This document shows positions 1-64,000 of a stretch of 64,000 nucleotides of DNA, piece after piece; positions within the stretch are counted from its first letter, which is position 1; every line of letters starts with the position of its first letter. The translations under genes and the position numbers were made by a program. The stretch lies in NCBI RefSeq assembly GCF_046105845.1, contig NZ_CP151004.1, one strand, 5' to 3'. The notes under the pieces are model-generated. The model searched no databases. It saw only the letters and a list, made by a program, of their open reading frames with translations, and was not told the origin of the DNA. This stretch comes from Escherichia coli. GTDB taxonomy: Bacteria; Pseudomonadota; Gammaproteobacteria; Enterobacterales; Enterobacteriaceae.

Positions 1-504
1 TTAGCCGGAGAAAAAGCATTACAAGAGCATTGTGCGAAGCACCTTATTTTCCGTACCAGCTGGGTCTATGCAGGTAAAGGAAATAACTTCGCCAAAACAA
101 TGTTGCGTCTGGCAAAAGAGCGTGAAGAATTAGCTGTTATTAACGATCAGTTTGGCGCACCAACTGGCGCAGAGTTGCTGGCTGATTGTACGGCACATGC
201 TATTCGTGTTGCACTGAAAAAACCAGAAGTCGCAGGCTTGTACCATCTGGTAGCCAGTGGTACCACAACCTGGCACGATTATGCTGCGCTGGTTTTTGAA
301 GAGGCGCGCAAAGCAGGCATTCCCCTTGCACTCAACAAGCTCAACGCAGTACCAACATCAGCCTATCCTACACCAGCTCGTCGTCCACATAACTCTCGCC
401 TTAATACAGAAAAATTTCAGCAGAACTTTGCGCTTGTCTTGCCTGACTGGCAGGTTGGCGTGAAACGAATGCTCAACGAATTATTTACGATTACAGCAAT
501 TTAA
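1..504 (+). CDS. rfbD: dTDP-4-dehydrorhamnose reductase, 3' portion (5' end lies upstream of the window)
   Basis: ORF track 100..504 is the C-terminus; frame 1 stays open back to position 1 (LAGEKALQEHCAKHLIFRTSWVYAGKGNNFAKT...), matching RmlD/RfbD as I recall it. Confidence 0.9.
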   Translation, partial: LAGEKALQEHCAKHLIFRTSWVYAGKGNNFAKTMLRLAKEREELAVINDQFGAPTGAELLADCTAHAIRVALKKPEVAGLYHLVASGTTTWHDYAALVFEEARKAGIPLALNKLNAVPTSAYPTPARRPHNSRLNTEKFQQNFALVLPDWQVGVKRMLNELFTITAI

Positions 505-561
505 TAGTTTTTGCATCTTGTTCGTGATGATGGAGCAAGATGAATTAAAAGGAATGATGAA

Positions 562-1437
562 ATGAAAACGCGTAAAGGTATTATTTTAGCGGGTGGTTCT
601 GGTACACGTCTTTATCCTGTGACTATGGCTGTCAGTAAACAGCTATTACCTATTTATGATAAGCCGATGATCTATTACCCGCTCTCTACACTGATGTTGG
701 CGGGTATTCGCGATATTCTAATTATAAGTACGCCACAGGATACTCCTCGTTTTCAACAACTTCTGGGTGACGGGAGCCAGTGGGGCCTGAATCTTCAGTA
801 CCAAGTGCAACCGAGTCCGGATGGACTTGCACAGGCATTTATCATTGGTGAAGAGTTTATTGGTGGTGATGATTGTGCTTTGGTACTTGGTGATAACATC
901 TTTTACGGTCACGACCTGCCGAAGTTAATGGACGCAGCTGTTAACAAAGGAAGTGGCGCAACGGTATTTGCTTATCATGTAAATGATCCTGAACGCTATG
1001 GTGTCGTTGAGTTTGATAAAAAAGGTACGGCAATTAGCCTGGAAGAAAAACCGCTACAGCCCAAAAGTAATTATGCGGTAACCGGGCTTTATTTCTATGA
1101 TAACGACGTTGTCGAAATGGCGAAAAACCTTAAGCCTTCTGCCCGTGGTGAACTGGAAATTACCGATATTAACCGTATCTATATGGAACAGGGGCGTTTA
1201 TCTGTTGCCATGATGGGCCGTGGTTATGCATGGCTGGACACGGGGACACATCAAAGCCTAATTGAGGCAAGCAACTTCATTGCTACAATTGAAGAGCGTC
1301 AGGGCTTGAAAGTTTCCTGTCCGGAAGAAATTTCTTACCGTAAAGGATTTATTGATGCTGAGCAGGTTAAAGTATTAGCTGAACCGCTGAAAAAAAATGC
1401 TTATGGTCAATATCTGCTGAAAATGATTAAAGGTTAG
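562..1437 (+). CDS. rfbA: glucose-1-phosphate thymidylyltransferase
   Basis: 291 aa; N-terminal [14 protein letters not shown] nucleotidyltransferase motif; position after rfbD. Confidence 0.95.
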
Positions 1438-1444
1438 TAATAAA

Positions 1445-1996
1445 ATGAACGTAATTAAAACAGATATTCCAGACGTATTAATTTTCGAACCGAAAGTTTT
1501 TAGGGATGAGCGCGGTTTCTTTTTCGAGAGTTTTAACCAAAAGGTTTTTGAGGATGCGGTAGGTCGCAAAATTGAGTTTGTCCAAGATAATCATTCGAAG
1601 TCATGTAAAGGGGTTTTACGTGGACTGCATTATCAGTTAGAACCTTATGCACAAGGAAAATTGGTGCGCTGTGTTGTTGGTGAGGTTTTTGATGTTGCGG
1701 TGGATATTCGTAAGTCTTCGCCTACGTTTGGTAAATGGGTTGGGGTGACTTTATCTGCGGAGAATAAGCGTCAGTTGTGGATCCCTGAAGGATTTGCACA
1801 TGGATTTATAACATTGTCAGAGTTTGCAGAGTTTCTTTATAAAACAACTAGTTTTTATTCCCCAAAACATGAAGTTTGTATTCGGTTTGATGATGAAAAA
1901 ATAGGGATAGAGTGGCAGTGTGCAGAGTATATGAAACTCTCAGAAAAAGATTCAAAAGGGATATCTCTCGATGAATACGTGCGCACGGTGGTATGA
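1445..1996 (+). CDS. rfbC: dTDP-4-dehydrorhamnose 3,5-epimerase
   Basis: 183 aa cupin-type RmlC-like sequence directly after rfbA. Confidence 0.92.
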   Translation: MNVIKTDIPDVLIFEPKVFRDERGFFFESFNQKVFEDAVGRKIEFVQDNHSKSCKGVLRGLHYQLEPYAQGKLVRCVVGEVFDVAVDIRKSSPTFGKWVGVTLSAENKRQLWIPEGFAHGFITLSEFAEFLYKTTSFYSPKHEVCIRFDDEKIGIEWQCAEYMKLSEKDSKGISLDEYVRTVV

Positions 1997-2002
1997 TAGA
2001 TT

Positions 2003-2917
2003 ATGAACAAAGTTAGCATATTAATGCCTGTTTATAATGTAGAAAAATATATTAGAGCTGCGATTGGTAGTATATTAAACCAAACATATCCGAATATAGA
2101 GTTAGTAATTGTAGACGATGCGTCTACTGACAATACATTACTCATTATAGATGAAATTGCGCAAAAAAATAATAACATAATTATTGTTCGCAATGATGTA
2201 AACTCTGGAATAACCGTAGCGCTAAACAAAGGTCTTAAATATTGTAGCGGTGATTATATAGCTCGAGCTGATGGTGATGACATACAAGATCCTTTACGAA
2301 TTCAAAAGCAAATAGACTTTCTAAAGGAGAATCAAGAATATGGATTGGTTGGATGTTGGATAAAAAACATAGATGAGTCAGGAAAACAAATAGCTTCATG
2401 TAAATATCCGGTTTCAGACTTAGAAGTGAGACAATGCGTTAGCTATACATCTCCCGTACTTCATATATGGTTAGCAAAGAAAGAAGTTTACGAAAAACTG
2501 AATGGATACAGGAATACAAATCCAGCTGAAGATTATGATTTTATTTTAAGATGTTTGGATTATGGTATAAGAATAGGGAACGTTCCGTATTATGGTTCAA
2601 TGATACGTTTACGTTCAGGGAGTACATTAACTGAATCTTCTTTAAAACAACGGGTTATATCAAACTATCTGTGTAAAAAATTTAAAAAAGGCATTATTAA
2701 TACAATTGATATCGAATCTGAACTACCTAAAACAAATGAACTTAAAATTATTACTAAATTGCATTCTTGGTCATGTTTCTTTTTAAAAAAAGCAATAGAG
2801 AACAAAAGGTCGTTAAAAGGGGCAGCTTATTTATGTTTGTCGCTTATAAGTCCTTTTACAGTTCAAAATATAATAAAGAGGCAGATTTTTAAAAGAAAAT
2901 GTAACAAGGGTTATTAA
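2003..2917 (+). CDS. family 2 glycosyltransferase (O-antigen)
   Basis: 304 aa; N-terminal SILMPVYNVEKYI...VIVDDASTD and ADGDD motifs typical of GT-A fold GT2; very AT-rich. Confidence 0.75.
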   Translation: MNKVSILMPVYNVEKYIRAAIGSILNQTYPNIELVIVDDASTDNTLLIIDEIAQKNNNIIIVRNDVNSGITVALNKGLKYCSGDYIARADGDDIQDPLRIQKQIDFLKENQEYGLVGCWIKNIDESGKQIASCKYPVSDLEVRQCVSYTSPVLHIWLAKKEVYEKLNGYRNTNPAEDYDFILRCLDYGIRIGNVPYYGSMIRLRSGSTLTESSLKQRVISNYLCKKFKKGIINTIDIESELPKTNELKIITKLHSWSCFFLKKAIENKRSLKGAAYLCLSLISPFTVQNIIKRQIFKRKCNKGY

Positions 2918-2918
2918 A

Positions 2919-3962
2919 TTGATAAAAATAGCAATAATATTACCATCATTGAAAAACGTTGGACCGAATAGAGTTGCACATACTCTTATTAACAAACTAA
3001 GTGATAAAGAAGGTGTATACCTAAAGGTTTTTTATATAAAAAAAGAATTAGGATTAAATTTTACTTGTGATACAGAACTTTTGACTTTAGTTAATGTACG
3101 AAAATTATATGCCTTCGATGTCTTGCATTCACATATGCTTAGGCCAGATGTCTTGGTTGGGCTACTTCCATTTTACAAAGGCCTTAAAATAAGCACAATC
3201 CATAATATAGTGACAGAAGATATACAATATACACATGGTAGTGTGATATCTAAAATTGTCTCTGAATTATGGTTTAGGATTTGGAATAGATTTGATAAGA
3301 TAGTCGTGCTATCAAAAGTAGCAAAAAAATACTATCTGGGACATGGGCTAAAATCTAAAAAATTAGAGATCATATATAATGGAATTGATCTGGATATAGG
3401 AAGTAATATCAATTATGAAGATAAGAAAATAATAGAGGAGTTTAAAGGAGACAGTACTCTTCTGGGAACACTTTGTTTAGCAAATCACAGGAAAGGTATA
3501 GAACAGATTCTTTATGCCTTGCCATTCTTACCTAATTATAAATTTATAATTATTGGTGATGGACCTGTAAGAGAATATTTAGAAAATTTAGCTATAAGTC
3601 TGAATGTAAGAGATCGATTTTTTATTCTGGGCTATAGAGAAAACGCTAAAGATTTACTAAAATATATCGATATTTATCTAATGCCAAGTAGATCGGAAGG
3701 ATTTGGTCTCGCATTGCTTGAGGCTGTTGCAGCAAAAATAACAGTAGTTTGCTCAAATATTCCAATATTTAAAGAAATCTTTACTGAACGACAAGTGTCT
3801 TTTTTTGAATTGGATAATACAAACTCACTTATTCAAGCGATACAGAACTCAATAAGTAATGATATAAATGACGCGTATATAAGGCTAAAACAAAATTATA
3901 GCTCAGATACGATGGCTCGATTATATCATGAATTATATATGACTTGTAAGGAAGTAAAATGA
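2919..3962 (+). CDS. family 1 (GT4-type) glycosyltransferase (O-antigen)
   Basis: 347 aa; C-terminal SRSEGFGLALLEAVAAK motif of retaining GT-B enzymes; TTG start inferred from ORF track. Confidence 0.7.
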   Translation: MIKIAIILPSLKNVGPNRVAHTLINKLSDKEGVYLKVFYIKKELGLNFTCDTELLTLVNVRKLYAFDVLHSHMLRPDVLVGLLPFYKGLKISTIHNIVTEDIQYTHGSVISKIVSELWFRIWNRFDKIVVLSKVAKKYYLGHGLKSKKLEIIYNGIDLDIGSNINYEDKKIIEEFKGDSTLLGTLCLANHRKGIEQILYALPFLPNYKFIIIGDGPVREYLENLAISLNVRDRFFILGYRENAKDLLKYIDIYLMPSRSEGFGLALLEAVAAKITVVCSNIPIFKEIFTERQVSFFELDNTNSLIQAIQNSISNDINDAYIRLKQNYSSDTMARLYHELYMTCKEVK

Positions 3963-4741
3963 GGCTTTTCATATCAGTTGTATCACATGGACACGGGGAA
4001 TTAATTGAGTCATTAGGGTGTTTAGAAAAACTTTCGAAAAAATTTAGTGTTGTGCTTAAAGATAATAAAAATGAGTCCAACCTTAAAGAGTATTGCAAAC
4101 ATAATAATATAACCTACTTAAGTAGCGATATTCCTAGAGGATTTGGGGAGAATAATAATATTATATTTAACCATTGCTCATCAGAATTAGGCATGCAACC
4201 AGATGATATATTTGTAGTAATGAATCCAGATCTGATTATTGAAGAAAATGAATTGATAAAACTTAAAAATAGGATGATGTGTGAAAATATAGACTTTGCA
4301 ACTATAAATCTTTATAAAGATAGGGACTATCAAATATATGATCCATCAATCAGGAATTATCCGGGCATTCTTGACTTTGTAAATAGTTATCTTGGTTTCT
4401 CAAATAAAACAATAATAAATAAATCGGTAATTAAATCAAATACCCCGGTGCCATGGGCTGCAGGTTCATTCTTGGCATTAAAGTCTTATCTCTATAAAGA
4501 AGTTGATGGTTTTAATATCAGATATTTCATGTATTGCGAAGATATAGATATATGTATGAGGGTAGGTTCTTATGGTTATAAATTAATTTATATACCAACA
4601 ATAAAAGCCATACATCTAGCACGGCACAATAATCGACGTTTTTTATCAAAACATTTTTATTGGCATTTACGTAGTATGCTTATATATCTATCGGAAAAAA
4701 GAAAGTATGTCGCTAAAAAAAATAAGTGCTACACTAATTAA
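3959..4741 (+). CDS. WbbL-like rhamnosyltransferase (GT2 family)
   Basis: 260 aa; ISVVSHGHGELI N-terminus and YFMYCEDIDICMR segment resemble E. coli WbbL as I recall it; overlaps previous gene by 4 nt. Confidence 0.65.
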   Translation: MRLFISVVSHGHGELIESLGCLEKLSKKFSVVLKDNKNESNLKEYCKHNNITYLSSDIPRGFGENNNIIFNHCSSELGMQPDDIFVVMNPDLIIEENELIKLKNRMMCENIDFATINLYKDRDYQIYDPSIRNYPGILDFVNSYLGFSNKTIINKSVIKSNTPVPWAAGSFLALKSYLYKEVDGFNIRYFMYCEDIDICMRVGSYGYKLIYIPTIKAIHLARHNNRRFLSKHFYWHLRSMLIYLSEKRKYVAKKNKCYTN

Positions 4742-5936
4742 AGTGATCGGTGGAAATGCATTAGCTCAGATTATTGTCATATTAGGCACTCCTTTACTTA
4801 CGAGAATGTACCAACCGAGTGATTTTGGTATATATTCGACCATTATGGCAGTAGTTTTAATAGTGGGAATTATTGCATGTGGTAGATATGACCAGATAAT
4901 GTATAACTTCAATGACAAATATTCTTGGTATAAATGTTTTTGCAATGGGGTTGTTATAGCAACATATATATCTCTGTTCTGCTTAATTGTAACCAGTATA
5001 CTGTTTTTTTTATTTGAATTTGATGTGACTTACTTTATAATTGCACCTTCAGTGTTGACATTTGCGATTTTACAGTTATATACATCTTATTTTAGCTTAT
5101 ATGCCTATTACAGAATAATAATAATATTAAATATCATTCGTTCTTCAAGTTTAATTGTATTACAATTGATGTTGTTTAAAGTTATTGCAAATGGACTTGT
5201 CGTGAGCTTTCTAATATCGCAAATAATATGCGTTTTGTTTTGCTTAAGCTTCGCGGGGAAACTGAACAAAAATTTTAATTTTGAATTTAAAGTGGTTTTT
5301 ATTAAAGCTAGAGAAGCTGGATTGAGTTCTGTACAATCTCTTGCTAATTCCTTTTCATCACAATTACCTGTTCTTTTTATTCCTAGCCAATATGGGTATT
5401 ATACCGTTGGTCTATATGGATTAGCTGTGAGGTTGACTCAGATACCAATTATTTTTTTTACAAATGCAGTTAGGCCATATATATTAGGAGAATTAAATAA
5501 AAAGAAAAATGATTATCGTCTTTTATCAAAAATCCTATGGAGAAGTTCGGCTTTATTATTGATTTTAAGTATTCTTGGGATAGTTCTCATTAATTTATTT
5601 GCGGAAGATTTTTTTAAGTTTTATGCTGGTGATGAATGGAAAGACGCAGGTAAAATAGCCTCTGTTTTGTCATGGTGGCTATTAATTGCATTCGCTAATG
5701 TTACGTCGACTTCATATCTAACTGTTGTGGGGCGATTTAAATCGTTATTTATCTATGATATGCTTCTATTGGTATTCAGATTAATGTCAGTATGCTATAG
5801 TTTTTATGCGGATTTATCATTCTTAAACTTTATATATATTTATTCAATACTTGGTATGTTTTTTAATCTAGGTATTATAGGTTATGCAATAAAATGTGGA
5901 ATTCAAGATGCAAAAAATATTAATTGTTACAGCTGA
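4707..5936 (+). CDS. wzx: O-antigen flippase Wzx (MOP-family polytopic membrane protein)
   Basis: 409 aa, hydrophobic throughout with many predicted TM segments; position within O-antigen cluster. Confidence 0.7.
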   Translation: MSLKKISATLIKVIGGNALAQIIVILGTPLLTRMYQPSDFGIYSTIMAVVLIVGIIACGRYDQIMYNFNDKYSWYKCFCNGVVIATYISLFCLIVTSILFFLFEFDVTYFIIAPSVLTFAILQLYTSYFSLYAYYRIIIILNIIRSSSLIVLQLMLFKVIANGLVVSFLISQIICVLFCLSFAGKLNKNFNFEFKVVFIKAREAGLSSVQSLANSFSSQLPVLFIPSQYGYYTVGLYGLAVRLTQIPIIFFTNAVRPYILGELNKKKNDYRLLSKILWRSSALLLILSILGIVLINLFAEDFFKFYAGDEWKDAGKIASVLSWWLLIAFANVTSTSYLTVVGRFKSLFIYDMLLLVFRLMSVCYSFYADLSFLNFIYIYSILGMFFNLGIIGYAIKCGIQDAKNINCYS

Positions 5937-6933
5937 GAACGGTTGGTTTGCGCAGGGTAAATTCCCTTGGGAAAGTATGGATATTGAAAGGATAAAGAGA
6001 AGGTTGGAAAGTAATAATAAAATTGTTAATGTGACTACTTTTCAATTTCTCAAAGATAATATTGCCTCGCTGAAAGATTACATAATAATATATACATCAT
6101 CTCAACGACTGGAACATAAATATTACATACAAGATATAATGTTCTTATTAAAAGATAACAATACTCTTATCCCTAACTATGAATCACTTTTGGCGCATGA
6201 AAACAAAGGATTTCAAAGTTTACTTGATAAGAAATATAATTTGGGTTTAATAAAGTCTGAATATTATTGCGATATTTGTGAAGTAAAGAATATTAAAAAT
6301 TTGAATTATCCCCTCGTTTATAAATCTGTGAATGGCGCATCATCAATGGGGGTAAAAAAAGTCCACAACACAGAAGAAATGTATAAATATGTTAAACAAC
6401 CTTGCTCAATTTCATTGGAATTATTGAAAAGAAAACTAAAAAAATATATTTTTAAAAGCAAATATAATCATCAGTGGGAGAAATATCTGTCATTTGCGCA
6501 ACAAAGATTTATTATTCAAGGTTTCATTCCTGATTTACAATATGATTTTAAGGTGTTGATTTTTGGTAAAAAATATTATCTCTTAAAGAGGTTCGTCGCT
6601 GAGAATGATTTTAAAGCTAGTGGCAGTGGGTTGCATTCGAGAAATATTGGTAGTGATTTGAAAATCGTGTTAGATTTCGCAAGAGGTATTAAAAATAAAT
6701 TTAGATCGCACATATATTCTTTAGATATTTGTGTGAAAAATAAAGAACCACACCTTATTGAGTTTCAAATGACGCACGTTGGTCCTGTTACGTTGAGTGA
6801 ATCTGATCACTATTTTATTTACAACGCAACAACAAATAACTGGGAAAAGGTGTTTTCTTTAAGTTCTCTTGAAGATGAATTTTCTAATGCAGTAGAAGAG
6901 TATATAAATGAAAGTGATTCATATAGTGCATAA
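5896..6933 (+). CDS. hypothetical protein, possible ATP-grasp-like enzyme (O-antigen modification?)
   Basis: 345 aa soluble ORF inside the O-antigen cluster; weak motif-level resemblance to ATP-grasp (KSVNGASSMGVKKV, FIIQGFIP, LIEFQMTHVGP); alternative start at 5908. Confidence 0.45.
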   Translation: MEFKMQKILIVTAENGWFAQGKFPWESMDIERIKRRLESNNKIVNVTTFQFLKDNIASLKDYIIIYTSSQRLEHKYYIQDIMFLLKDNNTLIPNYESLLAHENKGFQSLLDKKYNLGLIKSEYYCDICEVKNIKNLNYPLVYKSVNGASSMGVKKVHNTEEMYKYVKQPCSISLELLKRKLKKYIFKSKYNHQWEKYLSFAQQRFIIQGFIPDLQYDFKVLIFGKKYYLLKRFVAENDFKASGSGLHSRNIGSDLKIVLDFARGIKNKFRSHIYSLDICVKNKEPHLIEFQMTHVGPVTLSESDHYFIYNATTNNWEKVFSLSSLEDEFSNAVEEYINESDSYSA

Positions 6934-7966
6934 TTATTATGGATTTAGCGGTGCATCTCTTCAGGCAAAAAATTTAGCAAGGGCTTTGAATAATTATAGT
7001 CCGCATATTGAACAAATATTTGTGACTAGATGTCAGTGTTGTATTTCAAAATTAAATGACCATGATCAATTTAAGGTGATAGAGATACCGATATCATATA
7101 AACGACTTTGGCATTTTTTTCTCCTGTGTAAATCAATTAAGCCGGATGTTGTACATTTTCATGGGGCTGATTTCGGTCTGCTAAGTATTTGTGCTATTCT
7201 AAAAATACCAGTTTATTGGAAATCAACTCTATTAGATAGTGATGATTTTTATACATTATTGCATCGTGGTTCTTTGAGGAAATTTAAGTTTTGGTTGTTG
7301 AAGTTCATCTCCATAAATAACACGTTAACTAAGCAAATATATAAAGTTAACCGCCAATATATTCCTACAACTAAATTAGTTACGATTCCAAATGGTGTAA
7401 GCATTTCTTGTTGTACACACAGGAATGAGCTGAAAAAAGAAAAAAATGTTTTAATAATATCTGCAATCATACCAAGAAAAAAGATTATCGAAGGGATAAG
7501 ATTTTATAAAGATAACTTTGAAAACAAAGGATATAAACTTTTGATAATTGGCCCTGATAATGAAGAACTTGATGGTTTCGAAGCAAACTACGTAACGAAA
7601 TGTAAGAGTTTAAGTAATAATAATATCCATTTTTTAGGTAAATTGAAACATCAAAGCGTAAATGAAATAATGTGTCGCTCTCAATTTTTAATCCATTTAT
7701 CTGAGCGAGAAGGCATGCCAAACGTTGTATTGGAGGCGCTGGCCAGTGGTGTCTATCCGATTATAGGAGAAATGGGTGGACTTGCTTATGAGATTATTGA
7801 AAATGAATCGTATGGTTTTATTTTTAATAACAAAAACAAGTTTGATTTAAATAAATACACTGGTGTTAATATAATGGGGATGGATATAATTGATAAAAAA
7901 TATTCATTCGATGTGATTTCAAAAAAAACAGTTAATATATATACGAAACTTATTGGTGGAAAATGA
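6908..7966 (+). CDS. family 1 (GT4-type) glycosyltransferase (O-antigen)
   Basis: 352 aa; SEREGMPNVVLEALASG motif; AT-rich. Confidence 0.7.
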   Translation: MKVIHIVHNYYGFSGASLQAKNLARALNNYSPHIEQIFVTRCQCCISKLNDHDQFKVIEIPISYKRLWHFFLLCKSIKPDVVHFHGADFGLLSICAILKIPVYWKSTLLDSDDFYTLLHRGSLRKFKFWLLKFISINNTLTKQIYKVNRQYIPTTKLVTIPNGVSISCCTHRNELKKEKNVLIISAIIPRKKIIEGIRFYKDNFENKGYKLLIIGPDNEELDGFEANYVTKCKSLSNNNIHFLGKLKHQSVNEIMCRSQFLIHLSEREGMPNVVLEALASGVYPIIGEMGGLAYEIIENESYGFIFNNKNKFDLNKYTGVNIMGMDIIDKKYSFDVISKKTVNIYTKLIGGK

Positions 7967-9084
7967 AAGAAGAAAGTCATGATAATGATAAAGGAGTCTC
8001 TTTTATCGGTTTTTTATGGCTACTGGCATGTGGGTTATATATAACAAGGATAACTGCTATTAGTCCTGTTTATCTGGTTTTTATTCTCGCATTAATGTTA
8101 GCTATTCTTACAAATATTAATTGCGGGAAATATAAGGTTTCTGTTTTTACACTACTAAGTTTAATAATACTATTACTTTCAATATTTCTTTTTTTTAATT
8201 CACAAATACCTCTCGTAATTAATCTGTTGATAGTGTTACTATCACCAATGCTAGTGGATTCTTATTATAAGAGGCGATATATTACAAAACAAAATTTATT
8301 GAATGTGTTTTTATTTTATTCCTTGGTTTTCATTCTTGATGGTTTTTGGCGAATTAAACATCCCTATCTTGAACATGTAGATAAACTAGAAGAACTGGGC
8401 ATCGGCTTTCAAATATATAAAGTGAATTCATTCATGTATTCAGATTCTAATTTTGTTGGCCTGGAAGCTGTTTTTATACTATCTTGTTTTCTTTACATGT
8501 TTAAAGGTGTTCGACGGACTGGATTACTTCGGATAAAATATTTTTTCGTTTTTTGTGCTTTATTTTTGGGGGTTCTGTTAACTTTTTCTAGGGCTGCTAT
8601 CATAGCAATGATTTTACTTTTTATATTTTTCATTTTGATGAGGAGTAAATTTATTAAAACTGTTTCGTATATGTTAGCGCCAGTATTACTTGTGGTTTTT
8701 TCATGGTTTATATATAAGAGATTTACGGATGATATAAGTTTTGAGAGTAAATTTAATTTAATTAGGTATACTCTTGAATACATTAAAGATAGTGATATTG
8801 ATATGATATTGCTAGGTGTTGGTCTGGGAAATGCAGTCGAAGTAATTGGTATGGGGGCACATAATCTATTTTTGACTTTCTTAATCGAAACTGGTGTTAT
8901 TGGTTTAGTATTGTTTTTAGTTTTATTATGCATTATGTGGTTCTATCTCAAAGAAGATGCAATCATCATCATGCTTCCATTTCTAATAGCATCAATGTCG
9001 CTCGGGACAACCGCAGTACCTTACTTTTTTACCTTTACTTGGTTATGTATTCTTTACAAAAGAAAATTGTTTAATGTCGTCTGA
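7963..9084 (+). CDS. wzy: O-antigen polymerase Wzy (polytopic membrane protein)
   Basis: 373 aa, extremely hydrophobic with multiple TM segments; only remaining membrane protein in the cluster besides wzx. Confidence 0.6.
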   Translation: MKEESHDNDKGVSFIGFLWLLACGLYITRITAISPVYLVFILALMLAILTNINCGKYKVSVFTLLSLIILLLSIFLFFNSQIPLVINLLIVLLSPMLVDSYYKRRYITKQNLLNVFLFYSLVFILDGFWRIKHPYLEHVDKLEELGIGFQIYKVNSFMYSDSNFVGLEAVFILSCFLYMFKGVRRTGLLRIKYFFVFCALFLGVLLTFSRAAIIAMILLFIFFILMRSKFIKTVSYMLAPVLLVVFSWFIYKRFTDDISFESKFNLIRYTLEYIKDSDIDMILLGVGLGNAVEVIGMGAHNLFLTFLIETGVIGLVLFLVLLCIMWFYLKEDAIIIMLPFLIASMSLGTTAVPYFFTFTWLCILYKRKLFNVV

Positions 9085-9102
9085 CATTGGATAGGAAACA
9101 GT

Positions 9103-10110
9103 ATGAATATTTTAGTTACCGGTGGCTTAGGATATATAGGCTCTCATACTTTAATTCGATTGATTGAGCTTAAGCATAACATCATAGTGGTTGATAACCT
9201 TTCAAACTCTAAAGCAAGTGTGATCGAGCGAATAAAATCACTGAGTGGTGGAGACTTTATATTTTATAACTGTGATATTTGTAATGCTAAGTGTCTGCAA
9301 GAGATATTCTCTAAACATAATATCAATAAAGTCATTCATTTTGCCGGATTGAAATCAGTTTCAGAGTCAGGTAAGGCACCTCTAACATATTATCACAATA
9401 ATGTAGTTGGAACGTTAAATTTATTGAAGGTAATGTATTCAAATGGAATAAAGGATATTATATTTAGTTCTTCTGCAACTGTATACGGGGTGCCAGATAT
9501 TATACCTTTGACTGAAAAATGCGTAACTGGAGGAACTACAAATCCTTATGGAACCAGTAAACACATGGTCGAGCAAATCTTAATGGATTTAATTAAGTCT
9601 GATGGCGATTGGAATATAACAATTCTTCGATATTTTAATCCTATTGGAGCCCATCCTTCAGGAGAGATTGGGGAGGACCCGCAAGGAGTACCTAATAATT
9701 TAGTACCTTACGTAACTAAAGTCGCAATTGGAGATTTACCTTTTTTAACCATTTATGGCGATGATTACAGTACTCCTGATGGAACAGGAATCAGAGATTA
9801 TATTCATGTTTGTGACTTAGCTGAAGGGCATATAGCTGCATTGAACAATAAAGAAATAAGTGGTTTGCATATCTATAATTTAGGCACAGGTGTTGGCTCA
9901 TCTGTATTAGATATAATAAATACATTTGAGCAAGTTAATCATGTTTCGATTCCTTATCGTATATCTAAAAGGCGAGAGGGAGATGTCGCGCAATGCTGGG
10001 CTGACCCAACATTGATTCAAACTAAGTTAAATTGGCGTGCAAAATATAATCTTGAGGACATGCTTAAGCATGCTTGGCTTTGGCAACTCAAAAACAAGGG
10101 ATATGTTTAA
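9103..10110 (+). CDS. UDP-hexose 4-epimerase (GalE/Gne family, NAD-dependent)
   Basis: 335 aa; VTGGLGYIGSH Rossmann motif, YGTSK catalytic motif; placed just before gnd. Confidence 0.85.
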   Translation: MNILVTGGLGYIGSHTLIRLIELKHNIIVVDNLSNSKASVIERIKSLSGGDFIFYNCDICNAKCLQEIFSKHNINKVIHFAGLKSVSESGKAPLTYYHNNVVGTLNLLKVMYSNGIKDIIFSSSATVYGVPDIIPLTEKCVTGGTTNPYGTSKHMVEQILMDLIKSDGDWNITILRYFNPIGAHPSGEIGEDPQGVPNNLVPYVTKVAIGDLPFLTIYGDDYSTPDGTGIRDYIHVCDLAEGHIAALNNKEISGLHIYNLGTGVGSSVLDIINTFEQVNHVSIPYRISKRREGDVAQCWADPTLIQTKLNWRAKYNLEDMLKHAWLWQLKNKGYV

Positions 10111-10217
10111 TTGAGATGATACCTTTATTTGTGCATTAATTTTACAGTTACAAAGATGTATGCTTACATCATTTGAAATGTCATAATCAAAGCAGTGTCC
10201 CCTGACAGGAGTAAACA

Positions 10218-11624
10218 ATGTCAAAGCAACAGATCGGCGTCGTCGGTATGGCAGTGATGGGGCGCAACCTTGCGCTCAACATCGAAAGCCGTGGTTATAC
10301 CGTCTCTATTTTCAACCGTTCCCGTGAAAAGACGGAAGAAGTGATTGCCGAAAATCCAGGCAAGAAACTGGTTCCTTACTATACGGTGAAAGAGTTTGTT
10401 GAATCTCTGGAAACGCCTCGTCGCATCCTGTTAATGGTGAAAGCAGGTGCAGGCACGGATGCTGCTATTGATTCCCTCAAGCCATACCTCGATAAAGGTG
10501 ACATCATCATTGATGGCGGTAATACCTTCTTCCAGGACACCATTCGTCGTAACCGTGAGCTTTCTGCCGAAGGCTTTAACTTCATTGGTACCGGTGTCTC
10601 CGGTGGTGAAGAAGGCGCGCTGAAAGGTCCTTCCATTATGCCTGGTGGGCAGAAAGGAGCCTATGAACTGGTTGCACCGATCCTGACCAAAATCGCCGCA
10701 GTGGCTGAAGACGGTGAGCCATGCGTTACCTATATTGGTGCCGATGGCGCAGGTCACTATGTGAAGATGGTTCACAACGGTATTGAATACGGCGATATGC
10801 AGCTGATTGCTGAAGCCTATTCTCTGCTTAAAGGTGGTCTGAACCTCACCAACGAAGAACTGGCGCAGACGTTTACCGAGTGGAATAACGGTGAACTGAG
10901 CAGCTACCTGATCGACATCACCAAAGATATCTTCACCAAAAAAGATGAAGACGGTAACTACCTGGTTGATGTGATTCTGGATGAAGCAGCAAATAAAGGT
11001 ACGGGCAAATGGACCAGCCAGAGTGCGCTGGATCTCGGCGAACCTCTGTCGCTGATTACCGAGTCTGTGTTTGCACGTTATATCTCTTCTCTGAAAGATC
11101 AGCGCGTTGCCGCGTCTAAAGTTCTCTCTGGCCCGCAAGCGCAGCCAGCTGGCGACAAGGCTGAGTTCATCGAAAAAGTTCGTCGTGCTCTGTATCTGGG
11201 CAAAATCGTTTCTTACGCCCAAGGCTTCTCTCAGCTGCGTGCTGCGTCTGAAGAGTACAACTGGGATCTGAACTACGGCGAAATCGCAAAGATTTTCCGT
11301 GCTGGCTGCATCATCCGTGCACAGTTCCTGCAGAAAATCACCGATGCGTATGCCGAAAATCCGCAGATCGCTAACCTGTTGCTGGCTCCTTACTTCAAGC
11401 AAATTGCCGATGACTACCAGCAGGCGCTGCGCGATGTCGTCGCTTACGCAGTACAGAACGGTATCCCGGTTCCGACCTTCGCTGCTGCGGTTGCCTATTA
11501 TGATAGCTACCGTGCCGCTGTTCTGCCTGCGAACCTGATCCAGGCACAGCGTGACTATTTCGGTGCGCATACTTATAAGCGCATTGATAAAGACGGTGTG
11601 TTCCATACCGAATGGCTGGATTAA
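10218..11624 (+). CDS. gnd: 6-phosphogluconate dehydrogenase, decarboxylating
   Basis: 468 aa; near-identical to E. coli Gnd as I recall it. Confidence 0.98.
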
Positions 11625-11654
11625 TCTGATTTAAATCAATTAATCAATGCAAGG

Positions 11655-11680
11655 CCCGGAGAAACCCTCCGGGCTTTTTT
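11655..11680 (+). terminator. intrinsic terminator downstream of gnd
   Basis: GC hairpin cccggag...ctccggg followed by T-run. Confidence 0.7.
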
Positions 11681-11872
11681 ATTATACAAAGCGGCAGGTT
11701 AGGGCTTTTTTTTATAATTTATAGTTAAAAACGCGATATAATACAGCGCCGCACAGCAGGATCGCTGCCTTGACAGTTCATCTACATCAGCGTTAAAAAT
11801 CCCGCAGTAGATGAAGTTGTGGTGGTGGATTAATGACCACTCTAAATGTTTAACCGGAAGAAGTCAGAGCTA

Positions 11873-13039
11873 ATGAAAATAACAATTTCAGGAACAGGTT
11901 ATGTTGGTCTTTCAAATGGTATTCTGATTGCGCAAAACCACGAAGTGGTTGCACTGGATATCGTTCAGGCCAAAGTGGACATGCTTAACAAGAAGCAGTC
12001 ACCGATTGTTGATAAGGAGATTGAAGAGTATCTGGCGACTAAAGATCTCAATTTCCGCGCTACGACAGATAAGTATGACGCGTATAAAAATGCCGATTAC
12101 GTTATTATTGCCACACCTACCGATTATGATCCGAAAACAAATTATTTTAATACCTCAAGTGTGGAAGCGGTCATTCGTGATGTGACAGAAATTAATCCCA
12201 ACGCGGTAATGATTATAAAATCAACTATCCCTGTTGGTTTTACAGAGTCCATTAAAGAACGGTTTGGTATTGAAAATGTGATCTTTTCGCCGGAGTTTTT
12301 GCGCGAAGGGAAAGCACTTTATGATAACTTGCATCCATCACGCATTGTGATTGGTGAGCAATCCGATCGCGCTGAACGTTTTGCAGCGTTATTACAGGAA
12401 GGCGCTATTAAGCAAGACATACCAACATTGTTTACTGACTCAACCGAGGCTGAGGCGATTAAACTTTTTGCCAACACTTATCTGGCTATGCGTGTAGCGT
12501 ATTTCAATGAACTTGATAGTTATGCTGAAAGCCTGGGGCTTAATTCACGCCAGATTATTGAGGGCGTATGCCTTGACCCGCGTATCGGTAATCACTACAA
12601 CAACCCGTCATTCGGTTATGGTGGTTATTGTCTGCCGAAAGATACCAAGCAGTTACTAGCAAATTACCAGTCTGTGCCGAATAACCTGATCTCGGCAATT
12701 GTTGACGCCAACCGCACGCGCAAAGATTTTATTGCCGATTCTATCCTTGCACGTAAACCGAAAGTTGTTGGCGTCTATCGTTTGATTATGAAGAGTGGTT
12801 CAGACAATTTCCGTGCTTCCTCGATTCAGGGTATTATGAAGCGAATCAAAGCGAAAGGCGTGCCTGTAATCGTTTATGAGCCAGCTATGAAAGAGGACGA
12901 TTTTTTCCGGTCACGCGTGGTACGTGATCTGGATGCATTCAAACAAGAAGCTGATGTTATTATTTCTAACCGTATGTCTGCCGATCTGGCTGATGTAGCA
13001 GATAAAGTTTATACGCGCGACTTGTTTGGCAATGATTAA
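11873..13039 (+). CDS. ugd: UDP-glucose 6-dehydrogenase
   Basis: 388 aa from ATG at 11873 ([16 protein letters not shown]); ORF-track start at 11846 is an upstream in-frame extension. Confidence 0.96.
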
Positions 13040-13061
13040 TTATTTTGTTTCATTCTAAGAA

Positions 13062-13085
13062 AAGGCCCTAATAAATTAGGGCCTT
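13062..13085. terminator. bidirectional hairpin between convergent ugd and gla-like gene
   Basis: aaggccctaa...ttagggcctt stem flanked by A-run and T-run. Confidence 0.6.
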
Positions 13086-13104
13086 TTCTTATGGTTTTGT
13101 AAAA

Positions 13105-14109
13105 TCAAACTTTATAGAAGTTACGATACCATTCTACAAAGTTCTTTACCCCCTCTTTAACTGACGTTTCAGGTTTGAATCCTATTACGTCATACAGTGC
13201 TTTTGTATCAGCACTGGTTTCCAGTACATCACCGGGTTGGAGAGGCATCATATTTTTGTTGGCTTCAATACCCAGAGCCTCTTCTAAGGCATTGATATAG
13301 TCCATCAACTCCACAGGCGAACTATTACCTATGTTATAGATACGATATGGTGCTGAACTTGTTGCAGGCGAGCCTGTTTCTACAGCCCACTGTGGATCTT
13401 TTTCTGGAATAACATCCTGTAAGCGAATAATAGCTTCGGCAATATCATCAATATAAGTAAAGTCACGCTTCATTTTGCCGAAGTTGTAAACATCAATGCT
13501 TTTACCTTCCAGCATGGCTTTAGTAAATTTAAATAATGCCATATCCGGACGTCCCCATGGACCATAAACCGTAAAGAAACGCAGCCCTGTGGTCGGTAAG
13601 CCATACAAATGAGAATACGTATGGGCCATGAGTTCATTCGCTTTTTTAGTTGCTGCATAAAGCGAAACAGGATGATCTACAGAGTCATCTGTAGAGAAAG
13701 GCATCTTGCGGTTCATGCCATAAACAGAACTGGAGGAAGCGTAAAGTAGATGTTGAACATTATTATGGCGGCATCCTTCCAGTATGTTCAGGAATCCAAT
13801 CAGGTTTGCATCTGCATATGTATTGGGATTTTCAAGGGAGTAACGTACACCTGCTTGCGCAGCGAGGTTTATTACGCGATCGAACCGCTCGTCTGCAAAT
13901 AGTGCCGCCATTTTCTCACGATCGGCCAGGTCAATTTTATAAAAACTGAAATTGTCGTGCTTGAGTAAATCAAGTCGTGCTTGTTTGAGGTTGACATCGT
14001 AATAATCATTTAAGTTATCAATGCCTACAACCTGATGACCAGCTGCAAGAAGCCGTTTACTTACATAGAAACCGATAAAGCCAGCAGCTCCCGTAACCAG
14101 AAATTTCAT
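13105..14109 (-). CDS. gla: UDP-glucuronate 4-epimerase (NAD-dependent epimerase, Gla-like)
   Basis: 334 aa; [21 protein letters not shown] Rossmann N-terminus and overall resemblance to UDP-GlcA 4-epimerases. Confidence 0.75.
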
Positions 14110-14280
14110 TTATAATCCTCACTCAGGCTAGAATATAGCCAATCTTCATCTGGCATAACTGAAAGTTAAATCATACCGTTAGACAAGAAAAAAAGATAAT
14201 CGGTATCAGTTCTAAACCTGGCTGTTTTTTCTGGTAACGTGCTCATTTTGCAATCATAGCTGTTCTAAGCTGACTATTAG

Positions 14281-14388
<108 letters not shown>

Positions 14389-14397
14389 CATCCTGTT

Positions 14398-14420
14398 ATC
14401 AGGGCGATTTTCGCCCTGAT
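14398..14420 (+). terminator. hairpin after the ugd 3' fragment (likely ancestral ugd terminator)
   Basis: atcagggcgattttcgccctgat perfect stem-loop. Confidence 0.5.
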
Positions 14421-14534
14421 TCTCTTATGTTCCCTTTGTAATAATTCATTATTTTTATCATTTATCCTATAGCATTCATGGCGATTATCGCTAAACTATG
14501 GCGACTTAAAATTATTTCGTCCGTTAGGGTAATG

Positions 14535-15512
14535 ATGAGAGTAGAAAATAATAATGTTTCTGGGCAAAACCATGACCCGGAACAGATTGATTTGATTGAT
14601 TTACTGGTGCAGTTGTGGCGTGGCAAGATGACAATTATCATCTCTGTCATTGTTGCTATTGCCCTGGCTATAGGGTATCTGGCCGTTGCCAAAGAAAAGT
14701 GGACTTCCACAGCTATCGTTACTCAACCTGATGTGGGGCAAATCGCTGGTTATACCAACGCGATGAATGTGATTTACGGATCGGCTGTACCGAAAGTCTC
14801 CGACATTCAGGCTTCACTTATCGGACGTTACAGCACTGCATTCTCAGCATTAGCGGAAACGCTGGATAACCAGGAAGAAGCAGAAAAGCTGACCATTGAG
14901 CCTACCGTCAAAAATCAGTCATTACCTTTAGCAGTTTCTTATGTTGGTGAAACACCTGAAGGTGCGCAGAAGCAGCTGGCGAAGTATATCCAGCAAGTTG
15001 ACGACCAGGTAAATGAAGAACTGGAAAAAGACCTGAAAGATAACATCGCGCTGCGTATGAAAAACTTGCAGGACTCTCTGAAAACCCAGGAAGTGGTTGC
15101 GCAGGAGCAGAAAGATCTGCGTATCCGTCAGATTCAGGAAGCGTTGCAGTATGCGAATCAGGCGCAGGTGACAAAGCCACAGGTTCAGCAGACTGAAGAT
15201 GTGACGCAAGATACGTTGTTCCTTTTGGGGAGCGAAGCGCTGGAGTCGATGATTAAGCATGAGGCGACCCGTCCGTTGGTGTTCTCACCAAACTACTATC
15301 AGACACGTCAAAACCTGCTGGATATCGAAAGCTTAAAGGTTGATGATCTTGATATTCATGCTTACCGTTATGTGATGAAACCCACGTTACCTATTCGTCG
15401 CGATAGCCCGAAAAAGGCAATTACCTTGATTCTGGCGGTGCTGTTGGGTGGCATGGTTGGCGCTGGGATTGTGCTGGGGCGTAATGCTCTACGCAATTAC
15501 AACGTGAAATAA
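14535..15512 (+). CDS. wzzB: O-antigen chain-length determinant
   Basis: 325 aa from MRVENNNVSGQNH; matches E. coli WzzB as I recall it; ORF-track start is an in-frame extension. Confidence 0.95.
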   Translation: MRVENNNVSGQNHDPEQIDLIDLLVQLWRGKMTIIISVIVAIALAIGYLAVAKEKWTSTAIVTQPDVGQIAGYTNAMNVIYGSAVPKVSDIQASLIGRYSTAFSALAETLDNQEEAEKLTIEPTVKNQSLPLAVSYVGETPEGAQKQLAKYIQQVDDQVNEELEKDLKDNIALRMKNLQDSLKTQEVVAQEQKDLRIRQIQEALQYANQAQVTKPQVQQTEDVTQDTLFLLGSEALESMIKHEATRPLVFSPNYYQTRQNLLDIESLKVDDLDIHAYRYVMKPTLPIRRDSPKKAITLILAVLLGGMVGAGIVLGRNALRNYNVK

Positions 15513-15534
15513 TCTTTGCAGCTTTAAAGAAAAT

Positions 15535-15567
15535 GGGCAGGGTGGTGACACCTTGCCCGTTTTTTTT
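15535..15567 (+). terminator. intrinsic terminator downstream of wzzB
   Basis: gggcagggtggtgacaccttgccc hairpin followed by nine T. Confidence 0.75.
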
Positions 15568-15568
15568 T

Positions 15569-15596
15569 GCCGGATGCGACAACAATATCGCATCCG
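15569..15596 (-). terminator. hairpin downstream of hisI (his operon 3' end)
   Basis: gccggatgcga...tcgcatccg stem-loop immediately 3' of hisI on the minus strand. Confidence 0.45.
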
Positions 15597-15609
15597 CTTA
15601 CCCCGCAAC

Positions 15610-16214
15610 TCACTGATGCCGTTTACGCAGGTTCTCAATTACCGTAGTTAAATCCAGATCCTGATCCTGCAACAGCACCAGCAGGTGATACATCAAATCA
15701 GATGCCTCGTTGGTCAGCTCAAAGCGGTCATGTACCGTTGCTGCCAGCGCAGTTTCCACGCCTTCTTCGCCCACTTTCTGCGCAATGCGCTTGGTGCCGC
15801 TGGCGTACAGTTTGGCGGTATAGGAGGTTTCCGGGTCGGCAGATTTGCGCTCGGCGAGCAGTTGTTCTAGTTGATACAGGAACAGCCACTGGTGAGCGGT
15901 GTTGCCGAAGCAGCTGCTGGTGCCTTTGTGGCAGGTCGGGCCGATGGGATTCGCCAGCACTAATAAAGTGTCGTTGTCGCAGTCCGGCGCAATGCTCACT
16001 ACGTTGAGGAAATTGCCCGACGTTTCGCCTTTGGTCCACAGTCGCTGTTTAGTGCGCGAGAAGAAGGTGACTTTGCCGCTTTCGATGGTTTTATCTAAGG
16101 CTTCCGGGTTCATATAGCCCAGCATTAACACTTCACCGGATACCGCGTGTTGCACAATCACCGGCATCAGTCCGTCGGTTTTTTCCCAGTCCAGTTCGCG
16201 ACGTTGTTGTTCTG

Positions 16215-16221
<7 letters not shown>
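15610..16221 (-). CDS. hisI: bifunctional phosphoribosyl-AMP cyclohydrolase / phosphoribosyl-ATP pyrophosphatase
   Basis: 203 aa; matches E. coli HisIE. Confidence 0.98.
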
Positions 16222-21738
<5,517 letters not shown>

Positions 21739-21743
21739 GGCGA

Positions 21744-22643
21744 TCACTCCATCATCTTCTCAATCGGCAGGACCAGGATTGAACTGGCACCCAGCGCTTT
21801 CAGTTTTTCCATCGTTTCCCAGAACAGGGTTTCGCTACTGACCATGTGCATCGCTACGCGTTGTTGGTCACCCGCCAGCGGCAGAATGGTTGGGCGTTCG
21901 GCACCTGGCAGCAGGGCGATGACTTCATCCAGACGTTCGGTCGGTGCGTGCATCATGATGTATTTTGATTCGCGCGCCTGGATCACCCCCTGAATACGGG
22001 TCAGCAGTTTGTCGATCAGTTGCTGTTTGGATTCTTCCATTTCGCCATCGCGCTGGATCAGGCAGGCTTTCGAGCGGTAGATAACTTCGACTTCGCGCAG
22101 GCCGTTAGCTTCCAGCGTGGCACCGGTGGAAACCAGATCGCAAATCGCATCCGCCAGTCCGGCACGCGGGGCAACTTCGACAGAACCGTTCAGTAAACAG
22201 GATTTAAAAGAGATGCCTTTCTGGTCGAGATAACGCTTGAGCAGGTGAGGATAAGAGGTGGCGATACGTTTACCGTTTAAGGAGAGCGGGCCATCCCAGG
22301 CTTCATCAACCGGCGTTGCCAGTGAAAGTCGGCAGCCGCCGAAATCCAGACGACGCAGGGTAAAGTAGCGCGGATCTTCACCCTGGGCTCGGCGGTTAAG
22401 CAGCTCTTCTTCCAGCACGTTTTCGCCGATAATCCCGAGGTCAACCACGCCGTCCATTACCAGACCGGGAATGTCGTCATCACGTACGCGCAGAATATCA
22501 ATCGGCATGTTTTCTGCCATCGCGATCAGGCGCTGGGTGTGAAGATTGATTTTAATGCCACAGCGCGCCAGTAATTCGCGTGAGTCATCACTTAAACGGC
22601 CGGATTTCTGCATAGCTATGCGTAAACGAGTGTTGTCTGTCAT
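21744..22643 (-). CDS. hisG: ATP phosphoribosyltransferase
   Basis: 299 aa from [17 protein letters not shown]; ORF track extends 13 codons upstream. Confidence 0.97.
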
Positions 22644-22691
22644 TTTCTTATTCCTCTTTAAACCTGTCTGAACCGTTATCAACCGCGCAAT

Positions 22692-22729
22692 AAAAAAGCC
22701 CCCGGAAGGTGATCTTCCGGGGGCTTTCT
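22692..22729 (-). terminator. his operon attenuator terminator
   Basis: agcccccggaag...cttccgggggct hairpin followed by U-run on the minus strand, between hisL and hisG. Confidence 0.8.
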
Positions 22730-22788
22730 CATGCGTTCATGCACCACTGGAAGATCTGAATGTCTTCCAGCACACATCGCCTGAAAGA

Positions 22789-22839
22789 CTAGTCAGGATG
22801 ATGGTGATGATGGTGGTGTTTAAATTGAACGCGTGTCAT
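22789..22839 (-). CDS. hisL: his operon leader peptide
   Basis: Minus-strand translation MTRVQFKHHHHHHHPD* with seven consecutive His codons. Confidence 0.92.
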   Translation of the reverse strand: MTRVQFKHHHHHHHPD

Positions 22840-23062
22840 AAAAGTCTCTGTGAATGTTTATTCAACTGATGTCTTTTAACCTAAACCACTTTCACGTTAG
22901 AAAGCAAGGGCTTTTTTATATATTTTATGGCGATGGATTTGTTTAATGAATGAGCGGGGCAAGGTGGGTGCCTGGAGTGACTACGTTAGAAAAGAAATCG
23001 TGAAAATATGTCTTTAAAACCCTCAAGAACATTGTGTTCTGTAACTAAAGTGGGCTTTGTTC

Positions 23063-23099
23063 CTGCCGGATGCGGAGTGAATGCCTTATCTGGTCTACA
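23063..23099. repeat. REP-like palindromic element
   Basis: gcctgccggatgcggagtgaatgccttatctggtctaca resembles the REP consensus. Confidence 0.5.
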
Positions 23100-23131
23100 A
23101 ATGTTGCGTAAATTCAATATATTGATGTTTT

Positions 23132-23163
23132 TGTAGGACTGATAAGCGGAGCGCATCAGGCAA
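23132..23163. repeat. REP-like palindromic element (inverted relative to the first)
   Basis: tgtaggactgataagcggagcgcatcaggca; pairs with the preceding REP as a BIME-like unit. Confidence 0.5.
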
Positions 23164-23265
23164 TGGTATATTTGCTAACCGTTTCGATTTCATTCATAGA
23201 ATGAATTGTCAGTTTTGATACGCTAGCGTAGCCTTATAGATCTAAGGTGTATCAGGAGATAACGG

Positions 23266-24090
23266 ATGAAAAAGGTCGCAATTGTCGGGTTAGGGTGGTT
23301 AGGCATGCCGCTGGCAATGTCACTTTCAGCGCGAGGCTGGCAAGTCACCGGGAGTAAAACCACACAAGATGGTGTCGAAGCGGCCCGAATGAGTGGCATT
23401 GATAGCTATCTGCTTCGCATGGAGCCTGAGTTAGTTTGCGATTCTGACGATCTGGATGCCCTGATGGATGCCGATGCGCTGGTCATTACGCTTCCGGCAC
23501 GTCGTAGCGGCCCCGGCGATGAGTTCTATTTACAAGCGGTACAAGAGTTAGTGGATAGCGCGCTGGCCCATCGTATTCCCCGAATTATTTTTACCAGCTC
23601 AACATCTGTCTATGGCGACGCGCAAGGCACGGTTAAAGAAACTACCCCGCGTAATCCGGTAACCAACAGTGGACGAGTATTAGAAGAACTCGAAGACTGG
23701 CTGCACAATTTACCCGGTACTTCGGTCGATATTCTGCGTCTTGCGGGCCTGGTCGGACCGGGACGTCATCCCGGACGCTTCTTTGCCGGAAAAACCGCCC
23801 CTGATGGTGAACATGGTGTTAATTTAGTCCATTTAGAAGATGTTATTGGCGCTATCACTCTGTTGTTACAGGCACCTAAAGGCGGACACATCTATAATAT
23901 ATGTGCGCCAGCTCACCCTGCGCGTAATGTTTTCTATCCGCAGATGGCCCGTTTACTGGGGCTGGAACCTCCGCAGTTCAGAAATAGTCTGGACAGCGGC
24001 AAAGGTAAGATTATTGATGGCAGTCGGATTTGTAATGAACTGGGGTTTGAATACCAGTATCCCGATCCGCTGGTAATGCCGCTGGAGTAA
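23266..24090 (+). CDS. yeeZ: NAD(P)-binding epimerase/dehydratase-family protein
   Basis: 274 aa; VAIVGLGWLG Rossmann N-terminus; synteny with E. coli. Confidence 0.88.
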   Translation: MKKVAIVGLGWLGMPLAMSLSARGWQVTGSKTTQDGVEAARMSGIDSYLLRMEPELVCDSDDLDALMDADALVITLPARRSGPGDEFYLQAVQELVDSALAHRIPRIIFTSSTSVYGDAQGTVKETTPRNPVTNSGRVLEELEDWLHNLPGTSVDILRLAGLVGPGRHPGRFFAGKTAPDGEHGVNLVHLEDVIGAITLLLQAPKGGHIYNICAPAHPARNVFYPQMARLLGLEPPQFRNSLDSGKGKIIDGSRICNELGFEYQYPDPLVMPLE

Positions 24091-24135
24091 ACGATCACGC
24101 CAGCAGGACGCCGCATACACTGCAAGGGGGCGTGT

Positions 24136-25065
24136 ATGAAACCACTGCTGGATGTGTTGATGATCCTCGATGCCTTAGAAAAAGAAGGCAGTTTTGCGGC
24201 GGCGTCGGCCAAACTCTACAAGACGCCGTCCGCTCTGAGTTACACCGTTCACAAGCTGGAAAGCGACCTTAATATTCAATTGCTTGATCGTAGCGGTCAC
24301 CGCGCTAAATTCACCCGCACCGGAAAAATGTTATTAGAGAAAGGGCGGGAAGTTCTGCATACCGTGCGAGAACTGGAAAAGCAGGCTATCAAACTGCATG
24401 AAGGCTGGGAAAACGAGCTGGTGATTGGCGTGGACGACACGTTTCCTTTTTCTCTGCTTGCGCCTCTCATTGAAGCTTTTTATCAACATCATAGCGTGAC
24501 GCGCCTGAAGTTTATCAATGGCGTACTCGGTGGTTCCTGGGATGCCCTGACTCAGGGGCGAGCGGATATTATTGTTGGCGCGATGCATGAGCCACCATCT
24601 TCCAGTGAGTTTGGTTTCTCGCGGTTGGGCGATCTTGAACAAGTCTTTGCGGTCGCGCCTCATCATCCGTTAGCCCTGGAAGAAGAGCCGTTAAATCGTC
24701 GTATTATTAAGCGATATCGGGCGATTGTGGTGGGGGACACTGCACAGGCCGGCGCTTCTACGGCCTCACAACTTCTCGACGAACAAGAAGCTATTACCGT
24801 TTTCGATTTTAAAACCAAGCTGGAGCTGCAAATTAGCGGTCTTGGTTGCGGCTATTTACCCCGTTATCTGGCGCAACGTTTTCTCGATAGTGGCGCGTTA
24901 ATTGAGAAGAAAGTGGTCGCCCAAACCCTCTTTGAACCCGTCTGGATTGGCTGGAACGAACAGACCGCAGGGCTTGCCAGCGGTTGGTGGCGAGATGAAA
25001 TTTTAGCAAATAGTGCGATCGCCGGTGTTTATGCAAAATCTGATGACGGAAAATCAGCCATTTAA
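24136..25065 (+). CDS. yeeY: LysR-family transcriptional regulator
   Basis: 309 aa; N-terminal HTH plus LysR substrate-binding region. Confidence 0.88.
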   Translation: MKPLLDVLMILDALEKEGSFAAASAKLYKTPSALSYTVHKLESDLNIQLLDRSGHRAKFTRTGKMLLEKGREVLHTVRELEKQAIKLHEGWENELVIGVDDTFPFSLLAPLIEAFYQHHSVTRLKFINGVLGGSWDALTQGRADIIVGAMHEPPSSSEFGFSRLGDLEQVFAVAPHHPLALEEEPLNRRIIKRYRAIVVGDTAQAGASTASQLLDEQEAITVFDFKTKLELQISGLGCGYLPRYLAQRFLDSGALIEKKVVAQTLFEPVWIGWNEQTAGLASGWWRDEILANSAIAGVYAKSDDGKSAI

Positions 25066-25331
25066 AGAAAAATTATTATGACAAGCCTCTCATTCTCTTG
25101 TCATTTCCCCCCCATTTAGGCACAATGCGCCGCTGTCAAAAAATGACTAAAAACCGACGTTTAATTAGCGTCGGTTATTTTTTGCTTCAAACCAATCATT
25201 CATACCAAGAGGCCGGGCTTCGTACCGGATAGATATTTACTAAAAATCGACAGTTGTTGTCGCTGAGGAATCCAAAAAAATGGGGCAATTTTTTGCTTAC
25301 GCGACGGTTATCACCGTAAAGGAGAATGACC

Positions 25332-26690
25332 ATGTCGCATAACGTTACTCCAAACACCTCTCGCGTGGAATTGCGTAAAACGCTTACGTTAGTTCCGGTT
25401 GTAATGATGGGTCTTGCCTATATGCAGCCGATGACGCTGTTTGATACTTTTGGTATCGTTTCAGGCCTCACGGATGGTCATGTGCCGACAGCCTATGCGT
25501 TCGCATTGATTGCGATCCTGTTTACGGCTCTGAGCTACGGGAAGCTGGTTCGCCGCTATCCTTCTGCTGGCTCTGCATACACTTACGCCCAGAAATCCAT
25601 TAGCCCGACTGTCGGCTTTATGGTGGGTTGGTCTTCTCTGCTCGACTATCTGTTCGCGCCGATGATCAACATTCTGCTGGCGAAAATCTATTTTGAAGCT
25701 CTGGTGCCTTCCATCCCATCGTGGATGTTTGTGGTGGCGCTGGTGGCCTTTATGACCGCCTTTAACCTGCGTAGTCTGAAATCCGTAGCGAACTTCAACA
25801 CTGTAATCGTCGTGTTGCAGGTAGTGCTGATCGCGGTGATTCTGGGCATGGTTGTTTATGGCGTATTTGAAGGTGAAGGCGCGGGTACGCTGGCGAGCAC
25901 TCGTCCGTTCTGGTCTGGCGATGCGCATGTTATCCCGATGATTACCGGGGCGACAATCCTGTGCTTCTCCTTTACCGGCTTTGACGGCATCAGCAACCTG
26001 TCGGAAGAAACCAAAGATGCAGAGCGCGTGATCCCGCGTGCGATTTTCCTGACCGCGCTGATTGGCGGCATGATCTTCATCTTTGCAACTTACTTCCTGC
26101 AACTGTATTTCCCGGATATCTCTCGCTTTAAAGATCCGGATGCGTCACAGCCTGAAATCATGCTGTACGTGGCAGGTAAAGCATTCCAGGTTGGTGCGCT
26201 GATCTTCTCCACCATTACCGTACTGGCGTCCGGTATGGCGGCGCACGCAGGCGTTGCGCGTCTGATGTACGTAATGGGTCGTGACGGCGTGTTCCCGAAA
26301 AGCTTCTTCGGTTATGTACACCCGAAATGGCGTACTCCGGCGATGAACATCATCCTGGTTGGCGCGATTGCCCTGCTGGCAATCAACTTCGACCTGGTAA
26401 TGGCAACGGCGCTGATTAACTTTGGTGCGCTGGTGGCGTTCACCTTTGTTAACCTGTCGGTCATCTCGCAGTTCTGGATCCGTGAGAAGCGTAACAAGAC
26501 GCTGAAAGATCACTTCCAGTATCTGTTCCTGCCGATGTGTGGTGCGCTGACCGTTGGTGCGCTGTGGGTTAACCTGGAAGAAAGCTCAATGGTTCTGGGT
26601 CTGATCTGGGCTGCTATCGGTCTGATTTACCTGGCTTGCGTAACCAAGAGTTTCCGTAACCCGGTTCCGCAGTACGAAGACGTAGCATAA
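25332..26690 (+). CDS. plaP: putrescine importer (APC-family amino acid/polyamine permease)
   Basis: 452 aa from [16 protein letters not shown]; polytopic membrane protein; matches PlaP/YeeF. Confidence 0.92.
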
Positions 26691-26707
26691 TCATCTTTTC
26701 TAATAAT

Positions 26708-26746
26708 AAACCGGAGTCGAATGAACATTTGGCTCCGGTTTTTTTA
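26708..26746 (+). terminator. intrinsic terminator downstream of plaP
   Basis: aaaccggagtcga...ggctccggttt hairpin followed by T-run. Confidence 0.7.
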
Positions 26747-26868
26747 TTCTTTTTTATCGAAATCCTCATTAATAACCATTTGTTCTAATTTAGAGAATTT
26801 GGTTATTGGTCTGCATTCCACCAGTCATGAATAATTTCCCCATTAACATTCATCTGGTTAATTAATTT

Positions 26869-27927
26869 ATGTTTTCAATGATATTAAGCGGGCTAATTTG
26901 TGGTGCTCTGCTGGGATTTGTCATGCAGCGTGGGCGTTTTTGCCTGACTGGTGGTTTTCGCGATATGTATATCGCGAAAAATAATCGCATGTTTTACGCC
27001 TTGCTGATTGCAATTTCGGTACAAAGCGTGGGGGTTTTTGCGTTAATTCAGGCGGGCCTACTGACTTACGAAGCCGGGGCGTTCCCGTGGCTTGGTACTG
27101 TTATAGGTGGGTATCTTTTCGGGCTGGGAATTGTTCTGGCGGGTGGATGTGCCACCGGGACCTGGTATCGCGCGGGTGAGGGATTGATCGGCAGTTGGAT
27201 CGCGCTTTTCACTTATATGGTGATGAGTGCGGTGATGCGTTCTCCACACGCCAGTGGTTTAAATCAAACCTTGCAGCACTACACTACTGAACATAACTCT
27301 ATTGCTGATACTTTTAATTTGTCTGTGTGGCCGTTGGTTGCCGTTTTGCTGGTGATAACGCTCTGGGTGGTGATGAAAGAGTTGAAGAAGCCAAAACTCA
27401 AAGTCGCGACCTTACCGCCGCGCCGAACCGGGATCGCTCATATTCTGTTTGAAAAACGCTGGCATCCCTTTGTCACAGCTGTACTCATCGGTTTGATTGC
27501 GCTTTTAGCCTGGCCCCTGAGTGAAGCAACCGGACGTATGTTTGGGTTAGGCATCACTTCCCCAACGGCCAATATTCTGCAATTTCTGGTCGCGGGTGAC
27601 GTGAAATACATTAACTGGGGCGTTTTCCTGGTGTTAGGGATCTTCGTGGGGTCATTTATTGCCGCCAAAGCGAGCCGTGAGTTCCGCGTTCGCGCTGCTG
27701 ATGCACAAACAACATTACGTAGCGGGTTAGGTGGTGTACTGATGGGCTTCGGTGCCAGCATTGCAGGTGGTTGCTCTATCGGTAATGGACTGGTCATGAC
27801 TGCAATGATGACCTGGCAGGGCTGGATTGGCCTTGTATTTATGATTCTCGGAGTCTGGACTGCGTCCTGGCTTGTGTATGTTCGACCGCAGCGTAAGGCG
27901 CGACTGGCAACTGCTGCGGCAAATTAA
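26869..27927 (+). CDS. yeeE: YeeE/YedE-family inner membrane transporter (thiosulfate uptake)
   Basis: 352 aa polytopic membrane protein with internally repeated halves. Confidence 0.88.
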   Translation: MFSMILSGLICGALLGFVMQRGRFCLTGGFRDMYIAKNNRMFYALLIAISVQSVGVFALIQAGLLTYEAGAFPWLGTVIGGYLFGLGIVLAGGCATGTWYRAGEGLIGSWIALFTYMVMSAVMRSPHASGLNQTLQHYTTEHNSIADTFNLSVWPLVAVLLVITLWVVMKELKKPKLKVATLPPRRTGIAHILFEKRWHPFVTAVLIGLIALLAWPLSEATGRMFGLGITSPTANILQFLVAGDVKYINWGVFLVLGIFVGSFIAAKASREFRVRAADAQTTLRSGLGGVLMGFGASIAGGCSIGNGLVMTAMMTWQGWIGLVFMILGVWTASWLVYVRPQRKARLATAAAN

Positions 27928-27940
27928 GTAAGGTGTAAAG

Positions 27941-28168
27941 ATGGCGATTAAAAAGCTGGATGTGGTGACGCAGGTCTGTCCGTTTCCACTCATAGAAGCA
28001 AAAGCAGCACTGGCAGAAATGGCCAGCGGCGATGAGTTGGTAATTGAGTTTGATTGCACCCAGGCAACTGAAGCAATCCCACAGTGGGCGGCAGAAGAAG
28101 GGCATGCCATCACCGATTATCAGCAGATTGGCGATGCAGCGTGGAGCATCACCGTTCAAAAAGCCTGA
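27941..28168 (+). CDS. yeeD: TusA-like sulfurtransferase
   Basis: 75 aa; CPFPL active-site cysteine motif. Confidence 0.9.
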   Translation: MAIKKLDVVTQVCPFPLIEAKAALAEMASGDELVIEFDCTQATEAIPQWAAEEGHAITDYQQIGDAAWSITVQKA

Positions 28169-28179
28169 CTCAAAATTGT

Positions 28180-28204
28180 CCTCCGCCGTACCAGCGGCGG
28201 AGGC
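28180..28204. terminator. bidirectional hairpin between convergent yeeD and sbcB
   Basis: tcctccgccg...cggcggagg stem-loop. Confidence 0.55.
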
Positions 28205-28210
28205 TTCACA

Positions 28211-29638
28211 TTAGACAATCTCTTCCGCGTACTGCCAAAGTGCTTTTAACAGCGCCACTTTCTCTTTGTCATCGGCATATTGTTGTGCCAGCATCTGCAA
28301 TTCATCAGCATAGCCCTGCAAAAACTCTGGCGTGAAGACCTGGCGGCGGTGCTCCAGCCAGCGTTGCTGCTCGGCATAATCCAGCGTCCCCGGGAAGTTG
28401 CGTGCCCGATAATTGAACAACAGCTTTTCAATCCGTTTATCAACAAAAGTGATATCCAGTGCCGGTAAATTACGCGGCTCGGTTTCAAGCACAATTTTCA
28501 TTGCTGCACGATCGGCGTCACTGAAAAAACCATTATAAAGCTGTGCATCCACGTTATCTGAAGGCGTAAACGGTTCGGCTTCCGCGAATATCGCCACCAC
28601 TTTTTCACGCACTTGCGGATTTTCACGCAGAATTTTCAGGTTATCGAGGCAATGCTGACGATTAATTCCCAGTCGGTCGGCATCTTCCGGGCGTAGCGTA
28701 TTCGCCTGGGCCAGCACCGGACATTTATTGATATGCACCAGCTTAACCGGAACGGCGGCGTTATCGCCAAGATCGGTTTTTGCGGTATATAAACGCTCGC
28801 GCAATGTGTCGCTATCCAGTTCCAGTAATGGCGAAATGTCTCCTGCCAAATCCACCATAATTACGGCATTGCGATTTTCAGGATGCCACGCCAGCGGTGC
28901 CACCCAGCTGGTGTTGCCGCGCCATGCCCCAAACATTCCGGAAACGTGAACCAGGGGTTTCATCTGCGGAACATCAATCAACGCCATTAGTTTGTGTTTA
29001 TTGCGATGGGTAAAGAGATAATCAAACAGGCGTGGCTGACGCGTTTTTACCAGCTTTGCCATCGCAATAGTGGCGTACACATCAGCCATCGCATCGTGGG
29101 CGTTGCTATGTTCAATACCATTCGCTTTGGTTAAATGCTCAAGGCGAAAGCTCGGTAGACCGTCATCATTTTCAGGCCAGTTTATTCCTTCCGGGCGCAG
29201 GGCATAACAGGCACGCATAACATCCAGTAAATCCCAGCGCGAGTTATCATGCTGCCAGCTCCAGGCGTAAGGATCGTAGAAATTACGATAAAAAACGTTG
29301 CGTGTGACTTCGTCGTCGAAACGCACATTGTTGTAGCCCAGAATACAGGTCTTCGGTACGGTAAAAAGCGAGTGAATACGGGCGGCAAACGCGGCTTCGT
29401 TTTCTCCTTTCGCCCGTGCCTCCTGCGGGGTAATACCGGTAATTAATACTGCTCCAGGCTGGGGTAAATAGTCATCCGCGGGCTTGCAGTAAAAGACTTC
29501 GGGTTTGCCGATGACATTGAATTCGTTATCAGTGCGAATGGCTGCGAACTGTGCAGGGCGATCTAACGCGGGGTGCGTTCCAAAGGTTTCGTAATCGTGA
29601 AACAAAAAGGTAGATTGTTGCTTACCGTCATTCATCAT
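28211..29638 (-). CDS. sbcB: exodeoxyribonuclease I
   Basis: 475 aa from MMNDGKQQSTFLFHDYETFG (DEDDh exonuclease motif); ORF track extends 16 codons upstream. Confidence 0.97.
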   Translation of the reverse strand: MMNDGKQQSTFLFHDYETFGTHPALDRPAQFAAIRTDNEFNVIGKPEVFYCKPADDYLPQPGAVLITGITPQEARAKGENEAAFAARIHSLFTVPKTCILGYNNVRFDDEVTRNVFYRNFYDPYAWSWQHDNSRWDLLDVMRACYALRPEGINWPENDDGLPSFRLEHLTKANGIEHSNAHDAMADVYATIAMAKLVKTRQPRLFDYLFTHRNKHKLMALIDVPQMKPLVHVSGMFGAWRGNTSWVAPLAWHPENRNAVIMVDLAGDISPLLELDSDTLRERLYTAKTDLGDNAAVPVKLVHINKCPVLAQANTLRPEDADRLGINRQHCLDNLKILRENPQVREKVVAIFAEAEPFTPSDNVDAQLYNGFFSDADRAAMKIVLETEPRNLPALDITFVDKRIEKLLFNYRARNFPGTLDYAEQQRWLEHRRQVFTPEFLQGYADELQMLAQQYADDKEKVALLKALWQYAEEIV

Positions 29639-29840
29639 TAGGTTAAATCCGTTGTTTCTGCTGTCTGCCAGAGTATCAAATATCACCGTGCTAATCAGCT
29701 TTAGCGCGACAATTTGGCAGCGAGTGACAACAGATCATGTCAGATAAAAATGAGATAGTAGTCACATTTTCTTGCACTTTATTCCAGCCAGTTCATAAGT
29801 ATTTCCGTAAAAAGAACAGCTATTTGAAACTCCTGAGGGT

Positions 29841-31013
29841 TTGCTGTTGAAACGCCGTCTTATTATTGCTGCTTCTTTGTTCATTTTTAACTTATCGTCT
29901 GGTTTTGCGGCGGAAAACATTCCTTTTTCACCTCAGCCTCCAGAGATTCATGCCGGGTCCTGGGTATTGATGGATTACACCACCGGTCAGATTCTCACCG
30001 CGGGTAATGAGCATCAACAGCGCAATCCCGCCAGCCTGACAAAGCTGATGACGGGCTATGTCGTGGATCGCGCTATCGATAGTCATCGCATTACGCCAGA
30101 CGATATTGTCACCGTGGGGCGCGATGCGTGGGCGAAAGATAATCCGGTATTTGTCGGTTCTTCACTGATGTTTCTGAAAGAGGGCGATCGCGTATCGGTA
30201 CGTGATTTAAGCCGTGGTTTAATTGTGGATTCCGGAAATGACGCTTGTGTTGCTCTGGCTGACTATATTGCCGGTGGGCAACGGCAGTTTGTTGAAATGA
30301 TGAACAACTATGCCGAGAAGCTGCATCTCAACGATACGCATTTTGAAACAGTGCATGGTCTGGATGCACCAGGCCAGCATAGCTCGGCTTATGATTTAGC
30401 TGTGCTTTCTCGCGCTATCATCCACGGCGAGCCCGAGTTTTATCATATGTACAGTGAGAAAAGTCTCACCTGGAACGGTATCACCCAGCAAAACCGTAAC
30501 GGGTTATTGTGGGATAAAACCATGAATGTTGACGGCCTGAAAACGGGTCATACTTCTGGTGCCGGGTTTAATCTCATTGCTTCGGCTGTCGATGGGCAGC
30601 GTCGTCTCATTGCAGTGGTAATGGGGGCTGACAGTGCAAAAGGTCGTGAGGAAGAGGCTAGAAAATTACTGCGTTGGGGGCAACAAAACTTTACTACGGT
30701 GCAAATTTTGCACCGTGGGAAAAAGGTCGGAACGGAACGCATCTGGTATGGCGATAAAGAAAATATCGACCTGGGAACGGAACAAGAGTTCTGGATGGTG
30801 CTACCGAAAGCCGAAATTCCACATATCAAAGCCAAATATACCCTTGATGGTAAAGAACTCACCGCGCCAATTAGCGCCCATCAGCGGGTAGGGGAAATTG
30901 AACTTTACGACCGTGATAAACAGGTGGCGCACTGGCCGCTGGTTACCCTGGAATCTGTCGGGGAAGGCAGCATGTTTTCCCGCCTGAGTGATTATTTCCA
31001 CCATAAGGCCTGA
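29841..31013 (+). CDS. dacD: D-alanyl-D-alanine carboxypeptidase (PBP6b)
   Basis: 390 aa; signal peptide, SxxK (ASLTK) and SGN motifs; TTG start, alternative TTG at 29847. Confidence 0.93.
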   Translation: MLLKRRLIIAASLFIFNLSSGFAAENIPFSPQPPEIHAGSWVLMDYTTGQILTAGNEHQQRNPASLTKLMTGYVVDRAIDSHRITPDDIVTVGRDAWAKDNPVFVGSSLMFLKEGDRVSVRDLSRGLIVDSGNDACVALADYIAGGQRQFVEMMNNYAEKLHLNDTHFETVHGLDAPGQHSSAYDLAVLSRAIIHGEPEFYHMYSEKSLTWNGITQQNRNGLLWDKTMNVDGLKTGHTSGAGFNLIASAVDGQRRLIAVVMGADSAKGREEEARKLLRWGQQNFTTVQILHRGKKVGTERIWYGDKENIDLGTEQEFWMVLPKAEIPHIKAKYTLDGKELTAPISAHQRVGEIELYDRDKQVAHWPLVTLESVGEGSMFSRLSDYFHHKA

Positions 31014-31099
31014 CCTTTCTTTTGCAGCAGACTGGCAGGAGTGCGAGTCTGCTCGCATAATCAACACTCATTCCTTGTGGTTTTAATATTGCAACTATG

Positions 31100-31115
31100 C
31101 TGTATATAAAAACAG
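31100..31115 (+). promoter_or_regulatory. LexA (SOS) box upstream of sbmC
   Basis: ctgtatataaaaacag fits the CTGT-N8-ACAG consensus, 17 nt upstream of the sbmC start. Confidence 0.65.
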
Positions 31116-31131
31116 TGTTAATGGAGGCGTC

Positions 31132-31605
31132 ATGAACTACGAGATTAAGCAGGAAGATAAACGTACCGTTGCAGGTTTCCATCTCGTTGGCCCGTGGGAG
31201 CAGACGGTAAAGAAAGGTTTTGAGCAGTTGATGATGTGGGTAGATAACAAAAATATTGTGCCGAAGGAGTGGGTTGCTGTCTATTACGACAATCCAGATG
31301 AAACACCCGCCGAAAAATTACGCTGCGACACCGTCGTGACGGTACCGAATAACTTTACGCTCCCCGAAAACAGTGAGGGCGTCATTCTGACAGAAATTTC
31401 AGGTGGTCAGTATGCGGTTGCGGTGGCTCGTGTAGTCGGTGATGATTTTGCTAAACCCTGGTATCAGTTCTTTAATAGCCTCTTGCAGGACAGTGCTTAT
31501 GAAATGTTACCAAAGCCCTGCTTCGAGGTTTATTTGAACAATGGCGCGGAAGAGGGGTACTGGGATATCGAAATGTATGTTGCGGTGCAGCCAAAACATC
31601 ACTAA
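31132..31605 (+). CDS. sbmC: DNA gyrase inhibitor
   Basis: 157 aa; matches SbmC/GyrI. Confidence 0.95.
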
Positions 31606-31803
31606 TTCATCTCAGGGCGGTGTGTTAACGCGAAGACCACTCTTTTTTTTGAAAGCGAAAAGAGTAAGATGCGCCTTTCAATTTTTTCGCTCCTGCCGGG
31701 AAATTACACTGTTCCCGGTTTGTCCGTCGGATAATTCAGAGGCGCGCCTTCTGGCCGACAGATGTGTTATGAGCGCTTTTAATCTTCATTACGGAGTTTC
31801 TGC

Positions 31804-32862
31804 GTGCGTGCCGATAAGTCATTAAGCCCGTTTGAAATCCGGGTATACCGCCATTACCGCATTGTGCATGGTACTCGGGTCGCGCTGGCATTCCTGCTCA
31901 CTTTTCTCATTATCCGCCTGTTTACTATCCCGGAAAGCACCTGGCCGCTGGTCACCATGGTGGTGATTATGGGGCCAATCTCGTTCTGGGGTAACGTTGT
32001 CCCTCGTGCCTTCGAACGTATTGGCGGTACGGTGTTGGGGTCGATTTTAGGTCTTATCGCTCTGCAACTGGAGTTAATCTCGTTACCGCTGATGTTAGTC
32101 TGGTGCGCGGCGGCGATGTTTCTTTGCGGTTGGCTGGCGCTGGGCAAGAAACCGTATCAAGGTTTATTGATTGGGGTGACGCTGGCAATTGTTGTTGGTT
32201 CCCCGACAGGTGAAATTGATACGGCGTTATGGCGAAGCGGCGATGTGATCCTCGGCTCTTTACTGGCAATGTTGTTTACCGGTATCTGGCCACAACGAGC
32301 GTTCATCCACTGGCGCATTCAACTGGCAAAAAGTCTGACCGAGTATAATCGGGTCTATCAATCTGCATTCTCACCGAACTTACTCGAACGCCCACGTCTG
32401 GAAAGCCATCTACAAAAACTCCTGACCGATGCCGTGAAAATGCGTGGGCTGATTGCGCCCGCCAGCAAAGAAACCCGTATTCCAAAATCGATATATGAAG
32501 GTATCCAGACCATTAACCGCAATCTGGTTTGTATGCTGGAGTTGCAAATCAATGCGTACTGGGCCACGCGCCCCAGCCATTTCGTGTTATTGAACGCGCA
32601 AAAACTTCGTGATACCCAGCACATGATGCAGCAAATACTGCTGAGCCTTGTTCATGCGTTGTATGAAGGTAATCCGCAGCCGGTTTTTGCCAATACGGAA
32701 AAATTGAACGATGCTGTGGAAGAGCTGCGTCAGTTGCTCAATAACCACCATGACCTGAAGGTTGTGGAAACACCAATCTATGGTTATGTGTGGCTGAACA
32801 TGGAAACGGCACATCAGCTTGAGTTGCTATCGAATCTGATTTGCCGGGCCTTGCGCAAATAA
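31804..32862 (+). CDS. yeeA: FUSC-family inner membrane protein
   Basis: 352 aa; N-terminal TM helices; GTG start inferred. Confidence 0.88.
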   Translation: MRADKSLSPFEIRVYRHYRIVHGTRVALAFLLTFLIIRLFTIPESTWPLVTMVVIMGPISFWGNVVPRAFERIGGTVLGSILGLIALQLELISLPLMLVWCAAAMFLCGWLALGKKPYQGLLIGVTLAIVVGSPTGEIDTALWRSGDVILGSLLAMLFTGIWPQRAFIHWRIQLAKSLTEYNRVYQSAFSPNLLERPRLESHLQKLLTDAVKMRGLIAPASKETRIPKSIYEGIQTINRNLVCMLELQINAYWATRPSHFVLLNAQKLRDTQHMMQQILLSLVHALYEGNPQPVFANTEKLNDAVEELRQLLNNHHDLKVVETPIYGYVWLNMETAHQLELLSNLICRALRK

Positions 32863-33033
32863 TTCCTGAACTTCAGAATCATCTTGCTGCTGCTTCGATT
32901 CAGCAAGGATAAAGGGTATGATAGTGAAAAGGGATAAAAGCATTGTCATCTGCGGCAGCTATGAGTAATGTTGGCCCTAACGAATAGCGGTTGCTTAAAC
33001 GAATCCGACTCTCACATTATCAGGGGTATAAAA

Positions 33034-33363
33034 ATGGAAACTACCAAGCCTTCATTCCAGGACGTACTGGAATTTGTTCGTCTGTTCCGTCGTAAGAACA
33101 AACTGCAACGTGAAATTCAGGACGTTGAGAAAAAGATCCGTGACAACCAGAAGCGCGTCCTGCTGCTGGACAACCTGAGCGATTACATCAAGCCGGGGAT
33201 GAGCGTTGAAGCAATCCAGGGCATCATCGCCAGCATGAAAGGTGACTATGAAGATCGCGTTGACGATTACATCATCAAAAATGCCGAGCTCTCCAAAGAA
33301 CGCCGCGATATCTCCAAAAAGCTGAAAGCTATGGGCGAAATGAAAAACGGCGAAGCGAAGTAA
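33034..33363 (+). CDS. yeeX: DUF496-family protein
   Basis: 109 aa from [14 protein letters not shown]; ORF track includes a 22-codon upstream extension. Confidence 0.9.
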
Positions 33364-33378
33364 TTCCTGTTTTATTCA

Positions 33379-33403
33379 ATGAGGGTTGCCCGGCAACCCT
33401 CAT
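33379..33403. terminator. bidirectional hairpin between convergent yeeX and pduV
   Basis: atgagggttgcccggcaaccctcat perfect palindrome. Confidence 0.6.
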
Positions 33404-33463
33404 TGCTCATTGATTCTTTTCTGTGCATCACCGTCATCATTCTCATCTGAGAACCTGTCGAAA

Positions 33464-33907
33464 TTAGCGACAGCCTTCTTCTGTATGCAGCAAGGCTAAA
33501 AGTTCTGCAACTCCATTGTTATTAACCACACTGGTTACTAACACGTTGTGCGCTCCAGCTTCCCGTAACCAACATTTCACCAAAGATAGTTGTTCCATGT
33601 TGGCTAAATCTGCTTTGGTTACTACTCCAATGACCGGGCGATTCATTGACGAGGTAAAGCCTGGCGAAAAAGGTGACCACGGTGCGTCCGCATTAAGCAC
33701 CAGCGCGATAATGTCCGCTTCGCAGGCACTGACCAACAGTGCACTGTAGAGGCTGCGGTTTTCGAGGTATTCGCCTGGTGTATCAATGGTGGTCGGGGAC
33801 CAGACGATTGCCTGCGTTTTCTGATAATGAATATTTTCGCCACGCAGACATTGCGTGAGTGACGTTTTTCCGCACTGGCTGGGGCCGATGAGCATCATAC
33901 GTTGCAT
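33464..33907 (-). CDS. pduV: propanediol-utilisation microcompartment GTPase (EutP/PduV family)
   Basis: 147 aa; P-loop GPSQCGKTS; last gene of the pdu operon. Confidence 0.9.
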
Positions 33908-33911
33908 AACG

Positions 33912-34262
33912 TCAGGTTCGCGTAATGGGGCAGGCGGTAAAGCGCATCATTTCACCCAGCGTACGGGTAACCTGGCTAAGTGCATATTCGATCGCAGAAA
34001 CATCACCAGTCAGCACTACGGCACCGGTAAAACGATCAAGAAAACCGATCTCTACAGAGCCTGATTTTGTGGCGATATCACATGCGATGATAGATGCTTC
34101 GCTGGGGGTAATTGTAAGAATACCAATAGCGGAAATGGTGTCTGGTAAACCCAATTTCTTAAACAGATCCTTCCCTGGATTGGCGATGACATGTGCCAGC
34201 GTGACCTGCTTACCAGGGACATATTCCTGAATCATCCGTTCAGTTGTGTGCTGAGTTGTCAT
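33912..34262 (-). CDS. pduU: BMC shell protein PduU
   Basis: 116 aa from [20 protein letters not shown]; start overlaps the pduT stop by 1 nt; ORF track is longer by 8 codons. Confidence 0.9.
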
Positions 34263-34816
34263 TATCCCTCCACCATCTGACGCCACATGGCTCCATGTGG
34301 ACGGGCAATCACTGACCGATAGACCAACAAACCTTTTTCCCCCGCACGCTCGCTGGCGACAGAGACCGCGTTATTAACATCTGAAATATCGCCAGCAACC
34401 ACCATGTAGCATTTACCACCAATGCCAAAAGCCATATGTACGCGAACGAGAATGACATTCGCAGCTTTGACAGCACAATCGGCAGCGTCAATGCAGGCGG
34501 CGACACCCCAGGTTTCGACTACGCCGACAGCCCGGTGCTGTTCAACATGGTTAAGTCCGCTGATTGCAGAAAGGAGGCTGGGATGAATATTCGGCAGGAC
34601 AAGACTGTCGACCAGCATTTCACCAGCAAGGGACGCTCCGCTGTTGATGGCCTGTTGCACCGCGCCCACATCGCCACCGAGCATCAGCAGAAATTTTCCG
34701 GGGCATAGCGTTTTGCTGACCAGTAACTCAACGTTGGCGCTTTTCAGCATGGCGTCGCCGGTTTCCATCCCTTTCGCGATACTGCTAAGTTCTAAAATAC
34801 CTACCGCTTTCGACAT
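34262..34816 (-). CDS. pduT: tandem-BMC-domain shell protein PduT
   Basis: 184 aa with two BMC domains. Confidence 0.92.
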
Positions 34817-34818
34817 CG

Positions 34819-36162
34819 TTAACCTCTCACAAGCGTAATCGCGTTTTCTGTCACATCGCTGACCATGCCATCAATACTGGCATGAATGGGGGCACCTAAT
34901 GTGCCGTGTGGAATTTGACCTACATATTGCCCATGAACGACGCGATCGCCTTTTTGTACACACGCAATTGCGCTGGCACCGATGTGCTGGCGTAACAATA
35001 ACGTCACTTTTTCGGGTTGAGGCACCTGTTCAGACAATGGCGCATCCTGATACCACGGGATTAGGCCCAGTCTGGTTACCAGCCGTTTTACGGGAATCAG
35101 TCGATAATTTGCCATGGGATCAGCAGGATTTAAGGCACCTTCGTAGCGGAGATTTTGTGCGCGTAATTCCTGCTTAAGCAGACGGTTTATGCGCATTGGT
35201 GAAATTCCTACCGGACAGGCGACGCTGGCGCAGACGTTGCACTCCGAACAGGTGAGCGCCGTCAGTAACAGTTGTGGCGTAGCGAGCTGTTGGTAGTTAA
35301 CCGCACGTACTAATAAATGGGGGGCCAGTTCGTGACCGACTAAATGACGTGGGCAGAGATCGGTACACAAGCGGCATTGCTCACAAACAGTTTTCGCGAC
35401 GGCAAGTACGCTGCGGTCATTCTGCATTCGACGTTGGATCAGTGAATGAGAGTTGGGTAAAACCAGCAAGCCGCCAGTGGTTTTGCTGACTGGTGTGTCG
35501 AGCGATGTGATCAAACTTCCCATCATCGGCCCGCCATTGATAAAACCAGGAGCATCCACTGTTGCGCCGCCCGCCAGCGCCAGGACTTCACGTAAAGACA
35601 TGCCGATGGGGACGGTTACCGTTATTGGTTTCGCCACTGCACCATTAACGGTGAGTGTGCGGCGCGTCACTGGATACTGTTGCTCGACGGCTCTGGCAAT
35701 ATTAAGTACGGTTTGAACATTATTGACCACCACACCGACGCTAACGGGTAATGCAGCGGGTGGAACGCGGCGACCAGTTGCCATCCAGATGGTCAGCACT
35801 TCGTCTCCTGCGGGGTAAACATCGGGAAAAATATGCAGGCGGATATCCGGTGGTAATAGGGGTGTGAGTGCGTTTATTGCCAGTTGATATTTCTCTTTCA
35901 GCGCGATGATTCCGCTACTGGCCCCGGTGGCTTTCATCGCATAGTGAACACCGCGAAGCAGGCGGCTGGCTTGCTGCGCCATTAACTGTTGATCCACTTT
36001 CAACATGGGTTCGCATTCCGCCGCATTCACCAGGAACGTGTCAACACGCGCTTGTAGCTTAATATGGGTTGGGAAACCTGCGCCGCCAGCACCCACGACA
36101 CCTGCTGCCTGTACTCGCTCGCGGATGGTCTGGTCGTCGCAGGAGGTTAACTCGACGTTCAT
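34819..36162 (-). CDS. pduS: cobalamin reductase PduS (RnfC/NuoF-like flavo-iron-sulfur protein)
   Basis: 447 aa; two CxxCxxCxxxCP ferredoxin-type motifs ([25 protein letters not shown]). Confidence 0.92.
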
Positions 36163-37271
36163 AACAACTCCTCGAGCAGTTCTGCAATAGCGGTGGCATC
36201 AGCCGCACGCGGGTTGGTACGCAACGTTGCATCCGCCAGTGCCGCCTGAACCATATCTGGTATGCGTATTGACCATTCTGCTTTTTTTTCTTTCAGCACA
36301 TTGGTAAGAGTCGGTAGCTTACAGGTTGTTTTAAGCTGTTCAATATGTTGAATAAGTGCATTCAGGCTGGCGGTGTCATTGGCGTTGTCCGGGCATAAAT
36401 GGCACGTTTTCGCCAGCCGGGCGTAGCGTTTGGCAGCGCGCGGATCGCCAGCATTAAAGCGGATAACTGCCGTGAGCAGGAGCGCATTCGCCAGGCCGTG
36501 TGGCAGATGAAACTGTCCGCCGAGTTGATGAGCAATTGCATGGTTTAAACCGAGTCCGGCCTGGCTAAAGGCCATTCCTGCAAGCGTCGATGCATTATGC
36601 ATTTTGCCACGGGTGGCAAGACAATTGCCTTTTTTCACTGCAGTGGGCAGGTATTGAAAAACAATTTGCACGGCTTTTTCGACCAGTGCATCCGTGAAGT
36701 CGCTGGCGCGAGGAGAAACATAAGCTTCAAGCGCATGGGTTAAAACATCCATCCCGGTATTGGCCGTTATCGCCGGTGGCACGCTGACGATCAGAGATGG
36801 ATCAAGGATCGCGATATCCGGATAAAGTGCATTATCGAAAAGGGGATATTTAATCCCTTTCTCAGGATCGCTGATGACACAAGCACTGGTCACTTCGGAA
36901 CCGGTACCGCTGGTGGTAGGAATGGCTACGCAGGTTTCAATTTCAATGCCACACTGGCGACCGAACCAGACAATCGCTTTTGCGGCGTCCAGGGCAGAAC
37001 CGCCGCCAAAACCGATAACCACATCCGGGCGTAAAGTCTGCATTTGCGCAATGCCTTTCACCACGGTCTGGATAGTTGGGTCGGGCGTTATTTCGCTAAA
37101 AATACTAAGACGATTACTGTCGGGCAGCGCCTGATGCAACGTGTCAATAAGTGGTGAGCGTGCCAGAAAGGCATCGCAAATAATCCAGATGTGTCTATGA
37201 GAGAAACGGCTAAGTACCTTGAGACTTCCTGGTCCGCTGTATAAACGCGTCTGCAGTGAAAAAGTATTCAT
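36159..37271 (-). CDS. pduQ: 1-propanol dehydrogenase (iron-containing alcohol dehydrogenase)
   Basis: 370 aa; Fe-ADH family (GGGSALDAAK motif). Confidence 0.92.
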   Translation of the reverse strand: MNTFSLQTRLYSGPGSLKVLSRFSHRHIWIICDAFLARSPLIDTLHQALPDSNRLSIFSEITPDPTIQTVVKGIAQMQTLRPDVVIGFGGGSALDAAKAIVWFGRQCGIEIETCVAIPTTSGTGSEVTSACVISDPEKGIKYPLFDNALYPDIAILDPSLIVSVPPAITANTGMDVLTHALEAYVSPRASDFTDALVEKAVQIVFQYLPTAVKKGNCLATRGKMHNASTLAGMAFSQAGLGLNHAIAHQLGGQFHLPHGLANALLLTAVIRFNAGDPRAAKRYARLAKTCHLCPDNANDTASLNALIQHIEQLKTTCKLPTLTNVLKEKKAEWSIRIPDMVQAALADATLRTNPRAADATAIAELLEELL

Positions 37272-37281
37272 TTCCGTTTCT

Positions 37282-38667
37282 CTAGCGAATTGAAAAGCCG
37301 CTGGTTAACACGCAGCGTCGTGAGCGGGCAAAAGTCCGTGCTGACGTTGTCCCTTCTCCGGTCGGTGTTGCAATGGTAAAGGTCGTAAAGCCTTCGCCGC
37401 CGACGCCAATACCCGCCCAGGAGGGGCCGTTTTTGACAAAGATTGAGGTTTGCATAACGCGTGCGGCAAGGTTGAGCCGTGAGACGTTCTGCGAGTGCAT
37501 AATTGCCGTGTGGTGCAAGCCGTCTTCCACTTTCAGCGCCAGGGTGAGAGCGCTATCAAAATCGTTGACCTTCACAATGGGCAGCATTGGCATCAGTTGT
37601 TCACAAGTAACCCAACTATCATTGGCGTCGACAACAGCAATCAGTAGGCGCGGCGCTTTTGCGGGCAAAGGGAGGCCTGCCGCTTCCAGCAAGGCTGATG
37701 GGCTTTTCCCAACCAGTTTTTTGTTGGCGCTACCGTCTGGCAGGCAAATTGCACGCAATTTCTCCGTTTGCTCATAGTTAAGAAGAAGCGCGCCAAAACT
37801 TTGCATCTGCTGAATTAAATACTCTGCCACTGATGCTACGACAATCAGGCTTTTTTCAGCGATACACGGCAGGTTGTAATCAAATGAAGCGCCGTTGATG
37901 ATATCTTCGGCGGCTTTCACAATATCCGCCGTTTCATCGACGATACACGGAGGGTTACCCGCTCCGGCACCAATCACTTTCTTGCCACTTTTCATTCCCA
38001 TGGCGACGATCCCCGGACCGCCGGTAATCGCCAGAACGCTGATTTTAGGGTGCGCCATCATCTGTTCGGTAGCAGCAAAGGTCGGTTCAGATACGGTAAC
38101 GATCAGGTTATGAATGCCACTACAGCGAAACGCGATGTCTTCGATTATGGTAATCAGTTTTAACGAAACGTTTTTGGCTCCCGGGTGTGGACTGAAGTAG
38201 ACGCTATTACCTGCTGCCAGCATGCTGATGCTGTTGTTAATGATGGTTTCCGTGGGGTTGGTGCTTGGCGTGACCGAGCCAATCACCCCAAACGGAGAGT
38301 ATTCAAACAAAACCATGCCACCATCACCGGTCAGTGCTGTGGTGGTTAAATCTTCAATTCCAGGCGTGTTATCAAGTGCCGCTTTGTTTTTTAGGTACTT
38401 ATCTTCTTTATTTCCCATCCCCGTTTCTTTGGCGCTTTCTTCTGCCAGTTCGGTCAGGCGGGGCATTAATTCTTCGCGAATGGCGCTGATAATGGCGCTA
38501 CGGGTTTTAAGCGGGCACTGTTGAAAGCGTAAAAAGGCCTGGTGTGCTGCGCAGACCGCTTCATCAACAGTCTGGAAAATAGCGTTTCTTTGCGCTCGTT
38601 GCGTAGCGGGGGCAAGCTGCTCACGCAGAATATTGCGGATCAGTGTTTCTAATTCAGAGTTATTCAT
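37282..38667 (-). CDS. pduP: CoA-acylating propionaldehyde dehydrogenase
   Basis: 461 aa aldehyde dehydrogenase with amphipathic N-terminal extension MNNSELETLIRNILREQLA. Confidence 0.93.
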   Translation of the reverse strand: MNNSELETLIRNILREQLAPATQRAQRNAIFQTVDEAVCAAHQAFLRFQQCPLKTRSAIISAIREELMPRLTELAEESAKETGMGNKEDKYLKNKAALDNTPGIEDLTTTALTGDGGMVLFEYSPFGVIGSVTPSTNPTETIINNSISMLAAGNSVYFSPHPGAKNVSLKLITIIEDIAFRCSGIHNLIVTVSEPTFAATEQMMAHPKISVLAITGGPGIVAMGMKSGKKVIGAGAGNPPCIVDETADIVKAAEDIINGASFDYNLPCIAEKSLIVVASVAEYLIQQMQSFGALLLNYEQTEKLRAICLPDGSANKKLVGKSPSALLEAAGLPLPAKAPRLLIAVVDANDSWVTCEQLMPMLPIVKVNDFDSALTLALKVEDGLHHTAIMHSQNVSRLNLAARVMQTSIFVKNGPSWAGIGVGGEGFTTFTIATPTGEGTTSARTFARSRRCVLTSGFSIR

Positions 38668-39671
38668 TGGTTTACTCCCACGTTAATTGCCGCCATTGCG
38701 CTTTGGGCAATATCCATGTCTTGTTCAACGCTACCACCGCTGATGCCAAGCCCCCCGAGCAATATTCCGTCACGCCAGAGGGGGAAGCCGCCACCAAAGG
38801 TGACGACTTTGCCTTGCATATGGCTTTCGAGCCCATAAAGCGGCGCGCCGGGTTGCACGGTATCAGCAAGCTTGTGGGTTGCTGTTTTCATCGCCACGGC
38901 GGTCCAGGCTTTTTTCGGTGCCAGTTCACTGCTGACCAACAGGGCATCAGGCATCCGCCAGGTAACACTTTCTGTTCCGTTGGCATCAACAATGCTGATG
39001 ACAACGGGAATATGCAGTTCATCCGCGCGCATTGCCGCACTACGAATGAGCTGGTGAAGATCCTGAAATGTGAGCGGCATTGTGCGTTCCTTCAATGCTG
39101 GTGTGTGGTTGGCTTCGTGATAACGTTTTGTGATTTCCTGAATCATCAGGTTTTGATGAGCAACGTTGTCTTCCACTCGGGCGAGGGCATACAGGCAATC
39201 GGAAAGTCGGTTGATATAGTGCAGCAAAACATTCCGGACGTTGGTTTCCGTTGTCAGTTCAACCAGACGTCTTTCAGCCCGTCGAGCCACTGTGCGGGCG
39301 AAATGCATGTGGCTTGCGGCTTCAGATCGACCAGGCAGAATGAAGCTGTGAACTGGGGGGACGGCGTTCATTGCGCTATCGATCGCGTTTTCCAGCGCAG
39401 CAATTTCTTCCGTACTGATGTAACGCTGCTTCGCTGACGGCTGTTCGCTTTCACTCGCGAGTTCGGCGCTAAACCAAAATATCTGTTGTTGAATGGCTTC
39501 CAGTAAGATGCGATGGCTTTCGATGGCGGTGGCGCAATAACACAGACTGAGTGTCGCGTTCAGTTCATCCAGCGTGCCATAGGTTTCGACACGTAGATGA
39601 GTTTTGCTGACGCGCTGTCCGGTAAATAAAGACGTACTTCCTGAATCACCTGTTCGGGTATAAATTGCCAT
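38664..39671 (-). CDS. pduO: ATP:cob(I)alamin adenosyltransferase PduO
   Basis: 335 aa; N-terminal MAIYTRTGDSGSTSL PduO-type ATR domain plus C-terminal domain. Confidence 0.93.
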   Translation of the reverse strand: MAIYTRTGDSGSTSLFTGQRVSKTHLRVETYGTLDELNATLSLCYCATAIESHRILLEAIQQQIFWFSAELASESEQPSAKQRYISTEEIAALENAIDSAMNAVPPVHSFILPGRSEAASHMHFARTVARRAERRLVELTTETNVRNVLLHYINRLSDCLYALARVEDNVAHQNLMIQEITKRYHEANHTPALKERTMPLTFQDLHQLIRSAAMRADELHIPVVISIVDANGTESVTWRMPDALLVSSELAPKKAWTAVAMKTATHKLADTVQPGAPLYGLESHMQGKVVTFGGGFPLWRDGILLGGLGISGGSVEQDMDIAQSAMAAINVGVNQ

Positions 39672-39682
39672 CTTTCAGCTCC

Positions 39683-39958
39683 TTAGCGCGAAAGCGTATC
39701 GACAATGCCGACCACTGCCAGGTCGATGGCTTCGTTAGGGCCGGAAAACACATGTCTGGCGCTGGAACCACTGCTGAGGAGTACCAACTCACCAACGCCT
39801 GCGCCGACGGAATCAACGGCAACTTCGTCGCCAGTTAATGGCGTGAGAGGCAGTTCGCCGTCAGCACTGACCCGGCGAACCAGCAGCAGTTTTTTCCCGA
39901 TCAGAGAAGGTGATTTTTGCGTGGATACTACCGCGCCAGTGACTCGAGCCAGATGCAT
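39683..39958 (-). CDS. pduN: BMC vertex (pentamer) protein PduN
   Basis: 91 aa EutN/CcmL-family. Confidence 0.9.
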
Positions 39959-39961
39959 AGG

Positions 39962-40453
39962 TTACTCCTGCCTGATTAACTGAATATTTCGGGTAATTGC
40001 CGCTTCACGAGCCAGTGCGGTCACACAACATTTCCGCTGTAACACCAATATTCCCGAGCTTAACTGTGCGATATCGACATAACTTAAAAGTCGATCATGA
40101 TGTAGGTAGATCGGTTGCCCTTGTTCGTCGCACCAGCTTAGCGGTAGACGGGCGAGAGTCTTCAATTCAATGGCGTTCAGGAAATGACGCTGCAACGCCA
40201 ATTGAATGTGCATTCCCCAGGCTAACGCTTCGTGTATCTGGATTGCTGCTCGATCTGACGTTTCGTTCTCCGCAAGTTGTCGCAGCAGCGGCAGATCGAC
40301 ATATCGGATTTGTAATGACGCATACTGATGAACGCTCTCTTGAACGCTGGCGTCTCGCAGTTGAAAAACAGTCAGCACGAGTGTTTTTCCCGCACGTTGT
40401 TTAAGGCGAAAAACCACTTCGTCAACAATACGTTGCATCAGTATGTTATTCAT
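39962..40453 (-). CDS. pduM: microcompartment structural protein PduM
   Basis: 163 aa; position between pduL and pduN; overlaps pduL stop. Confidence 0.85.
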   Translation of the reverse strand: MNNILMQRIVDEVVFRLKQRAGKTLVLTVFQLRDASVQESVHQYASLQIRYVDLPLLRQLAENETSDRAAIQIHEALAWGMHIQLALQRHFLNAIELKTLARLPLSWCDEQGQPIYLHHDRLLSYVDIAQLSSGILVLQRKCCVTALAREAAITRNIQLIRQE

Positions 40454-41082
40454 GGCATTGACACCAGTGTGGCAAAAACGTCAGGGCTATCAGCCCCTGC
40501 GGCGTTGGCCTCATCGGTATCAATATGCATTTCAAGACGCATATCCGGAGAGACGCGAACAGCGACGTTTTCGAATATCAGTCGTCGCTCATCACCTTCA
40601 ATGGCAACCGCCACTTTTTCGCCATGCGTAACGCCATAAATCAGGGCATCCAGCGGAGACATATGAATATGCCGTTGCGCGACAATGACGCCAGATGTGA
40701 TCTCCAGTTCCGCAAATGGACTTATCAAACGAATCCCCGGAGTGCCGCTGAGATCGCCTGACATGCGTAGCGGGGCGGTGATCCCTAACGTTCTGGCGTC
40801 CGTCCGGGAAATTTCCACCTGACTTGCATTGCGTAGCGGCCCCAACAAGCGAACGTTGTGCAATTTACCTTTTGGTCCCTCCAGCGTAACAACCTGTTCA
40901 GCAGCGAATTGGCCAGGTTGCATTAACGGCTTTTTCTCGCTAATCGGTTGTTCAGGAAAAAGACGCAAATAATCCGCTGTTGAAAGATGAATATGACGAC
41001 TGGAAACACCCAGAGGGATAGGGCGCTCACGCATCTCATCCAGAATCTGGCTCACTGTTTCCTGCAAGGTTTGTTTATCCAC
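40450..41082 (-). CDS. pduL: phosphate propanoyltransferase PduL
   Basis: 210 aa; PduL/EutD-type phosphotransacylase with N-terminal amphipathic peptide. Confidence 0.92.
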   Translation of the reverse strand: MDKQTLQETVSQILDEMRERPIPLGVSSRHIHLSTADYLRLFPEQPISEKKPLMQPGQFAAEQVVTLEGPKGKLHNVRLLGPLRNASQVEISRTDARTLGITAPLRMSGDLSGTPGIRLISPFAELEITSGVIVAQRHIHMSPLDALIYGVTHGEKVAVAIEGDERRLIFENVAVRVSPDMRLEMHIDTDEANAAGADSPDVFATLVSMP

Positions 41083-41084
41083 TG

Positions 41085-41507
41085 CTACTCCCCTCGCTTA
41101 TTGGTGTGCAGGCAAAGTGAGCGGGGCTCACCTTTTTGCCGCTGACATGCCGGGTCAAGACACAAATTACAACTGATAATCTCTGAGGTGACGGTTGTTG
41201 CTGGTGTTTCGCTTGTTTCAACCGTCCCAGTCAATGCTTCAGTTGTGTGGGGCAGAATGCCGTCTCCCGGGCGGGCAATTACTTTGTGTGCGACAAGGCT
41301 ATTTCGCTGTCCGGCGAAACTGGCTCCCGTCGCGATCGCCGCATTAACCGAGGCGACGTCACCGGTGATTTTGATGAGCGTCCAGCCTGAGCCATTGGTC
41401 TTCTCAAGGCCAACCAGCATGATAGACGCGGCTTTTGCCATAGCGTCTGCGCAACTGATGGCGAGAGCCAGACCACTGACTTCAAGTAATCCCAGTGATT
41501 GCTTCAC
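41085..41507 (-). CDS. pduK: BMC shell protein PduK
   Basis: 140 aa; N-terminal BMC domain plus Cys-containing C-terminal tail. Confidence 0.88.
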   Translation of the reverse strand: MKQSLGLLEVSGLALAISCADAMAKAASIMLVGLEKTNGSGWTLIKITGDVASVNAAIATGASFAGQRNSLVAHKVIARPGDGILPHTTEALTGTVETSETPATTVTSEIISCNLCLDPACQRQKGEPRSLCLHTNKRGE

Positions 41508-41530
41508 GCTGTGCTCCTTAGCAAATGGGG

Positions 41531-41806
41531 TTATGCCGATTTAGGTAAAATAGCCTCAACATCACTGTGTGGGCGCGGGATGACATGGCAGGATTTCACT
41601 TCGCCAACTGCGCTTGCCGCAGCGCTCCCCGCATCCACGGCGGCCTTTACTGCACCAACATCACCGCGGACCATCACCGTAATCAGACCCGAACCAATCT
41701 TTTCATAGCCAACCAGTTGCACGTTGGCGGATTTAACCATGGCATCTGCAGCTTCAATTGCGCCAACTAACCCTTTTGTTTCAACCAGTCCTAGTGCGTT
41801 GTTCAT
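41531..41806 (-). CDS. pduJ: BMC shell protein PduJ
   Basis: 91 aa canonical BMC hexamer protein, close paralogue of PduA. Confidence 0.93.
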
Positions 41807-41825
41807 ACTGCTTTTCTCCTGTGGA

Positions 41826-42176
41826 TTATGAGTGGAGTTCCCGGAAGGGAATCCCTTTTACCAGGCGGGCAGCGTTAGAGCCAATGCTGCGCCGGGCATG
41901 GTTATCTTGTTGATACATCAGCGTAAACAGTGGCGCTGATGCCGGTAAGTTTTTGTAATGCACAATCAGTTTTTCCTGATCGCAGGCAATGCCAACCAAC
42001 AGGGGAGATTGACGAGCAGCCAGCCAGGCGCTATCGATAACTTCACCTGACGGAATGTGTTGAATGCGAAAGGGAATACCTTCCTCTTCAATGCCAAGAA
42101 GCACCTCATCCCATATAGTGATGCAGTTACCGATCTCCATGACGACGATGGCTGGTGCTCGCTCTTTACTTTCCAT
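41826..42176 (-). CDS. pduH: diol dehydratase reactivase small subunit
   Basis: 116 aa; follows pduG with an 11-nt overlap. Confidence 0.9.
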
Positions 42177-43998
42177 GAATCGACTCCTTGTGCCAGGCGA
42201 TGAGTAGCCCAGTAGCTACCGCGTTGCGCGGACCTTCGCTACCACGGATATTCCCCCGTCCGGCGACCAATCGATAATGCGCCAATGCATCGGTGACTAA
42301 CTGCGGTACTTCGAAATCCAGCGAAGAACCGCCCACCAGAACGACGAACGGAATATCGCGAATATTTCCTGCAGGGCTTACCTGACGTAGCGCGCGCAGG
42401 GCATTGGTTACGAAGACACGCTCTTTCGCACTGCGACGGACAGCGCGTACTTTTTCCAGCGTCAAATCACCGGGAATAGGCACCAGTTCGTCGGGTTTCA
42501 CTACACAGACGCGGGCAAATACATGGGGGGATAGGGGAGTAGGGAAGAACTGAACGCTGCCATCTTCATGGCGTAAGTGGAACAGGCTTTCTACTTTTGC
42601 CAACGGGTACTTTTTGATTTCTTCTGCCAGATAACGATCATTTAAGCCCAGCTCACGAACGATAATCATCGTTACCATGTCGCCCGCACCCGCAAGGTGA
42701 GTGGCAACAATTTCCCCTTTCTGATTGATGATGGAGGCATCGGTAGAGCCTGCACCTAAGTCCAGAATTGCCAGTGGACGTGTGGTTCCAGGGGTAGTCA
42801 AGGCCCCCTGAATGGCGGCTTCTGCTTCTGCGCCTCCTACCTGAACATCAACATGCAGTTTTTGCTTAATTTCACTGGCGATCATTGCCATTTGCAGACG
42901 GTCGGATTTCACCATAGAGGCAATACCCACAGCCTGTTCCAGTGAAAATTCACCTGCCAGACCGCCGGTTACGCTGACGGGGACAGAGGTATCTATCGCC
43001 AGCAAATCCTGAATAAAAATTTCGTTGCTGGGTTTGTTGGTCAGTTCCGCCATGGTCTGGCGAACATGTTCCAGCATTCCGCCGATGTTGGTGCCTGGTT
43101 CTCCCGTCACGTTTTCCAGTTTTGGGCACTCACCGACCGCTTTCATAATGGCATCGGCACCAGCAGCTACATCAACGCGCGTTGTGCGCCCGGCAGAAAG
43201 CAGTTCGATATTTCCGGCGGGTATCGAACGGGCTTTAACGTCGCCAGAAGGCGTTTTCACTACCACTGCTGAACGGTTGCCGATTAGCGCCCGCGCGACA
43301 GGAACAATATTTTTAGTCTCTTCAGCATTGAGGGCGAAAACGGTGGCAATCCCATACGGGTTAGATAGGGTTTCGATAACTTTCCCGGGAACGGCAACTT
43401 CAATTGCAGCCAGCATGCCGAGCGGAATACGATCGATGTAGAGGACTTCATCAACAATAGGTAGAGGAATTTCCAGGCGGTTATTGACCAGTACGCCATC
43501 GTCGCGTTGCAGAATAACGCCAGTCAGCTGATATCCGGCGCGTACGGAGGCGTTTATCATCGTCGCGATATCGGCAAAATCAAATGCCGATGACACCACC
43601 AGGATGTAAGGTGTGTCCGCCGGGCGTGTTAATAACTCTTGCGGAGTGATGGTGAGCCCTACGCCCAGCCCCACTCCGCCCGGAGTTTTCGGGTTGTGAC
43701 CGATCATGGTTGATTCGGTGATGATGGTTTCAGTGATGGTTTCCATCGCCACATCACCAATGACCGGAGTTGCTTCGTTGATACGAATAAGCGAAATATC
43801 GCTAACATTGATGCCGACTTTTTTCGTTGCCTGTGCGAGCGCCTCCTGAATACCATGGACGTTACGCAACGTACCTTTAATTCCGGTGGTTTCCGCCAGG
43901 GCGCTACTTACGAACGACAACTCTCCAGTTGCACTGAGCGTTGCCAGCGCAATCTCTGTTGATGAGTTACCGATATCAATGCCTGCTATATATCGCAT
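42166..43998 (-). CDS. pduG: diol dehydratase reactivase large subunit
   Basis: 610 aa; actin/Hsp70-like ATPase fold, N-terminal MRYIAGIDIGNSSTE. Confidence 0.95.
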   Translation of the reverse strand: MRYIAGIDIGNSSTEIALATLSATGELSFVSSALAETTGIKGTLRNVHGIQEALAQATKKVGINVSDISLIRINEATPVIGDVAMETITETIITESTMIGHNPKTPGGVGLGVGLTITPQELLTRPADTPYILVVSSAFDFADIATMINASVRAGYQLTGVILQRDDGVLVNNRLEIPLPIVDEVLYIDRIPLGMLAAIEVAVPGKVIETLSNPYGIATVFALNAEETKNIVPVARALIGNRSAVVVKTPSGDVKARSIPAGNIELLSAGRTTRVDVAAGADAIMKAVGECPKLENVTGEPGTNIGGMLEHVRQTMAELTNKPSNEIFIQDLLAIDTSVPVSVTGGLAGEFSLEQAVGIASMVKSDRLQMAMIASEIKQKLHVDVQVGGAEAEAAIQGALTTPGTTRPLAILDLGAGSTDASIINQKGEIVATHLAGAGDMVTMIIVRELGLNDRYLAEEIKKYPLAKVESLFHLRHEDGSVQFFPTPLSPHVFARVCVVKPDELVPIPGDLTLEKVRAVRRSAKERVFVTNALRALRQVSPAGNIRDIPFVVLVGGSSLDFEVPQLVTDALAHYRLVAGRGNIRGSEGPRNAVATGLLIAWHKESIHGK

Positions 43999-44007
43999 AG
44001 TTCGTCC

Positions 44008-44526
44008 TTAATCGTCGCCTTTCAGTTTTTTGCGCTCGACATAAAGCTCCGCAGCTTCACGGACAAATGCAGCACAAATTTTGGCCTGATAACGCCGTTC
44101 AAGATCGTCAGCAATGGCAATGAGTTCTTGCTTAGTCGAACGATAAGGGCGTAACGCATTGTAGATTTCGAGGATACGATCATCCGGTACTGAGGTAAGC
44201 TCAGCGGCGCGTTCAAAATTCATCGCCAGACGATCGCGACCAGCATCTCTGGCAATCGCAGCCTGAATACGCAATGTTTCAGGGGTAATGCGCATATCCT
44301 GGGCGGTGACGTTATCGCTTAGCACATTTTCCAGAGTGAAATCGTCGAGCGTTTTATTGGTTGCTGTTTTAACCCATTCCGGATGTTTATTTGCCAGCGG
44401 ATAATCCGTCACTTTGGCGCTCTGTATTGACGCGCTGGGGACCGCAGAAACAGGAGCTGCATCCTGTAAACTGTTCATGCGATTCAACACGTCCCTGACC
44501 ATCGACTCAATTGCATCGGTATTCAT
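44008..44526 (-). CDS. pduE: B12-dependent diol dehydratase small (gamma) subunit
   Basis: 172 aa. Confidence 0.93.
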   Translation of the reverse strand: MNTDAIESMVRDVLNRMNSLQDAAPVSAVPSASIQSAKVTDYPLANKHPEWVKTATNKTLDDFTLENVLSDNVTAQDMRITPETLRIQAAIARDAGRDRLAMNFERAAELTSVPDDRILEIYNALRPYRSTKQELIAIADDLERRYQAKICAAFVREAAELYVERKKLKGDD

Positions 44527-44540
44527 GAAGATTTCCTTTG

Positions 44541-45209
44541 TTAAAACGTCACGCGCAGTTCTTGCGGTTTTTTGCCAGTGACCACGTACTTCGTCTCTTT
44601 GATATGCAAAATGGCAGATTTAGCCTGGTATTTCGGCCGCGCCATTTGATCGTTGAGGGTCGGCACCGGTTGTGGAGACTCACGCTTTGCATAACGCGCG
44701 GCGTTTTTGCCAATCTGACGATAAGTTTCCAGCGTCAACAAAGGCGCTTGTGGGAATAGTTCCAGGTTAGACAAGGGAGGAAGACCCTGCTGGTGGATAA
44801 CCGTTGTGCCTTTCGACTGAATACCGATAGCAATACCTGAACCACTAAGACGATCGCCTTCGACTGCTACGAATGCGACATCGGACGATTTAAAGCAGCG
44901 AATCACACGGGCTTTAATGCCTTCTTCTTCAATACCAGCAATCACTTCGCGCAAGATGTTTTTATGCGGAATACCGATGATATTGACGGTTTGCGCCAGG
45001 CCGAACGCCGGGCCTACAGCAATAATGACTTCATCTTGCTGAGTGCCTTGTTGGGCTTCGCCAATTTCGGTCAGAAAATTTCCGGTATCTGGCGCGGAAG
45101 AGGCAGTTGCAGAGACAGGTGCGCGAAATGAAACGGGCTTGTCGCTGGTTTGCATTTCTGCCAGCACGTCTTCGATAATCTGACGCAGTAATTTTTCGTT
45201 AATTTCCAT
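44541..45209 (-). CDS. pduD: B12-dependent diol dehydratase medium (beta) subunit
   Basis: 222 aa with N-terminal amphipathic extension [19 protein letters not shown]. Confidence 0.93.
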
Positions 45210-45218
45210 GTCTCACCC

Positions 45219-46883
45219 TTAGTCAATTTCGTTGGGATCAAGTGCACCGGGAATATTTTTGATCTCTTCCCAGCGTTCCCCTTGCAGGCGGTAACCTGTA
45301 GCCGGTCCGGCGTAATCATTGACGTCATTGACCGCAGAGAGCACTTGTCCGTCATCGACGATGATGGCTGAGGTATGGAGATAATCGCCGGTCAGTTTTG
45401 CTTTTTGCATGTTGAGCATGTCCTGGGCGACATCGGTAAAACCGCCTTGCGCCAGGGCTTTCACCACTTCCAGGCTGTTCCGGTTTTTATTGATAATCTC
45501 CTGGGCGAACTTGATGTCTTCCACAATATTGCGCTCAGGCATATCTTTTGAACCGTGGGCATAGGTTGCCGCTTCGACTTCTTCATCGGTAATAGGCGGT
45601 AGTCCCATACCGGCAAAGACAGCCTGTAAAGCGCGAGCGGCTTTATTGCGGATAGCGATAACATCTTCTTCGCGTACTGGTCGCAGGCCGCCATCAACCT
45701 TCAGGTCACGCTGAATGACGTTGTAATCATCGAAGTCTTCAGCATCTTCGTTTGAACCAGCAAACATGTTGTCATAGTTCGGCACAGCGGAAAAACCGGA
45801 AGAGATAAAGTCGGTACCTGGCAGAAACTGCATCAGGAAACGTGCGGTACGGCGCATATCCGAGTGGGTAAAGGTCTGGTCATTACTGGAGGCGCATTCC
45901 AGATCCAGCGATGAGCAAATTAAGTTTTCCGCTAATACTGCGCGGATGCCTGATGGCACAGCTGATGGAACACCGATGCAGCTTACCGAACCATTCTGCA
46001 GGCCCTGAACGCCTGCGGCTTTGGTGATGTAAATGCAACGAGCCTCGAGATAAAGCATTGATTTGCCTTCCGCGTAACCCATCTGTACTTCAGAGCCGGA
46101 GCCGGAAGTAAAGCGCATTTTTAAGCCGCGAGACGCATAGGATGACGCGAGAAATCCTTTTGACCACGGGGTGTCATCGCCATCGGTGAAAACAGGTTCT
46201 GTACCATAGACAGAAATTGTTTCGGCGTAACAGGTGTGGCCTAACATACCGAGTTTCAGTTCGGTGGCTTCTTCCAGTGAACACTGGGTCAAGACGCCCG
46301 GACGTCCCACCTGTGAGCCGACCAGCAGGGCGATGGCGTTGAACGGGGCATAGCGAGCAACGGCAACGGTGGTTTCCTGTTCATCAAACCCGCGCCATGC
46401 GCCTTCAGCTGCGTCGGCGGCAATTTGTACCGGGTTATCTTTGACGTTGGTGACGTGAGCCTGTTGTGATGGTGTTCGACGGGCGCGCATTTTCTGCATC
46501 GCCATCATCATCTCTACCACGTTCATCAGCGAAACAACTTCGACGATTTTTGCAGGCGTCATTGCTGTGGTAAGGGGAACGATATTGCTACGTTTGACAT
46601 TTGGATCGCACAACATATTGGCAAGTTTTACCGAATCCATCGCGATGACTTCTTCTGCGCGCGCGAGATTGATGCCGTAGCGGGCGATAAAGTGGTCGAT
46701 CAGGTCAAACTGGCTGGCGGGTTTTCCATCCAGTTCGGTAACGACGCCGTTAACAATTTTGATTGATGGTTTAGGATCGTTCGGGCTTTCCATCGCAATG
46801 AAGCCTTCTTCAATCCACTCTTTAACGAAACCGTCCTGGTTGACCGGGCGTTTTGCCAGTGCTTCAAATCTTTTCGATCTCAT
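45219..46883 (-). CDS. pduC: B12-dependent diol dehydratase large (alpha) subunit
   Basis: 554 aa; matches PduC throughout. Confidence 0.97.
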   Translation of the reverse strand: MRSKRFEALAKRPVNQDGFVKEWIEEGFIAMESPNDPKPSIKIVNGVVTELDGKPASQFDLIDHFIARYGINLARAEEVIAMDSVKLANMLCDPNVKRSNIVPLTTAMTPAKIVEVVSLMNVVEMMMAMQKMRARRTPSQQAHVTNVKDNPVQIAADAAEGAWRGFDEQETTVAVARYAPFNAIALLVGSQVGRPGVLTQCSLEEATELKLGMLGHTCYAETISVYGTEPVFTDGDDTPWSKGFLASSYASRGLKMRFTSGSGSEVQMGYAEGKSMLYLEARCIYITKAAGVQGLQNGSVSCIGVPSAVPSGIRAVLAENLICSSLDLECASSNDQTFTHSDMRRTARFLMQFLPGTDFISSGFSAVPNYDNMFAGSNEDAEDFDDYNVIQRDLKVDGGLRPVREEDVIAIRNKAARALQAVFAGMGLPPITDEEVEAATYAHGSKDMPERNIVEDIKFAQEIINKNRNSLEVVKALAQGGFTDVAQDMLNMQKAKLTGDYLHTSAIIVDDGQVLSAVNDVNDYAGPATGYRLQGERWEEIKNIPGALDPNEID

Positions 46884-46901
46884 AAATCTGCCTCAGAGAA
46901 T

Positions 46902-47714
46902 TCAGATGTAGGAAGGGCGATCGTTTTTCGGTGTATCGCCGAGAGTCGAAAGCACGGTTTTACCGATTTCGCGTGCAGAGATGACCGCCTGGCGGACTGC
47001 GCCGGAGTCACCCGAGATAATCAGAATGACTTCATTGCTGTAGCTGGTGCCTTGAGCGGGGGAGCTGTATGCCACAACATCCACATTGGCGGACTTCAGC
47101 GCGGTGTCGGCCATCAGAACACCCACAGCAGCCGGAGCGCCGACAATAACGCCGCAAGCCCGTCCCAATGGTGCACCAAACGCTTTTTCCAGTGCATAGC
47201 TGGCGCGGGCGGTATATTGCAGCTCAAGATGTCCGGCTTCGTTGGCATAGACATCGCCAAAGGTCCGATCGAGTTCTTTCAGGGCGACTTCAATACCGCG
47301 TTTCACGTCGGAAACATCGTTGCCACCTAAGAGGATCAATGAGCCATGTCCGGCACCGCCTTTAGTATCCCGAGGAAGTTCAATGCTAATAACTTCAGTG
47401 TTGGTGGCTTTTACCGCTTCATCAGCGGCCATAATGTGTGGCCCTGCGCCAATACGCGCACCCAGAATGCCAATGGAACGATAGCGTTTTTCAAGTTTCA
47501 TTGCGTCCAACAGGGCGCTATCAACGTTCGCAATGACCAGACCTACAGTGTCGCCAATAGCGGTGCCAACAAATTCTGTTAACGTGCAGCTTTTTTCTGC
47601 CATAGCCGTCTCTCGTATTTGATGAGTGGTTTTCGGGAGAACCTCATGCTCTGGCGTCGCTACGCGAGCGATGACCTGCGCCATGATCTGTTTGACCAGT
47701 TCATTGCTGCTCAT
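46902..47714 (-). CDS. pduB: BMC shell protein PduB (tandem BMC domains; internal start gives PduB')
   Basis: 270 aa; in-frame internal Met at residue 38 (codon 47601..47603). Confidence 0.95.
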
Positions 47715-47995
47715 GGGTTAATTCCCTTTGGTAAGATTTTTTCGACATCGGTATGTGGGCGGGGAATAATGTGCACGGCTTTTACTTCGCCGACGTTACG
47801 CGCAGCTGCGGCACCTGCGTCTGTTGCCGCTTTTACCGCCCCGACATCACCACGAACGATGACGGTCACCAGCCCGGAACCTATTTTTTCGTAGCCGACC
47901 AGCAAAACATTTGCCGACTTCACCATGGCGTCTGCGGCCTCTATGGCGGCAGTTAAGCCTTTGGTTTCTACCATTCCTAACGCTTCTTGTTGCAT
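47711..47995 (-). CDS. pduA: BMC shell protein PduA
   Basis: 94 aa canonical BMC hexamer protein; first gene of the pdu operon. Confidence 0.96.
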
Positions 47996-48506
47996 AAAGA
48001 CCTCGCCTGGATTTTTTTGACGATATGACTATAAAAAAAAACGAGGAAAAAGAATGGCTGACTTAATCGGCTAATCAGAAAAATTAATAGAGAACAAATA
48101 TTATAAAATTGCTTTTATGAACTATATGTTGTTAATTTATTAGTTGTTTTGTGGATATTTCAATGTGAATTAATTGCGTTGGCTAGTGAGTTTAATCGCG
48201 AGTAATATTTCGTTGAGTTTGGTTCGAGGAAGGAACTGTGATATTTGTTTCAATTTTATTATGTCATGATGGCAATTTTTTACTGTAAAAGTTTGGTGGA
48301 AATTATTACTTTCAACACTGATTAACGCTGTGTTGCATGATTCGGCAATGACAATAATTTGTTATGTTAGCACGATTTTTACACGAGTCTGTCATGCATG
48401 TTAGCAATATTTTCTGCAGAGCAATTTTTTATAGTTGCGCTCGATATACACAACAATCAGCGCATAGTTGGCTGATAAAGAAAAACTCCGTAAAGAAGGT
48501 GTCACT
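47996..48506. promoter_or_regulatory. divergent pdu / pduF-pocR control region
   Basis: About 510 nt AT-rich non-coding DNA between divergently oriented pduA and pduF; in Salmonella the equivalent region carries the PocR-dependent pdu promoter. Confidence 0.5.
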
Positions 48507-49316
48507 ATGAATGATTCACTCAAGGCGCAATGCGTTGCCGAGTTTTTGGGCACCGGACTGTTCCTCTTTTTTGGCATTGGTTGTTTGTGCGCCCTGAAAC
48601 TTGCCGGGGCAAGTCTGGGACTGTGGGAAATTTGTATCATTTGGGGGTTAGGGATTTCGCTTGCTGTTTACCTTACGGCAGGTATTTCCGGCGCTCATCT
48701 CAACCCGGCTGTTACCATTGCTCTGTGGCTGTTTGCCTCTTTCCCTGCCCGTAAAGTGCTGCCATTTTGTGTGGCGCAATTAGCGGGTGCCTTTGGTGGT
48801 GCGGTTCTGGCATATTTTCTCTACAGCAGTTTGTTTACCGATTTTGAATCTGCTCACAATATGGTGCGTGGTAGTGCAGAAAGTTTACAACTCGCCAGTA
48901 TCTTCAGTACTTATCCGGCAGCGGCGATTAATGTATGGCAAGCTGCGTTGGTCGAAGTGGTCATAACGTCCATGTTAATGGGGTTGATTATGGCGTTGAC
49001 CGATGACGGTAATGGCGTACCCAAAGGACCGCTTGCGCCTTTACTTATTGGTATTCTGGTTGCTGTTATTGGTGCTTCTACCGGACCATTAACCGGTTTT
49101 GCCATGAATCCAGCGCGTGATTTTGGACCTAAAATTTTCACCTGGCTTGCGGGTTGGGGGGAAATTGCGATGACTGGTGGACGCAATATTCCTTATTTCA
49201 TTGTACCCATTATTGCACCGATCATTGGCGCATGTGTTGGTGCGGCGATTTATCGCTATCTCATTGCAAAGAATTTACCTGTCAATAGTGTAACGCCTAA
49301 AGAAATTAGCGAATAA
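48507..49316 (+). CDS. pduF: propanediol diffusion facilitator (MIP/aquaglyceroporin family)
   Basis: 269 aa from MNDSLKAQC; two NPA motifs (HLNPAVT, MNPARD); ORF-track start 13 codons upstream. Confidence 0.93.
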   Translation: MNDSLKAQCVAEFLGTGLFLFFGIGCLCALKLAGASLGLWEICIIWGLGISLAVYLTAGISGAHLNPAVTIALWLFASFPARKVLPFCVAQLAGAFGGAVLAYFLYSSLFTDFESAHNMVRGSAESLQLASIFSTYPAAAINVWQAALVEVVITSMLMGLIMALTDDGNGVPKGPLAPLLIGILVAVIGASTGPLTGFAMNPARDFGPKIFTWLAGWGEIAMTGGRNIPYFIVPIIAPIIGACVGAAIYRYLIAKNLPVNSVTPKEISE

Positions 49317-49518
49317 CGAAATAATCTGGCAGTTATAAACGTTTATTTTTTTACTGTTTGTGATCTGCTTTCCGAACTTATTAAAAAGTCTCCCGCTTCA
49401 CGGAGGCTTTTGTTATTGTCCTTTGTGCTTCTCGTCAGTAAATCATCAGGGATGATGTGAAGATTAAATGTAAAACAATTGTTTTGCTATAACAATAAAT
49501 TAACTGGGAGGTTTTATC

Positions 49519-50433
49519 ATGATTTCTGCGGCGACACTTAATTCAGAACTCATTAATAAAATCGCGCAGGATTTTGCGCAGGCGACCAGCCTTGCGGTTG
49601 TCGTGGTCAATATTCACGGCGATGAAATTTCCGAGCTGTTTAACTTCACTCCATTTTGTCAGATGATGCGGCAACACCCTCAGCTAAGCACTCGATGTCG
49701 CATGAGCGATCGTTGTGGGGGCTTGGAAGCCTCTAAATCCGATCAGCCTTGTATTTATCGCTGTCATGCCGGATTAACCGATTTCTCTATTCCACTGGTA
49801 ATCGCCGGGCATTTAGTCGGTTTTGTATTGTGCGGGCAAGTTCGTCTGCGTAATGATGATGTCGATTTGGTCGATATTCTGAATGTCGATGATTGCTGGC
49901 AGGCAGATCCCGAATTACTTAATGAATTCCGCAAAGTTCCTGAGATGGATTACTCAAGAGTTATGGCCTCTGCTGATTTGTTGAAGTTGATTGTGGAAAA
50001 TTGCCTCAAAAAACAACTCAATTTTGTGGTTATTAAAGAGAACAAATCTCAGTCAGATTCGGTGCGCCAGACTCGTGCGCCTAATCCCCACGACAATAAA
50101 ATGAAAAAAGCTTTACGCTATATTGATGCGCATTTATCAGACGATTTGCGTCTGGAAGATGTCGCCTCACACGTTTATCTAAGCCCTTATTATTTCAGTA
50201 AGTTATTTAAGAAATACCATGGAATCGGGTTTAATGCGTGGGTAAACCAACAACGGATGGCCAGCGCTCGTGAGTTACTGTGCCATAGTGACTGGAGCAT
50301 CGCCAGCATTGCGCGTAATTTAGGTTTTTCACAAACAAGTTATTTTTGCAAAGTTTTCCGTCAGACTTATCAGGTTACGCCGCAGGTGTATCGACAGCAA
50401 GTGAGTGATAATGCGGCGATGGAAACGGTATAG
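49519..50433 (+). CDS. pocR: AraC-family activator of pdu/cob regulon
   Basis: 304 aa; C-terminal AraC HTH; matches Salmonella PocR as I recall it. Confidence 0.94.
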   Translation: MISAATLNSELINKIAQDFAQATSLAVVVVNIHGDEISELFNFTPFCQMMRQHPQLSTRCRMSDRCGGLEASKSDQPCIYRCHAGLTDFSIPLVIAGHLVGFVLCGQVRLRNDDVDLVDILNVDDCWQADPELLNEFRKVPEMDYSRVMASADLLKLIVENCLKKQLNFVVIKENKSQSDSVRQTRAPNPHDNKMKKALRYIDAHLSDDLRLEDVASHVYLSPYYFSKLFKKYHGIGFNAWVNQQRMASARELLCHSDWSIASIARNLGFSQTSYFCKVFRQTYQVTPQVYRQQVSDNAAMETV

Positions 50434-50544
50434 AGTAAATGCCCCAAAAAAAGAGGACGGTTTAAATAAACTCTGCAATGAATAATTAACGTTATTTACC
50501 TGTTATGGGAAAAGTGAAATCAGCTCATAACATACGCTGACAGG

Positions 50545-50760
50545 TGTGGCACATTTGTGCCTGGGAAGAGGGTGAAAATCCCTCGCAGCCCCCGCTGCTG
50601 TAATGCTGACAAACCCGAAAATGCCACTGATCGCGAGATTGGGAAGGTCGGGAGAGGATGACGCTAAGCCAGAAGACCAGCCAGTCAGTCAATACCAACA
50701 ACTTCGGTGGGAAGTGGGTTGCCCGGAAGCGTCCGGTAGAGTACCGGCGCGTCTTTATAC
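50545..50760 (+). promoter_or_regulatory. cobalamin (B12) riboswitch-like leader
   Basis: Contains GGTGAAAATCCC, GCAGCCCCCGCTGCTGTAATG, B12-box GCCACTG, GGGAAGG and AAGCCAGAAGACC elements in the order typical of cobalamin riboswitches. Confidence 0.6.
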
Positions 50761-50917
50761 CCCTACCACCCTGAAAGGATCAGGGTATGGCGGCATCATT
50801 TAGTTCTTTCATCGCAGTGCCGACAGGCACCAGGGCTGCACTTAAGGTGTGGCAATCTTGTTTCATGGCTCATCAACCAGACCGCCATTACAGGAAACTA
50901 AGTGGAGGGCGAGAGGC

Positions 50918-51355
50918 ATGAAAACGATAAAACCCGAATCGATAGCTCTTTTTTGCCTCTTATCTGGAGATGTGGATCTGGCGAAATATCTGGCTGAAAT
51001 ATTGCCAATAACCTGTTTTGTTGGTGAGGACTGGCAGCAAGATTTCCAGCCTCTTGATGGTGGGTCTGTGCAATCGTTATCAGATGTGTATGGCGATTAT
51101 TCAGTGCTGCTATTGATAGCAGCTGAAAGCGAGATATCCGTACCAGAATGGCTCGCTCATTCTGAAGGAACGACGGTAATTGTGATTGCAGAACACAATG
51201 CCCGTTTGCTGACTGGTCCGGCTGGTGGGGCTGTAGCATTGATCCATTATCTGAATGAAATCTGTCATTCCAGAGAAACCGCTGTCAATGACGCATTTTG
51301 TCGTACGTTAACACGAGGAAGTCTGGCTATTCCGCAATGCCATCTTCTTTCGTAA
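50918..51355 (+). CDS. hypothetical protein downstream of the B12 leader (possible cbi remnant or novel ORF)
   Basis: ORF 50849..51355; internal ATG at 50918 preceded by GGAGGG; no family recognised by eye. Confidence 0.3.
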   Translation: MKTIKPESIALFCLLSGDVDLAKYLAEILPITCFVGEDWQQDFQPLDGGSVQSLSDVYGDYSVLLLIAAESEISVPEWLAHSEGTTVIVIAEHNARLLTGPAGGAVALIHYLNEICHSRETAVNDAFCRTLTRGSLAIPQCHLLS

Positions 51356-51488
51356 TGGATTGAGAATGCTGGATTTTTAATTATATTACGCGCAGTATTA
51401 ATCGCGTAAATGTTTTGCGGTCAGCAACGGTGGGGGATCCATTGTTCTGTTCAATGAATACCATCATACAATTGAATCAGGAGTCGGT

Positions 51489-52034
51489 ATGATGATTTTG
51501 GTGACAGGTGGAGCACGGAGCGGGAAGAGTCGCCATGCAGAGGCGCTTATTGGGGACTCTTCACAGGTTCTGTATATCGCCACCTCGCAAATCCTTGATG
51601 ATGAGATGGCTGCACGGATAGAACATCATCGGAAAGGCCGCCCGGCGCACTGGCGCACGGTGGAGCGTTGGCAACATCTTGATGAATTAATTCATGCAGA
51701 CATTAACCCGCATGAAGCTGTGTTGCTGGAATGCGTTACCACAATGGTGACTAATCTGTTGTTTGATTATGGCGGAGATAAAGACCCTGATGAATGGGAT
51801 TATCAGGCGATGGAACAGGCAATTAATGCTGAGATTCAGTCGTTGATTGCTGCCTGCCAACGTTGCCCCGCGAAGATTGTATTAGTGACTAACGAAGTGG
51901 GAATGGGGATTGTGCCGGAGAGTCGTCTGGCACGACATTTTCGTGATATTGCCGGGCGGGTAAATCAGCAACTGGCCGCTGCGGCAAATGAAGTGTGGCT
52001 GGTGGTTTCGGGTATTGGAGTAAAAATCAAATGA
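51489..52034 (+). CDS. cobU: adenosylcobinamide kinase / adenosylcobinamide-phosphate guanylyltransferase
   Basis: 181 aa; P-loop GGARSGKS. Confidence 0.96.
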
Positions 52035-52774
52035 GTAAATTATTTTGGGCGATGCTCTCTTTTATTACGCGTCTGCCTGTGCCGCGTCGCTGGTCCCAGG
52101 GACTGGATTTCGAGCATTATTCTCGCGGTATTATTACTTTTCCTTTAATTGGTTTATTGCTTGGCGCGATTAGCGGGCTGGTCTTCATGGCGTTGCAGGC
52201 ATGGTTTGGCGTACCACTGGCGGCACTGTTTAGCGTGCTGGTGCTGGCGCTGATGACCGGGGGATTCCACCTGGACGGCCTCGCCGATACCTGTGATGGC
52301 GTATTTTCTGCACGTAGCCGCGATCGCATGTTGGAAATCATGCGTGATAGTCGTTTAGGCACCCACGGCGGTCTGGCATTGATTTTTGTTGTACTGGCAA
52401 AGATTCTGGTGTTAAGCGAATTGGCTCTGCGTGGCGAACCGATCCTTGCATCGCTGGCGGCAGCATGCGCGGTTAGCCGCGGGACTGCCGCATTATTGAT
52501 GTATCGTCATCGTTATGCCCGGGAAGAAGGGCTTGGCAATGTGTTCATTGGCAAAATTGATGGGCGACAAACCTGCGTCACACTCGGCTTAGCCGCTATT
52601 TTTGCTGCCGTATTATTGCCGGGTATGCATGGTGTGGCTGCTATGGTGGTGACGATGGTGGCGATTTTCATCCTCGGTCAGCTTCTCAAACGTACGCTGG
52701 GCGGGCAAACCGGCGATACGCTGGGAGCAGCCATAGAGCTTGGTGAACTGGTCTTCCTGCTGGCACTGCTATAA
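52031..52774 (+). CDS. cobS: cobalamin 5'-phosphate synthase
   Basis: 247 aa membrane protein from MSKLFWAML; ATGA overlap with cobU stop. Confidence 0.95.
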
Positions 52775-52785
52775 AGAGACGTGAC

Positions 52786-53865
52786 ATGCAAACACTTGCC
52801 AATTTACTGAATACGATCCCTGCCATCGATCCTGCCACTATGTCGCGTGCACAACGGCATATTGACGGGTTACTCAAACCTGTTGGTAGCCTGGGAAGGC
52901 TGGAGGCGCTTGGCGTACAACTGGCGGGAATGCCGGGGTTGAATGGCATACCGCATGTGGGCAAAAAAGCGGTACTGGTTATGTGTGCCGATCACGGCGT
53001 CTGGGAGGAAGGGGTCGCTATTTCCCCAAAAGAAGTCACAGCCATTCAGGCTGAAAATATGACCCGCGGAACAACCGGCGTGTGTGTGCTGGCAGCACAA
53101 GCGGGCGCTAACGTCCACGTAATTGATGTTGGTATTGATACTGCTGAGCCTATCCCCGGGCTTATCAACATGCGTGTCGCACGAGGTAGCGGCAATATTG
53201 CTTCAGCTCCGGCAATGAGTCGCCGTCAGGCTGAAACGTTGCTTTTGGACGTCATATGCTATACGCGGGAGCTGGCAAAAAACGGTGTCACGCTGTTTGG
53301 TGTAGGTGAACTGGGGATGGCAAACACGACACCGGCAGCGGCGATAGTGAGCACAATCACTGGCCTGGATCCTGAAGAAGTGGTTGGGATTGGCGCAAAC
53401 CTGCCGACAGATAAACTGGCTAATAAAATTGATGTTGTGCGACGGGCGATTACGTTGAATCAACCAAATCCGCAGGATGGCGTTGATGTCCTGGCAAAAG
53501 TGGGTGGATTTGATTTGGTCGGAATGGCTGGCGTGATGTTAGGCGCTGCGTCCTGCGGTTTACCGGTGTTGCTGGATGGATTTCTTTCTTATGCTGCCGC
53601 GCTCGCAGCCTGCCAGATGTCTCCTGCAATCAAACCGTATCTCATTCCTTCTCACCTGTCGGCAGAAAAAGGGGCGCGTATAGCGCTGTCGCATTTGGGG
53701 CTGGAGCCTTATCTCAATATGGATATGCGTTTAGGTGAGGGAAGTGGCGCAGCTCTGGCGATGCCCATCATCGAAGCTGCCTGTGCGATATACAACAGCA
53801 TGGGCGAACTTGCTGCCAGTAATATTGTTCTACCGGGGAATACGACTTCTGATTTGAACAGTTAA
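52786..53865 (+). CDS. cobT: nicotinate-nucleotide:dimethylbenzimidazole phosphoribosyltransferase
   Basis: 359 aa; matches CobT. Confidence 0.96.
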
Positions 53866-53926
53866 AAACGAAAAGTCTGATAAAAGCTATACTTAACTGA
53901 TAGCTTTCGCGACTTAGGAAAGGGAC

Positions 53927-54853
53927 ATGATGCGTCGTGTAAATATTTTTTGGTCATTTGCTCTACTTTTTGCCAGCCATAATAGCCTGGCGGTAACTTA
54001 TCCATTACCTCCAGAGGGTAGCCGTTTAGTGGGACAGTCGCTTACTGTAACTGTTCCTGATCACAATACCCAGCCGCTGGAGACTTTTGCCGCACAATAC
54101 GGGCAAGGGTTAAGTAACATGCTGGAAGCGAATCCGGGCGCTGATGTTTTCTTGCCGAAGTCAGGCTCGCAACTCACCATTCCGCAGCAACTGATTTTGC
54201 CCGCCACTGTTCGTAAAGGGATTGTGATTAACGTCGCTGAGATGCGTCTTTATTACTACCCACCAGACAGTAATACTGTGGAGGTTTTTCCTATTGGTAT
54301 CGGCCAGGCTGGGCGAGAAACCCCGCGTAACTGGGTGACTACCGTTGAACGTAAACAAGAAGCACCAACCTGGACGCCAACGCCGAACACCCGGCGCGAA
54401 TATGCGAAACGAGGGGAGAGTTTGCCCGCATTTGTTCCTGCGGGGCCCGATAATCCCATGGGGCTGTACGCGATTTATATTGGCAGGCTATATGCCATCC
54501 ACGGTACCAATGCCAATTTTGGTATTGGGCTCCGGGTAAGTCAGGGCTGTATTCGTCTGCGCAATGACGATATCAAATATCTGTTTGATAATGTTCCTGT
54601 AGGTACTCGTGTTCAAATTATTGATCAGCCAGTGAAATACACAATGGAACCGGATGGTTCAAAGTGGCTGGAAGTTCATGAGCCGCTGTCGCGCAATCGT
54701 GCAGAATATGATTCTGACCGAAAAGTGCCATTGCCGGTAACCCCATCTTTGCGGGCGTTTATCAACGGGCAAGAAGTTGATGTAAATCGCGCAAATGTTG
54801 CGTTGCAACGTCGATCGGGAATGCCTGTGAATATCAACCGTAACGGATTTTGA
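53927..54853 (+). CDS. ldtA: L,D-transpeptidase (YkuD domain)
   Basis: 308 aa; signal peptide; catalytic SQGCIRL motif; position after cobT matches erfK/ldtA. Confidence 0.92.
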
Positions 54854-55014
54854 CATTCAAAACGTCTGGTTTGTCGGTCTGTGTAAGCATTCCGTCATGC
54901 AGAACAGGTTGTTTCGAATCATACAAATGATAATTTTCTTCTCATATGCGCATCTCTTATGAGCATAAACGTTATACTCTTCTGATTTATACATGTTTGC
55001 GGATGACATGATCA

Positions 55015-55992
55015 ATGGAAAAGAGAATGACGAAACAGAATAAAAACAGCCGTTGGCAGGGTTACGATCCTCGTTACATATACTCGCTCGTGGTCAGACG
55101 CTATTTTGCGGATATGAAAACCAAGATTGAGATTGCTGAGGAGCTTGGCGTTTCCCGCTTTAAAGTTGCCAGATTGATCGATGAGGCGATCGAACAGGAT
55201 TACGTGAGGTTTATCTTCCCTAAGCAGCAAGCGATGGATGAAGAAATCGCCAATAATCTACGGAAAAAATTTCATCTGGAAGATGCAATTGTTCTTTCAG
55301 TTGCTGAATCATGGACGACGCAAGAAGAACTCAATCACAAATTGGGTGAAGTCACCGCTGAATATCTTACGCAATCTCTTCATGAAGGTATGAAAGTGGG
55401 GATCGCCTGGGGACGTGTATTATCAAGTACGGTCAGTAAGTTGAGCAAGCTGCCTCCTTTAGACGTTGTGCAGTTATCTGGCGTACATCCGGGGATTGAG
55501 TTTAGTCAAGGGCCAATAGATCTTATTCATAAGATCGCTGCCATTTCGCAGGGAAAAGCGCACCCAATGTACGTGCCGATGTGGGTCGATGACGAAGAGC
55601 TTGCTGCCAGACTGGCAGGTGATCCTGCGGTATTAGATACACAGCAATATTACTCACAGTTGGATGTGGTTATCACCGGGATAGGTGACTGGAAATCAGG
55701 TTCTTCAAGCTTGTGTAAAATATTTCCGGATACCTGGTGCGAAGCTTTGTTTCAACAAGATATCGCTGCGGATGTGTGTATCTCGTTGGTCAGCAGGGAA
55801 GGGAAGATTCTTCATAGTCCTATTGAACGTCTGGGATTTGGCATTTCGACGGATCAACTACAAAAAGCCAAAAAAGTGATTGGTGTCGCCGGAGGGGAAG
55901 AGAAATATGAAGGCATTCTTGCTTCGCTGAAATCTGGACTTTTGAATGTCTTAATTACTGATTTTGATACGGCCATTAAACTTCTGGATTAA
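55015..55992 (+). CDS. SorC-family transcriptional regulator (sugar-binding domain)
   Basis: 325 aa; N-terminal HTH (IAEELGVSRFKVARLI) and C-terminal sugar-binding domain. Confidence 0.8.
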   Translation: MEKRMTKQNKNSRWQGYDPRYIYSLVVRRYFADMKTKIEIAEELGVSRFKVARLIDEAIEQDYVRFIFPKQQAMDEEIANNLRKKFHLEDAIVLSVAESWTTQEELNHKLGEVTAEYLTQSLHEGMKVGIAWGRVLSSTVSKLSKLPPLDVVQLSGVHPGIEFSQGPIDLIHKIAAISQGKAHPMYVPMWVDDEELAARLAGDPAVLDTQQYYSQLDVVITGIGDWKSGSSSLCKIFPDTWCEALFQQDIAADVCISLVSREGKILHSPIERLGFGISTDQLQKAKKVIGVAGGEEKYEGILASLKSGLLNVLITDFDTAIKLLD

Positions 55993-56043
55993 TAGCCGTA
56001 TCTGTGAAGAAAGGGCAGTACCGCTGATTCTGCCCTTTTAATT

Positions 56044-56502
56044 TCAGGATGCTGCGAGCGTATCCTCTACATATTTAGCCACGCGCGTTGCAGGTAAATT
56101 GCGGCAAGTCTCAACAAAGGCGTTATCCTGAAACAGTGTGAATAAACGACGCAATATCGACATATGTTGATCACTGGTGGCAAATGCCAGGTTAAACATA
56201 ATGCTACAATCAACTGTTAAAGCAGCATCTTCCATCTGTCCGAAAGTGACATCATTGGAGAAACGAACAATACTGATGCTGTTTACATTTACCAGCGTGT
56301 AATCGGCATGGGGAATGGCGATACCCTGACCGTTTGCCATCATTAATCCTGTCGGATAGCTTTTTTCACGTTCCAGACAGGCGTCAATGTATTCTGCAGT
56401 GATGTAGCCTTTTTCCAATAATTGCGTACCAGCAAAGGTGATCGCCGTTTGATAGTCGTTGATGCTGTTATCAACATCATTTACCAGAATTTCAAATTTC
56501 AT
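56044..56502 (-). CDS. PTS EIIA component (type 2)
   Basis: 152 aa; conserved phosphorylatable His in GIAIPHAD. Confidence 0.85.
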   Translation of the reverse strand: MKFEILVNDVDNSINDYQTAITFAGTQLLEKGYITAEYIDACLEREKSYPTGLMMANGQGIAIPHADYTLVNVNSISIVRFSNDVTFGQMEDAALTVDCSIMFNLAFATSDQHMSILRRLFTLFQDNAFVETCRNLPATRVAKYVEDTLAAS

Positions 56503-56512
56503 TGCACACCTG

Positions 56513-56797
56513 TTATTTCAGTATCTCTTCTTTAACTGCAGCGAAAATCTCATCTTCGCCCAGACCAGTCAGTAATCCAGCGCCAACGATGACACGAGTA
56601 GTAATGGCCGGGTTATCGAGTTTGGTCGATGAAACCACCAGGTCATAGCTGTTGAAGGTATCGCTGGTGCATGCCATTAACGAAGATTTATCGACTTGCG
56701 CTTCAATTTTCTCTTCTTTCAGTAAGTCCTGCAGTACAGAGACCATGATGGAAGATGAGGCAATTCCGTTTCCGCAAACTACTAAGATTTTTTTCAT
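56513..56797 (-). CDS. PTS EIIB component (galactitol-type)
   Basis: 94 aa; active-site Cys in KILVVCGNGIASS. Confidence 0.85.
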   Translation of the reverse strand: MKKILVVCGNGIASSSIMVSVLQDLLKEEKIEAQVDKSSLMACTSDTFNSYDLVVSSTKLDNPAITTRVIVGAGLLTGLGEDEIFAAVKEEILK

Positions 56798-56820
56798 TTG
56801 ATTATTCCTCTGTAAAAGAT

Positions 56821-58191
56821 TTAAAGCGCTTTTTCTAAATCCGTTTCAATCTGGCGACGTGATTTTTGTTTAATTAAGTATCCAATAGATAACAAAAGGA
56901 TACCTGCCATCACATAGCCAATGATTCCAACATGGCTCAGGGCGGCAAACAGACCAGTAAATGGATTCGCAGACGGGTTAAGCGAAGAGTACATCACGCT
57001 GGCATCCGGGTTTGTACCAAACTTCTGGAAGACTTCGTTGGTAGCCGGTGCCATCCACGATGCAATATACAGACCACCACCGAACAAAATGATCGAGGTC
57101 ACCCAGGTGCGAATAATGTTGCCATTGAAAACAGGCACCATGCAGGCAATGAAAAACACAAACTGAGAGAGGTCACCCAGTGGCATAACGCGGTTGCCGG
57201 GCAAGATCACTGCGAGGATCACAATCACCGGGATCAGTAATAATGCCGGGGCGATAACTGACGGATGACCCACAATCAGGGCAGTGTCCATTCCAACAGT
57301 GATTTGACGATCCGGGAAACGTTTGACCAGTTTTTTGCGTGCCACGTTGGAAAGCGGAACAAGCCCTTCCATCATGATAGAGGTCATACGTGGCAACAGA
57401 AGCATGACTGCAGCCAGATACATCCCTAACTGTAGGCTGGCAATTATGGTGTGGTAGGGGGATTTCCAGCCATAACCACAAAAGCCCAACAAAATACCAA
57501 TAATAAAACCAACCATAGTTGGATCGCCCAGAATGCCAAACCGTTTTTGAATAGTTTCGGCGGTCACATTCAGATTACGGAAGCCTGGGATGCGATCATA
57601 AATCCAGTTGAATGGATAAGCGAAAAGTAAGTAGGTATTGGCAACCGGGTGAGAGATCGCAACACCTTTTGGCAGGTTAAAGAATTTTTCGTTATTTTTA
57701 GCACCGAGATCGGCAGCGATCAGCGCCCAGACATGGAATAGCGCGGCGGTCAATGCGCCATACAGGAAGCTACCAGAATAGACGCCAACAATTGCCCCCA
57801 TTGACGCATTTTGATGAAGGTTGAAAACATCAACGTTAACACAGTCAGTCAGGCGGGCGACCAGCATTGCAATATTTACCGCAACACAGAGGGGAATAAT
57901 GATAGCGCCCATGCTGGAGCCAAATCCCATCACTGCAGTCGCTGCGCCACCAACATCGATGGCACTGAGCGAGGAACCTGTTGCTTCTGCTAATCCGGTG
58001 ACTGCCGGTTGCATTTTTTCCAGCATCAGTTTGATGGTCATGGTTAGCGCAATGAAACCAATGCCGACTTTGATGGCGGAGGAGATACATTCTGAAAGAG
58101 GACGGCCAAGTATCTTCATCAGTACCAGAAAGATGACCGGGATAAATATAAAATTTCCCAGATCGTTTATAAATTGCGTGATCAGTTCCAT
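56821..58191 (-). CDS. PTS EIIC permease (galactitol family)
   Basis: 456 aa polytopic membrane protein. Confidence 0.85.
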   Translation of the reverse strand: MELITQFINDLGNFIFIPVIFLVLMKILGRPLSECISSAIKVGIGFIALTMTIKLMLEKMQPAVTGLAEATGSSLSAIDVGGAATAVMGFGSSMGAIIIPLCVAVNIAMLVARLTDCVNVDVFNLHQNASMGAIVGVYSGSFLYGALTAALFHVWALIAADLGAKNNEKFFNLPKGVAISHPVANTYLLFAYPFNWIYDRIPGFRNLNVTAETIQKRFGILGDPTMVGFIIGILLGFCGYGWKSPYHTIIASLQLGMYLAAVMLLLPRMTSIMMEGLVPLSNVARKKLVKRFPDRQITVGMDTALIVGHPSVIAPALLLIPVIVILAVILPGNRVMPLGDLSQFVFFIACMVPVFNGNIIRTWVTSIILFGGGLYIASWMAPATNEVFQKFGTNPDASVMYSSLNPSANPFTGLFAALSHVGIIGYVMAGILLLSIGYLIKQKSRRQIETDLEKAL

Positions 58192-58194
58192 ACA

Positions 58195-58731
58195 TTAACC
58201 CTCAGATTTTTCATCATCTGGTCGGAAACCCATATTCCAGCGTACATCAGCGGGCTTAACCAGCAATGCATTATCGTTACGTTCAGCTTCTAGTAAGTTC
58301 TTTTTAGAATTTTCTCTGGCGGTGGTGAAGTCGAATGGGTTATCCAACCATGCATCGACAATCATTTTGCTGTATTCGAGATCGTTGACCCGGCAACCCA
58401 GTCCAATAACTTGTGCGTTATTGCTGAGTCGCGCCCGCTTTGCGGAGTAGGGGTTAGTAACCGCAACGGCTCTTATGCCCCAGTGTTTGTTGATCTGACA
58501 AGTAAAGCCAATGCCAGTCCCACAAATGTAAATTCCCAGACGGCACTCATCGCGTTGAATAATGCCTGCCATTTCGTCGGCTAGACGCGCGAAGTTATTG
58601 ACACCTTGTTCCTTACATGTGACGGGATCGTACACGATCTCCATGTTTTTCTCTTCTATGAGGTATTTTTTTATCTCCTCTTTACGTGCAAAACCTACAT
58701 CATCGCTTGCGATAGCAATCTTCGTTTTCAT
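58195..58731 (-). CDS. RpiB/LacAB-family sugar-phosphate isomerase
   Basis: 178 aa; CGTGIGFTCQINKHWGIRAV and KMIVDAWL closely parallel RpiB motifs. Confidence 0.85.
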   Translation of the reverse strand: MKTKIAIASDDVGFARKEEIKKYLIEEKNMEIVYDPVTCKEQGVNNFARLADEMAGIIQRDECRLGIYICGTGIGFTCQINKHWGIRAVAVTNPYSAKRARLSNNAQVIGLGCRVNDLEYSKMIVDAWLDNPFDFTTARENSKKNLLEAERNDNALLVKPADVRWNMGFRPDDEKSEG

Positions 58732-59079
58732 TTCATTTTGCCTGTCGTTAAGTAACTAAAGCCAAGTATGCTGTTGGTAAATATTGGTTGTCAATTGAGA
58801 TCTAAATCACAAAATTTATAACTGATTGATTTTTATGATAAAAAAAACCAATAAAAACAAATAAAAAATAAATTAAGCCAATTGAGACAAATTGGGATTG
58901 TACAGTGGCGTTGTAATGAATAATAAAAACTCATTTATTATCAATCGGATATATGGTTTTTGAACTATTGTCTTTATTGGGTTTATTTGTACTTTCCACT
59001 GTTAGTGTTTGTTTTTGTTTGCATCATCTGTGCTATGCTTGGCGTTTTCTAAGATGGGTAATAGATTTCAGGAGGAAGG

Positions 59080-59835
59080 ATGTATCTGGTTGATGAAAGG
59101 CGAAAGTTAATACTTGAAGACTTAATGTCGGCAGGTACGGTCTATGTCAGTGATCTTGCACGAAAGTATGAAGTAACGTATGAGACCATCAGGAAAGATT
59201 TGACCCATCTTGAACAAAAAGGGCTGCTGATCAAAAGCCATGGTGGGGCGACTTTAAAGCAAAGGGCCATAGAGCATCCCTTTCAGGTCAGGGAAAAAGA
59301 AAATAACTCTTATAAGAAGGCGATAGCTCGTAAAGCGCTTGATTTCATTCCGCCTAATAGTTCGATGATTATCGGTACGGGCAGTACCACTTTTGAGCTG
59401 GCTAACCTGTTATGTATGAAGTCTGGGTTTAAAATCTTCACAGATTCGCTCCCCGTTGCCAGTGTGTTGATTGAATCTGACAATCAGGTTTTTCTCTTTG
59501 GCGGCGAACTGCGTAGAAAGAGTTCCTCAGTGTTTGGGGGGTGGGCGGTATCTATGATCAACGATATACATGTTGATCTCTGTTTCATTGGAACCGACGG
59601 TTTTAGTAACATGACTGGTCCATCGACGCCTTCTTCTTCTGATGCGTTTTTGGATCGCACGATAATTTCGCACTCAGACAAAAAATATATCCTCGGTGAT
59701 TACACCAAGTTTGAGCGCAGCAGTTTGTTTAAGATCTGCGACTGGTCGGAGATCACCGCCCTTATTACCAACGATCATGCCGACAAAGAGGGGATTGCCG
59801 AAGTCGCAAAATACACGTCAGTAATAACCTGTTAG
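59080..59835 (+). CDS. DeoR-family transcriptional repressor
   Basis: 251 aa; N-terminal HTH and DeoR C-terminal sensor domain; divergent from the isomerase-PTS operon. Confidence 0.85.
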   Translation: MYLVDERRKLILEDLMSAGTVYVSDLARKYEVTYETIRKDLTHLEQKGLLIKSHGGATLKQRAIEHPFQVREKENNSYKKAIARKALDFIPPNSSMIIGTGSTTFELANLLCMKSGFKIFTDSLPVASVLIESDNQVFLFGGELRRKSSSVFGGWAVSMINDIHVDLCFIGTDGFSNMTGPSTPSSSDAFLDRTIISHSDKKYILGDYTKFERSSLFKICDWSEITALITNDHADKEGIAEVAKYTSVITC

Positions 59836-60172
59836 AACTCACTACGACACGCCTTCTCTCTTCGAATCAGCTTTGCCAAATGTAATCATTTCATAATTAT
59901 CAAGTGAGCATCCATGGCGATGCTTGCTTAGCGCCCTCTATTGAATACATCCTCTACATATTGCCAGTTTCACTTCATTTTTAGCGACGAAATCATTTTT
60001 TGAATCACGATTTGCTCATATGAGCGTAAATAGTGTCGCCATTATGTGATTTTTTGTGATCTGGATTTAATTTCTCAGATCTCGTCATTTGTCCACAGGA
60101 TCGTTGTGCTATAACTGCTCATATGAAGGTTGTTCAATGCTCATGTGAGCATTGGGGGTGAGGGGGAAGGAT

Positions 60173-60616
60173 ATGATATCGATCAGTGTTGCCGATGGTG
60201 CGGGACTACAGAACTACGATGCCGTGCTTGAACATATTTATAACACGCATCGTGAAACGAATACGGTGAAAGAGAGCTGGCTCAATGCTATGCGTAAACG
60301 CGAAGCGGAATATCCGACAGGAATAGAACTGGAAGGTTATTCTATCGCTATACCACACTGTGATAGTGAACATGCGAATCAACCGGCTATTTACATCATC
60401 CGTCTGCCAGACGCAATACCTGTGAACAGGGCTGATGAAGATGGAATATTGTGGGTCAGACTGGTCGTTAATATCATTGTTACGGATCCTGCTGACCAGC
60501 TTCGATTGTTAAAGTCATTATTTAACCATCTCCAAAATGAAGAATTCTACCAAAACTTACTGACACTTCCCGTCGAGGATGCAAAAGCACTTTTTGTATC
60601 CAGGATAATCCAATAG
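60173..60616 (+). CDS. PTS EIIA component (type 2)
   Basis: 147 aa from the ATG preceded by AGGGGGAAGG; His in IAIPHCD; ORF-track TTG start lies 7 codons upstream. Confidence 0.8.
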   Translation: MISISVADGAGLQNYDAVLEHIYNTHRETNTVKESWLNAMRKREAEYPTGIELEGYSIAIPHCDSEHANQPAIYIIRLPDAIPVNRADEDGILWVRLVVNIIVTDPADQLRLLKSLFNHLQNEEFYQNLLTLPVEDAKALFVSRIIQ

Positions 60617-60634
60617 TAAAAACTGGAGTTTATT

Positions 60635-60928
60635 ATGATTAATATTCTTGTTGCTTGTGGTAGCGGTGTCGCTACATCTACGCTTGCTGCTGATGAAGTG
60701 AAGTCAGTATGTGCTGAATATGGTATTACGGCATTTAAAATCAACAAATGCAGTATGGCTGAACTTTCTTCTGAGATGGCTCATGCAGATATTGTACTCA
60801 CAACTAATAATTATAAAGGTGATATTGGGAAACCACATATGAGCGTTGCAGGTTTTGTAACGGGTATTAATGAAGGAGCATTACGCAAGAAATTAGGAGA
60901 GTTATTAACTGAATTAGCAAATAGCTAA
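60635..60928 (+). CDS. PTS EIIB component (galactitol-type)
   Basis: 97 aa; active-site Cys in ILVACGSGVATS. Confidence 0.85.
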   Translation: MINILVACGSGVATSTLAADEVKSVCAEYGITAFKINKCSMAELSSEMAHADIVLTTNNYKGDIGKPHMSVAGFVTGINEGALRKKLGELLTELANS

Positions 60929-60948
60929 ACCTGACAGGAATAATAAAA

Positions 60949-62202
60949 ATGGAAATGTTGAAAAATTTAATGGAAACAATCACCGGAATGGGGGCGACTG
61001 CAATACTGCCGCTGGTGATATTTATTTTAGGTCTGGTGTTCAGAATGAAACCAGGTGCCGCGATCAAGTCGGGCATCACCGTCGGTATTGGTTTTATTGG
61101 TTTAGGTTTAGTTGTTGGTTTATTAAATAGTTCATTACAGCCAGCTATCGAGTATTACTCAAAAGTAGGCAGTGGTTTTACGGTTGCAGATATTGGTTGG
61201 CCAGCAGTCGGTGCGGCTGCATGGGTAGCACCTTTTGCCGCATTAGTGATACCAGTTGGCATCGTACTTAACCTGATTCTGGTGCGCCTGAAATTAACCA
61301 AAACGTTAAATGTTGATATCTGGAACTATATGCATTTTTTAGTTCCGGGCGCTCTGGCATATTTTGTGTTCGACAGTTTTATCATCGGCTTCTCTGTCGC
61401 GGTGGCTTTGAGTATTGCGGCCCTGTTTATTGGCGATTTGATTGCGCCCAGATGGCAAAAATATTATGGACTCGAGGGAACAACCTGTACCACGATGATT
61501 CATATCGGCTGGACTCTACCGTTCGCCTGGGTAGTAAATAAAATCATTGATTACATCCCTGGGTTAAATAAGTTAGATGTTGACTTAAACAGTGTGCAAA
61601 AACGCCTGGGTGTCTTTGGTGAACCTGCAATTATCGGTGTTATCGTTGGCGCATTACTCGGAGTTTTAACGAAACAGGCAATTACCACAATTGTTCCCAT
61701 GGCGATGGGGGTTGCTGGTGTAATGGTATTGTTACCTAAAGTGGTCGGTGTGCTGATGGAAGGTCTTAACCCGATTGGGAAAAGTGCCAAAGAAATCATG
61801 CAAAAACAGATGGGTAAAGATGCTGAATTAAACATCGGTATGGATTGTGCACTGGCGTTGGGGGATCCGGCGACGGTCACCGTGACAGTCATTACCATTC
61901 CTTTAACTATGCTATGTGCTCTGGTATTGCCTGATATTAAGATCTTCCCAATTGGCGTATTGATGTCAATTATTTATATGACCACCATGACCGTAATGGC
62001 GAGCAACGGTAACGTGATTCGTTCGATTATCTCGACCTTGTTATTCTGCGTTGTAGTGATGTATTTAGGCGGTTATGTCGCACCAGGGGCAACGCAATTT
62101 TTAGCTGGAGCCGGTGTAGGCTTGCAAGGACAAGGTACTGATTTTGTATTAACCGGCCCGTGGGAAATTTTAACCTATTGGTTGAGCACCGTATTACATT
62201 GA
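60949..62202 (+). CDS. PTS EIIC permease (galactitol family)
   Basis: 417 aa polytopic membrane protein. Confidence 0.85.
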   Translation: MEMLKNLMETITGMGATAILPLVIFILGLVFRMKPGAAIKSGITVGIGFIGLGLVVGLLNSSLQPAIEYYSKVGSGFTVADIGWPAVGAAAWVAPFAALVIPVGIVLNLILVRLKLTKTLNVDIWNYMHFLVPGALAYFVFDSFIIGFSVAVALSIAALFIGDLIAPRWQKYYGLEGTTCTTMIHIGWTLPFAWVVNKIIDYIPGLNKLDVDLNSVQKRLGVFGEPAIIGVIVGALLGVLTKQAITTIVPMAMGVAGVMVLLPKVVGVLMEGLNPIGKSAKEIMQKQMGKDAELNIGMDCALALGDPATVTVTVITIPLTMLCALVLPDIKIFPIGVLMSIIYMTTMTVMASNGNVIRSIISTLLFCVVVMYLGGYVAPGATQFLAGAGVGLQGQGTDFVLTGPWEILTYWLSTVLH

Positions 62203-62224
62203 TTTAATAATCTGGAGTTTTAAC

Positions 62225-62869
62225 ATGGCAAAAATATTACCTTCTATATTTGGCGCGGATATTTTACGCCTGAAAGATGAAATTCATTTTCTGGAAGAGG
62301 AACAAACCGAAATATTGCACGTTGATTTAATGGATGGCACTTACGTCAGTAATATTGCCTTTGGCCCAAATCAAATTGCAGCAATGAAAAAAGCCAGTTC
62401 GATGATCTTTGACGTGCATATGATGCTGGCAAATCCTGAGCGACATATTGATGATGTAATCAATACCGGGGCGGAGATGATTTCTGTACATTATGAGTCG
62501 ACGCCACATGTGCATTATATTATTCAAAAAATCAAAAAAGCGGGGCGCAAAGCAGGTGTTGTGCTTAATCCTGGGACACCTGAATCTGTCATCGAGTATT
62601 TATTAGATGATATTGATTATATATTGTTAATGACAATTAATCCGGGGCAACTAGGCCAGACATTTATTCATAAAAGCCTGGAGAAAATCCGTAACACCAA
62701 AAAATTGATATCTGGCAGAGATATTCAAATTGAAGTGGATGGTGGCGTTAATCTTGATAATGTGAAACAAGTTAAAGAAGCGGGGGCTGACCTTATTGTT
62801 GTTGGCGGTGCATTATTTAACAAACAGCCTCATGAAAGTTATCAGGCATTAAAAATCGCTGTTCAGTGA
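62225..62869 (+). CDS. ribulose-phosphate 3-epimerase family protein
   Basis: 214 aa TIM-barrel epimerase signature (HVDLMDG, MTINPGQ). Confidence 0.85.
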   Translation: MAKILPSIFGADILRLKDEIHFLEEEQTEILHVDLMDGTYVSNIAFGPNQIAAMKKASSMIFDVHMMLANPERHIDDVINTGAEMISVHYESTPHVHYIIQKIKKAGRKAGVVLNPGTPESVIEYLLDDIDYILLMTINPGQLGQTFIHKSLEKIRNTKKLISGRDIQIEVDGGVNLDNVKQVKEAGADLIVVGGALFNKQPHESYQALKIAVQ

Positions 62870-62964
62870 TCATAATCTAAAAATTTTACATCCAGCTAAG
62901 TGAGGTTTTCGATTTCATATCGGGAGGAAAACCCCAACTAAAAAGTCTTTAATGGAGAAAAGTA

Positions 62965-63717
62965 ATGAGTAATTTTGCAGGTAAAGTGGTTTTAGTTACC
63001 GGAGGTGCTCACGGTATTGGCAAAGGGATAGCTAAACAATTTGCTGATCGTGGTGCACATACTGTTATTGTTGACTATAACGAAGAGAACGGCAAGGCCA
63101 CTGCAGCAGAGTTAACTTTTGGCGATGTTAAATCGCTGTTTGTTAAAACAGATGTCTCCGATCCACAGGCATTAGTGGATGTACGGGAAAAAGTATTTGC
63201 TACCTTTGGTCGTATTGATGTGTTGATATTAAATGCCGGTGTGGCATTTGCCAATAAAGTTAACAATATTTCTTTTGAGGAATGGAATAAGACTATCGCA
63301 ATTAACTTATCGGGATTATTTAATACCGTTAAGGCATTTTATGATGATTTCCTGACAAATAAGGGATCTATTGTTTATATCTCATCGGGATCAGCGCTTT
63401 CGGGGACTGGGGGCGGCGTGAGCTATCCTGCCAGTAAAGCGGGAGGCGAAGGATTGATTCGTGGTCTGGCAAAAGAGTTAGGACCAAAAGGCGTAAATGT
63501 TAATGCGATTGCTCCCCGCTTAATAGACACCGGAGATATGATGCGGGTCAACTATCCAACACAAGCCGATTTAGACGCTGTCCTGGAAAAAATACCCGTC
63601 CGTCGTCTGGGGACTATCGATGATGTGGCTAACCTGGCAATATTTTTGGCAGATAAAGATAACTCTTATATTCAGGGACAAACCATTTTAATGGATGGTG
63701 GCCGGACTATTGCTTAA
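62965..63717 (+). CDS. short-chain dehydrogenase/reductase (SDR)
   Basis: 250 aa; TGGAHGIGK NAD-binding motif and YxxxK catalytic motif (YPASK). Confidence 0.88.
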   Translation: MSNFAGKVVLVTGGAHGIGKGIAKQFADRGAHTVIVDYNEENGKATAAELTFGDVKSLFVKTDVSDPQALVDVREKVFATFGRIDVLILNAGVAFANKVNNISFEEWNKTIAINLSGLFNTVKAFYDDFLTNKGSIVYISSGSALSGTGGGVSYPASKAGGEGLIRGLAKELGPKGVNVNAIAPRLIDTGDMMRVNYPTQADLDAVLEKIPVRRLGTIDDVANLAIFLADKDNSYIQGQTILMDGGRTIA

Positions 63718-63731
63718 AAAGGGAGAGGAAA

Positions 63732-64000
63732 AATGAGTGTTCAGGAAAATACTCTTAATATTCTGCATGAATTAGAGAGTAATGCACTGAAGATTGACGA
63801 TGCTCAGGCTGCACAGTTTATTTCGCAAATCAGAAATGCCCGGCATATTTTTTTGCAGGGAGCTGGGCGCAGTGGCATTGCTATTCGCGCTTTTGCTAAT
63901 CGCTTGCTGCATTTAGGTTTTTCAGTAAGCGTTGTGGGAGAAATATCATCACCGCATACCCAACCTGGAGATCTATTAATTATTGGGTCAGGCAGTGGTG
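63732..64000 (+). CDS. SIS-domain sugar-phosphate isomerase, 5' portion (runs off window end)
   Basis: ATG at 63732; GAGRSGIA phosphosugar-binding motif typical of SIS domains. Confidence 0.7.

Follow-up and report, generated by a model that had tools for sequence, protein, structure and literature searches.

A putative galacturonic acid amide ligase gene in an O48-like O-antigen cluster of Escherichia coli

The closest described relative of the O-antigen locus analyzed here is that of Escherichia coli O48 (e.g., strain VE-T2, NZ_AP027960), which likewise lies in the galF–gnd region and has the same order of rmlBDAC, GT2, GT4, GT2-like, wzx, GT4, wzy, gne, gnd, ugd, gla, and wzz. The GalA of O48 is presumably unmodified, and gla is seen in O48 strains. 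The O48 antigen has been described with one GlcNAc and one GalNAc, and gne is present to supply the latter (Liu et al. review, PMC7685785). The O-antigen of E. coli O110 contains an amide of D-GalA with D-allothreonine, according to the title of Perepelov et al. 2013 (cited in PMC7685785). In Campylobacter jejuni, the C-terminal ATP-grasp domain of Cj1438 (Cj1438C) amidates capsule GlcA at its C6 carboxylate (PMC11800379).

The window, the whole stretch of 64,000 nucleotides of E. coli DNA that was analyzed (contig NZ_CP151004.1), contains a Wzx/Wzy-dependent O-antigen cluster with the following genes.

1..504 (+): rfbD (rmlD), 3′ part, truncated by the window start; Pfam RmlD_sub_bind, E 1e-54
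562..1437 (+): rfbA (rmlA), glucose-1-phosphate thymidylyltransferase; Pfam NTP_transferase, E 2e-82; rfbA in relatives' annotation
1445..1996 (+): rfbC (rmlC), dTDP-4-dehydrorhamnose 3,5-epimerase; Pfam dTDP_sugar_isom, E 1e-75
2003..2917 (+): GT2_a, GT2-family glycosyltransferase; Pfam Glycos_transf_2, E 2e-36
2919..3962 (+): GT4_a, GT4-family glycosyltransferase, TTG start; Pfam Glycos_transf_1, E 3e-26
3959..4741 (+): GT2_b, small GT2-like glycosyltransferase; weak Pfam GT matches only; RefSeq, GT2 family
4707..5936 (+): wzx, O-unit flippase; Pfam Polysacc_synt_3; 78% amino acid identity to RefSeq "O48 family O-antigen flippase"
5908..6933 (+): ATP-grasp ligase, 341 amino acids, predicted GalA C6-carboxylate:amine (amino acid) amide ligase; weak ATP-grasp matches only; fold; context
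6908..7966 (+): GT4_b, GT4-family glycosyltransferase; Pfam Glycos_transf_1, E 6e-16
7963..9084 (+): wzy, O-antigen polymerase; Pfam Wzy_C, E 5e-12; 76% amino acid identity to RefSeq "O48 family O-antigen polymerase"
9103..10110 (+): gne/galE-type UDP-hexose (UDP-GlcNAc) 4-epimerase, the final gene of the low-GC block; NCBIfam GalE, E 2e-128
10218..11624 (+): gnd, 6-phosphogluconate dehydrogenase, backbone flank; Pfam 6PGD, E 3e-135
11873..13039 (+): ugd, UDP-glucose 6-dehydrogenase (makes UDP-GlcA); Pfam UDPG_MGDP_dh domains; start per relatives' RefSeq
13105..14109 (−): gla, UDP-glucuronate 4-epimerase-type SDR (makes UDP-GalA); Pfam Epimerase, E 4e-58
14535..15512 (+): wzzB, O-antigen chain-length determinant; Pfam Wzz, E 4e-18; wzzB in relatives' annotation

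The rfbD product is 98% identical to those of JNEC-KY203 and of an O48 strain, and the coordinates of GT4_a match the JNEC-KY203 annotation. The ugd gene belongs to the E. coli backbone and is there whatever the serogroup. The gla gene is accessory in E. coli (292 of 5,426 genomes), and its product here is 98% identical to that of an O110 strain. The base composition delimits the cluster clearly. The segment 2003–10110 has a GC content of 0.308, against a median of 0.504 in the flanking E. coli backbone (190 windows of 500 bp beyond 16 kb; first percentile, 0.345), and all 31 windows inside the low-GC block lie at or below 0.372. The seven genes from GT2_a to wzy each have a GC content of 0.295–0.307, with the ATP-grasp gene (0.295) the same as its neighbors, and the values for gne, rfbD, rfbA, and gnd are 0.353, 0.47, 0.43, and 0.508, respectively. 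In the his region, almost every E. coli genome matches at ~98% identity. This confirms a low-GC, serotype-specific O-antigen cluster, set in an E. coli backbone that is otherwise unremarkable. The original prediction had placed the AT-rich stretch by eye at about 2000 to 10100, and this is accurate because the GC drop begins in rfbC (0.391) at ~1750 and recovery occurs between 10000 and 10250. It had also counted one putative WbbL-like glycosyltransferase, for which the profiles show membership of the GT2 family, and three others, which is the correct total of four (2003–2917, 2919–3962, 3959–4741, and 6908–7966). Its list of rml genes, glycosyltransferases, an epimerase, and a downstream gla holds, but the ATP-grasp gene at 5908–6933, the single unusual gene of the cluster, was left out.

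Over 91% of its length, the cluster aligns with that of O48 at 87% DNA identity, and the shared genes occur in the same order. The GT2_a and GT4_a proteins are 92–94% identical to their O48 counterparts (94% for GT2_a), whereas Wzx (78%), Wzy (76%), and GT4_b (78%, among the most diverged) are more distant. PGAP/RefSeq gives the "O48 family" name to Wzx and Wzy of the O48 strain VE-T2, not to those of the present genotype, which occurs in 2 of 5,426 complete genomes and ~100 draft assemblies. Because the protein identities of Wzx and Wzy are merely 78% and 76%, the cluster is, as judged from its sequence, a sister or family member of O48 and a distinct O-genotype, not O48 itself. The serogroup had been thought not assignable from the sequence; the family can be named, but the divergent Wzx and Wzy and the one added gene separate this cluster from O48. 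Its wzx and wzy did not match a serogroup whose structure lacks rhamnose or uronic acid, the nearest being O48. A literature search found no O-antigen structure for the present genotype.

Unlike the present cluster, O48 has no ATP-grasp gene but only a decayed 5′ stub of ~60 nucleotides. The corresponding interval is 209 bp in O48 and 971 bp in the window. Directly past the stop codon of O48 wzx, 33 nucleotides match the ATP-grasp reading frame at 76% identity (none of 20,000 shuffles scored as high), the remnant holds stop codons, and the similarity breaks off beyond window position 5969. Collinear clusters with the arrangement GT2-GT4-GT2-like-wzx-ATPgrasp-GT4(-wzy) plus rml, ugd, and gla are found in Enterobacter cloacae (GCA_053540345.1), Aeromonas sp. 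A-5, and Moritella dasanensis, and in this sense the expected horizontal exchange is borne out. Their ATP-grasp proteins, encoded at the same position, are 52–62% identical to that of the window, and the proteins of these clusters are merely 37–64% identical to the window's (GT2_a, 60% in E. cloacae and 50% in Aeromonas). No published structure or function was found for the three clusters in a literature search. Because collinear clusters with the gene exist in these genera, its presence is the older state, and the decayed stub therefore indicates that O48 is a derivative that lost the gene through internal deletion.

The ATP-grasp protein belongs to a large uncharacterized ATP-grasp family. 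Its predicted structure (AF2 pLDDT, 93.4) has carboxylate–amine ligases as the nearest folds: ArgX/LysX, RimK, GshB, and Ddl. The solved structures of RimK, LysX/ArgX, glutathione synthetase, and D-Ala-D-Ala ligase share 10–15% sequence identity with it, and these enzymes act on peptides, proteins, or amino acids rather than on sugars. Unlike these ligases, the family is marked by invariant motifs of its own, AH[ED]NKG[FY]Q and DF[RK]ASGSG, and by sequence pattern a conserved ExQ appears to replace the usual ExN Mg2+ motif. A TupA-like Pfam family was reached, weakly, by 10 of 50 family members.

The genomic neighborhood points to GalA as the acceptor. In each of the five relatives that reach or exceed 45% identity, a UDP-sugar 6-dehydrogenase is encoded within 10 kb, and a Gla ortholog (65–88% identity) is also present. 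At larger distance, the association with uronic acid weakens: the dehydrogenase is within 10 kb at 9 of 17 loci (33–45% identity) and 9 of 30 loci (<33%), which are raw counts with no base rate. In V. vulnificus (L007), a GT2_b homolog (46% identity) is encoded immediately upstream of the ATP-grasp gene. The homolog of Colwellia 34H lies in a nonulosonic-acid locus, with no obvious match to the Thr- or Ala-decorated polymers of the strain. The O110 cluster encodes a full-length homolog (32% identity, E 2e-37), which, as here, adjoins wzx, with ugd and gla lying downstream; this homolog and a PGA_cap-like protein are its only genes other than those for glycosyltransferases, wzx, and wzy. The link through O110 to GalA amidation is correlational and rests on 32% identity. 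Because the O110 cluster differs in having unrelated glycosyltransferases, Wzx, and Wzy, no rml genes, and an additional PGA_cap/CapA-like gene, the amino acid in the present genotype is probably not D-allothreonine. Cj1438C is comparable in being an ATP-grasp enzyme of a surface-polysaccharide locus that amidates a hexuronic acid at its C6 carboxylate (PMC11800379). It differs in its TupA-like ATP-grasp fold, in being a domain fused to GT2 in an ABC-transporter-type capsule system, and in using GlcA and an amine of the amino alcohol type, whereas the window protein is free-standing, in a Wzx/Wzy O-antigen cluster, with GalA as the proposed acceptor. On the evidence of sequence and context, we consider it rather probable that the ATP-grasp protein is a GalA amide ligase decorating an O48-like repeat unit.

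The amine need not be an amino acid. Ethanolamine phosphate or serinol phosphate is the substrate of Cj1438C, and GalA of E. coli O143 bears a 2-amino-1,3-propanediol amide. In the present genotype, GalA may carry a non-amino-acid amine, such as serinol (2-amino-1,3-propanediol), ethanolamine, or a polyamine, in the manner of the C. jejuni HS:2 and HS:19 capsules. The HS:19 capsule contains a serinol amide of GlcA (PMC11800379). The sole biochemically characterized polysaccharide uronic-acid amidoligase, Cj1438C, is tied to serinol-type amides, and the fold comparison is equally compatible with either type of amine. However, neither an aminotransferase or phosphatase nor any other amine-making gene is part of the cluster, the TupA-like Pfam family, whose fold type is ascribed to Cj1438C, was not reached by the window protein in a profile search, and O110, the only family member tied to a published structure, uses an amino acid as far as the title of that report tells. 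We regard such an amine as unlikely.

It is quite improbable that the cluster is effectively an ordinary O48 cluster and that its ATP-grasp gene, as a passenger or in decay, leaves the O-antigen unaffected, even though gene order and most genes are common to both and O48 strains, which lack the gene, still produce a functional O-antigen. Besides the divergence of Wzx and Wzy, their lack of an O48-family name from PGAP, and the same-position homologs in the three other genera, the gene itself looks functional from its sequence. Its uninterrupted reading frame shares 29 nucleotides with wzx at the start and 26 nucleotides with GT4_b at the end. The copies of the window and JNEC-KY203, both E. 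coli, differ by seven nucleotide changes but only one amino acid. All 15 family-invariant residues are kept, including the K139 strand and GA-S-GV loop, the DF[KR]ASGSG loop, D273, E285, and Q287. Similarly doubtful is the opposite polarity, in which the enzyme would activate an amino acid or small carboxylate for attachment to an amino sugar or other component instead of GalA: N-acyl amino acids do occur on amino sugars in E. coli O114, O63, and O121 (PMC7685785), and many distant relatives have no nearby uronic-acid dehydrogenase, some lying instead near DegT aminotransferases or nonulosonic-acid genes, but ugd and gla accompany the close subfamily at all five loci, and the cluster has no aminotransferase or free-amino-sugar pathway, its predicted sugars being Rha, GlcNAc, GalNAc, and GalA.

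Here, we propose a pathway for GalA amidation based on the gene content and established pathway knowledge. WecA, encoded elsewhere, would prime the unit with GlcNAc. RmlA, RmlC, and RmlD, together with RmlB encoded upstream of the window, would provide dTDP-L-Rha, whereas UDP-GalNAc would come from Gne and UDP-GalA from Ugd and Gla. The four glycosyltransferases would assemble a five-sugar unit, which would be flipped by Wzx and polymerized by Wzy, with chain length set by Wzz. A five-sugar unit on WecA-initiated GlcNAc with L-Rha, GalNAc, and GalA fits the gene content, and the original prediction of about five sugars including L-Rha and probably GalA is reasonable in view of rml, gne, ugd, gla, and the four glycosyltransferases. 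As a complete unit it likely falls short by a non-sugar substituent on GalA, because the ATP-grasp gene had been overlooked. The ATP-grasp enzyme would convert the C6 carboxylate of GalA to an acyl phosphate with ATP and then join the amine. The substrate may be UDP-GalA or, by analogy with Cj1438C of C. jejuni, a lipid-linked intermediate, and because ATP is required, amidation would take place in the cytoplasm, ahead of flipping. Since the cluster encodes no synthesis of an unusual amine, a common amino acid is the most plausible choice. The product would be an O48-like backbone bearing amidated GalA, with altered charge.

The window carries an O-antigen cluster of a thoroughly known kind that is already in public databases. 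Its content (wzx, wzy, four glycosyltransferase genes, rml genes, and gne) and low GC are those of a Wzx/Wzy-dependent O-antigen cluster, and so is its position at the galF–gnd locus beside ugd, wzz, and his. In the near-identical genomes, wcaM, galF, and rfbB precede rfbD; on the 3' side, gnd, ugd, gla, wzz, and hisIE follow within the window. The four glycosyltransferases, the number also given in the original prediction, are designated GT2_a, GT4_a, GT2_b, and GT4_b in gene order.

Genes of the O-antigen cluster and gla (window coordinates, strand, description)
1–504, +, rfbD, partial
562–1437, +, rfbA
1445–1996, +, rfbC
2003–2917, +, GT2 glycosyltransferase (GT2_a)
2919–3962, +, GT4 glycosyltransferase (GT4_a)
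3959–4741, +, small GT2-like protein (GT2_b)
4707–5936, +, wzx (Pfam Polysacc_synt_3)
5908–6933, +, ATP-grasp protein
6908–7966, +, second GT4 glycosyltransferase (GT4_b)
7963–9084, +, wzy (Pfam Wzy_C)
9103–10110, +, GalE/Gne-type epimerase (gne)
13105–14109, −, gla, UDP-GlcA 4-epimerase-type

In a sliding-window calculation, the GC content fell from 0.43–0.47 in rfbD/rfbA to 0.39 in rfbC and 0.27–0.34 from ~1750 to 9500, and returned to ~0.5 at 10250. It is 0.308 over 2003–10110 and 0.295–0.307 in each of the seven genes from GT2_a through wzy, compared with a median of 0.504 (1st percentile, 0.345) for the 190 500-bp windows beyond 16 kb. The AT-rich block at ~2000–10100, initially judged by eye, is in agreement with these values. 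The interpretation placed on it holds in part: it was correct as to the type of locus and the probable sugars, but made no assignment to the O48 family and overlooked the ATP-grasp gene.

From 15.6 kb onward, the window consists of ordinary E. coli backbone that is ~98% identical to virtually all of the 5,426 complete genomes. The gla gene is accessory in E. coli (292 of the 5,426 complete genomes), and the annotation of close relatives shows a short fragment of a pseudogene ("missing N-terminus") in the gap between gla and wzz (14110–14534). Synteny with the comparison locus L091 places a complete pdu propanediol-utilization/microcompartment operon, from pduV to pduA with pduF and pocR, at ~33800–50300. 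Beyond it come a cobalamin riboswitch, a small hypothetical ORF, and cobUST, and no cbi genes are annotated in the syntenic genome. Of 5,424 complete E. coli genomes, only 636 contain the 24.9-kb stretch at 27000–51900 at full length. Isolated 500-bp windows with a GC content of 0.32–0.39, against a backbone of ~0.50, occur at ~48000, 58500–59250, 60500, and 62250–63250; by synteny, they lie near the pduA–pduF intergenic region and the tRNA-Asn, nac, cbl, and yeeO area.

A megablast search of the 5,426 complete E. coli genomes yielded only two full-length near-identical clusters (98.3%), those of the human isolates JNEC-KY203 and 2017.17.01CC from Japan. The next-best matches were four genomes carrying RefSeq "O48 family" wzx/wzy, at 87% identity across 91% of the query. 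The amino acid identities to O48 are graded: 94% for GT2_a, 92% for GT4_a, 87.5% for both GT2_b and Gne, 78% for both Wzx and GT4_b, and 76% for Wzy, the values for Wzx and Wzy being those against the O48 comparison strain VE-T2 (NZ_AP027960; RefSeq "O48 family"). O-antigen clusters of the same genotype usually have wzx and wzy genes that are ~97% or more identical. The nucleotide identities to VE-T2 are 79.7% for wzx and 80.0% for wzy, which are far from the near-identity expected within O48 (Og48). The gene content also differs: the window has an additional intact ATP-grasp gene where O48 retains a 209-bp remnant. Judging from the graded protein identities and the ATP-grasp gene without an O48 counterpart, the cluster is a member of the O48 family yet a distinct O-genotype. 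In VE-T2, an IS200C transposase separates ugd from gla.

The divergence of 2003–10110 from O48 (comparison locus L002) is graded, with 92–94% amino acid identity in the 5' genes and 76–78% in wzx, GT4_b, and wzy around the ATP-grasp gene. This gradation could reflect either adaptation to a modified substrate or recombination with a breakpoint close to GT2_b/wzx. The cluster proteins were located on ~100 public E. coli contigs and also in E. fergusonii by an exact-sequence look-up. The UniProt A0A6S6K-series entries, in which Wzy is named "O-antigen polymerase," suggest an earlier database deposit of the cluster as an O-antigen locus. In the OgN literature searched, this genotype is unmentioned, and no Og name was found for it. 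O48-tuned sequence typers would probably mis-call the genotype in E. coli and E. fergusonii or call it untypeable, because its wzx and wzy are only ~80% identical in DNA to those of O48.

The ATP-grasp protein consists of 341 amino acids. Searches of curated libraries gave only weak generic ATP-grasp matches (Ddl, RimK, ATP-grasp_4, and L-amino-acid ligase), and its homologs are annotated as "hypothetical" or "ATP-grasp domain-containing." The AlphaFold2 model built from 50 homologs (pLDDT, 93.4; pTM, 0.90) has the ATP-grasp fold. All fifteen residues that are invariant among the 50 homologs are present in the window protein. The invariant features include Lys100, Lys139, the GA-S-GV loop, the DF[KR]ASGSG loop, Asp273, Glu285, and Gln287. 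Alignment with L-amino-acid ligase pairs the region around Lys139 with the ATP-binding strand of that enzyme, and Asp273, Glu285, and Gln287 are putative Mg2+ binders by their sequence pattern. The gene differs from that of JNEC-KY203 by seven nucleotides and one amino acid. As far as the sequence and predicted fold indicate, the protein belongs, as an intact enzyme, to the ATP-grasp ligases. A pattern scan using one genome per species confirmed at least 525 relatives, which, among the matches listed, come from Proteobacteria, Bacteroidota, Firmicutes, Planctomycetes, candidate phyla, and one methanogen.

A biochemical precedent for the chemistry proposed below is the C-terminal ATP-grasp domain of Campylobacter jejuni Cj1438 (Cj1438C), which amidates the C6 carboxylate of capsule GlcA; the resulting glucuronamide is the acceptor for the next glycosyltransferase (PMC11800379). 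The fold type ascribed to Cj1438C is PF14305 (TupA-like). The window protein has no match to PF14305 at E ≤ 0.01 and is not placed in this family, but its proposed action would be alike by analogy. PF14305 was matched weakly by 10 of the 50 family members (best E, 1.9e-5), which matched RimK or ATP-grasp_4 at least as well. Apart from the unrelated Cj1438C domain and a Vibrio alginolyticus "ATP-grasp fold amidoligase" that is required for capsule-dependent phage infection, no function for the ATP-grasp family was found in the literature searched, and the one proposed below for this gene and its subfamily did not occur there either. The Proteus and Enterobacter cloacae papers examined discuss neither an amide ligase nor an O48-like cluster.

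The interval between wzx and the following GT4 gene is 209 bp in O48 and 971 bp in the window. In the first 33 nucleotides past the stop codon of O48 wzx, 25 match the ATP-grasp reading frame, a number reached in none of 20,000 shuffles. This frame reads MLKIAIVIFEYACFV* in O48, and the window equivalent is MQKILIVTAENGWFAQ. Beyond window position 5969, the O48 similarity collapses to 32%. Collinear clusters with an ATP-grasp gene at the same position were found in three other genera: E. cloacae (GT, Wzx, ATP-grasp, Wzy, and Gne proteins 51–64% identical), Aeromonas sp. A-5 (proteins 39–52% identical), and Moritella dasanensis (proteins 37–53% identical). The window gene has a GC content equal to that of its neighbors and overlaps the flanking genes by 29 and 26 nucleotides. 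A recent insertion into an O48-like cluster was considered and rejected, as it is at odds with the neighbor-like GC, the two-sided overlap, the same site in other genera, and the O48 stub. Because of the decayed stub, the same-position gene in three genera, the equal GC, and both overlaps, the ATP-grasp-containing form is taken to be ancestral and O48 to be its deletion derivative.

Here, we propose a role for the ATP-grasp protein in the amidation of GalA. The reaction of ATP-grasp ligases requires a carboxylate and a nucleophile. The cluster has the means to produce L-Rha, GalNAc, GlcNAc, and GalA, of which only GalA bears a carboxylate. Neither an aminotransferase nor a free-amino-sugar pathway is present in the cluster according to the gene annotation. 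The O48 repeat unit presumably contains Rha and unmodified GalA, as O48 strains have rml and gla genes. One GlcNAc and one GalNAc, together with gne, are given for O48 in PMC7685785. In raw counts without base-rate control, each of the five relatives that are at least 45% identical has a gene for a UDP-sugar 6-dehydrogenase within 10 kb and a true Gla ortholog of 65–88% identity. In Vibrio vulnificus, the ATP-grasp gene is immediately preceded by a GT2_b homolog. By the same raw counting, a dehydrogenase gene was found within 10 kb at 9 of 17 loci with 33–45% identity and at 9 of 30 below 33%. Since the association with uronic-acid genes is weak in the distant members, our claim is limited to the close subfamily, and the ATP-grasp family as a whole is probably heterogeneous in its acceptors.

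A case of known chemistry is the E. coli O110 cluster, which was reached via a distant nucleotide match and contains a full-length ATP-grasp homolog (32% identity, E = 2e-37). The O110 O-antigen contains an amide of GalA with D-allothreonine, a structure cited in PMC7685785. Besides GT, wzx, and wzy genes, the O110 cluster contains only the ATP-grasp gene and a gene for a PGA_cap-like protein, and O110 also has gla. A family member is thus located at the locus of a known amino-acid-amidated uronic acid, as a single correlational case. The gene for the PGA_cap/CapA-like protein (11623–12777 of the O110 locus L010; Pfam E = 1e-44) neighbors that of the ATP-grasp homolog and lies in the interval from wzx to wzy. 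Supply or handling of the unusual D-allothreonine is a candidate role for its product, and the window cluster differs in having no such gene. Colwellia psychrerythraea 34H makes Thr- and Ala-decorated polymers. Its homolog (10001–10999 of the 34H locus L005) follows wzx amid genes for NeuB, a CMP-sugar synthetase, and a formyltransferase, which are of the nonulosonic-acid type. This gene set has no obvious correspondence to the published Thr- or Ala-decorated uronic-acid polymers, and distant family members may use other acceptors. Because of this location, the 34H polymers were discounted as support.

By analogy with the C. jejuni capsule, GalA would be amidated in the cytoplasm prior to flipping. 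As a further proposal, the modified unit would be handled by GT4_b, Wzx, and Wzy, whose genes are the most diverged from O48. A common amino acid is the favored amine, given that genes for amine biosynthesis are missing from the cluster and that the O110 amide is one with an amino acid. Relative to the O48 cluster, that of the window is a variant carrying one more decoration gene. In our best explanation, the window genotype is a sister of O48 in which a stand-alone ATP-grasp ligase amidates GalA; the action of the ligase on GalA is somewhat favored by the evidence, and our confidence in everything else in this explanation is higher. A wider reading, to which we give an even chance, is that the window protein is the founding member of a large unnamed ATP-grasp family, with relatives in at least 525 species-level genomes of many phyla, which installs amide-linked amino acids on the uronic acids of O-antigens and capsules and forms a lineage separate from the TupA-like Cj1438C. 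The window genotype and O48 would then constitute a natural presence/absence experiment, in which a new serogroup arose when a single decoration gene was lost and wzx, wzy, and the neighboring GT gene then diverged.

An AT-rich O-antigen cluster is ordinary per se, and the finding is of moderate interest but no surprise. Uronic acids bearing amide-linked amino acids are common in bacterial surface polysaccharides and include those of E. coli O110, Acinetobacter baumannii K17, and the antifreeze-like capsule of Colwellia; no enzyme assigned to this amide chemistry was found in the accessible literature. The ATP-grasp gene is a concrete candidate for it. With O48 as the deletion derivative, a clean genetic comparison is available for relating one decoration to antigenicity, charge, and recognition by phage or serum. 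The value of the finding lies in a directly testable function assignment and a natural pair with and without the gene.

Follow-up and report, generated by a model that had tools for sequence, protein, structure and literature searches.

[quoted passage not shown]

Introduction

[quoted passage not shown] The gene lies in the window analysed here, which is a stretch of 64,000 nucleotides from contig NZ_CP151004.1. A preliminary description of this DNA had called the ORF unassigned, had recognised ATP-grasp-like motifs in it by eye, and had proposed that its product could join an amino acid to a hexuronic acid through an amide bond. The first of these statements needs correction as RefSeq already labels the protein 'ATP-grasp domain-containing protein', a name that comes without a function. 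Bacterial O-antigens frequently contain amino acids in amide linkage to uronic acids. Our literature search retrieved no link between an ATP-grasp gene and an E. coli O-antigen, and for the O-antigen genetics of Proteus and Enterobacter we found structures and no gene assignment.

Results

According to the ORF listing of the window, an open frame without interruption spans positions 5896..6933 on the + strand (Table 1). The GTG at its 5' end is probably merely the first mechanical start, and translation probably begins at the ATG four codons downstream (MQKILIV...), since the alignments with homologues begin there and RefSeq uses the equivalent start, which we found in a 99.3%-identical genome (WP_073278737.1). 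At its 5' end the gene shares 29 nt with the end of wzx, and at its 3' end 26 nt with the start of the next glycosyltransferase gene; both overlaps are the expected arrangement within an operon. The G+C content of the DNA is 29.5%, and an ORF of 1 kb at this G+C content is well beyond chance expectation. We thus consider the ORF to be a genuine and intact gene of an ATP-grasp enzyme. That the gene is decaying or functionless, as it is in serogroup O48 (see below), is the reading to which we give the least weight, and this weight is close to nil. The O48 lineage, which is without the gene, still produces O-antigen, as such a reading would have it, but here the frame is intact and includes all family-invariant residues. 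Furthermore, six of the seven codon differences to strain JNEC-KY203 are synonymous and one is non-synonymous, the 90%-identity protein cluster comprises 47 sequences (for one of those listed, 97 contigs are recorded), and orthologues are conserved between genera.

Table 1. Positions of the ATP-grasp gene, its sequence elements and the neighbouring genes in the window
Feature	Position	Strand	Evidence
CDS, predicted uronoyl-amino-acid amidoligase, 341 aa	5908..6933	+	ORF, homologue alignment, RefSeq start
4-codon GTG-initiated extension of the mechanical ORF, probably untranslated	5896..5907	+	0 homologues align
K100 codon, in H-E-N-K motif	6205..6207	+	Invariant in 55 sequences
K139 and Gly/Ser-rich loop KSVNGASSMG, ATP phosphate-binding element	6322..6351	+	Alignments; K139 invariant
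FIIQGFIP strand/hinge, with invariant Q204	6508..6531	+	Family alignment
R228 (invariant) and NDF(K/R)ASGSG, family signature	6589..6630	+	Invariant or near-invariant columns
D273 ... E285-F-Q287, presumed Mg2+/ATP ligands	6724..6768 (E285-F-Q287 codons, 6760-6768)	+	All three invariant in 55 sequences
Three glycosyltransferases	2003-2917, 2919-3962, 3959-4741	+	RefSeq; 86-94% identical to O48
wzx, O-unit flippase, overlaps ATP-grasp start	4707..5936	+	RefSeq; 78% identical to O48 Wzx
GT4 glycosyltransferase, overlaps ATP-grasp stop	6908..7966	+	Annotation; 78% identical to O48 counterpart
wzy, O-antigen polymerase	7963..9084	+	Annotation; 76% identical to O48 Wzy
galE/gne-type UDP-hexose 4-epimerase	9103..10110	+	NCBIfam galE, 428 bits
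ugd, UDP-glucose 6-dehydrogenase, UDP-GlcA supply	11873..13039	+	Annotation
gla-type NAD-dependent epimerase, UDP-GlcA to UDP-GalA	13105..14109	-	Annotation, profile match

The ATP-grasp reading by eye was borne out by sequence matches in Pfam, NCBIfam and PDB, which are all to ATP-grasp ligases, and by a predicted structure of high confidence (pLDDT 92). When this structure was compared for a non-ligase fold, none matched; only ATP-grasp structures were found, and the protein has the three-domain alpha/beta fold of this superfamily, in which ATP is clamped between the central and the C-terminal domain. RimK is among the closest structures, and ligases reach higher scores than kinases. Two Pfam matches, Glyco_hydro_66 and LidA, were marginal and were discarded.

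The motifs of the preliminary description (a Lys followed by a Gly/Ser-rich segment, FIIQGFIP and EFQ) are all present and lie on positions that are invariant across the family, where invariance was judged in an alignment of 55 sequences. The two lysines of ATP-grasp enzymes are found as K100 upstream and K139 with its Gly-rich loop, both invariant in the 55 sequences. K139 and NGASSMG align with the equivalent segment in the L-amino acid ligase 3vot and in Ddl structures, and the region of this loop is covered by the Pfam match to Dala_Dala_lig_C (residues 127-165). Further downstream, the profile stretch 200-238 aligns to RimK. In the C-terminal ligand motif, Q287 takes the position that is usually Asn in D/E ... 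E-x-N, and D273, E285 and Q287 are presumed to be the Mg2+/ATP ligands by analogy to the general ATP-grasp architecture.

Judged from its sequence, the protein is a member of a large family of standalone ATP-grasp proteins of ~340 aa that are encoded in polysaccharide loci. With a cut-off of E <= 0.001 this family comprises 670 representatives, of which 140 reach E <= 1e-30, and no Pfam or NCBIfam model covers it. The protein shows full-length homology to the family together with the motifs H-E-N-K and NDF(R/K)ASGSG, two peptide patterns by which relatives can be found. The TupA-like family PF14305 is absent among the Pfam matches of the protein at an independent E <= 10 and matches seven of the 55 relatives at E <= 0.001 (best 3.4e-5); the NCBIfam amidoligase models gave no match to the protein. 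The standalone family is related to, but separate from, the TupA-like amidoligases of PF14305.

Two better-known families were tried and rejected. D-Ala-D-Ala ligase shares the Lys and the Gly-rich ATP loop and is the source of the only Pfam and NCBIfam matches; however, these extend over ~40 residues, and the NCBIfam scores are ~20 bits compared to cut-offs of 243-246 bits (20.1 bits versus 245.65 for D-Ala-D-Ala ligase, where only residues 127-165 match). Membership in the RimK/LysX/ArgX group was rejected as the protein has no match to the RimK Pfam model, which matches two of the 55 relatives, as its neighbours are O-antigen genes, and as the likeness is structural only. LysX/ArgX and RimK have ~13% identity to the window protein and act on the C-terminal carboxylate of a carrier protein, whereas the carboxylate used here would presumably come from a sugar acid of a lipid-linked glycan. 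Neither a LysW or S6 partner nor a context of lysine or arginine biosynthesis is present.

[quoted passage not shown] Strains JNEC-KY203 (NZ_AP045179.1) and 2017.17.01CC (NZ_AP027822.1) also carry it. Its content agrees with the preliminary description: four glycosyltransferases, wzx, wzy and a galE/gne-type epimerase, followed by gnd, ugd and gla. The only nearby pathway to a carboxylate-bearing sugar is formed by ugd and gla, where gla would be the source of the presumed carboxylate substrate, GalA. The gene is thus found in the context of TupA-like amidoligases, that is, in a surface-polysaccharide locus where uronic acid is supplied and a glycosyltransferase is encoded alongside. We detected no aminotransferase, phosphatase or other gene for making or trimming a special amine in the cluster. 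Since a DegT-type aminotransferase is absent, the cluster has no pathway to a free-amine sugar.

The O48 cluster of E. coli has identical gene content and order and ~86% DNA identity to the window cluster, with the ATP-grasp gene replaced by ~160 nt. Within them, ~20 N-terminal codons persist in a degenerate form interrupted by stops, together with the final ~12 codons of the gene. As merely such degenerate 5' and 3' stubs remain, O48 is a natural knockout. The preliminary description had named the presence of the gene in a serogroup without an amide as evidence against its own proposal; instead, we find the related O48 to be without the gene, and O48 is missing from a review list of amide-bearing serogroups, which is non-exhaustive. 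The O48 O-antigen presumably contains free GalA. NCBIfam has no models for the wzx or wzy of O48.

With low-stringency blastn, we found a homologue in E. coli O110 (WP_062874241.1), which is full-length with 32% identity (E 2e-37) and is probably identical to UniProt A0A0A8J886. Foldseek against the latter yielded a TM of 0.86. The only cross-match between the two genes at the DNA level is the stretch of R228 and NDF(K/R)ASGSG, and an in-frame upstream ATG of the O110 gene yields 335 aa. The O110 ATP-grasp gene adjoins wzx in a cluster flanked by ugd and gla, whereas the backbone and the glycosyltransferases differ from those of the window cluster. The title of a paper cited in PMC7685785 describes the O110 O-antigen as containing an amide of D-GalA with D-allo-threonine. 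The O110 protein belongs to the same family and is likewise a putative amidoligase. The O110 cluster also carries a CapA/MslH-like gene, and the studied window is without such a gene; because of this difference, we predict an L-amino acid in the window compared to the D-allo-Thr of O110. Searches by blastn that started from the ATP-grasp gene of O110, from its CapA gene or from a 65%-identical metagenomic cluster added no other E. coli serogroup. The O-antigens of O46 and O134 contain GlcA-D-allo-Thr.

Orthologues with 48-62% identity are present in Enterobacter cloacae, V. vulnificus, V. parahaemolyticus and Shewanella marinintestina. Their loci have a similar makeup of rml, wzx, GT4 and wzy genes, with full synteny in E. 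cloacae, and ugd and a gla-like epimerase are located within 10 kb of each of these close orthologues from Enterobacter, Vibrio and Shewanella. Across the family, a GT4 of the same type is found on the same strand and at most 2.6 kb from the ATP-grasp gene in 68 of 88 loci. This frequent pairing, together with the translational overlap with wzx and the glycosyltransferase and with the higher scores of ligases compared to kinases, argues against an ATP-grasp kinase and against an enzyme unrelated to the O-antigen that is located in the cluster by chance, both of which we consider very improbable.

Among the full-length distant family loci, a UDP-sugar dehydrogenase is present within 10 kb in 17 of 43, and the family may therefore use other carboxylates. 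For the window protein, this could mean that it builds a short peptide or a tail of several amino acids (RimK- or TupA-like), or that it joins an amino acid or another acid to a hydroxyl or amine of a sugar, in place of a modification at C-6 of GalA. This would fit the ~60% of distant loci that have no uronic acid dehydrogenase within 10 kb and the structural proximity to RimK, which adds successive glutamates; ester formation is also possible for ATP-grasp enzymes. Nevertheless, we regard another carboxylate as unlikely here, since ugd and gla are kept near all close orthologues, O110 has a single amino acid on GalA, and the cluster has no free-amine sugar pathway.

A CapA/PGA_cap gene adjoins the ATP-grasp gene in 20 of the 88 family loci. 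The solved relatives of the CapA-like protein are the 8gq9 series only, and its NCBIfam match is MslH, a peptide C-terminal epimerase. The CapA/MslH-like protein is thus a candidate amino-acid epimerase, and the pairing is consistent with a product whose amino acid retains its free carboxylate. A homologue in Colwellia psychrerythraea 34H, whose capsule we take to contain GalA-threonine, was discarded as evidence as its locus has nonulosonic-acid genes and a broken ugd.

Discussion

The reaction proposed in the preliminary description, in which a hexuronic acid is amidated by an amino acid, is supported by the O110 homologue, by the gene loss in O48, and by ugd and gla beside all close orthologues together with the CapA/MslH-like neighbour in part of the family loci. 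We consider it likely that the gene product is an ATP-grasp amidoligase of O-antigen synthesis, soluble and cytoplasmic, which attaches an amino acid to C-6 of GalA in the O-unit. The analysis shows the open frame, the fold of its product and the conservation of residues of a catalytic type, and likewise the genomic context, the homologue in O110 and the deletion in O48. Which carboxylate and which amine take part, and when the reaction occurs, we infer as follows. The C-6 carboxylate of galacturonic acid in the O-unit, with GalA supplied by ugd and gla beside the cluster, would be converted to an acyl phosphate at the expense of ATP. A common L-amino acid would then attack the acyl phosphate through its alpha-amino group to form a GalA-6-(amino acid) amide. 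The reaction would take place at the cytoplasmic face before flipping by Wzx, on the undecaprenyl-PP-linked unit, with UDP-GalA as the less probable substrate. The neighbouring GT4 glycosyltransferase is the probable functional partner of the enzyme, and amidation is probably coupled to it. The amidoligase model therefore predicts an O48-like pentasaccharide in which the uronic acid is amidated.

A similar system is known from Campylobacter jejuni, where the C-terminal TupA-like ATP-grasp domain of Cj1438 (Cj1438C) amidates capsular GlcA at its C-6 carboxylate (PMC11800379). Both are ATP-grasp enzymes of a surface-polysaccharide cluster, and the window protein is predicted to share with Cj1438 the formation of a uronic acid C-6 amide on the growing glycan and the coupling to a glycosyltransferase (PMC11800379), which is fused in Cj1438 and encoded by an adjacent, overlapping gene in the window. 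However, Cj1438C is part of a longer protein (776 aa) and converts GlcA to the ethanolamine and serinol amides, whereas the window protein is a standalone protein of 341 aa from a different sequence family, with GalA as the probable uronic acid and an amino acid as the probable amine.

As Cj1438, the only biochemically proven polysaccharide ATP-grasp amidoligase, takes amino-alcohol-type amines (PMC11800379), the uronic acid could also be amidated with an amine other than an amino acid, such as ethanolamine phosphate, serinol phosphate, a polyamine or ammonia, and the sequence gives no pointer to the identity of the amine. We think this improbable, since the cluster has no gene for making or trimming a special amine, the E. 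coli homologue is found in an amino-acid-amide serogroup (O110), and the family repeatedly pairs with a CapA/MslH-like protein, a relative of a peptide C-terminal epimerase. To our knowledge, primary amides such as GalNAcAN are formed by asparagine-synthetase-like amidotransferases and not by ATP-grasp enzymes, which counts against ammonia.

Extending the amidoligase model to the whole family, we see an even chance that the family makes uronoyl-amino-acid amides of O-antigens and capsules, that the CapA/MslH partner epimerises the amino acid from L to D, and that the O48 type was split by loss of the ligase. If true, this would cover E. coli O110 and perhaps O46/O134, Proteus, Providencia, Vibrio and marine bacteria, and the CapA/MslH-like partner would epimerise the attached amino acid in place, for instance from L-Thr to D-allo-Thr in O110. 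Hundreds of genes in polysaccharide loci that are named 'hypothetical' or 'ATP-grasp domain' would become annotatable, and the prediction of glycans from sequence would improve for serotyping, phage-receptor prediction and glycoconjugate design. Together with its homologue in O110 and its deletion in O48, the window gene forms a testable system with one enzyme, two natural genotypes (gene present and gene absent) and a clear chemical read-out. Furthermore, amides of amino acids and uronic acids play a role in epitope specificity, as with GalA-lysine in Proteus (PMC11989651, on Klebsiella/Proteus antigens). If the extended model holds, O48 would have arisen as a new serogroup, distinct from the O48-like type of the window, when one decorating gene was lost, and one serogroup would thereby have been split into two.

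Reading frame and cluster layout

The plus-strand ORF is open across 5896-6933 of the window, where GTG 5896 is merely the earliest possible start. The alignment of all homologues begins at ATG 5908 (MQKILIVTAENG...), which is also the start chosen by RefSeq in a 99.3%-identical genome (WP_073278737.1); the product therefore has 341 aa. The ORF is real and intact, but the preliminary description, which gave 345 aa, probably placed its start too far upstream. It had also called the ORF unassigned, which holds for a specific function in the databases, whereas RefSeq already applies a generic ATP-grasp label. The gene overlaps the wzx stop by 29 nt and, at its 3' end, the start of the next glycosyltransferase (GT) by 26 nt. 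Its codons differ from those of strain JNEC-KY203 by six synonymous changes and one non-synonymous change, and we consider a functionless gene extremely improbable. The G+C content is 29.5% in the gene, 30.8% in the serogroup-specific block and 50.8% in gnd. An unannotated 391-aa ORF antisense within the G+C-richer gnd is almost certainly spurious.

The window is E. coli chromosomal DNA, and its 30-34 kb region has matches in 5421 of 5426 complete genomes. Genes are arranged in the order rmlBDAC, GT2, GT, GT2, wzx, the ATP-grasp gene, GT4, wzy, a galE/gne-type epimerase gene, gnd, ugd, gla, wzz and the his operon, with gla on the opposite strand. The cluster type is rare, as just 2 of the 5426 genomes have the ATP-grasp gene. 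The 90% cluster of the protein comprises 47 sequences. For one of the members listed, 97 contigs are on record, among them an E. fergusonii entry. Between gla and wzzB of the near-identical genome, a short, N-terminally truncated pseudogene remnant is annotated by RefSeq, as it is in the O48 and O110 genomes.

Coordinates of features in the window and in comparison loci
Feature	Sequence	Coordinates	Remark
ATP-grasp gene	window	5908-6933 (+)	
wzx stop	window	5936	
GT4 gene	window	6908-7966	
Serogroup-specific block	window	2003-10110	
ORF antisense within gnd	window	10431-11606 (-)	
gla-wzzB pseudogene remnant	window	~14279-14371	L001 (near-identical genome):17384-17476
wzx-GT4 spacer	O48, L002 (NZ_AP027960.1)	9929-10137	counterpart: window 5937-6907
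Region of uneven divergence	window	4707-9084	compared with L002:8705-12314
CapA/PGA_cap gene	O110, L090 (NZ_CM176588.1)	13623-14777	directly beside ATP-grasp homologue
CapA/PGA_cap genes	L013, L026, L030, L032, L035, L036, L056, L060, L068, L070, L072, L077-L079, L085, L089, L091		beside ATP-grasp homologue
ATP-grasp homologue	Colwellia psychrerythraea 34H, L003/L004	~15027-16030	CP000083.1 2175438-2196436; after wzx

Fold and family

Single-sequence searches with the protein gave just short, weak ATP-grasp matches, the best in the PDB being the L-amino acid ligase 3vot (E 0.0096). With a profile of 55 homologues, the PDB matches were ATP-grasp chains only (3vot, 1.4e-7), and the alignment yielded a confident AlphaFold model (pLDDT 92, pTM 0.89). 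Both results bear out the initial impression of an ATP-grasp-like protein. The motifs noted by eye turned out to be invariant among the 55 sequences: K139 with the Gly/Ser loop, Q204 in FIIQGFIP and E285-x-Q287. Conservation extends to K100, R228, D273 and the NDF(R/K)ASGSG motif. A kinase or an unrelated role is very improbable in our view.

We found no Pfam or NCBIfam model covering the family, and weak Pfam matches of its members are spread over Dala_Dala_lig_C, ATP-grasp_4, TupA-like and RimK. The family has 670 representatives at 50% identity (E <= 0.001), nearly all of 320-360 aa. Relatives are encoded by 518 stretches in one-genome-per-species contigs, from Proteobacteria, Bacteroidota, Firmicutes, Planctomycetes and one archaeal MAG. 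LysX/ArgX/RimK are the nearest structures, yet the protein belongs neither to those families nor to PF14305, the family of Cj1438C. An identity as Ddl was ruled out, as scores with the NCBIfam Ddl models were around 20 bits, where the cut-offs lie near 245, and Dala_Dala_lig_C matched residues 127-165 alone (2.4e-5). The novelty lies in the function assigned and in the system for comparison; the kind of enzyme is not new.

Proposed reaction and genomic contexts

The best explanation, which we consider probable, is amidation of the O-unit GalA at C-6 with a common L-amino acid. The enzyme would phosphorylate the C-6 carboxylate of GalA supplied by Ugd and Gla, and the activated carboxylate would then be coupled to the alpha-amine of the amino acid. 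Because ATP is required, the reaction would be cytoplasmic and so precede flipping by Wzx. The window cluster encodes neither a gene for an unusual amine nor a CapA-like epimerase; that a different amine is used seems improbable.

The choice of carboxylate can be viewed in the light of the close orthologues (48-62% identity) in Enterobacter cloacae, Vibrio vulnificus, V. parahaemolyticus and Shewanella marinintestina. All lie in similar rml/wzx/GT4/wzy loci, with full synteny in E. cloacae, and ugd and a gla-like epimerase gene are found within 10 kb of each. Among distant members, a UDP-sugar 6-dehydrogenase occurs within 10 kb in 17 of 43 full-length loci. That the enzyme uses a different carboxylate or builds a peptide tail is an unlikely alternative to GalA amidation. 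The Colwellia 34H locus contains nonulosonic-acid genes (NeuB, CMP-transferase, aminotransferase and formyltransferase), and ugd near the homologue is seemingly broken up into pieces of 103 and 220 aa.

Of the 88 family loci, 68 encode a GT4 glycosyltransferase no more than 2.6 kb away in the same orientation, and at least 26 encode a Wzx flippase in this range. GT4 is nearly always the immediate same-strand neighbour, mostly downstream, which suggests that GT4 and the ATP-grasp protein form a functional pair. The arrangement is comparable to that in C. jejuni Cj1438, where one protein combines a TupA-like ATP-grasp domain with a glycosyltransferase, whereas in the window the two genes are separate but tightly coupled. 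The Cj1438 domain amidates GlcA at C-6, after which the GT adds GalfNAc to the resulting glucuronamide (PMC11800379); the window enzyme should work like Cj1438C. Capsule yield and phage adsorption fell strongly in V. alginolyticus when a TupA-family ATP-grasp gene of the capsule locus was deleted (PMC11382117).

The O110 homologue and a possible CapA-like partner

One other E. coli gene, matching over the NDF(K/R)ASGSG region, was detected by blastn at low stringency in genomes whose wzx and wzy are named 'O110 family' by RefSeq. It immediately precedes wzx, and ugd and gla follow downstream. If translation starts at an upstream in-frame ATG, its protein has 335 aa, the same length as UniProt A0A0A8J886 (E. 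coli), a structural match to our model (TM 0.86), and it aligns to the window protein over the full length (32% identity, E 2e-37).

The O110 O-antigen has been reported to carry a D-GalA/D-allo-threonine amide (title cited in PMC7685785). The O46/O134 substituent is GlcA-D-allo-Thr. In 20 of the 88 loci, from several phyla and including O110, a CapA/PGA_cap gene is the direct neighbour of the ATP-grasp homologue, on the same strand and no more than 2.6 kb away. The sole solved relatives of the O110 CapA-family protein are the 8gq9/8gqa/8gqb/8itg/8ith chains, and the sole NCBIfam model that it matches, at E 3e-13 but with a score well under the cut-off, is 'lasso peptide C-terminal Trp epimerase MslH'. 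C-alpha inversion converts L-threonine (2S,3R) to D-allo-threonine (2R,3R). Judging from sequence, an MslH-like enzyme acting on GalA-linked L-Thr, with its free carboxylate, could explain the unusual O110 substituent; this would imply that the ATP-grasp product bears an amino acid attached via its amine. If so, the ATP-grasp and CapA-like genes would constitute a two-gene module that decorates polysaccharides with D-amino acids.

Remnants of the gene in O48

The O48 cluster has the same gene order as the window and about 86% DNA identity over the serogroup-specific block, with a wzx-GT4 spacer of only 209 bp. Homology extends 33 nt beyond the wzx stop, where O48 reads MLKIAIVIFEYACFV*GEFT*G compared to MQKILIVTAENGWFAQGKFPWES in the window. 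It restarts 14 nt upstream of the GT4 start (...YINESDPYST in O48, ...YINESDSYSA in the window). What remains of the gene is thus some 20 degenerate N-terminal codons, interrupted by two stops, and the final ~12 codons, with ~160 nt of unrelated AT-rich DNA in between. As both gene ends are left, the O48 ancestor carried the ATP-grasp gene and has since lost its interior. Presence is the ancestral state, because the complete syntenic E. cloacae cluster includes the gene (62% identity). From these sequences, we read O48 as a deletion derivative of the window's cluster type and a natural knockout. The O48 O-antigen contains GalA and rhamnose and is not known to carry an amino acid. PMC7685785 agrees with this indirectly: one GlcNAc and one GalNAc are listed there for O48, and O48 is not among the amides given as examples ('e.g.').

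The proteins most diverged between the window and O48 come from genes around the deletion, with 78% identity for Wzx, 78% for the adjacent GT4 and 76% for Wzy. Identity rises to 86-94% in the three upstream GTs and to 99% in gnd and ugd. Such uneven divergence would be expected if these proteins had adapted to a changed O-unit, but a mosaic produced by recombination could show the same pattern.

Follow-up and report, generated by a model that had tools for sequence, protein, structure and literature searches.

A short reading frame with a run of histidine codons, followed by a hairpin, lies just upstream of hisG in the window (the whole 64-kb stretch of Escherichia coli DNA analysed here), and raises the question of whether the two belong to an intact transcription attenuator. 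We conclude that the leader at 22839..22692 is hisL, through which ribosome-mediated transcription attenuation acts on the histidine biosynthesis genes of E. coli, and assign this reading a probability of about 0.97; no result speaks against the identification. The element is already known, being a classic one that is annotated in RefSeq, and it is ordinary. An intact his attenuator had been proposed in a first-pass annotation, and this description holds: immediately ahead of hisG come a leader ORF carrying seven His codons in a row and an intrinsic terminator. The interval given there, 22692..22839, is base-exact: its two ends are the final U of the U run and the first base of the hisL start codon. 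The functional unit itself begins upstream of 22839, with the putative promoter and transcription start, and the terminator stem continues through the U run.

The identity of the leader is carried by a covariance model and by the stability of its fold. The Rfam family His_leader (RF00514) matches 22813..22690 on the minus strand over the full model, positions 1-126 of 126, with 131.6 bits (gathering score 49) and E = 1.4e-21. For the 191-nt leader the folding energy is -71.1 kcal/mol, compared with -44.1 +/- 4.1 kcal/mol for 200 dinucleotide-preserving shuffles of the same sequence (z = -6.5), none of which (0/200) folds as stably. By both measures the signal is far beyond chance. No T-box or other riboswitch family in Rfam matches the hisL region; RF00514 is the sole family that does, and we therefore rejected a riboswitch or T-box reading of the leader.

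The promoter, reading frame and pause elements are as follows.

22902..22907, minus strand: putative -35 hexamer of the his promoter, TTGCTT, 18 nt from the -10 hexamer.
22878..22883, minus strand: putative -10 hexamer, TAGGTT, a 3/6 match to TATAAT, followed by a discriminator and then a predicted start near 22870.
22789..22839, minus strand: hisL leader-peptide ORF, 16 codons with the stop TAG, translated from the sequence as MTRVQFKHHHHHHHPD.
22798..22818, minus strand: seven consecutive His codons (CAC CAC CAT CAT CAC CAT CAT), the sensor for His-tRNA supply.
22797..22780, minus strand: his pause hairpin, the tip of the A:B hairpin described below, CCUGA/UCAGG, 5 bp with an 8-nt loop that holds the stop codon.
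22768..22769, minus strand: predicted RNA polymerase pause, with the RNA 3' end at U22769, G22768 as the next base and G22778 at -10.

The hisL frame opens with ATG at 22839 and reads ACA CGC GTT CAA TTT AAA, seven His codons and CCT GAC TAG, so that the peptide ends in Pro-Asp before the stop codon at 22791..22789. Loci identical to this leader carry the hisL annotation in RefSeq. Upstream of the frame, TTGCTT and TAGGTT make up what we take to be the his promoter, partly from general knowledge of hisLp, and transcription would start near 22870, about 30 nt before hisL. From this position to the U run the transcript would measure about 180 nt, in agreement with the 180-nt hisL leader RNA of E. 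coli (PMC10989985). A consensus scan for promoters and terminators over 22400..23300 called neither the his promoter nor the attenuator. The promoter was missed because TAGGTT matches the consensus at 3 of 6 positions, and the attenuator was missed by the simple terminator scan because its stem extends through the U run.

All three positions of the pause consensus G-10/Y-1/G+1 are present, as G22778, U22769 and G22768, with the hairpin at -29..-12. The published hisL pause has a hairpin between -30 and -11 and is NusA-sensitive (PMC9291695), a description with which a pause at a 3' end of U22769 would agree.

Downstream of the leader lies an intact histidine operon.

21744..22643, minus strand: hisG, encoding ATP phosphoribosyltransferase, the first regulated gene, identified by TIGR00070 (193 bits) and by the annotation of near-identical loci.
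15610..21738, minus strand: the his segment after hisG, recognised from the ORF layout and from proteins that each exceed the curated NCBIfam cut-off of their equivalog model.

All eight structural genes, hisGDCBHAFI, are intact, full length and above the NCBIfam cut-offs. The true start of hisG is the ATG at 22643, preceded by AAAGAGGAA; the ORF list stretches the frame to an upstream TTG. The attenuator serves as the internal control that had been proposed, and anchors the window as E. coli, with the his genes on the minus strand and in the correct frame.

Between the leader ORF and hisG, six RNA segments (A to F) can pair in the following ways.

22771..22806, minus strand: A:B hairpin, 12 bp in three runs, -11.7 kcal/mol, as in the Rfam consensus structure.
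22762..22789, minus strand: B:C helix, found in the read-through state only, GUCUUUCAG (22789..22781) with CUGGAAGAC (22770..22762), 9 bp, -10.3 kcal/mol.
22745..22772, minus strand: C:D hairpin of the terminating state, up to 10 bp, UGCUGGAAGA/UCUUCCAGUG.
22711..22756, minus strand: D:E antiterminator, GAUCUUCC (22756..22749) with GGAAGAUC (22718..22711), 8 bp.
22690..22732, minus strand: E:F intrinsic terminator (the attenuator), a 19-bp stem with a 5-nt loop, -32.2 kcal/mol in isolation.

The arms of the terminator occupy 22732..22714 (5') and 22708..22690 (3') around the loop AUCAC, and its GC-rich core, AAAGCCCCCGGAAG/CUUCCGGGGGCUUU, accounts for 14 bp. The U run, UUUUUU at 22697..22692, ends 49 nt short of the hisG ATG, with 48 bases in between. 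The earlier claim of a GC-rich hairpin and U-run before hisG is thus borne out in detail, by a 19-bp stem, six U and a start codon at 22643.

These helices fall into two sets, as had been anticipated for an attenuator: a terminating set (A:B, C:D and E:F) and a read-through set (B:C with 9 bp and D:E with 8 bp). The sets are mutually exclusive because segments B, C, D and E each serve two helices, B in A:B and B:C, C in B:C and C:D, D in C:D and D:E, and E in D:E and E:F. The overlaps of D:E are exact: 22718..22714 is common to E:F and 22754..22749 is common to C:D. As a result D:E sequesters the top of the terminator 5' arm together with three loop bases, 22713..22711, which pair with 22756..22754. 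Mutually exclusive hairpins, whose absence would have spoken against the proposed attenuator, are thus present.

In the folds, which set forms depends on how much RNA has been made and on which bases a ribosome would cover. Folding 22650..22850 had been suggested as a check for both pairings, and this stood in part: the plain fold gives the terminator state only, and the alternatives appear in nascent, ribosome-masked RNA. For the full-length leader, the plain fold contains A:B, C:D and E:F only, the same as the Rfam consensus structure, and at equilibrium the terminator forms under every ribosome mask tried. In the complete RNA, masks have no effect because of E:F, which by itself contributes -32.2 kcal/mol; a kinetic switch would be expected to behave in this way. 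We therefore place the choice in RNA stopped before the terminator 3' arm (RNA to 22709), folded with a ribosome mask over the His codons. With no ribosome, the minimum free energy structure of this nascent RNA is A:B (22806..22771) plus C:D (22772..22745), with E unpaired; with a mask to 22798 or 22792, corresponding to a ribosome at the third to fifth His codon, it is B:C plus D:E. Pair probabilities separate the two conditions almost completely. Without a ribosome they are 0.97 for A:B, 0.00 for B:C, 0.92 for C:D and 0.00 for D:E; with the mask edge at 22806..22791 they become 0.00-0.01, 0.94-0.96, 0.00-0.01 and 0.96-1.00, respectively.

A ribosome at the stop codon is a different matter. 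In the shortened RNA, D:E then retains a probability of 0.94-0.99 at equilibrium, which favours D:E over C:D by about 2.4 kcal/mol, and equilibrium folding of this state did not reproduce the branch in which a ribosome at the stop codon leads to termination. Thermodynamics thus splits untranslated from stalled leaders, but not finished from stalled ones, unless ribosome release or the order of folding is invoked. A second calculation bears on the stalled state itself. In the interval when D has emerged and E has not, the path through C:D is 0.7 to 6.4 kcal/mol stabler than the path through B:C, and the persistence of B:C must therefore be kinetic. The order of formation does separate the cases. 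Behind a stalled ribosome, the emerging C can form no helix but B:C; when a ribosome at the stop codon covers B, C can pair only with D, and the same holds once the ribosome has left and B is locked in A:B. Since equilibrium cannot separate a stalled ribosome from one at the stop codon, the terminator decision would be kinetic. A decision step set by the first helix to nucleate would agree with the model in the literature, where a ribosome either comes to a halt within the His codons or continues to the stop codon and is released (PMC4046918, PMC10989985).

Attenuation at this leader has been studied experimentally in E. coli K-12 (PMC10989985, PMC9291695) and in its Salmonella homologue (PMC4046918). 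A response of read-through to charged His-tRNA is established for the homologue and for K-12 (PMC4046918, PMC10989985), and a translating ribosome is required for de-attenuation (PMC10989985). By sequence identity with K-12, the His-tRNA response probably carries over to the leader in the window; the promoter, start site and pause are likewise proposed here from the published work on K-12, identical in sequence, and on Salmonella. The mechanism would then run as follows. After transcribing the hairpin at 22797..22780, polymerase would pause with the RNA 3' end at about 22769, and a ribosome would load on hisL and catch up. When charged His-tRNA is scarce, the ribosome would stall on the seven His codons and cover segment A; B would then pair with C as C emerges, and D would be left free for E. 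D:E would hold the top of the terminator 5' arm while polymerase crosses the U run, allowing read-through into hisGDCBHAFI. When His-tRNA is plentiful, the ribosome would reach the TAG and either cover B or leave the RNA, and C would pair with D. With C:D formed, E would stay free, E:F would form and transcription would stop at the U run 49 nt before hisG. In an untranslated leader, A:B and C:D would form, and termination would be expected again.

If both helix sets matter, both should be maintained in related bacteria. Taking a single genome from each species, we searched for runs of six His codons that continue into Pro-Asp, a pattern found at 120 loci at least. Among the matches listed, a hisG homologue lies directly downstream on the same strand at 102 of 120 loci, with 68-99.7% HisG identity, and the His-codon runs of these 102 hisG-linked leaders are 6, 7 or 10 codons long. 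Genera with hisG-linked leaders, again among the matches listed, include Escherichia, Citrobacter, Enterobacter, Pantoea and Erwinia; Serratia, Yersinia, Pectobacterium, Dickeya and Edwardsiella; Proteus, Morganella, Photorhabdus and Xenorhabdus; and Hafnia, Budvicia, Aeromonas and Pasteurella.

An alignment of 101 leaders from Enterobacterales, Aeromonas and Pasteurella retains both states. The leaders were chosen through the His6-Pro-Asp pattern, and are hence a biased sample; they are related and highly conserved, so that most pairs are invariant and uninformative, and loop-region columns contain gaps. In this alignment, 95.8% of cells are paired in the terminator state (A:B, C:D, E:F), against 45-58% in slid controls, and 97.1% in the antiterminator state (B:C, D:E), against 40-54%. 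The individual helices are paired in 95.7% (A:B), 98.6% (B:C), 98.5% (C:D), 95.4% (D:E) and 97.2% (E:F) of cells across the 101 leaders. Covariation is present in competing helices. E:F shows compensatory changes at five pairs, among them CG to UA in 30 sequences and, at another pair, GC to AU in 18. D:E shows compensatory changes at its two outermost pairs, which use terminator-loop bases and are therefore not explicable by the terminator fold. At 22766, a change from A to G in 23 species turns a U-A pair of B:C into U-G and an A-U pair of C:D into G-U, so that pairing is kept in both.

The dependence on a ribosome mask is also conserved in the folds. When the species were folded one by one, the B:C plus D:E switch was predicted in 89 of 101. 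The terminator 5' arm was sequestered ahead of its 3' partner in 15 of 101 with no ribosome, in all 101 with a stalled ribosome and in 80 of 101 with the ribosome at the stop codon, the last count reflecting the equilibrium limit noted above. The need of each segment to match two partners explains why B to E hardly vary across Enterobacterales.

In E. coli itself the leader hardly varies. The transcribed leader of K-12 MG1655 is base-for-base the same as that of the window (22931 to 22648), and over 22959 to 22640 the two differ at two bases, 22932, upstream of the promoter, and 22647. At 22647 (minus strand), the window has G where K-12 and strain GF4-3 have C; the change falls outside the attenuator, in the spacer that separates the Shine-Dalgarno sequence from the hisG ATG, 4 nt ahead of the latter. 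The 181-nt leader is present in 5,423 of 5,426 complete E. coli genomes, with at least 99% identity in 4,820 and 100% in many. When 701 bases around the leader are used as query, the matches listed in complete E. coli genomes have 97.7-99.4% identity, and the features annotated under the match are hisL, "His leader region", hisG and yeeZ. BLAST places number roughly 39 per genome, which the REP units described below explain. The leaders of K-12 and Salmonella enterica share with that of the window the peptide, the six-segment architecture from A to F, the pause hairpin, the terminator and the position before hisG.

The flank upstream of the promoter differs from K-12. Two inverted REP-like units (23062-23161; GCCTGATGCGCTCCGCTTATCAGTCCTAC ... 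GTAGACCAGATAAGGCATTCACTCCGCATCCGGCAGG on the minus strand) lie between yeeZ (23266-24090, plus strand) and the his promoter, where K-12 carries the yefM-yoeB toxin-antitoxin pair. An arrangement without yefM-yoeB occurs in 1,193 of 5,426 complete E. coli genomes, BL21 included.

Could the conserved leader serve mainly as a protein-dependent RNA switch instead? Such a switch has been proposed for the identical K-12 sequence: a 2023 study suggested that DnaA binds the hisL leader RNA as an added control (PMC10989985), and any sites of this kind in K-12 occur in the window too, the leaders being the same. The wording of that proposal is cautious, however ("possible example", "might bind"), and each proposed DnaA box has two mismatches to the consensus (PMC10989985). 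The conservation seen among the leaders is explained by the two pairing partners of each segment, and nothing in our analysis requires a protein factor. A protein would moreover be at most an added layer, since the same study reports that de-attenuation needs a translating ribosome (PMC10989985). We therefore regard a mainly protein-dependent switch as improbable. That DnaA might also bind this leader RNA, on top of ribosome-mediated attenuation, strikes us as similarly doubtful. If true, it would couple histidine biosynthesis to the status of the replication initiator, and the novelty would belong to the published K-12 system rather than to the locus in the window, the leader being identical.

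It is highly improbable that the leader is a decayed or inactive copy, locked in one state and so constitutive or uninducible. We found no change in the leader sequence relative to K-12 that would support this; the transcribed leader has zero differences from MG1655, the two substituted bases, 22932 and 22647, lie outside the switch, and all helices and all eight structural genes are complete. The near-uniformity of the leader among the complete genomes described above argues against decay as well. As far as sequence can show, we reject it, the transcribed leader being that of K-12. Least credible of all, and rejected on the full-model match to RF00514 (E = 1.4e-21) and the linkage to hisG, is the coincidence of a chance His-rich short ORF beside an unrelated terminator of an upstream gene: 18 of 120 His6-Pro-Asp matches do lack hisG downstream, among the matches listed, some of them chance runs in unrelated taxa such as Frankia, Corynebacterium and Verrucomicrobia and others leaders cut by contig ends, but the remaining 102 stand directly upstream of hisG on the same strand, and no upstream gene on the minus strand needs a terminator, yeeZ being divergent (plus strand).

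Ribosome-mediated attenuation at hisL has close parallels. The trpL (RF00513), pheL, thrL, leuL and ilv leaders follow the same logic, with a short leader ORF that contains tandem codons for the regulated amino acid. In trpL, four segments (pairing as 1:2, 2:3 and 3:4) and two Trp codons are combined with a repressor. The his leader, by comparison, has six segments, seven His codons and two successive helix exchanges, and the two sequences are unrelated. In trpL-type attenuators, a hairpin pause couples translation to transcription, and the position of the ribosome selects antiterminator or terminator (PMC10989985, PMC9291695). T-box leaders and metabolite riboswitches that act on amino-acid genes through transcription termination produce the same output, a choice between terminator and antiterminator in a 5' leader, but they sense uncharged tRNA or ligand by direct RNA binding and independently of translation, whereas the sensor of the his leader is the translating ribosome.

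The remainder of the 64-kb window contains several other features. A cobalamin riboswitch (RF00174, 109 bits) lies at 50525-50699 on the plus strand, just after pocR (49519-50433, plus strand) and about 790 nt before cobU (51489-52034, plus strand); only cobU, cobS and cobT follow it. In Salmonella, the cobalamin riboswitch precedes a long run of cbi genes, which appears to be absent from the window. The whole arrangement is found in 643 of 5,426 E. coli genomes, and RefSeq gives it as "riboswitch | pocR | hypothetical protein | cobU". A run of ORFs (270, 554, 222 and 610 aa, among others) at 34262-47714 on the minus strand lies near a pduF-sized ORF (48468-49316, plus strand) and pocR. The sizes of these ORFs, together with the pocR and EutP/PduV annotations, suggest a pdu (propanediol-utilisation) operon, which K-12 lacks. 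Two enterobacterial small RNAs score above their Rfam gathering scores: STnc240 (69.3 bits) at 25111-25185 on the plus strand, just after yeeY, and STnc230 (74.8 bits) at 49375-49458 on the minus strand, between the pduF-like ORF and pocR. Finally, a 391-aa ORF at 10431-11606 on the minus strand is entirely covered on the other strand by a 468-aa ORF about the size of gnd (10218-11624, plus strand), and is most likely a spurious frame.

For the strain, the hisL leader serves as a control only: it shows an intact his operon with intact regulation, and nothing new follows from it. Across Enterobacterales, the leader offers a clean illustration of dual constraint, in which the substitutions seen, such as that at 22766, are tolerated by both pairing partners.

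Follow-up and report, generated by a model that had tools for sequence, protein, structure and literature searches.

The hisL-yeeZ spacer of an Escherichia coli strain holds a single BIME-1 element where K-12 has yefM-yoeB

Organization of the hisL-yeeZ spacer

The stretch of E. coli DNA analysed here (the window, 64 kb) contains an intact hisL with an intact hisG downstream of it and, on the other side of a 425 nt spacer (22841–23265, 38.6% G+C), an intact yeeZ followed by yeeY and then plaP (Table 1). On the K-12 map this region is drawn as the reverse complement of the window. An earlier note on this DNA had reported no open reading frame (ORF) of 60 aa or more in an interval of about 425 nt; its coordinates are right, and the longest start-to-stop ORF in the spacer has 56 aa and the longest stop-to-stop frame 62 aa, both crossing the pair of REP sequences described below. 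Four short ORFs of the spacer give no meaningful match in a Pfam scan. In an Rfam scan of 22300–23600 (E ≤ 1) the His leader alone lies above the gathering threshold, and there is no match in the segment that is specific to this form of the spacer (22978–23186). A consensus scan of the spacer for promoters and terminators finds no terminator and two weak promoter-like matches, which lie in the linker between the REPs and occur at chance frequency.

The same promoter scan does not pick up the hexamers at 22878–22907. These were assigned by comparison with what we take to be the his promoter and are candidates for its −35 and −10 elements; the block that contains them is kept from Escherichia to Klebsiella and Kluyvera in the alignment. 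At the other end of the spacer, the palindrome in the conserved yeeZ upstream region is identical across the E. coli alleles aligned, and less perfect yet recognizable in other genera. Lying directly upstream of yeeZ, it may serve as an operator; the LysR-type protein YeeY, whose gene lies downstream, is one candidate to bind it.

Table 1. Features at and around the hisL-yeeZ spacer (window coordinates).
Feature	Position	Strand	Basis or remark
his operon leader/attenuator RNA	22690–22813	−	Rfam RF00514 His_leader, 131.6 bits (gathering score 49), full model length
hisL leader peptide gene, MTRVQFKHHHHHHHPD	22790–22840	−	Direct sequence reading; annotated hisL in aligned genomes
Candidate his promoter, −35 TTGCTT (22902–22907) and −10 TAGGTT (22878–22883)	22878–22907	−	By eye
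Left arm of the Escherichia-specific insert, common to REP and yefM-yoeB alleles	22918–22977		In K-12 and REP-allele genomes
Allele-specific segment of the toxin-antitoxin-free allele, ~209 nt	22978–23186		Alignment with K-12
Inverted REP (putative y type), ends in CTAC	23064–23098	+	Decayed; 4 mismatches to the presumed y consensus
Long (L-type) BIME-1 linker, 34 nt, core AAATTCAATATATTG, candidate IHF site	23099–23132		Matches yiiF-fdhE paralogue
REP (putative z1 type), starts with GTAG	23133–23162	+	Own hairpin −5.4 kcal/mol, z = −2.2
Palindrome TTCATTC-ATA-GAATGAA	23189–23205		Within conserved yeeZ upstream region (23187–23265), at the right junction of both alleles
yeeZ, SDR-family oxidoreductase/putative epimerase, intact, 274 aa	23266–24090	+	99.0% nt identity to K-12 yeeZ; annotated yeeZ in aligned genomes

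The two inverted REP-like palindromes that the earlier note had seen in the interval are indeed there, and both belong to a single composite element, BIME-1 (23064–23162). BIME-1 is defined as one y and one z1 REP in a single pair with a long conserved linker that often contains an IHF site (PMC3333891). The spacer element matches this definition in having two REPs in inverse orientation (CTAC/GTAG), putatively one y and one z1, one pair only, and a 34-nt linker with AAATTCAATATATTG; it differs from BIME-1 elements in general in that its y REP is decayed and in that it is placed between divergent promoters and not at the 3′ end of a transcription unit. The arms of the REP pair are complementary and jointly form one long hairpin of −16.9 kcal/mol (z = −3.5), as stable as which none of 200 shuffles was found. 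The hairpin of the y iREP alone is at background level (−2.7 kcal/mol, z = 0), G-to-T and C-to-T changes weakening its stem; the y copies in Escherichia sp. MOD1-EC7003 and at yiiF-fdhE are better kept.

The typing of the two REPs as y and z1 is based on consensuses that we presume to be GCCGGATGCGGCGTGAACGCCTTATCCGGCCTAC for y and GTAGGCCTGATAAGCG.AGCGCATCAGGCA for z1. At up to three mismatches the presumed y consensus has no match in the window and, since the local y copy is four mismatches away from it, membership of the family is shown through BLAST copy number and paralogue alignment. The 111-nt element is found in at least 19 places, usually at least 40, in 5425 of 5426 E. coli genomes (word-11 BLAST), and its full-length paralogues among E. 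coli genomes are 80–85% identical. The best paralogue lies in the convergent yiiF-fdhE spacer and aligns through REP, linker and REP, with 84% identity over 107 nt; the linker is conserved in this paralogue as well as across Escherichia species. At both sites the element is extragenic, and the hisL-yeeZ spacer contains a single REP pair. The non-repeat part of the insert (22921–23062, including about 85 nt of unique sequence to the left of the BIME) is without paralogues at other sites of E. coli genomes. The annotation of NC_000913.3 lists no REP or RIP features in the stretches examined.

Within the linker, 23112–23127 matches the IHF consensus with one mismatch on both strands. Such matches number 96 across the window against 85 ± 9 expected by chance, and this one was rejected as independent evidence because it is at background frequency. 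REPs lie mostly in transcribed 3′ regions; the BIME of the spacer is found between two divergent promoters, an atypical REP position. Binding of IHF and gyrase and the buffering of supercoiling are known for BIMEs in general (PMC3333891), and by analogy the element between the his and yeeZ promoters could bind IHF or gyrase, or serve as a supercoiling buffer.

Two alleles of the spacer in E. coli

In K-12 the genes are arranged in the order hisL, yefM, yoeB, yeeZ, just as the earlier note had stated. YefM is an antitoxin of about 83 aa (Phd/YefM family); the toxin YoeB (about 84 aa, YoeB/Txe family, RelE fold) is encoded directly downstream, by a gene that overlaps the antitoxin gene. Neither gene has a counterpart in the spacer or a copy anywhere in the 64-kb window. 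With queries taken from the annotated K-12 record, tblastn (word size 2) against the whole window gives best E-values of 0.30 for YefM and 0.24 for YoeB, both outside the spacer, and no matches in 22841–23265; blastn with the K-12 cassette DNA (word size 7) gives chance matches alone, all of them outside the spacer. TGTACA palindromes are an operator feature upstream of yefM, where the K-12 sequence reads TTGTACAATGAACTGTACA, and the TGTACA core is likewise not found in 22841–23265. The YoeB mRNA interferase and its antitoxin YefM are missing at the canonical locus of this strain.

Alignment of the spacers of the window, K-12 RV308, strain GF4-3 and O157:H7 EDL933 agrees with the earlier note on the absence of the module relative to K-12, but the difference is a replacement and not a clean deletion. 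The flanks are identical or near-identical between the two forms, on the left up to about 22977 and on the right from about 23187, and between sharp junctions some 209 nt in the window replace some 651 nt in K-12, which comprise the yefM promoter, yefM and yoeB. The spacer is accordingly 425 nt long in the form with the REPs (REP allele) and 867 nt in the form with the module (toxin-antitoxin allele). The left junction of K-12 falls inside a perfect 11-1-11 palindrome, GCTAAGAGGAC-T-GTCCTCTTAGC (about 1831–1853 of the K-12 RV308 locus), of which REP-allele strains such as EDL933 have the left half alone. On the right, both alleles join the flank next to the palindrome at 23189–23205.

Both alleles are common. 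The survey covered 5426 complete RefSeq E. coli genomes, 5423 of them with the locus. A 216-nt allele-specific query finds the REP allele in 1198 genomes (22%), nearly always in one place per genome; these include O157:H7 strains, EDL933 among them, and AS19, which we take to be a derivative of E. coli B. The K-12 toxin-antitoxin segment is present in 4218 genomes (78%), with no copy on the plasmids of that collection. An 831-nt query that spans the spacer is fully covered in 1193 of the 5426 genomes and is split around annotated yefM and yoeB in the others; a query of 22921–23062 is matched by toxin-antitoxin-allele genomes over just its first 51 nt. The presence or absence of yefM-yoeB is thus a strain polymorphism, as the earlier note had put it, and takes the form of two alleles. 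Since their counts add up to 5416 of the 5423 genomes with the locus (4218 with the cassette against 4225, or 5423 − 1198, expected), the alleles are essentially mutually exclusive, and it follows that REP-allele genomes are generally without a K-12-type cassette elsewhere. Each allele has an internal diversity within E. coli of 95–99% identity, which indicates that both are old. With high confidence, we regard the spacer of the window as the toxin-antitoxin-free allele of an intergenic Escherichia locus that exists in two forms.

The locus in other species and the direction of change

A scan based on YeeZ, with one genome per species, yields 80 loci. In 79 of these hisG lies upstream of yeeZ, the exception being a 4-kb contig too short to hold hisG. 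The hisL-yeeZ interval is 162–188 nt in the 12 non-Escherichia genomes measured, which represent 10 other genera (Salmonella, Citrobacter, Lelliottia, Raoultella, Enterobacter, Klebsiella, Kluyvera, Pluralibacter and Franconibacter among them). The alignment shows both the his promoter block and the block upstream of yeeZ in these genera, but not about 265 nt between them, roughly 22918–23187, so that both E. coli alleles lie inside an insert specific to Escherichia. The left arm of this insert is missing from Salmonella, Citrobacter, Enterobacter, Klebsiella and Kluyvera; its first ~55–60 nt and its right end are common to both alleles. Within the genus, E. coli E69, E. albertii and two cryptic species, Escherichia sp. 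E1V33 and Escherichia sp. MOD1-EC7003, have an interval of 424–426 nt with the BIME, and E. whittamii has an interval of 866 nt and YefM and YoeB proteins 100% identical to those of K-12; these five are the Escherichia species representatives seen, E. fergusonii, E. marmotae and E. ruysiae not being among them, and the region is heavily recombining.

Three observations suggest that, within the genus, the REP allele came first. Identity between E. albertii and the window is 87% in the segment and 92–95% in the flanking genes, a difference compatible with non-coding DNA inherited vertically. The toxin-antitoxin segment of E. whittamii is 96.7% identical to that of K-12, above the values for its own yeeZ (93.2%) and hisG (95.4%). 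Finally, the K-12 cassette (1919–2486 of the RV308 locus, including about 65 nt upstream of yefM) has 82–86% identical copies on plasmids of 130–170 kb in Salmonella enterica, Citrobacter sp. and Escherichia marmotae, and more distant yefM-yoeB copies are found on plasmids of Pantoea, Yersinia and Enterobacter. On these sequence comparisons we lean, with some reserve, towards an order in which the REP allele was there first and the plasmid-related yefM-yoeB cassette replaced it later.

The opposite direction, with yefM-yoeB ancestral in Escherichia and lost here, and with the REP segment either brought in by recombination from another lineage or built up after a deletion, is a possibility we hold to be doubtful but of some weight. 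The toxin-antitoxin allele is the majority form, at 78%, and its diversity within E. coli equals that of the REP allele; the common left arm and right junction also fit a replacement in the direction of loss; and for ccdO157, a chromosomal toxin-antitoxin module, decay and loss are on record in work cited in a passage of Fraikin et al. (2020, PMC7167474). Against this stand the distribution of the REP allele, which every Escherichia species representative but E. whittamii carries (four of five), even the divergent E. albertii, and whose divergence fits vertical descent, and the E. whittamii segment, which is nearer to K-12 than are the genes that flank it. The plasmid relatives of the cassette and the lack of any remnant of the module in the REP allele also speak against an ancestral yefM-yoeB.

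The locus as a whole can be read as follows. Escherichia has an extra non-coding insert between the divergent his promoter and yeeZ. In about one-fifth of E. coli, and in the window, this is the insert of about 265 nt that ends with a single BIME-1 (putative y iREP, long linker, candidate IHF site, putative z1 REP); in the remaining four-fifths the ~651-nt segment with yefM-yoeB stands in place of its right ~209 nt. The near-identical flanks mean that either allele could be swapped in by homologous recombination, which the heavy recombination around the neighbouring his/O-antigen region would aid. The 78-nt yeeZ upstream region and the his promoter block are the same as in genera without the module and, as both are unchanged, the simplest reading is that YoeB/YefM function alone would be missing, with yeeZ expressed from its own upstream region. 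In K-12, yeeZ is listed as ‘likely cotranscribed’ with yefM-yoeB and as having in addition a putative promoter of its own (review table, PMC5120126).

A more specific process than generic homologous recombination might be at work if hisL-yeeZ were a recurrent integration hotspot, toxin-antitoxin cassettes entering and leaving at hairpin/REP sites by a single-strand or REP-transposase-like mechanism. The shared ~55–60-nt left arm, the palindrome at the right junction and that at the K-12 left junction would suggest such a process, as would the folA-apaH site, where REP sequences are found at the position that holds ccdO157 in other strains (Mine et al., 2009, as cited in a passage of Fraikin et al., 2020, PMC7167474). 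As far as that passage describes it, folA-apaH resembles hisL-yeeZ in being an intergenic site with a toxin-antitoxin module in some E. coli and REPs in others, and differs from it in being another locus with another toxin-antitoxin family (ccdO157). We consider a hotspot of this kind improbable.

That the spacer is a heavily decayed, pseudogenised yefM-yoeB remnant into which a BIME was inserted is highly improbable. A spacer that looks intermediate does exist in E. coli HH97, with pieces of the yefM promoter and coding sequence and the right half of the BIME, but its pattern is that expected of a consensus made from mixed reads (see below). Similarity between the segments specific to the REP allele and to the toxin-antitoxin allele does not exceed that of 300 dinucleotide shuffles: the local alignment score is 12.5 against 11.3 ± 1.5 for the shuffles, 66 of which score at least as high as the real pair, and the global score is 14.6 against 14.7 ± 3.0. 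The earlier note had named intact or degraded yefM or yoeB coding sequence in the interval as the finding that would count against it; tblastn, blastn and the shuffle-controlled alignments are all at chance level, and the reading as a degraded remnant was rejected. A private deletion or an assembly artefact of one strain, for which the bare absence of the genes is the sole argument, is practically ruled out: the same 209-nt segment with the same junctions recurs in 1198 complete genomes, all independent, and in three further species of Escherichia.

Published relatives, the rest of the window and odd alleles

The toxin-antitoxin-free allele, which the earlier note had read correctly, is ordinary and already published. 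O157 Sakai is without yefM/yoeB between yeeZ and hisL and has REPs in this spacer, and the published list of spacers with REP sequences and with indels that contain REPs includes yeeZ-hisL (Iguchi et al., 2011, PMC3158064). The spacers of O157:H7 Sakai and EDL933 represent the same allele as that of the window, with no yefM/yoeB, with REPs and with junctions at the same positions; over the allele-specific segment EDL933 and the window share 95.8% identity, their spacers are equal in length to within 1–2 bases, and point differences alone separate them. The window strain itself does not belong to O157, its O-antigen cluster being a rare relative of the O48 family. The K-12 module occupies the same chromosomal site, between the same flanks, in 78% of E. 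coli, and relative to it the window is without the antitoxin ORF, the toxin ORF and the TGTACA operator. No type II toxin-antitoxin module is common to all four of MG1655, W, EDL933 and UTI89 (Fraikin et al., 2020, PMC7167474).

What is added here, namely the frequencies of 22% against 78%, the placement of the junctions and the outgroup state, is detail rather than novelty. For annotation, the missing YoeB of the canonical locus is relevant to comparisons of toxin-antitoxin repertoires and to the transfer of K-12 deletion phenotypes. The locus is one more case in which a toxin-antitoxin module and REPs are alternative occupants of a site, here beside the recombination-prone his/O-antigen region.

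Elsewhere in the window, the O-antigen cluster with gnd, ugd and wzz (500–15600) is matched in full in just two of the 5426 complete genomes (97.9%), the next relatives being O48-family clusters at about 90%; an ORF of 334 aa lies on the opposite strand between ugd and wzz (13105–14109). Over an 11.9-kb core from yeeY to beyond yeeA (24100–36000) no complete E. coli genome of the 5426 is more than 98.7% identical, so that the lineage of the strain is not closely represented in the collection; the strain may belong to Shigella or to an under-sampled lineage. Beyond yeeA (34000–48000) the gene content is unlike that of K-12: the CP4-44 prophage is absent and, before cobUST, there is a block with a ‘4Fe-4S dicluster domain-containing protein’ (BLAST annotation) and other genes.

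Two further E. coli genomes have odd hisL-yeeZ alleles. In HH97 (NZ_CP116409.1, locus 1325–1973) the spacer is 649 nt long and contains no annotated genes. Runs of 7–25 nt from both alleles are interleaved in it, and it is about as long as the average of the two alleles (425 and 867 nt); the fine-scale interleaving, down to 7-mers, and the near-mean length led us to reject it as a true intermediate allele, and mixed reads merged into one assembly consensus are its probable source. In MEI4BO-21 (NZ_CM149565.1, locus 1568–3649) the spacer is ‘empty’, with 178 nt, and the locus is without yeeY. Its hisG-hisL-yeeZ stretch is 94.9% identical to that of Kluyvera georgiana, and on this identity the hisG-yeeZ segment, a neighbour of the O-antigen region, appears to have been imported from another genus.

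Follow-up and report, generated by a model that had tools for sequence, protein, structure and literature searches.

The sbmC promoter of an Escherichia coli strain carries the known LexA operator in a different allelic form

What is the short inverted repeat that precedes sbmC in this stretch of Escherichia coli DNA, and how could it act on the promoter of the gene? A sequence-only reading of the window (the whole stretch analysed, 64,000 nt) had described a canonical LexA box just upstream of sbmC, consistent with SOS control of this gyrase inhibitor. The 16-mer in question, CTGTATATAAAAACAG, lies on the + strand at 31100-31115 and matches the CTGT-N8-ACAG inverted repeat (CTG-N10-CAG) exactly. 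It is separated by 16 nt from the ATG of sbmC at 31132, which confirms both the presence of the box and its position next to the gene. The full 20-mer operator begins 84 nt past the dacD stop codon and ends 14 nt 5' of the ATG, and its spacer, ATATAAAA, is A/T at 8/8 positions and (TA)n-like. The term canonical holds for the core of the box and not for its flanks, which read TG...TG instead of the TA...TA found in the consensus and in K-12. The features of the locus are listed in Table 1.

Table 1. Features of the dacD-sbmC region, in window coordinates.
Feature	Position	Strand	Basis
dacD (PBP6b)	29847..31013	+	ORF; NF008489 equivalog, 846.8 bits; annotated in K-12 and strain 135
CRP-S site, core TGCGAGTCTGCTCGCA (22-mer 31039-31060)	31042..31057	.	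10/10 matches to TG[C/T]GA-N6-TC[G/A]CA
Putative -10 hexamer TATGCT (K-12 TATACT), overlapping the left edge of the operator	31096..31101	+	inference
LexA operator (SOS box), 20-mer TGCTGTATATAAAAACAGTG	31098..31117	.	sequence, position weight matrix, null distribution, K-12 orthology, cross-genus conservation
Putative transcription start region, inside the operator	31106..31111	+	tiling array and class I geometry
Candidate group II intron homing point (empty), operator positions 19/20	31116..31117	+	L023/L024 junctions; target logo, 45 contexts
Shine-Dalgarno sequence GGAGG, 4 nt 5' of the ATG	31123..31127	+	sequence; G/C-GGAGG block in all orthologs
sbmC (gyrI), DNA gyrase inhibitor, 157 aa	31132..31605	+	ORF; NF007451; E. 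coli annotations

We first considered the genetic context of the site. The window was assigned to E. coli by megablast; of 5,426 complete genomes of the species, 5,418 have both sbmC and dacD annotated beneath the match. The gene order is sbcB-dacD-sbmC-yeeA-tmaR, with sbcB on the minus strand. SbmC matches the NCBIfam equivalog NF007451 over its full length (301.6 bits for a cutoff of 179, residues 1-157 on 1-157). Directly after tmaR, at 33464-44000, the window encodes a propanediol utilisation microcompartment (pdu) operon. The segment 20000-44000 is covered to at least 80% in only 614 of the 5,426 complete E. coli genomes, with a best identity of 98.4%, whereas the 701 nt around sbmC reach up to 99.6% identity, in a strain other than the one giving the best match to 20000-44000. 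This difference suggests that the lineage is sparsely represented or that the region is mosaic. The start-site table of Kim et al. 2012 contains a yeeA start within the sbmC coding region, at ~31486 and 318 nt upstream of yeeA (K-12 coordinate 2078933 in NC_000913.2). A search of 30800-31900 against Rfam retrieved no RNA family, the sole match being a chance snoRNA (E = 0.91).

The CTGT-N8-ACAG pattern alone is at chance level in the window: it occurs twice for 0.70 expected occurrences, and 17 of 100 shuffled sequences contain it at least twice, which is not significant. We therefore turn to the score of the full 20-mer, computed with a position weight matrix derived from 17 other E. coli LexA sites (PMC3009722, Table 4), from which sbmC was excluded against circularity. 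The 20-mer scores 22.8 bits with a heterology index (HI) of 4.2 on the matrix as listed, and 23.2 bits with an HI of 4.7 on the symmetrised matrix. It outscores all other positions of the window by ~10 bits. Calculated from the exact score distribution, the probability is P = 9e-9 per position; over both strands, 0.0012 sites of this score are expected in 64 kb and 0.09 in a 5-Mb genome. The maxima of 200 first-order Markov windows had a mean of 11.7 bits, and the highest reached 21.1 bits, below the score of the operator. The 20-mer is far beyond chance. On the same matrices the 17 verified sites range from 13.5 to 28.3 bits and from 0.6 to 11.9 in HI; the window operator falls inside this range, level with the operators of lexA, sulA and recA. 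Matrix scoring was the check suggested along with the original claim, and it returned the best score of the window, clearly not a low one. The second CTGT-N8-ACAG match, CTGTTTGTTAAAACAG at 63136-63151, scores 13 bits with an HI of ~11, a level expected 0.63 times per window, and we attribute it to chance. It lies inside an ORF of 250 aa, where the closest genome annotates an SDR-family oxidoreductase.

The site is the known sbmC SOS box in a different allelic form, and sbmC is a textbook member of the LexA regulon. The SOS box of K-12 sbmC (gyrI), TACTGTATATAAAAACAGTA, occupies the orthologous position between dacD and sbmC and likewise ends 14 nt short of the start codon. Across the 127 nt that separate the dacD stop codon from the opening codons of sbmC, these included, the window and K-12 MG1655 show 4 differences, while the 16-bp core of the box, the CRP-S site and the Shine-Dalgarno sequence are all identical. 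Two of these differences are A-to-G changes within the box, at its position 2 (31099) and position 20 (31117), where both K-12 and the consensus have A; the two others are SNPs outside the box, at 31088 and 31119. On the same matrices, the K-12 box scores 26.8-28.3 bits and the window box ~23 bits.

The regulation of the K-12 gene has been described experimentally. Among the SOS motifs that precede UV-induced genes, its box has the highest score (PMC3009722). Induction by AZT is 5.7-fold, with a 9.5-fold dependence on LexA cleavage and a reported box HI of 2.8 (PMC11228462). A reporter of the sbmC promoter responds to UV in a biphasic manner, and the involvement of an alternative sigma factor was suggested (PMC5999292). 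The SOS induction of the gene is modest, and sbmC has been classed as both an SOS and a stationary-phase gene (Baquero 1995, as cited in PMC10886550). The orthology of the window site to this characterised SOS box supports, at the level of sequence, the earlier reading that sbmC is under SOS control. LexA dependence, induction by UV and AZT, and dependence on Sxy and CRP are taken here from the K-12 literature, and sequence, score, orthology and conservation from the present analysis. In this strain sbmC would be wired as in K-12, and the finding of the operator itself adds nothing new.

LexA is not the sole input at sbmC, since a CRP-S site for Sxy and CRP-cAMP, likewise already known, lies upstream of the box. 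In K-12, sbmC is induced 6-fold by Sxy from a class I promoter with a strict need for CRP and cAMP (PMC1635313). The core of the window's CRP-S site (TGCGA/TCGCA, with C6 and G17) is identical to that of K-12, and its centre, at 31049.5, is 58 bp upstream of the centre of the LexA box. We found the CRP-S site conserved in Escherichia, Kluyvera, Salmonella, Citrobacter, Lelliottia and RIT714. The spacing between the two sites varies little: E. coli has 58 bp, the other Escherichia have 59 bp, and Salmonella, Kluyvera, Lelliottia, Citrobacter and RIT714 have 60-61 bp, whereas two genera that are more distant have 47 bp, shorter by one turn of the helix. By contrast, the box and the Shine-Dalgarno sequence can be as close as 14 nt or as far apart as 137 nt, and even a 1.9-kb intron is tolerated between them. 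The nearly constant spacing on one side and the variable distance on the other are consistent with an operator that lies on the core promoter and is followed by the 5' UTR.

Further data on the position of the promoter point the same way. A TAnnnT hexamer is present at the position of the putative -10 in every ortholog with the CRP-S module. In the window, the corresponding hexamer implies a start 58.5 to 61.5 bp downstream of the CRP-S centre, which suits class I activation; it was not called by a consensus promoter scan. Class I geometry, counted from the CRP-S centre, places the start at ~31111. In tiling-array data, with a resolution down to 7 nt in intergenic regions, the UV-induced sbmC transcript begins 100 nt past AGGCCTGACC..., at ~31106. 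With the putative start, the CRP-S centre of E. coli would be at ~-58.5, 3 bp short of the textbook -61.5. Both the -10 and the +1 would thus lie on the operator, the classical arrangement for repression by occlusion. Among start-site resources, the only sbmC start in the table of Kim 2012, obtained under non-inducing conditions, is a weak site of 2 reads inside dacD; the Cappable-seq supplement has no entry at the expected sbmC coordinates, and the tiling-array supplements do not list sbmC. An RNA hairpin is predicted at 31023-31057 (-22.9 kcal/mol, z = -3.35), just past the dacD stop and overlapping the CRP-S site. It is not followed by a U tract and is therefore not a typical intrinsic terminator, and its left arm is not conserved in Kluyvera.

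We then analysed the conservation of the operator across the Enterobacteriaceae. A contig scan with strict peptide patterns provided 13 loci, and Citrobacter, Salmonella and Lelliottia were added through protein look-ups. A LexA box adjoins sbmC in 14 of the 15 enterobacterial orthologs sampled. In most of them it scores 14.7-24.6 bits and stands 14-20 nt 5' of the ATG. This is the case in Escherichia (two further lineages of E. coli, E. albertii, E. whittamii and Escherichia sp. E1V33), in two Kluyvera species, RIT714, RIT691 and Enterobacteriaceae bacterium 89, and in Salmonella and Lelliottia. In Citrobacter (L020:340-600) a box of 24.2 bits is 137 nt upstream, with ~120 extra nt between the box and the Shine-Dalgarno sequence, which fits the segment 3' of the box being 5' UTR. 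The right CAG half-site is retained in every ortholog with a box, while the spacer drifts; four orthologs depart from the left CTG, with GTG found in both RIT714 and Lelliottia, and ATG in both RIT691 and bacterium 89. In Salmonella Typhimurium the LexA box of sbmC has a published HI of 6.32 and the gene is induced 3.55-fold by nalidixic acid (PMC8072944). The box of Salmonella Saintpaul, CACTGTATATAATTACAGTG, is 16 nt before the ATG, with a CRP-S site 60 bp upstream; it differs from the window box by its CA...TG flanks and by its spacer.

Two loci depart from this pattern. Intestinirhabdus alba (L014), the exception among the 15, has neither a LexA box nor a CRP-S site next to sbmC; the highest-scoring box-like site there (16.6 bits) is located 166 nt upstream. 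In Escherichia sp. MOD1-EC7003 (L016:1170-1460), the LexA box has been lost through a deletion of 18 bp, and a deletion extending into the upstream region of yeeA truncates sbmC after ~82 codons. The latter is a natural negative control, in which the operator and the gene decayed together.

The 20-bp palindrome is very probably the LexA operator of the sbmC promoter and would repress it by promoter occlusion. In the undamaged cell, a LexA dimer would occupy the two CTGT/ACAG half-sites and, the operator overlapping the putative -10 and start, would exclude RNA polymerase from the promoter. Upon DNA damage, RecA-stimulated self-cleavage of LexA would free the promoter and SbmC/GyrI would be made. 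CRP-cAMP and Sxy, at the CRP-S site 58 bp upstream, would activate the same promoter, so that sbmC would combine a damage signal with a nutritional or competence signal. Could the palindrome instead be A/T-rich promoter sequence that arose by chance and does not bind LexA? Its spacer does resemble a -10 element (TATAAA), and we noted above that the short pattern is at chance frequency in the window. Yet the score of the 20-mer is expected only 0.0012 times per window, the CAG and most CTG half-sites persist in a dozen species while the spacer drifts, and the orthologous K-12 site is lexA-dependent, which effectively refutes this possibility. It is also very improbable that LexA acts as a roadblock, i.e. 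that transcription starts near 31068 from a promoter-like site at 31032-31061 and that LexA, bound at +30 to +49, blocks elongation. The site in question, CTGGCA-18-CATAAT, is the only stretch between dacD and sbmC that matches the sigma-70 consensus on the + strand, and its CATAAT is conserved across genera. However, it overlaps the CRP-S site: CATAAT covers the right half of that site and its flank (TCGCATAA), which accounts for its conservation, and CRP bound there would occlude such a promoter, yet CRP activates sbmC. Moreover, the UV-induced transcript of the tiling array begins near 31106 and not near 31068, and class I activation requires a start ~61 bp downstream of the CRP centre. We therefore reject this match as the main sbmC promoter and regard it as a by-product of the overlapping CRP-S site.

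A different question is whether the operator, although genuine, is partly derepressed in its TG...TG form, with a weaker affinity for LexA and a higher basal level of SbmC; the A-to-G change at 31099 might in addition weaken the -10. According to the matrices, the two G's cost 3.6-5.5 bits and add 2.5-3.6 HI units relative to the K-12 box. A single-base polymorphism in the yebG box of Salmonella measurably alters expression heterogeneity (PMC8072944), and the double-G 20-mer is absent from all 5,426 complete E. coli genomes. The 42-mer of the window has an exact match in none of these genomes either, its best full-length matches having one mismatch. We counted alleles by exact match for named haplotypes, which are a part of those present among the 5,426 genomes. 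G at position 2 with A at position 20 was found in 8 genomes, and A at position 2 with G at position 20 in at least 596; the K-12 haplotype was found in 622, the A/A/T haplotype in 689, and G at position 2 on a K-12-type flank in none. These counts indicate that each G is a natural polymorphism of E. coli and that their combination alone is unseen. They also rule out that G at 31099 is private to the window strain, since the 8 genomes carry it on other haplotype backgrounds. Against derepression, the score remains in the range of the strong operators of lexA, sulA and recA, and the flanks carry little information, position 2 being G in 8 of 34 in the symmetrised matrix. The boxes of E. albertii and of the E69 lineage likewise begin with TG. 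Among verified operators, lexA box 1 (TGCTGTATATACTCACAGCA) and the ruvA box (CGCTGG...) also have G at position 2, which shows that an operator can work with this base. In spacer and right flank they are unlike the window site, and their scores, 20.9-22.9 bits, are similar to that of the window site. On the published scale, the HI would shift from ~2.8 to ~5-6, near recA and sulA. We consider partial derepression unlikely. Judging from the matrix scores, the TG...TG allele would entail a modest loss of LexA affinity relative to TA...TA rather than a loss of function, and would remain within the range of strong operators. The reading that we retain is that of a working LexA operator through which the sbmC promoter would be occluded.

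The window thus combines two flank polymorphisms, each natural in E. coli, into a pair otherwise unseen, in an operator that ranks among the species' strongest for LexA. Together with the other alleles this pair forms a natural series (TA..TA, TG..TA, TA..TG and TG..TG) for the study of how flank bases tune LexA affinity. The pair may affect the basal level of SbmC, a protector of gyrase from microcin B17, quinolones and albicidin.

The survey of orthologs also uncovered a mobile element at the operator. Some SbmC proteins in the databases have 223 aa. We rejected these as a new architecture of the protein, because the gene calls run upstream through promoter or intron sequence. A call of this length occurs in an ENA metagenome contig of 1.4x coverage (L025:345-1016), where the homology to the window sets in precisely at the left edge of the LexA box (31097) and an upstream HTH_XRE gene runs in frame into sbmC. 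The contig is probably a chimera made in assembly, its two parts having been joined at a k-mer of the LexA box that they share, and less probably the product of a genuine rearrangement at the box. In E. coli GCA_045607625.1 (L023) and in a Logan assembly (L024), the call extends into the 3' end of a 1,909-nt insertion (L023:775-2683), which begins with GTGCG, ends with ...CGCGAC and encodes a reverse transcriptase of 494-495 aa. In both, the insertion is in the sense orientation of sbmC and lies exactly between the positions corresponding to 31116 and 31117 of the window. It matches the Rfam family group-II-D1D4-6 with 186.6 bits, the level to which we assign its class. RVT_1 is the only domain of the encoded protein, in which no endonuclease domain was detected.

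The intron is widespread: 219 of the 5,426 complete E. coli genomes have it, at 230 places on plasmids and 45 on chromosomes. We analysed its insertion contexts in 7 E. coli copies and in 52 copies from viral or prophage contigs, which gave 45 distinct 5'-exon contexts. The intron is always preceded by ...ACAG(T/C), and in all contexts but one (gltS) the 19 nt on its 5' side are positions 1-19 of a LexA box. These boxes score 17-28 bits, and all but one exceed 22 bits. Hosts include sbmC, the chromosomal umuDC, a plasmid umuD and the S24 peptidase gene of a prophage. The first base after the intron is A in 20 of the 20 occupied sites with a readable 3' exon, and the target logo reads TACTGTATAT..A.ACAGT^A. 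Within the ribozyme, ACUGUU (intron positions 187-192) is complementary to AACAGU at -6 to -1, and UAUAU (158-162) to AUAUA at -13 to -9, making these two segments candidates for EBS1 and EBS2, respectively. After insertion the box, ending in ...ACAGTG, scores 24.6 bits. A Shine-Dalgarno sequence and a start codon are found within 30 nt after the intron in 9 of the 20 cases, in which the intron is probably part of the 5' UTR of a gene under SOS control.

These observations lead us to propose, tentatively, that LexA operators, including that of sbmC, may be the natural homing site of a widespread endonuclease-less group II intron that leaves the operator intact. The window itself carries no intron and its site is empty. 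Its 5' exon, TGCTGTATATAAAAACAGT, departs from the logo only at -18, where it has G, as in 3 of the 45 occupied contexts, and its +1 base (31117) is G, which does not follow the A rule of the 3' exon. A match with 2 mismatches to the first 15 nt of the intron (GTGCGCCGGGCGGCC), at 51636-51650 on the minus strand, was rejected as a chance match: 6 of 100 shuffled sequences give one, and no LexA box accompanies it.

Besides the sbmC operator, this mobile group II intron enters many LexA boxes, always at the same precise point, whether they are carried by plasmids, by prophages or by chromosomes. If LexA operators are indeed its homing site, the intron would often stand between an SOS promoter and its gene, placing its transcription and mobility under SOS control. 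The A/G polymorphism at 31117 could then affect susceptibility to the intron as well as affinity for LexA. We found no description of a LexA-box target specificity of a group II intron in the open-access literature, and it may already be known. If unreported, it would be a new example of a retroelement addressed by the binding site of a global regulator.

Each part of this locus has counterparts among known systems. The operator of E. coli umuDC has, in K-12, the same 20-mer as the sbmC box (PMC3009722, Table 4), from which the window allele differs at two flank positions. Like that of sbmC, it is promoter-proximal and directly upstream of its gene, and the group II intron described above enters both at the corresponding point; its promoter context differs and includes no CRP-S site. 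The promoters of ppdD and yrfD share with sbmC the CRP-S core TGCGA-N6-TCGCA with C6 and G17. In contrast to these genes, sbmC is not a DNA-uptake gene, and it carries a LexA operator besides its CRP-S site. For the intron, the nearest precedents are group II introns with structured or conserved DNA targets, such as those of class C, which insert after terminators, and those that target attC sites. Like them, the element described here is a small endonuclease-less retroelement found at a recurring palindromic regulatory motif and not at one particular gene. It differs from them in that its target is a LexA operator and in that candidate pairings of both EBS1 and EBS2 to the box are present.

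Follow-up and report, generated by a model that had tools for sequence, protein, structure and literature searches.

Gene content of the pdu locus and its flanks

Positions 33464 to 47995 of the window, the whole 64-kb stretch of E. coli DNA analysed here, hold 19 intact co-oriented genes that run from pduA to pduV on the minus strand (Table 1). An earlier note had described a complete pdu metabolosome operon at these positions, and each of the 19 ORFs is indeed a single open frame, the product of which matches its NCBIfam or Pfam family over the full length, or over the relevant domain for PduK and PduO. The operon encodes the signature enzyme, a B12-dependent diol dehydratase (PduCDE), with all three subunits scoring above curated cut-offs over their full length, and a shell set comprising the BMC-domain proteins PduA, PduJ, PduK, PduB, PduT and PduU together with PduN, whose vertex-protein matches fall below the cut-offs. 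The metabolosome core (PduP, PduQ and PduL) is also encoded, as is a cofactor maintenance set consisting of the reactivase PduGH, the adenosyltransferase PduO and the reductase PduS. PduH found no match among NCBIfam profiles, and its identity was settled by the Pfam family Dehydratase_MU.

The genes encoding the facilitator PduF, a MIP channel, and the activator PocR are oriented divergently from pduA. Between pocR and cobU no cbi gene was found other than the ORF for a CbiG fragment, the cobalamin riboswitch being the other feature there; in Salmonella this interval presumably holds the full cbiA-P block, which is absent here. Judged by its sequence, the locus is an ordinary, already known Escherichia-type pdu operon.

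Table 1. Features of the pdu locus and its flanks, with window coordinates and the evidence for each assignment.
Feature	Coordinates	Strand	Product and evidence
tmaR (yeeX)	33034..33363	+	Convergent flanking gene; NF040881 TmaR, 187 bits; neighbour conserved in Citrobacter too
pduV-tmaR spacer	33364..33463		100 nt; 13-bp hairpin at 33377-33405
pduV	33464..33907	-	EutP/PduV small GTPase, 147 aa; last operon gene; TIGR02528, 183 bits
pduU	33912..34262	-	Permuted BMC shell protein, 116 aa from ATG at 34262; NF012012 EutS subfamily, 134 bits; VCSW7 annotates 351-nt version
pduT	34262..34816	-	Tandem-BMC shell protein, 184 aa; TIGR02526 eut_PduT match below curated cut-off; VCSW7 annotation
pduS	34819..36162	-	Cobalamin reductase, RnfC-like 4Fe-4S flavoprotein, 447 aa; TIGR01945 RnfC subfamily, 256 bits
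pduQ	36159..37271	-	1-propanol dehydrogenase, 370 aa; Fe-alcohol dehydrogenase family matches; VCSW7 annotation
pduP	37282..38667	-	CoA-acylating propionaldehyde dehydrogenase, 461 aa; NF011927, 718 bits, full length
pduO	38664..39671	-	Two-domain ATP:cob(I)alamin adenosyltransferase, 335 aa; TIGR00636 PduO_Nterm, 164 bits; VCSW7 annotation
pduN	39683..39958	-	Pentameric vertex protein, 91 aa; CcmL and EutN family matches, both below curated cut-offs; annotated pduN in VCSW7
pduM	39962..40453	-	163 aa; NF011957 PduM, 243 bits
pduL	40450..41082	-	Phosphate propanoyltransferase, 210 aa; NF011652, 255 bits
pduK	41085..41507	-	BMC-H shell protein with C-terminal extension, 140 aa; BMC domain at residues 1-86; equal length in E. 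coli E69
pduJ	41531..41806	-	BMC-H shell protein, 91 aa; BMC-H matches; 100% aa identity to Citrobacter PduJ
pduH	41826..42176	-	Reactivase small subunit, 116 aa; Pfam PF02288 Dehydratase_MU, 7e-32
pduG	42166..43998	-	Diol dehydratase reactivase alpha subunit, 610 aa; TIGR04491, 959 bits
pduE	44008..44526	-	Diol dehydratase small subunit, 172 aa; NF011971 PduE, 358 bits
pduD	44541..45209	-	Diol dehydratase medium subunit, 222 aa; NF011616, 393 bits
pduC	45219..46883	-	Diol dehydratase large subunit, 554 aa; NF011979, 1071 bits, full length
pduB	46902..47714	-	Tandem-BMC shell protein, 270 aa; NF011944 PduB, 473 bits, full length
pduA	47711..47995	-	BMC-H shell protein, 94 aa; BMC-H family matches; annotated pduA in colinear strain VCSW7
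pduF	48507..49316	+	Propanediol diffusion facilitator, divergent from pduA; MIP family, 225 bits; start per VCSW7 annotation
pocR	49519..50433	+	AraC-type activator of the pdu regulon; NF047788 PocR, 554 bits
Cobalamin riboswitch	50525..50699	+	cob operon leader, retained; RF00174, 109 bits
CbiG N-terminal fragment ORF	50918..51355	+	Matches positions 1-125 of the 351-position CbiG profile, far below cut-off
cobU-cobS-cobT	51489..53865	+	Nucleotide-loop assembly, corrinoid salvage; cobU and cobS by NCBIfam matches, cobT from ORF and VCSW7 annotation

Distribution and comparison with related loci

The whole operon (at least 80% present) occurs in 636 of 5,426 complete E. coli genomes, about 12%, and the identical tmaR-pduV-pduU-pduT junction in 644 of them. 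E. albertii and E. whittamii have the pduV-tmaR junction too, as do two further species-representative genomes that carry the label E. coli, and tmaR lies directly after pduV in every Escherichia locus with a complete pduV. The window carries this Escherichia type of junction, in which the convergent pduV and tmaR stops are about 100-125 nt apart with no gene between them. Across all the pdu-carrying Escherichia genomes examined, an operon that ends at pduV is the normal gene order. The earlier note had singled this ending out as noteworthy, a view that falls with the like endings of the E. coli, E. albertii and E. whittamii loci.

The synteny comparison with pdu-positive E. coli that the note had proposed recovered the same block and junction. 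Pdu-positive strains such as E24377A, LF82, CUMT8 and VCSW7 share the same 19 genes in the same order, the pduV-tmaR junction and, on the other side, the same pduF-pocR-riboswitch-cbiG fragment-cobUST arrangement at 97.4-99.2% nucleotide identity, with ordinary allelic variation only; these strains differ in the neighbouring O-antigen region and PTS block. Alignment of the window with VCSW7 gives a single colinear match from 23189 to 54501 (98.6%), in which neither operon edge shows as a boundary, and the published pdu gene table of LF82 likewise stops at pduV (PMC6379400). The operon is not maintained in every Escherichia, because in the E. albertii type strain pduO is split, pduQ is extended and altered, and pduV is shortened. 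E. coli deer strain 48 carries a separate, IS-flanked foreign pdu island.

In K-12 the tmaR-cobU interval holds CP4-44 genes (agn43, yeeR/S/T, cbeA, cbtA and yeeW) with IS5 and IS2, in agreement with the earlier note, which placed other DNA, a prophage remnant, at this site. CP4-44 is flanked there by a 183-nt pduV stub and a cbiG-fragment stub. The same last 183 nt of pduV (33464-33646) are kept beside tmaR in about 5,417 of the 5,426 E. coli genomes, K-12 included, and in most pdu-negative E. coli the breakpoint on the right is at 51184, inside the CbiG fragment ORF. The retention of the pduV stub in nearly all other E. coli indicates that the pdu-positive state is ancestral and that the CP4-44 DNA of K-12 is a replacement. 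The description of a strain-variable block stands, with its polarity sharpened: pdu is the ancestral occupant, and K-12 retains two stubs at the edges.

A contig scan with PduV peptide patterns matched Escherichia, Citrobacter and relatives, and none in Salmonella. In 20 loci of Citrobacter, Pluralibacter, Raoultella and Pseudocitrobacter the gene order is pduV-pduW-pduX, and all 18 that extend far enough run on into tmaR-yeeA at the same chromosomal site, which indicates that pduW and pduX were lost in the Escherichia lineage. The Citrobacter loci (C. youngae, C. braakii, C. amalonaticus and others) continue into tmaR-yeeA-sbmC-dacD. From PduH to PduV, 11 of 13 Citrobacter proteins equal those encoded here in length (53-100% aa identity), the exceptions being PduK (154 aa in Citrobacter, 140 aa here) and PduV (150 aa and 147 aa, respectively). 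Between pduV and tmaR, Citrobacter has two genes that are absent here: pduW, which overlaps the pduV stop and encodes 404 aa, and pduX, which encodes 288 aa. According to the literature, Salmonella enterica LT2 (pduA to pduX, 22 proteins; PMC7181861) shares the pduA-pduV order, the divergent pocR-pduF pair, the cob adjacency and the pathway logic, whereas pduW and pduX follow pduV there and are missing here, a comparison that rests on the literature and on Citrobacter. PDU1B loci of the Axen-Kerfeld taxonomy form a recognised PDU class without the PduW propionate kinase (PMC4207490); the Escherichia locus resembles this class in lacking PduW and is a candidate member.

The absence of both genes, as first noted, extends to the whole window. 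The propionate kinase gene pduW does not follow pduV directly in the 64-kb window, tmaR coming 100 nt on, and the L-threonine kinase gene pduX is absent from the operon end; tblastn with Citrobacter PduW and PduX (E<=1e-5) gave no match anywhere in the window. When Citrobacter pduW-pduX DNA (2,174 nt) was compared with 5,426 complete E. coli genomes by distant-mode blastn, a DNA-level search sensitive to roughly 65-70% identity, no match was obtained except for one pduW, located in a foreign second pdu island of one strain, and pduX had zero matches. These results are in keeping with published reports that E. coli lacks a PduW orthologue (PMC3475010) and that TdcD is the only PduW homologue of a pdu-positive Crohn's isolate (PMC7360682).

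Origin and predicted function of the locus

The locus is very probably a vertically inherited Escherichia-type pdu operon at an ancestral enterobacterial site between cobUST and tmaR-yeeA, with pduW and pduX lost and a pathway predicted to work without them. In the proposed layout, pduF-pocR is divergent from pduABCDEGHJKLMNOPQSTUV. On the paradigm of Salmonella and Citrobacter, PocR with 1,2-propanediol would induce the operon, and a shell would be built of PduA, B, J, K, N, T, U and M, within which PduCDE would convert 1,2-propanediol into propionaldehyde. PduP and PduQ would then process the aldehyde into propionyl-CoA and 1-propanol, and PduL would yield propionyl-phosphate, with reactivation of the dehydratase and B12 recycling left to PduGH, PduO and PduS.

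The loss of pduW and pduX would have preceded the split of E. albertii and E. coli, and neither loss is predicted to disable the pathway. The role of the propionate kinase PduW would pass in this strain to the housekeeping kinases AckA and TdcD. The loss of PduX is predicted to be harmless because the only role of this L-threonine kinase is in making B12 de novo, and Escherichia would be unable to do so, the cbi genes between pocR and cobU being gone too; the cell would depend on imported B12, or on cobinamide completed by CobUST. Most E. coli would later have lost 33647-51183, often with CP4-44-type DNA in its place, leaving the 183-nt pduV stub behind.

An improbable reading joins two proposals. 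The stub (~99.8% of E. coli) would have been preserved because it has a use, perhaps as a product of 60 aa or as a buffer that protects the tmaR terminator, as opposed to simple descent from one deletion; and a single coordinated loss of pduWX and cbiA-P at the base of Escherichia would have left a propanediol regulon that once made B12 with scavenging as its sole source of the vitamin.

The block is wholly gone from most E. coli, and the split pduO, extended pduQ and shortened pduV of the E. albertii type strain would also fit a decaying relic, in which pseudogenisation began with the loss of pduW and pduX and the genes that are left no longer enable the cell to use propanediol. This is very unlikely for the operon described here, in which all 19 frames are intact, with family matches over the full length or relevant domain, and the dN/dS values of pduH to pduV, in comparisons with three other Escherichia lineages, range over 0.00-0.37, well below 1. 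PduW and PduX are moreover cytosolic and not components of the microcompartment (PMC7181861). In other E. coli that carry an operon of this type it is induced, and growth on 1,2-propanediol depends on pduC (PMC6379400, PMC9220930), a pduC deletion mutant of CUMT8 showing no growth on this substrate (PMC9220930).

Recent horizontal transfer of an island into the yeeX-cobU gap of some E. coli, with the operon cut at pduV on integration, would account for a block found in only about 12% of complete genomes and for the unrelated DNA at the K-12 site, and deer strain 48 demonstrates that a foreign pdu island can be carried. However, tmaR-yeeA adjoins the operon in Citrobacter and relatives as well, E. 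albertii and E. whittamii have the same junction, and the pduV 3' stub of about 5,417 genomes together with the K-12 cbiG stub points to deletion from a pdu-positive ancestor. The GC content of the block (0.49-0.53) is similar to that of its flanks, and no mobility genes or repeats were found at the operon edges, across which the VCSW7 alignment is one colinear match. Recent acquisition is already largely refuted, and is slightly less probable still than decay. Relocation of pduW and pduX to elsewhere in the genome is scarcely credible, for although the window gives a direct view of only 64 kb of this strain's genome, the E. coli genomes searched yielded no pduX and a single foreign-island pduW, and published protein searches gave TdcD only (PMC3475010, PMC7360682).

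A strain with an intact copy of the operon is predicted to use 1,2-propanediol derived from fucose or rhamnose, provided that B12 or cobinamide is supplied. As an accessory trait of E. coli the operon is already known, and the literature ties it to adherent-invasive strains and gut inflammation; the finding matters mainly for correct annotation and resolves no open question, while the comparison gives the polarity of change, pdu being ancestral at the site, with loss of pduWX and of the cbi genes on the Escherichia lineage.

The pduV-tmaR spacer and its hairpin

The distance from the pduV stop to the tmaR stop, previously estimated at about 100 nt, is exactly 100 nt. Remnants of pduW or pduX in this spacer were sought by local alignment with four Citrobacter-type loci, with 200 shuffles each. 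One 26-nt stretch resembles the 3' end of C. amalonaticus pduX, a similarity that 1 of 200 shuffles equalled. In C. youngae a weaker match of 10 nt falls at the same position, but 70 of 200 shuffles did as well, and the other two loci matched at unrelated positions only. From these alignments, the endpoints of a pduWX deletion can be placed no closer than within a few nucleotides of the pduW start.

The spacer hairpin has a perfect 13-bp stem that begins 13 nt past the tmaR stop, with fold z-scores of -4.15 and -3.79 in the two senses relative to shuffles. A terminator consensus scan called this hairpin on neither strand, since the stem is not followed within 2 nt by the start of a run of 5 or more U. 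A bidirectional terminator shared by pduV and tmaR was considered and dropped after folding of the E. albertii spacer, in which the hairpin pairs fully only in the tmaR sense; a U-rich tract likewise follows the hairpin only in that sense, so that the sharing by both genes suggested in the earlier note probably does not apply. The hairpin is most likely the tmaR terminator, and compensatory changes are found in its E. whittamii counterpart.

Gene content and 3′ end of the pdu operon

The 19 consecutive ORFs on the minus strand of the window, from 47995 (pduA) down to 33464 (pduV), were identified by searches against the NCBIfam protein-family library, with PduH, unmatched in the NCBIfam search, assigned through Pfam, confirming the 19 co-oriented pdu genes of the earlier note. 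All 19 frames are uninterrupted, and the family matches are full-length, or cover the relevant domain for PduK and PduO.

Features of the pdu locus and its surroundings (window coordinates unless stated)
Feature	Position	Strand	Identification or location
PduA, PduJ, PduK, three single-domain BMC shell proteins		-	NCBIfam
PduB		-	NCBIfam
PduC, PduD, PduE, three diol dehydratase subunits		-	NCBIfam
PduG, reactivase large subunit		-	NCBIfam
PduH		-	Pfam Dehydratase_MU, 7e-32
PduL, PduM		-	NCBIfam
PduN, EutN/CcmL-type vertex protein		-	NCBIfam
PduO, adenosyltransferase		-	NCBIfam, relevant domain
PduP-type acylating aldehyde dehydrogenase		-	NCBIfam
PduQ, iron alcohol dehydrogenase		-	NCBIfam
PduS, RnfC-like iron-sulfur protein		-	NCBIfam
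PduT		-	NCBIfam
PduU, EutS-like		-	NCBIfam
PduV, EutP/PduV GTPase		-	NCBIfam
Hairpin	33377-33405		pduV-tmaR spacer
pduF, then pocR			divergent from pduA
sRNA STnc230 match (enterobacterial)	49375-49458	-	RF02075, 74.8 bits (gathering score 50)
Cobalamin riboswitch	50525-50699		RF00174, 109 bits; beyond pduF-pocR
CbiG-fragment ORF	ends 51355		between riboswitch and cobU; positions 1-125 only of 351-position CbiG profile
cobU, cobS, cobT			3′ of CbiG-fragment ORF
PTS block	54830-64000		3′ of ldtA
E. albertii pduO, pduQ, pduV (cited jointly, own locus)	4238-5245, 6638-7867, 10001-10432		pduO split into 237-aa and 96-aa frames; pduQ extended to 409 aa, overlapping pduS; pduV shortened to 143 aa

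The stop codons of pduV (33464) and of the convergent tmaR (yeeX; 33363) are separated by exactly 100 nt, close to the earlier estimate, and tblastn with Citrobacter PduW and PduX found no match within the 64-kb window; the operon therefore does stop at pduV without pduW or pduX, as had been proposed. Within this spacer a perfect 13-bp hairpin starts 13 nt past the tmaR stop, with a U-rich tract behind the stem in the tmaR sense only. In E. whittamii an A-U pair takes the place of one G-C pair. The E. albertii stem pairs completely in the tmaR sense only, by means of G-U pairs; the minimum-energy structure of the pdu-sense strand does not contain it. The hairpin is read as a predicted tmaR terminator; its presence had been noted correctly, but tmaR and pdu probably do not share it, given the U-rich tract and the E. 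albertii pairing.

On the divergent side, the cob operon leader and a single gene fragment are still present (50525-51355); only the riboswitch and the N-terminal third of CbiG are left of the cbi genes, at the position where Salmonella carries 17 of them. The riboswitch may now control cobUST. The STnc230 match falls between pduF and pocR, on the strand antisense to the two of them.

The pdu locus across E. coli

In a set of 5,426 complete E. coli genomes, the yeeA-tmaR-pduV-pduU-pduT junction was found in 644, 80% or more of the 15.1-kb operon query in 636, and the segment running from pduA to cobU, with pduF, pocR, the riboswitch and the cbiG fragment between them, in 639, including the reference strain E24377A. 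The annotation of the pdu-positive strain VCSW7 agrees with the window gene by gene, and its sequence aligns with the window in a single colinear match (23189-54501, 98.6% identity). Ending at pduV, which the earlier note had implied to be unusual unless reference operons did the same, is shared by many hundreds of E. coli operons. The window locus has the standard form of an accessory operon already described for E. coli, and a PDU locus class without PduW has been recognised (PMC4207490).

The last 183 nt of pduV (33464-33646) are kept beside tmaR in approximately 5,417 of the 5,426 genomes, including K-12 and BL21, where they are annotated as a 60-aa EutP/PduV family protein. The K-12-type match ends at 33646, a breakpoint common to most genomes; in a few the match stops elsewhere, near 33637, 33640 or 33762. 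In K-12 the pduV stub is followed by the CP4-44 genes cbtA, cbeA, yeeR, yeeS, yeeT and agn43, in line with the earlier note's statement that other DNA occupies this site, and on the cobU side the CbiG-fragment ORF is reduced to its last 144 nt, next to IS5. Given these stubs at both edges, the pdu block is older at the site than the CP4-44 DNA of K-12.

Loss of pduW and pduX, and its consequences

A PduV scan of one genome per species gave 27 loci, Salmonella not among them; its operon, according to the literature, encodes 22 proteins, PduW and PduX included (PMC7181861). In all 20 loci labelled Citrobacter, Pluralibacter, Raoultella, Pseudocitrobacter or an unclassified Proteobacteria bin (one locus), the order is pduV-pduW-pduX, with pduW (404 aa) overlapping pduV and pduX encoding 288 aa. 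In every Escherichia locus with a complete pduV and downstream flank (two E. coli-labelled genomes that are separate species representatives, E. whittamii and E. albertii), pduV is followed directly by tmaR. As tmaR and yeeA also come next after pduX in 18 of the 20 other loci, the ones long enough, the chromosomal site is common to both groups. These comparisons place the loss of pduW-pduX in the Escherichia lineage, prior to the E. albertii/E. coli split, with the left edge of the deletion a few nucleotides or less from the pduW start, where PduV C-termini diverge. Local alignment of the 100-nt spacer to four Citrobacter-type loci, in search of pduW or pduX remnants, gave mixed results: a 26-nt similarity to C. 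amalonaticus pduX at its 3′ end, equalled in 1 of 200 shuffles, a weaker one of 10 nt at the corresponding place in C. youngae, equalled in 70 of 200, and similarities at unrelated places for the remaining two loci. The type strain of E. albertii, NBRC 107761, itself has a pdu operon in decay.

A distant-mode blastn search with Citrobacter pduW-pduX DNA, reaching down to approximately 65-70% identity, matched one of the 5,426 genomes, and pduX was without a match in any at this DNA level. Published protein searches agree: E. coli is reported to have no PduW orthologue (PMC3475010), and TdcD (44% identity) was the sole PduW homologue found in a pdu-positive Crohn's isolate (PMC7360682). The sole match was pduW (~75% DNA identity to Citrobacter pduW) in a deer isolate, strain 48 (NZ_CP166879.1), in which a divergent second pdu operon occupies a separate locus (1-13188 of that locus). 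This operon ends pduV-pduW, without pduX, followed by IS66 and IS21 fragments, which marks it as a horizontally acquired, IS-flanked foreign pdu island.

For pduH through pduV, dN/dS values of 0.00-0.37 against three other Escherichia lineages fit purifying selection, and the GC content of the operon is in line with that of its flanks. In LF82 the entire pdu operon is induced, with pduV the last entry of the gene table (PMC6379400), E. coli CUMT8 with pduC deleted does not grow on 1,2-propanediol (PMC9220930), and Salmonella PduW and PduX are cytosolic, outside the microcompartment components (PMC7181861). From this evidence we infer that the shell and lumen pathway of the window operon is complete. 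AckA or TdcD would handle propionyl-phosphate in place of PduW, and PduX would be dispensable in a strain without cbi genes, because those it serves are reduced to the riboswitch and CbiG fragment; the cell would rely on imported B12, or on cobinamide finished by CobUST.

Other differences around the operon

The window lacks a counterpart (22968-23189) of the yefM-yoeB toxin-antitoxin segment that VCSW7 carries between hisL and yeeZ, as well as the O8/O9-type mannan cluster of VCSW7 between wzzB and hisIE. Upstream of the his operon (1-15650), the two match only at ugd, an epimerase gene and wzzB (92.6% identity). ARAGORN found no tRNA anywhere in the window, whereas in VCSW7 and K-12 ldtA is followed by tRNA-Asn, nac and cbl. 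The window instead carries a block of PTS galactitol-type IIC genes together with an SDR oxidoreductase and regulators of the DeoR and sugar-binding kinds; of the 5,426 E. coli genomes, only 226 contain 80% or more of the 54500-64000 query.
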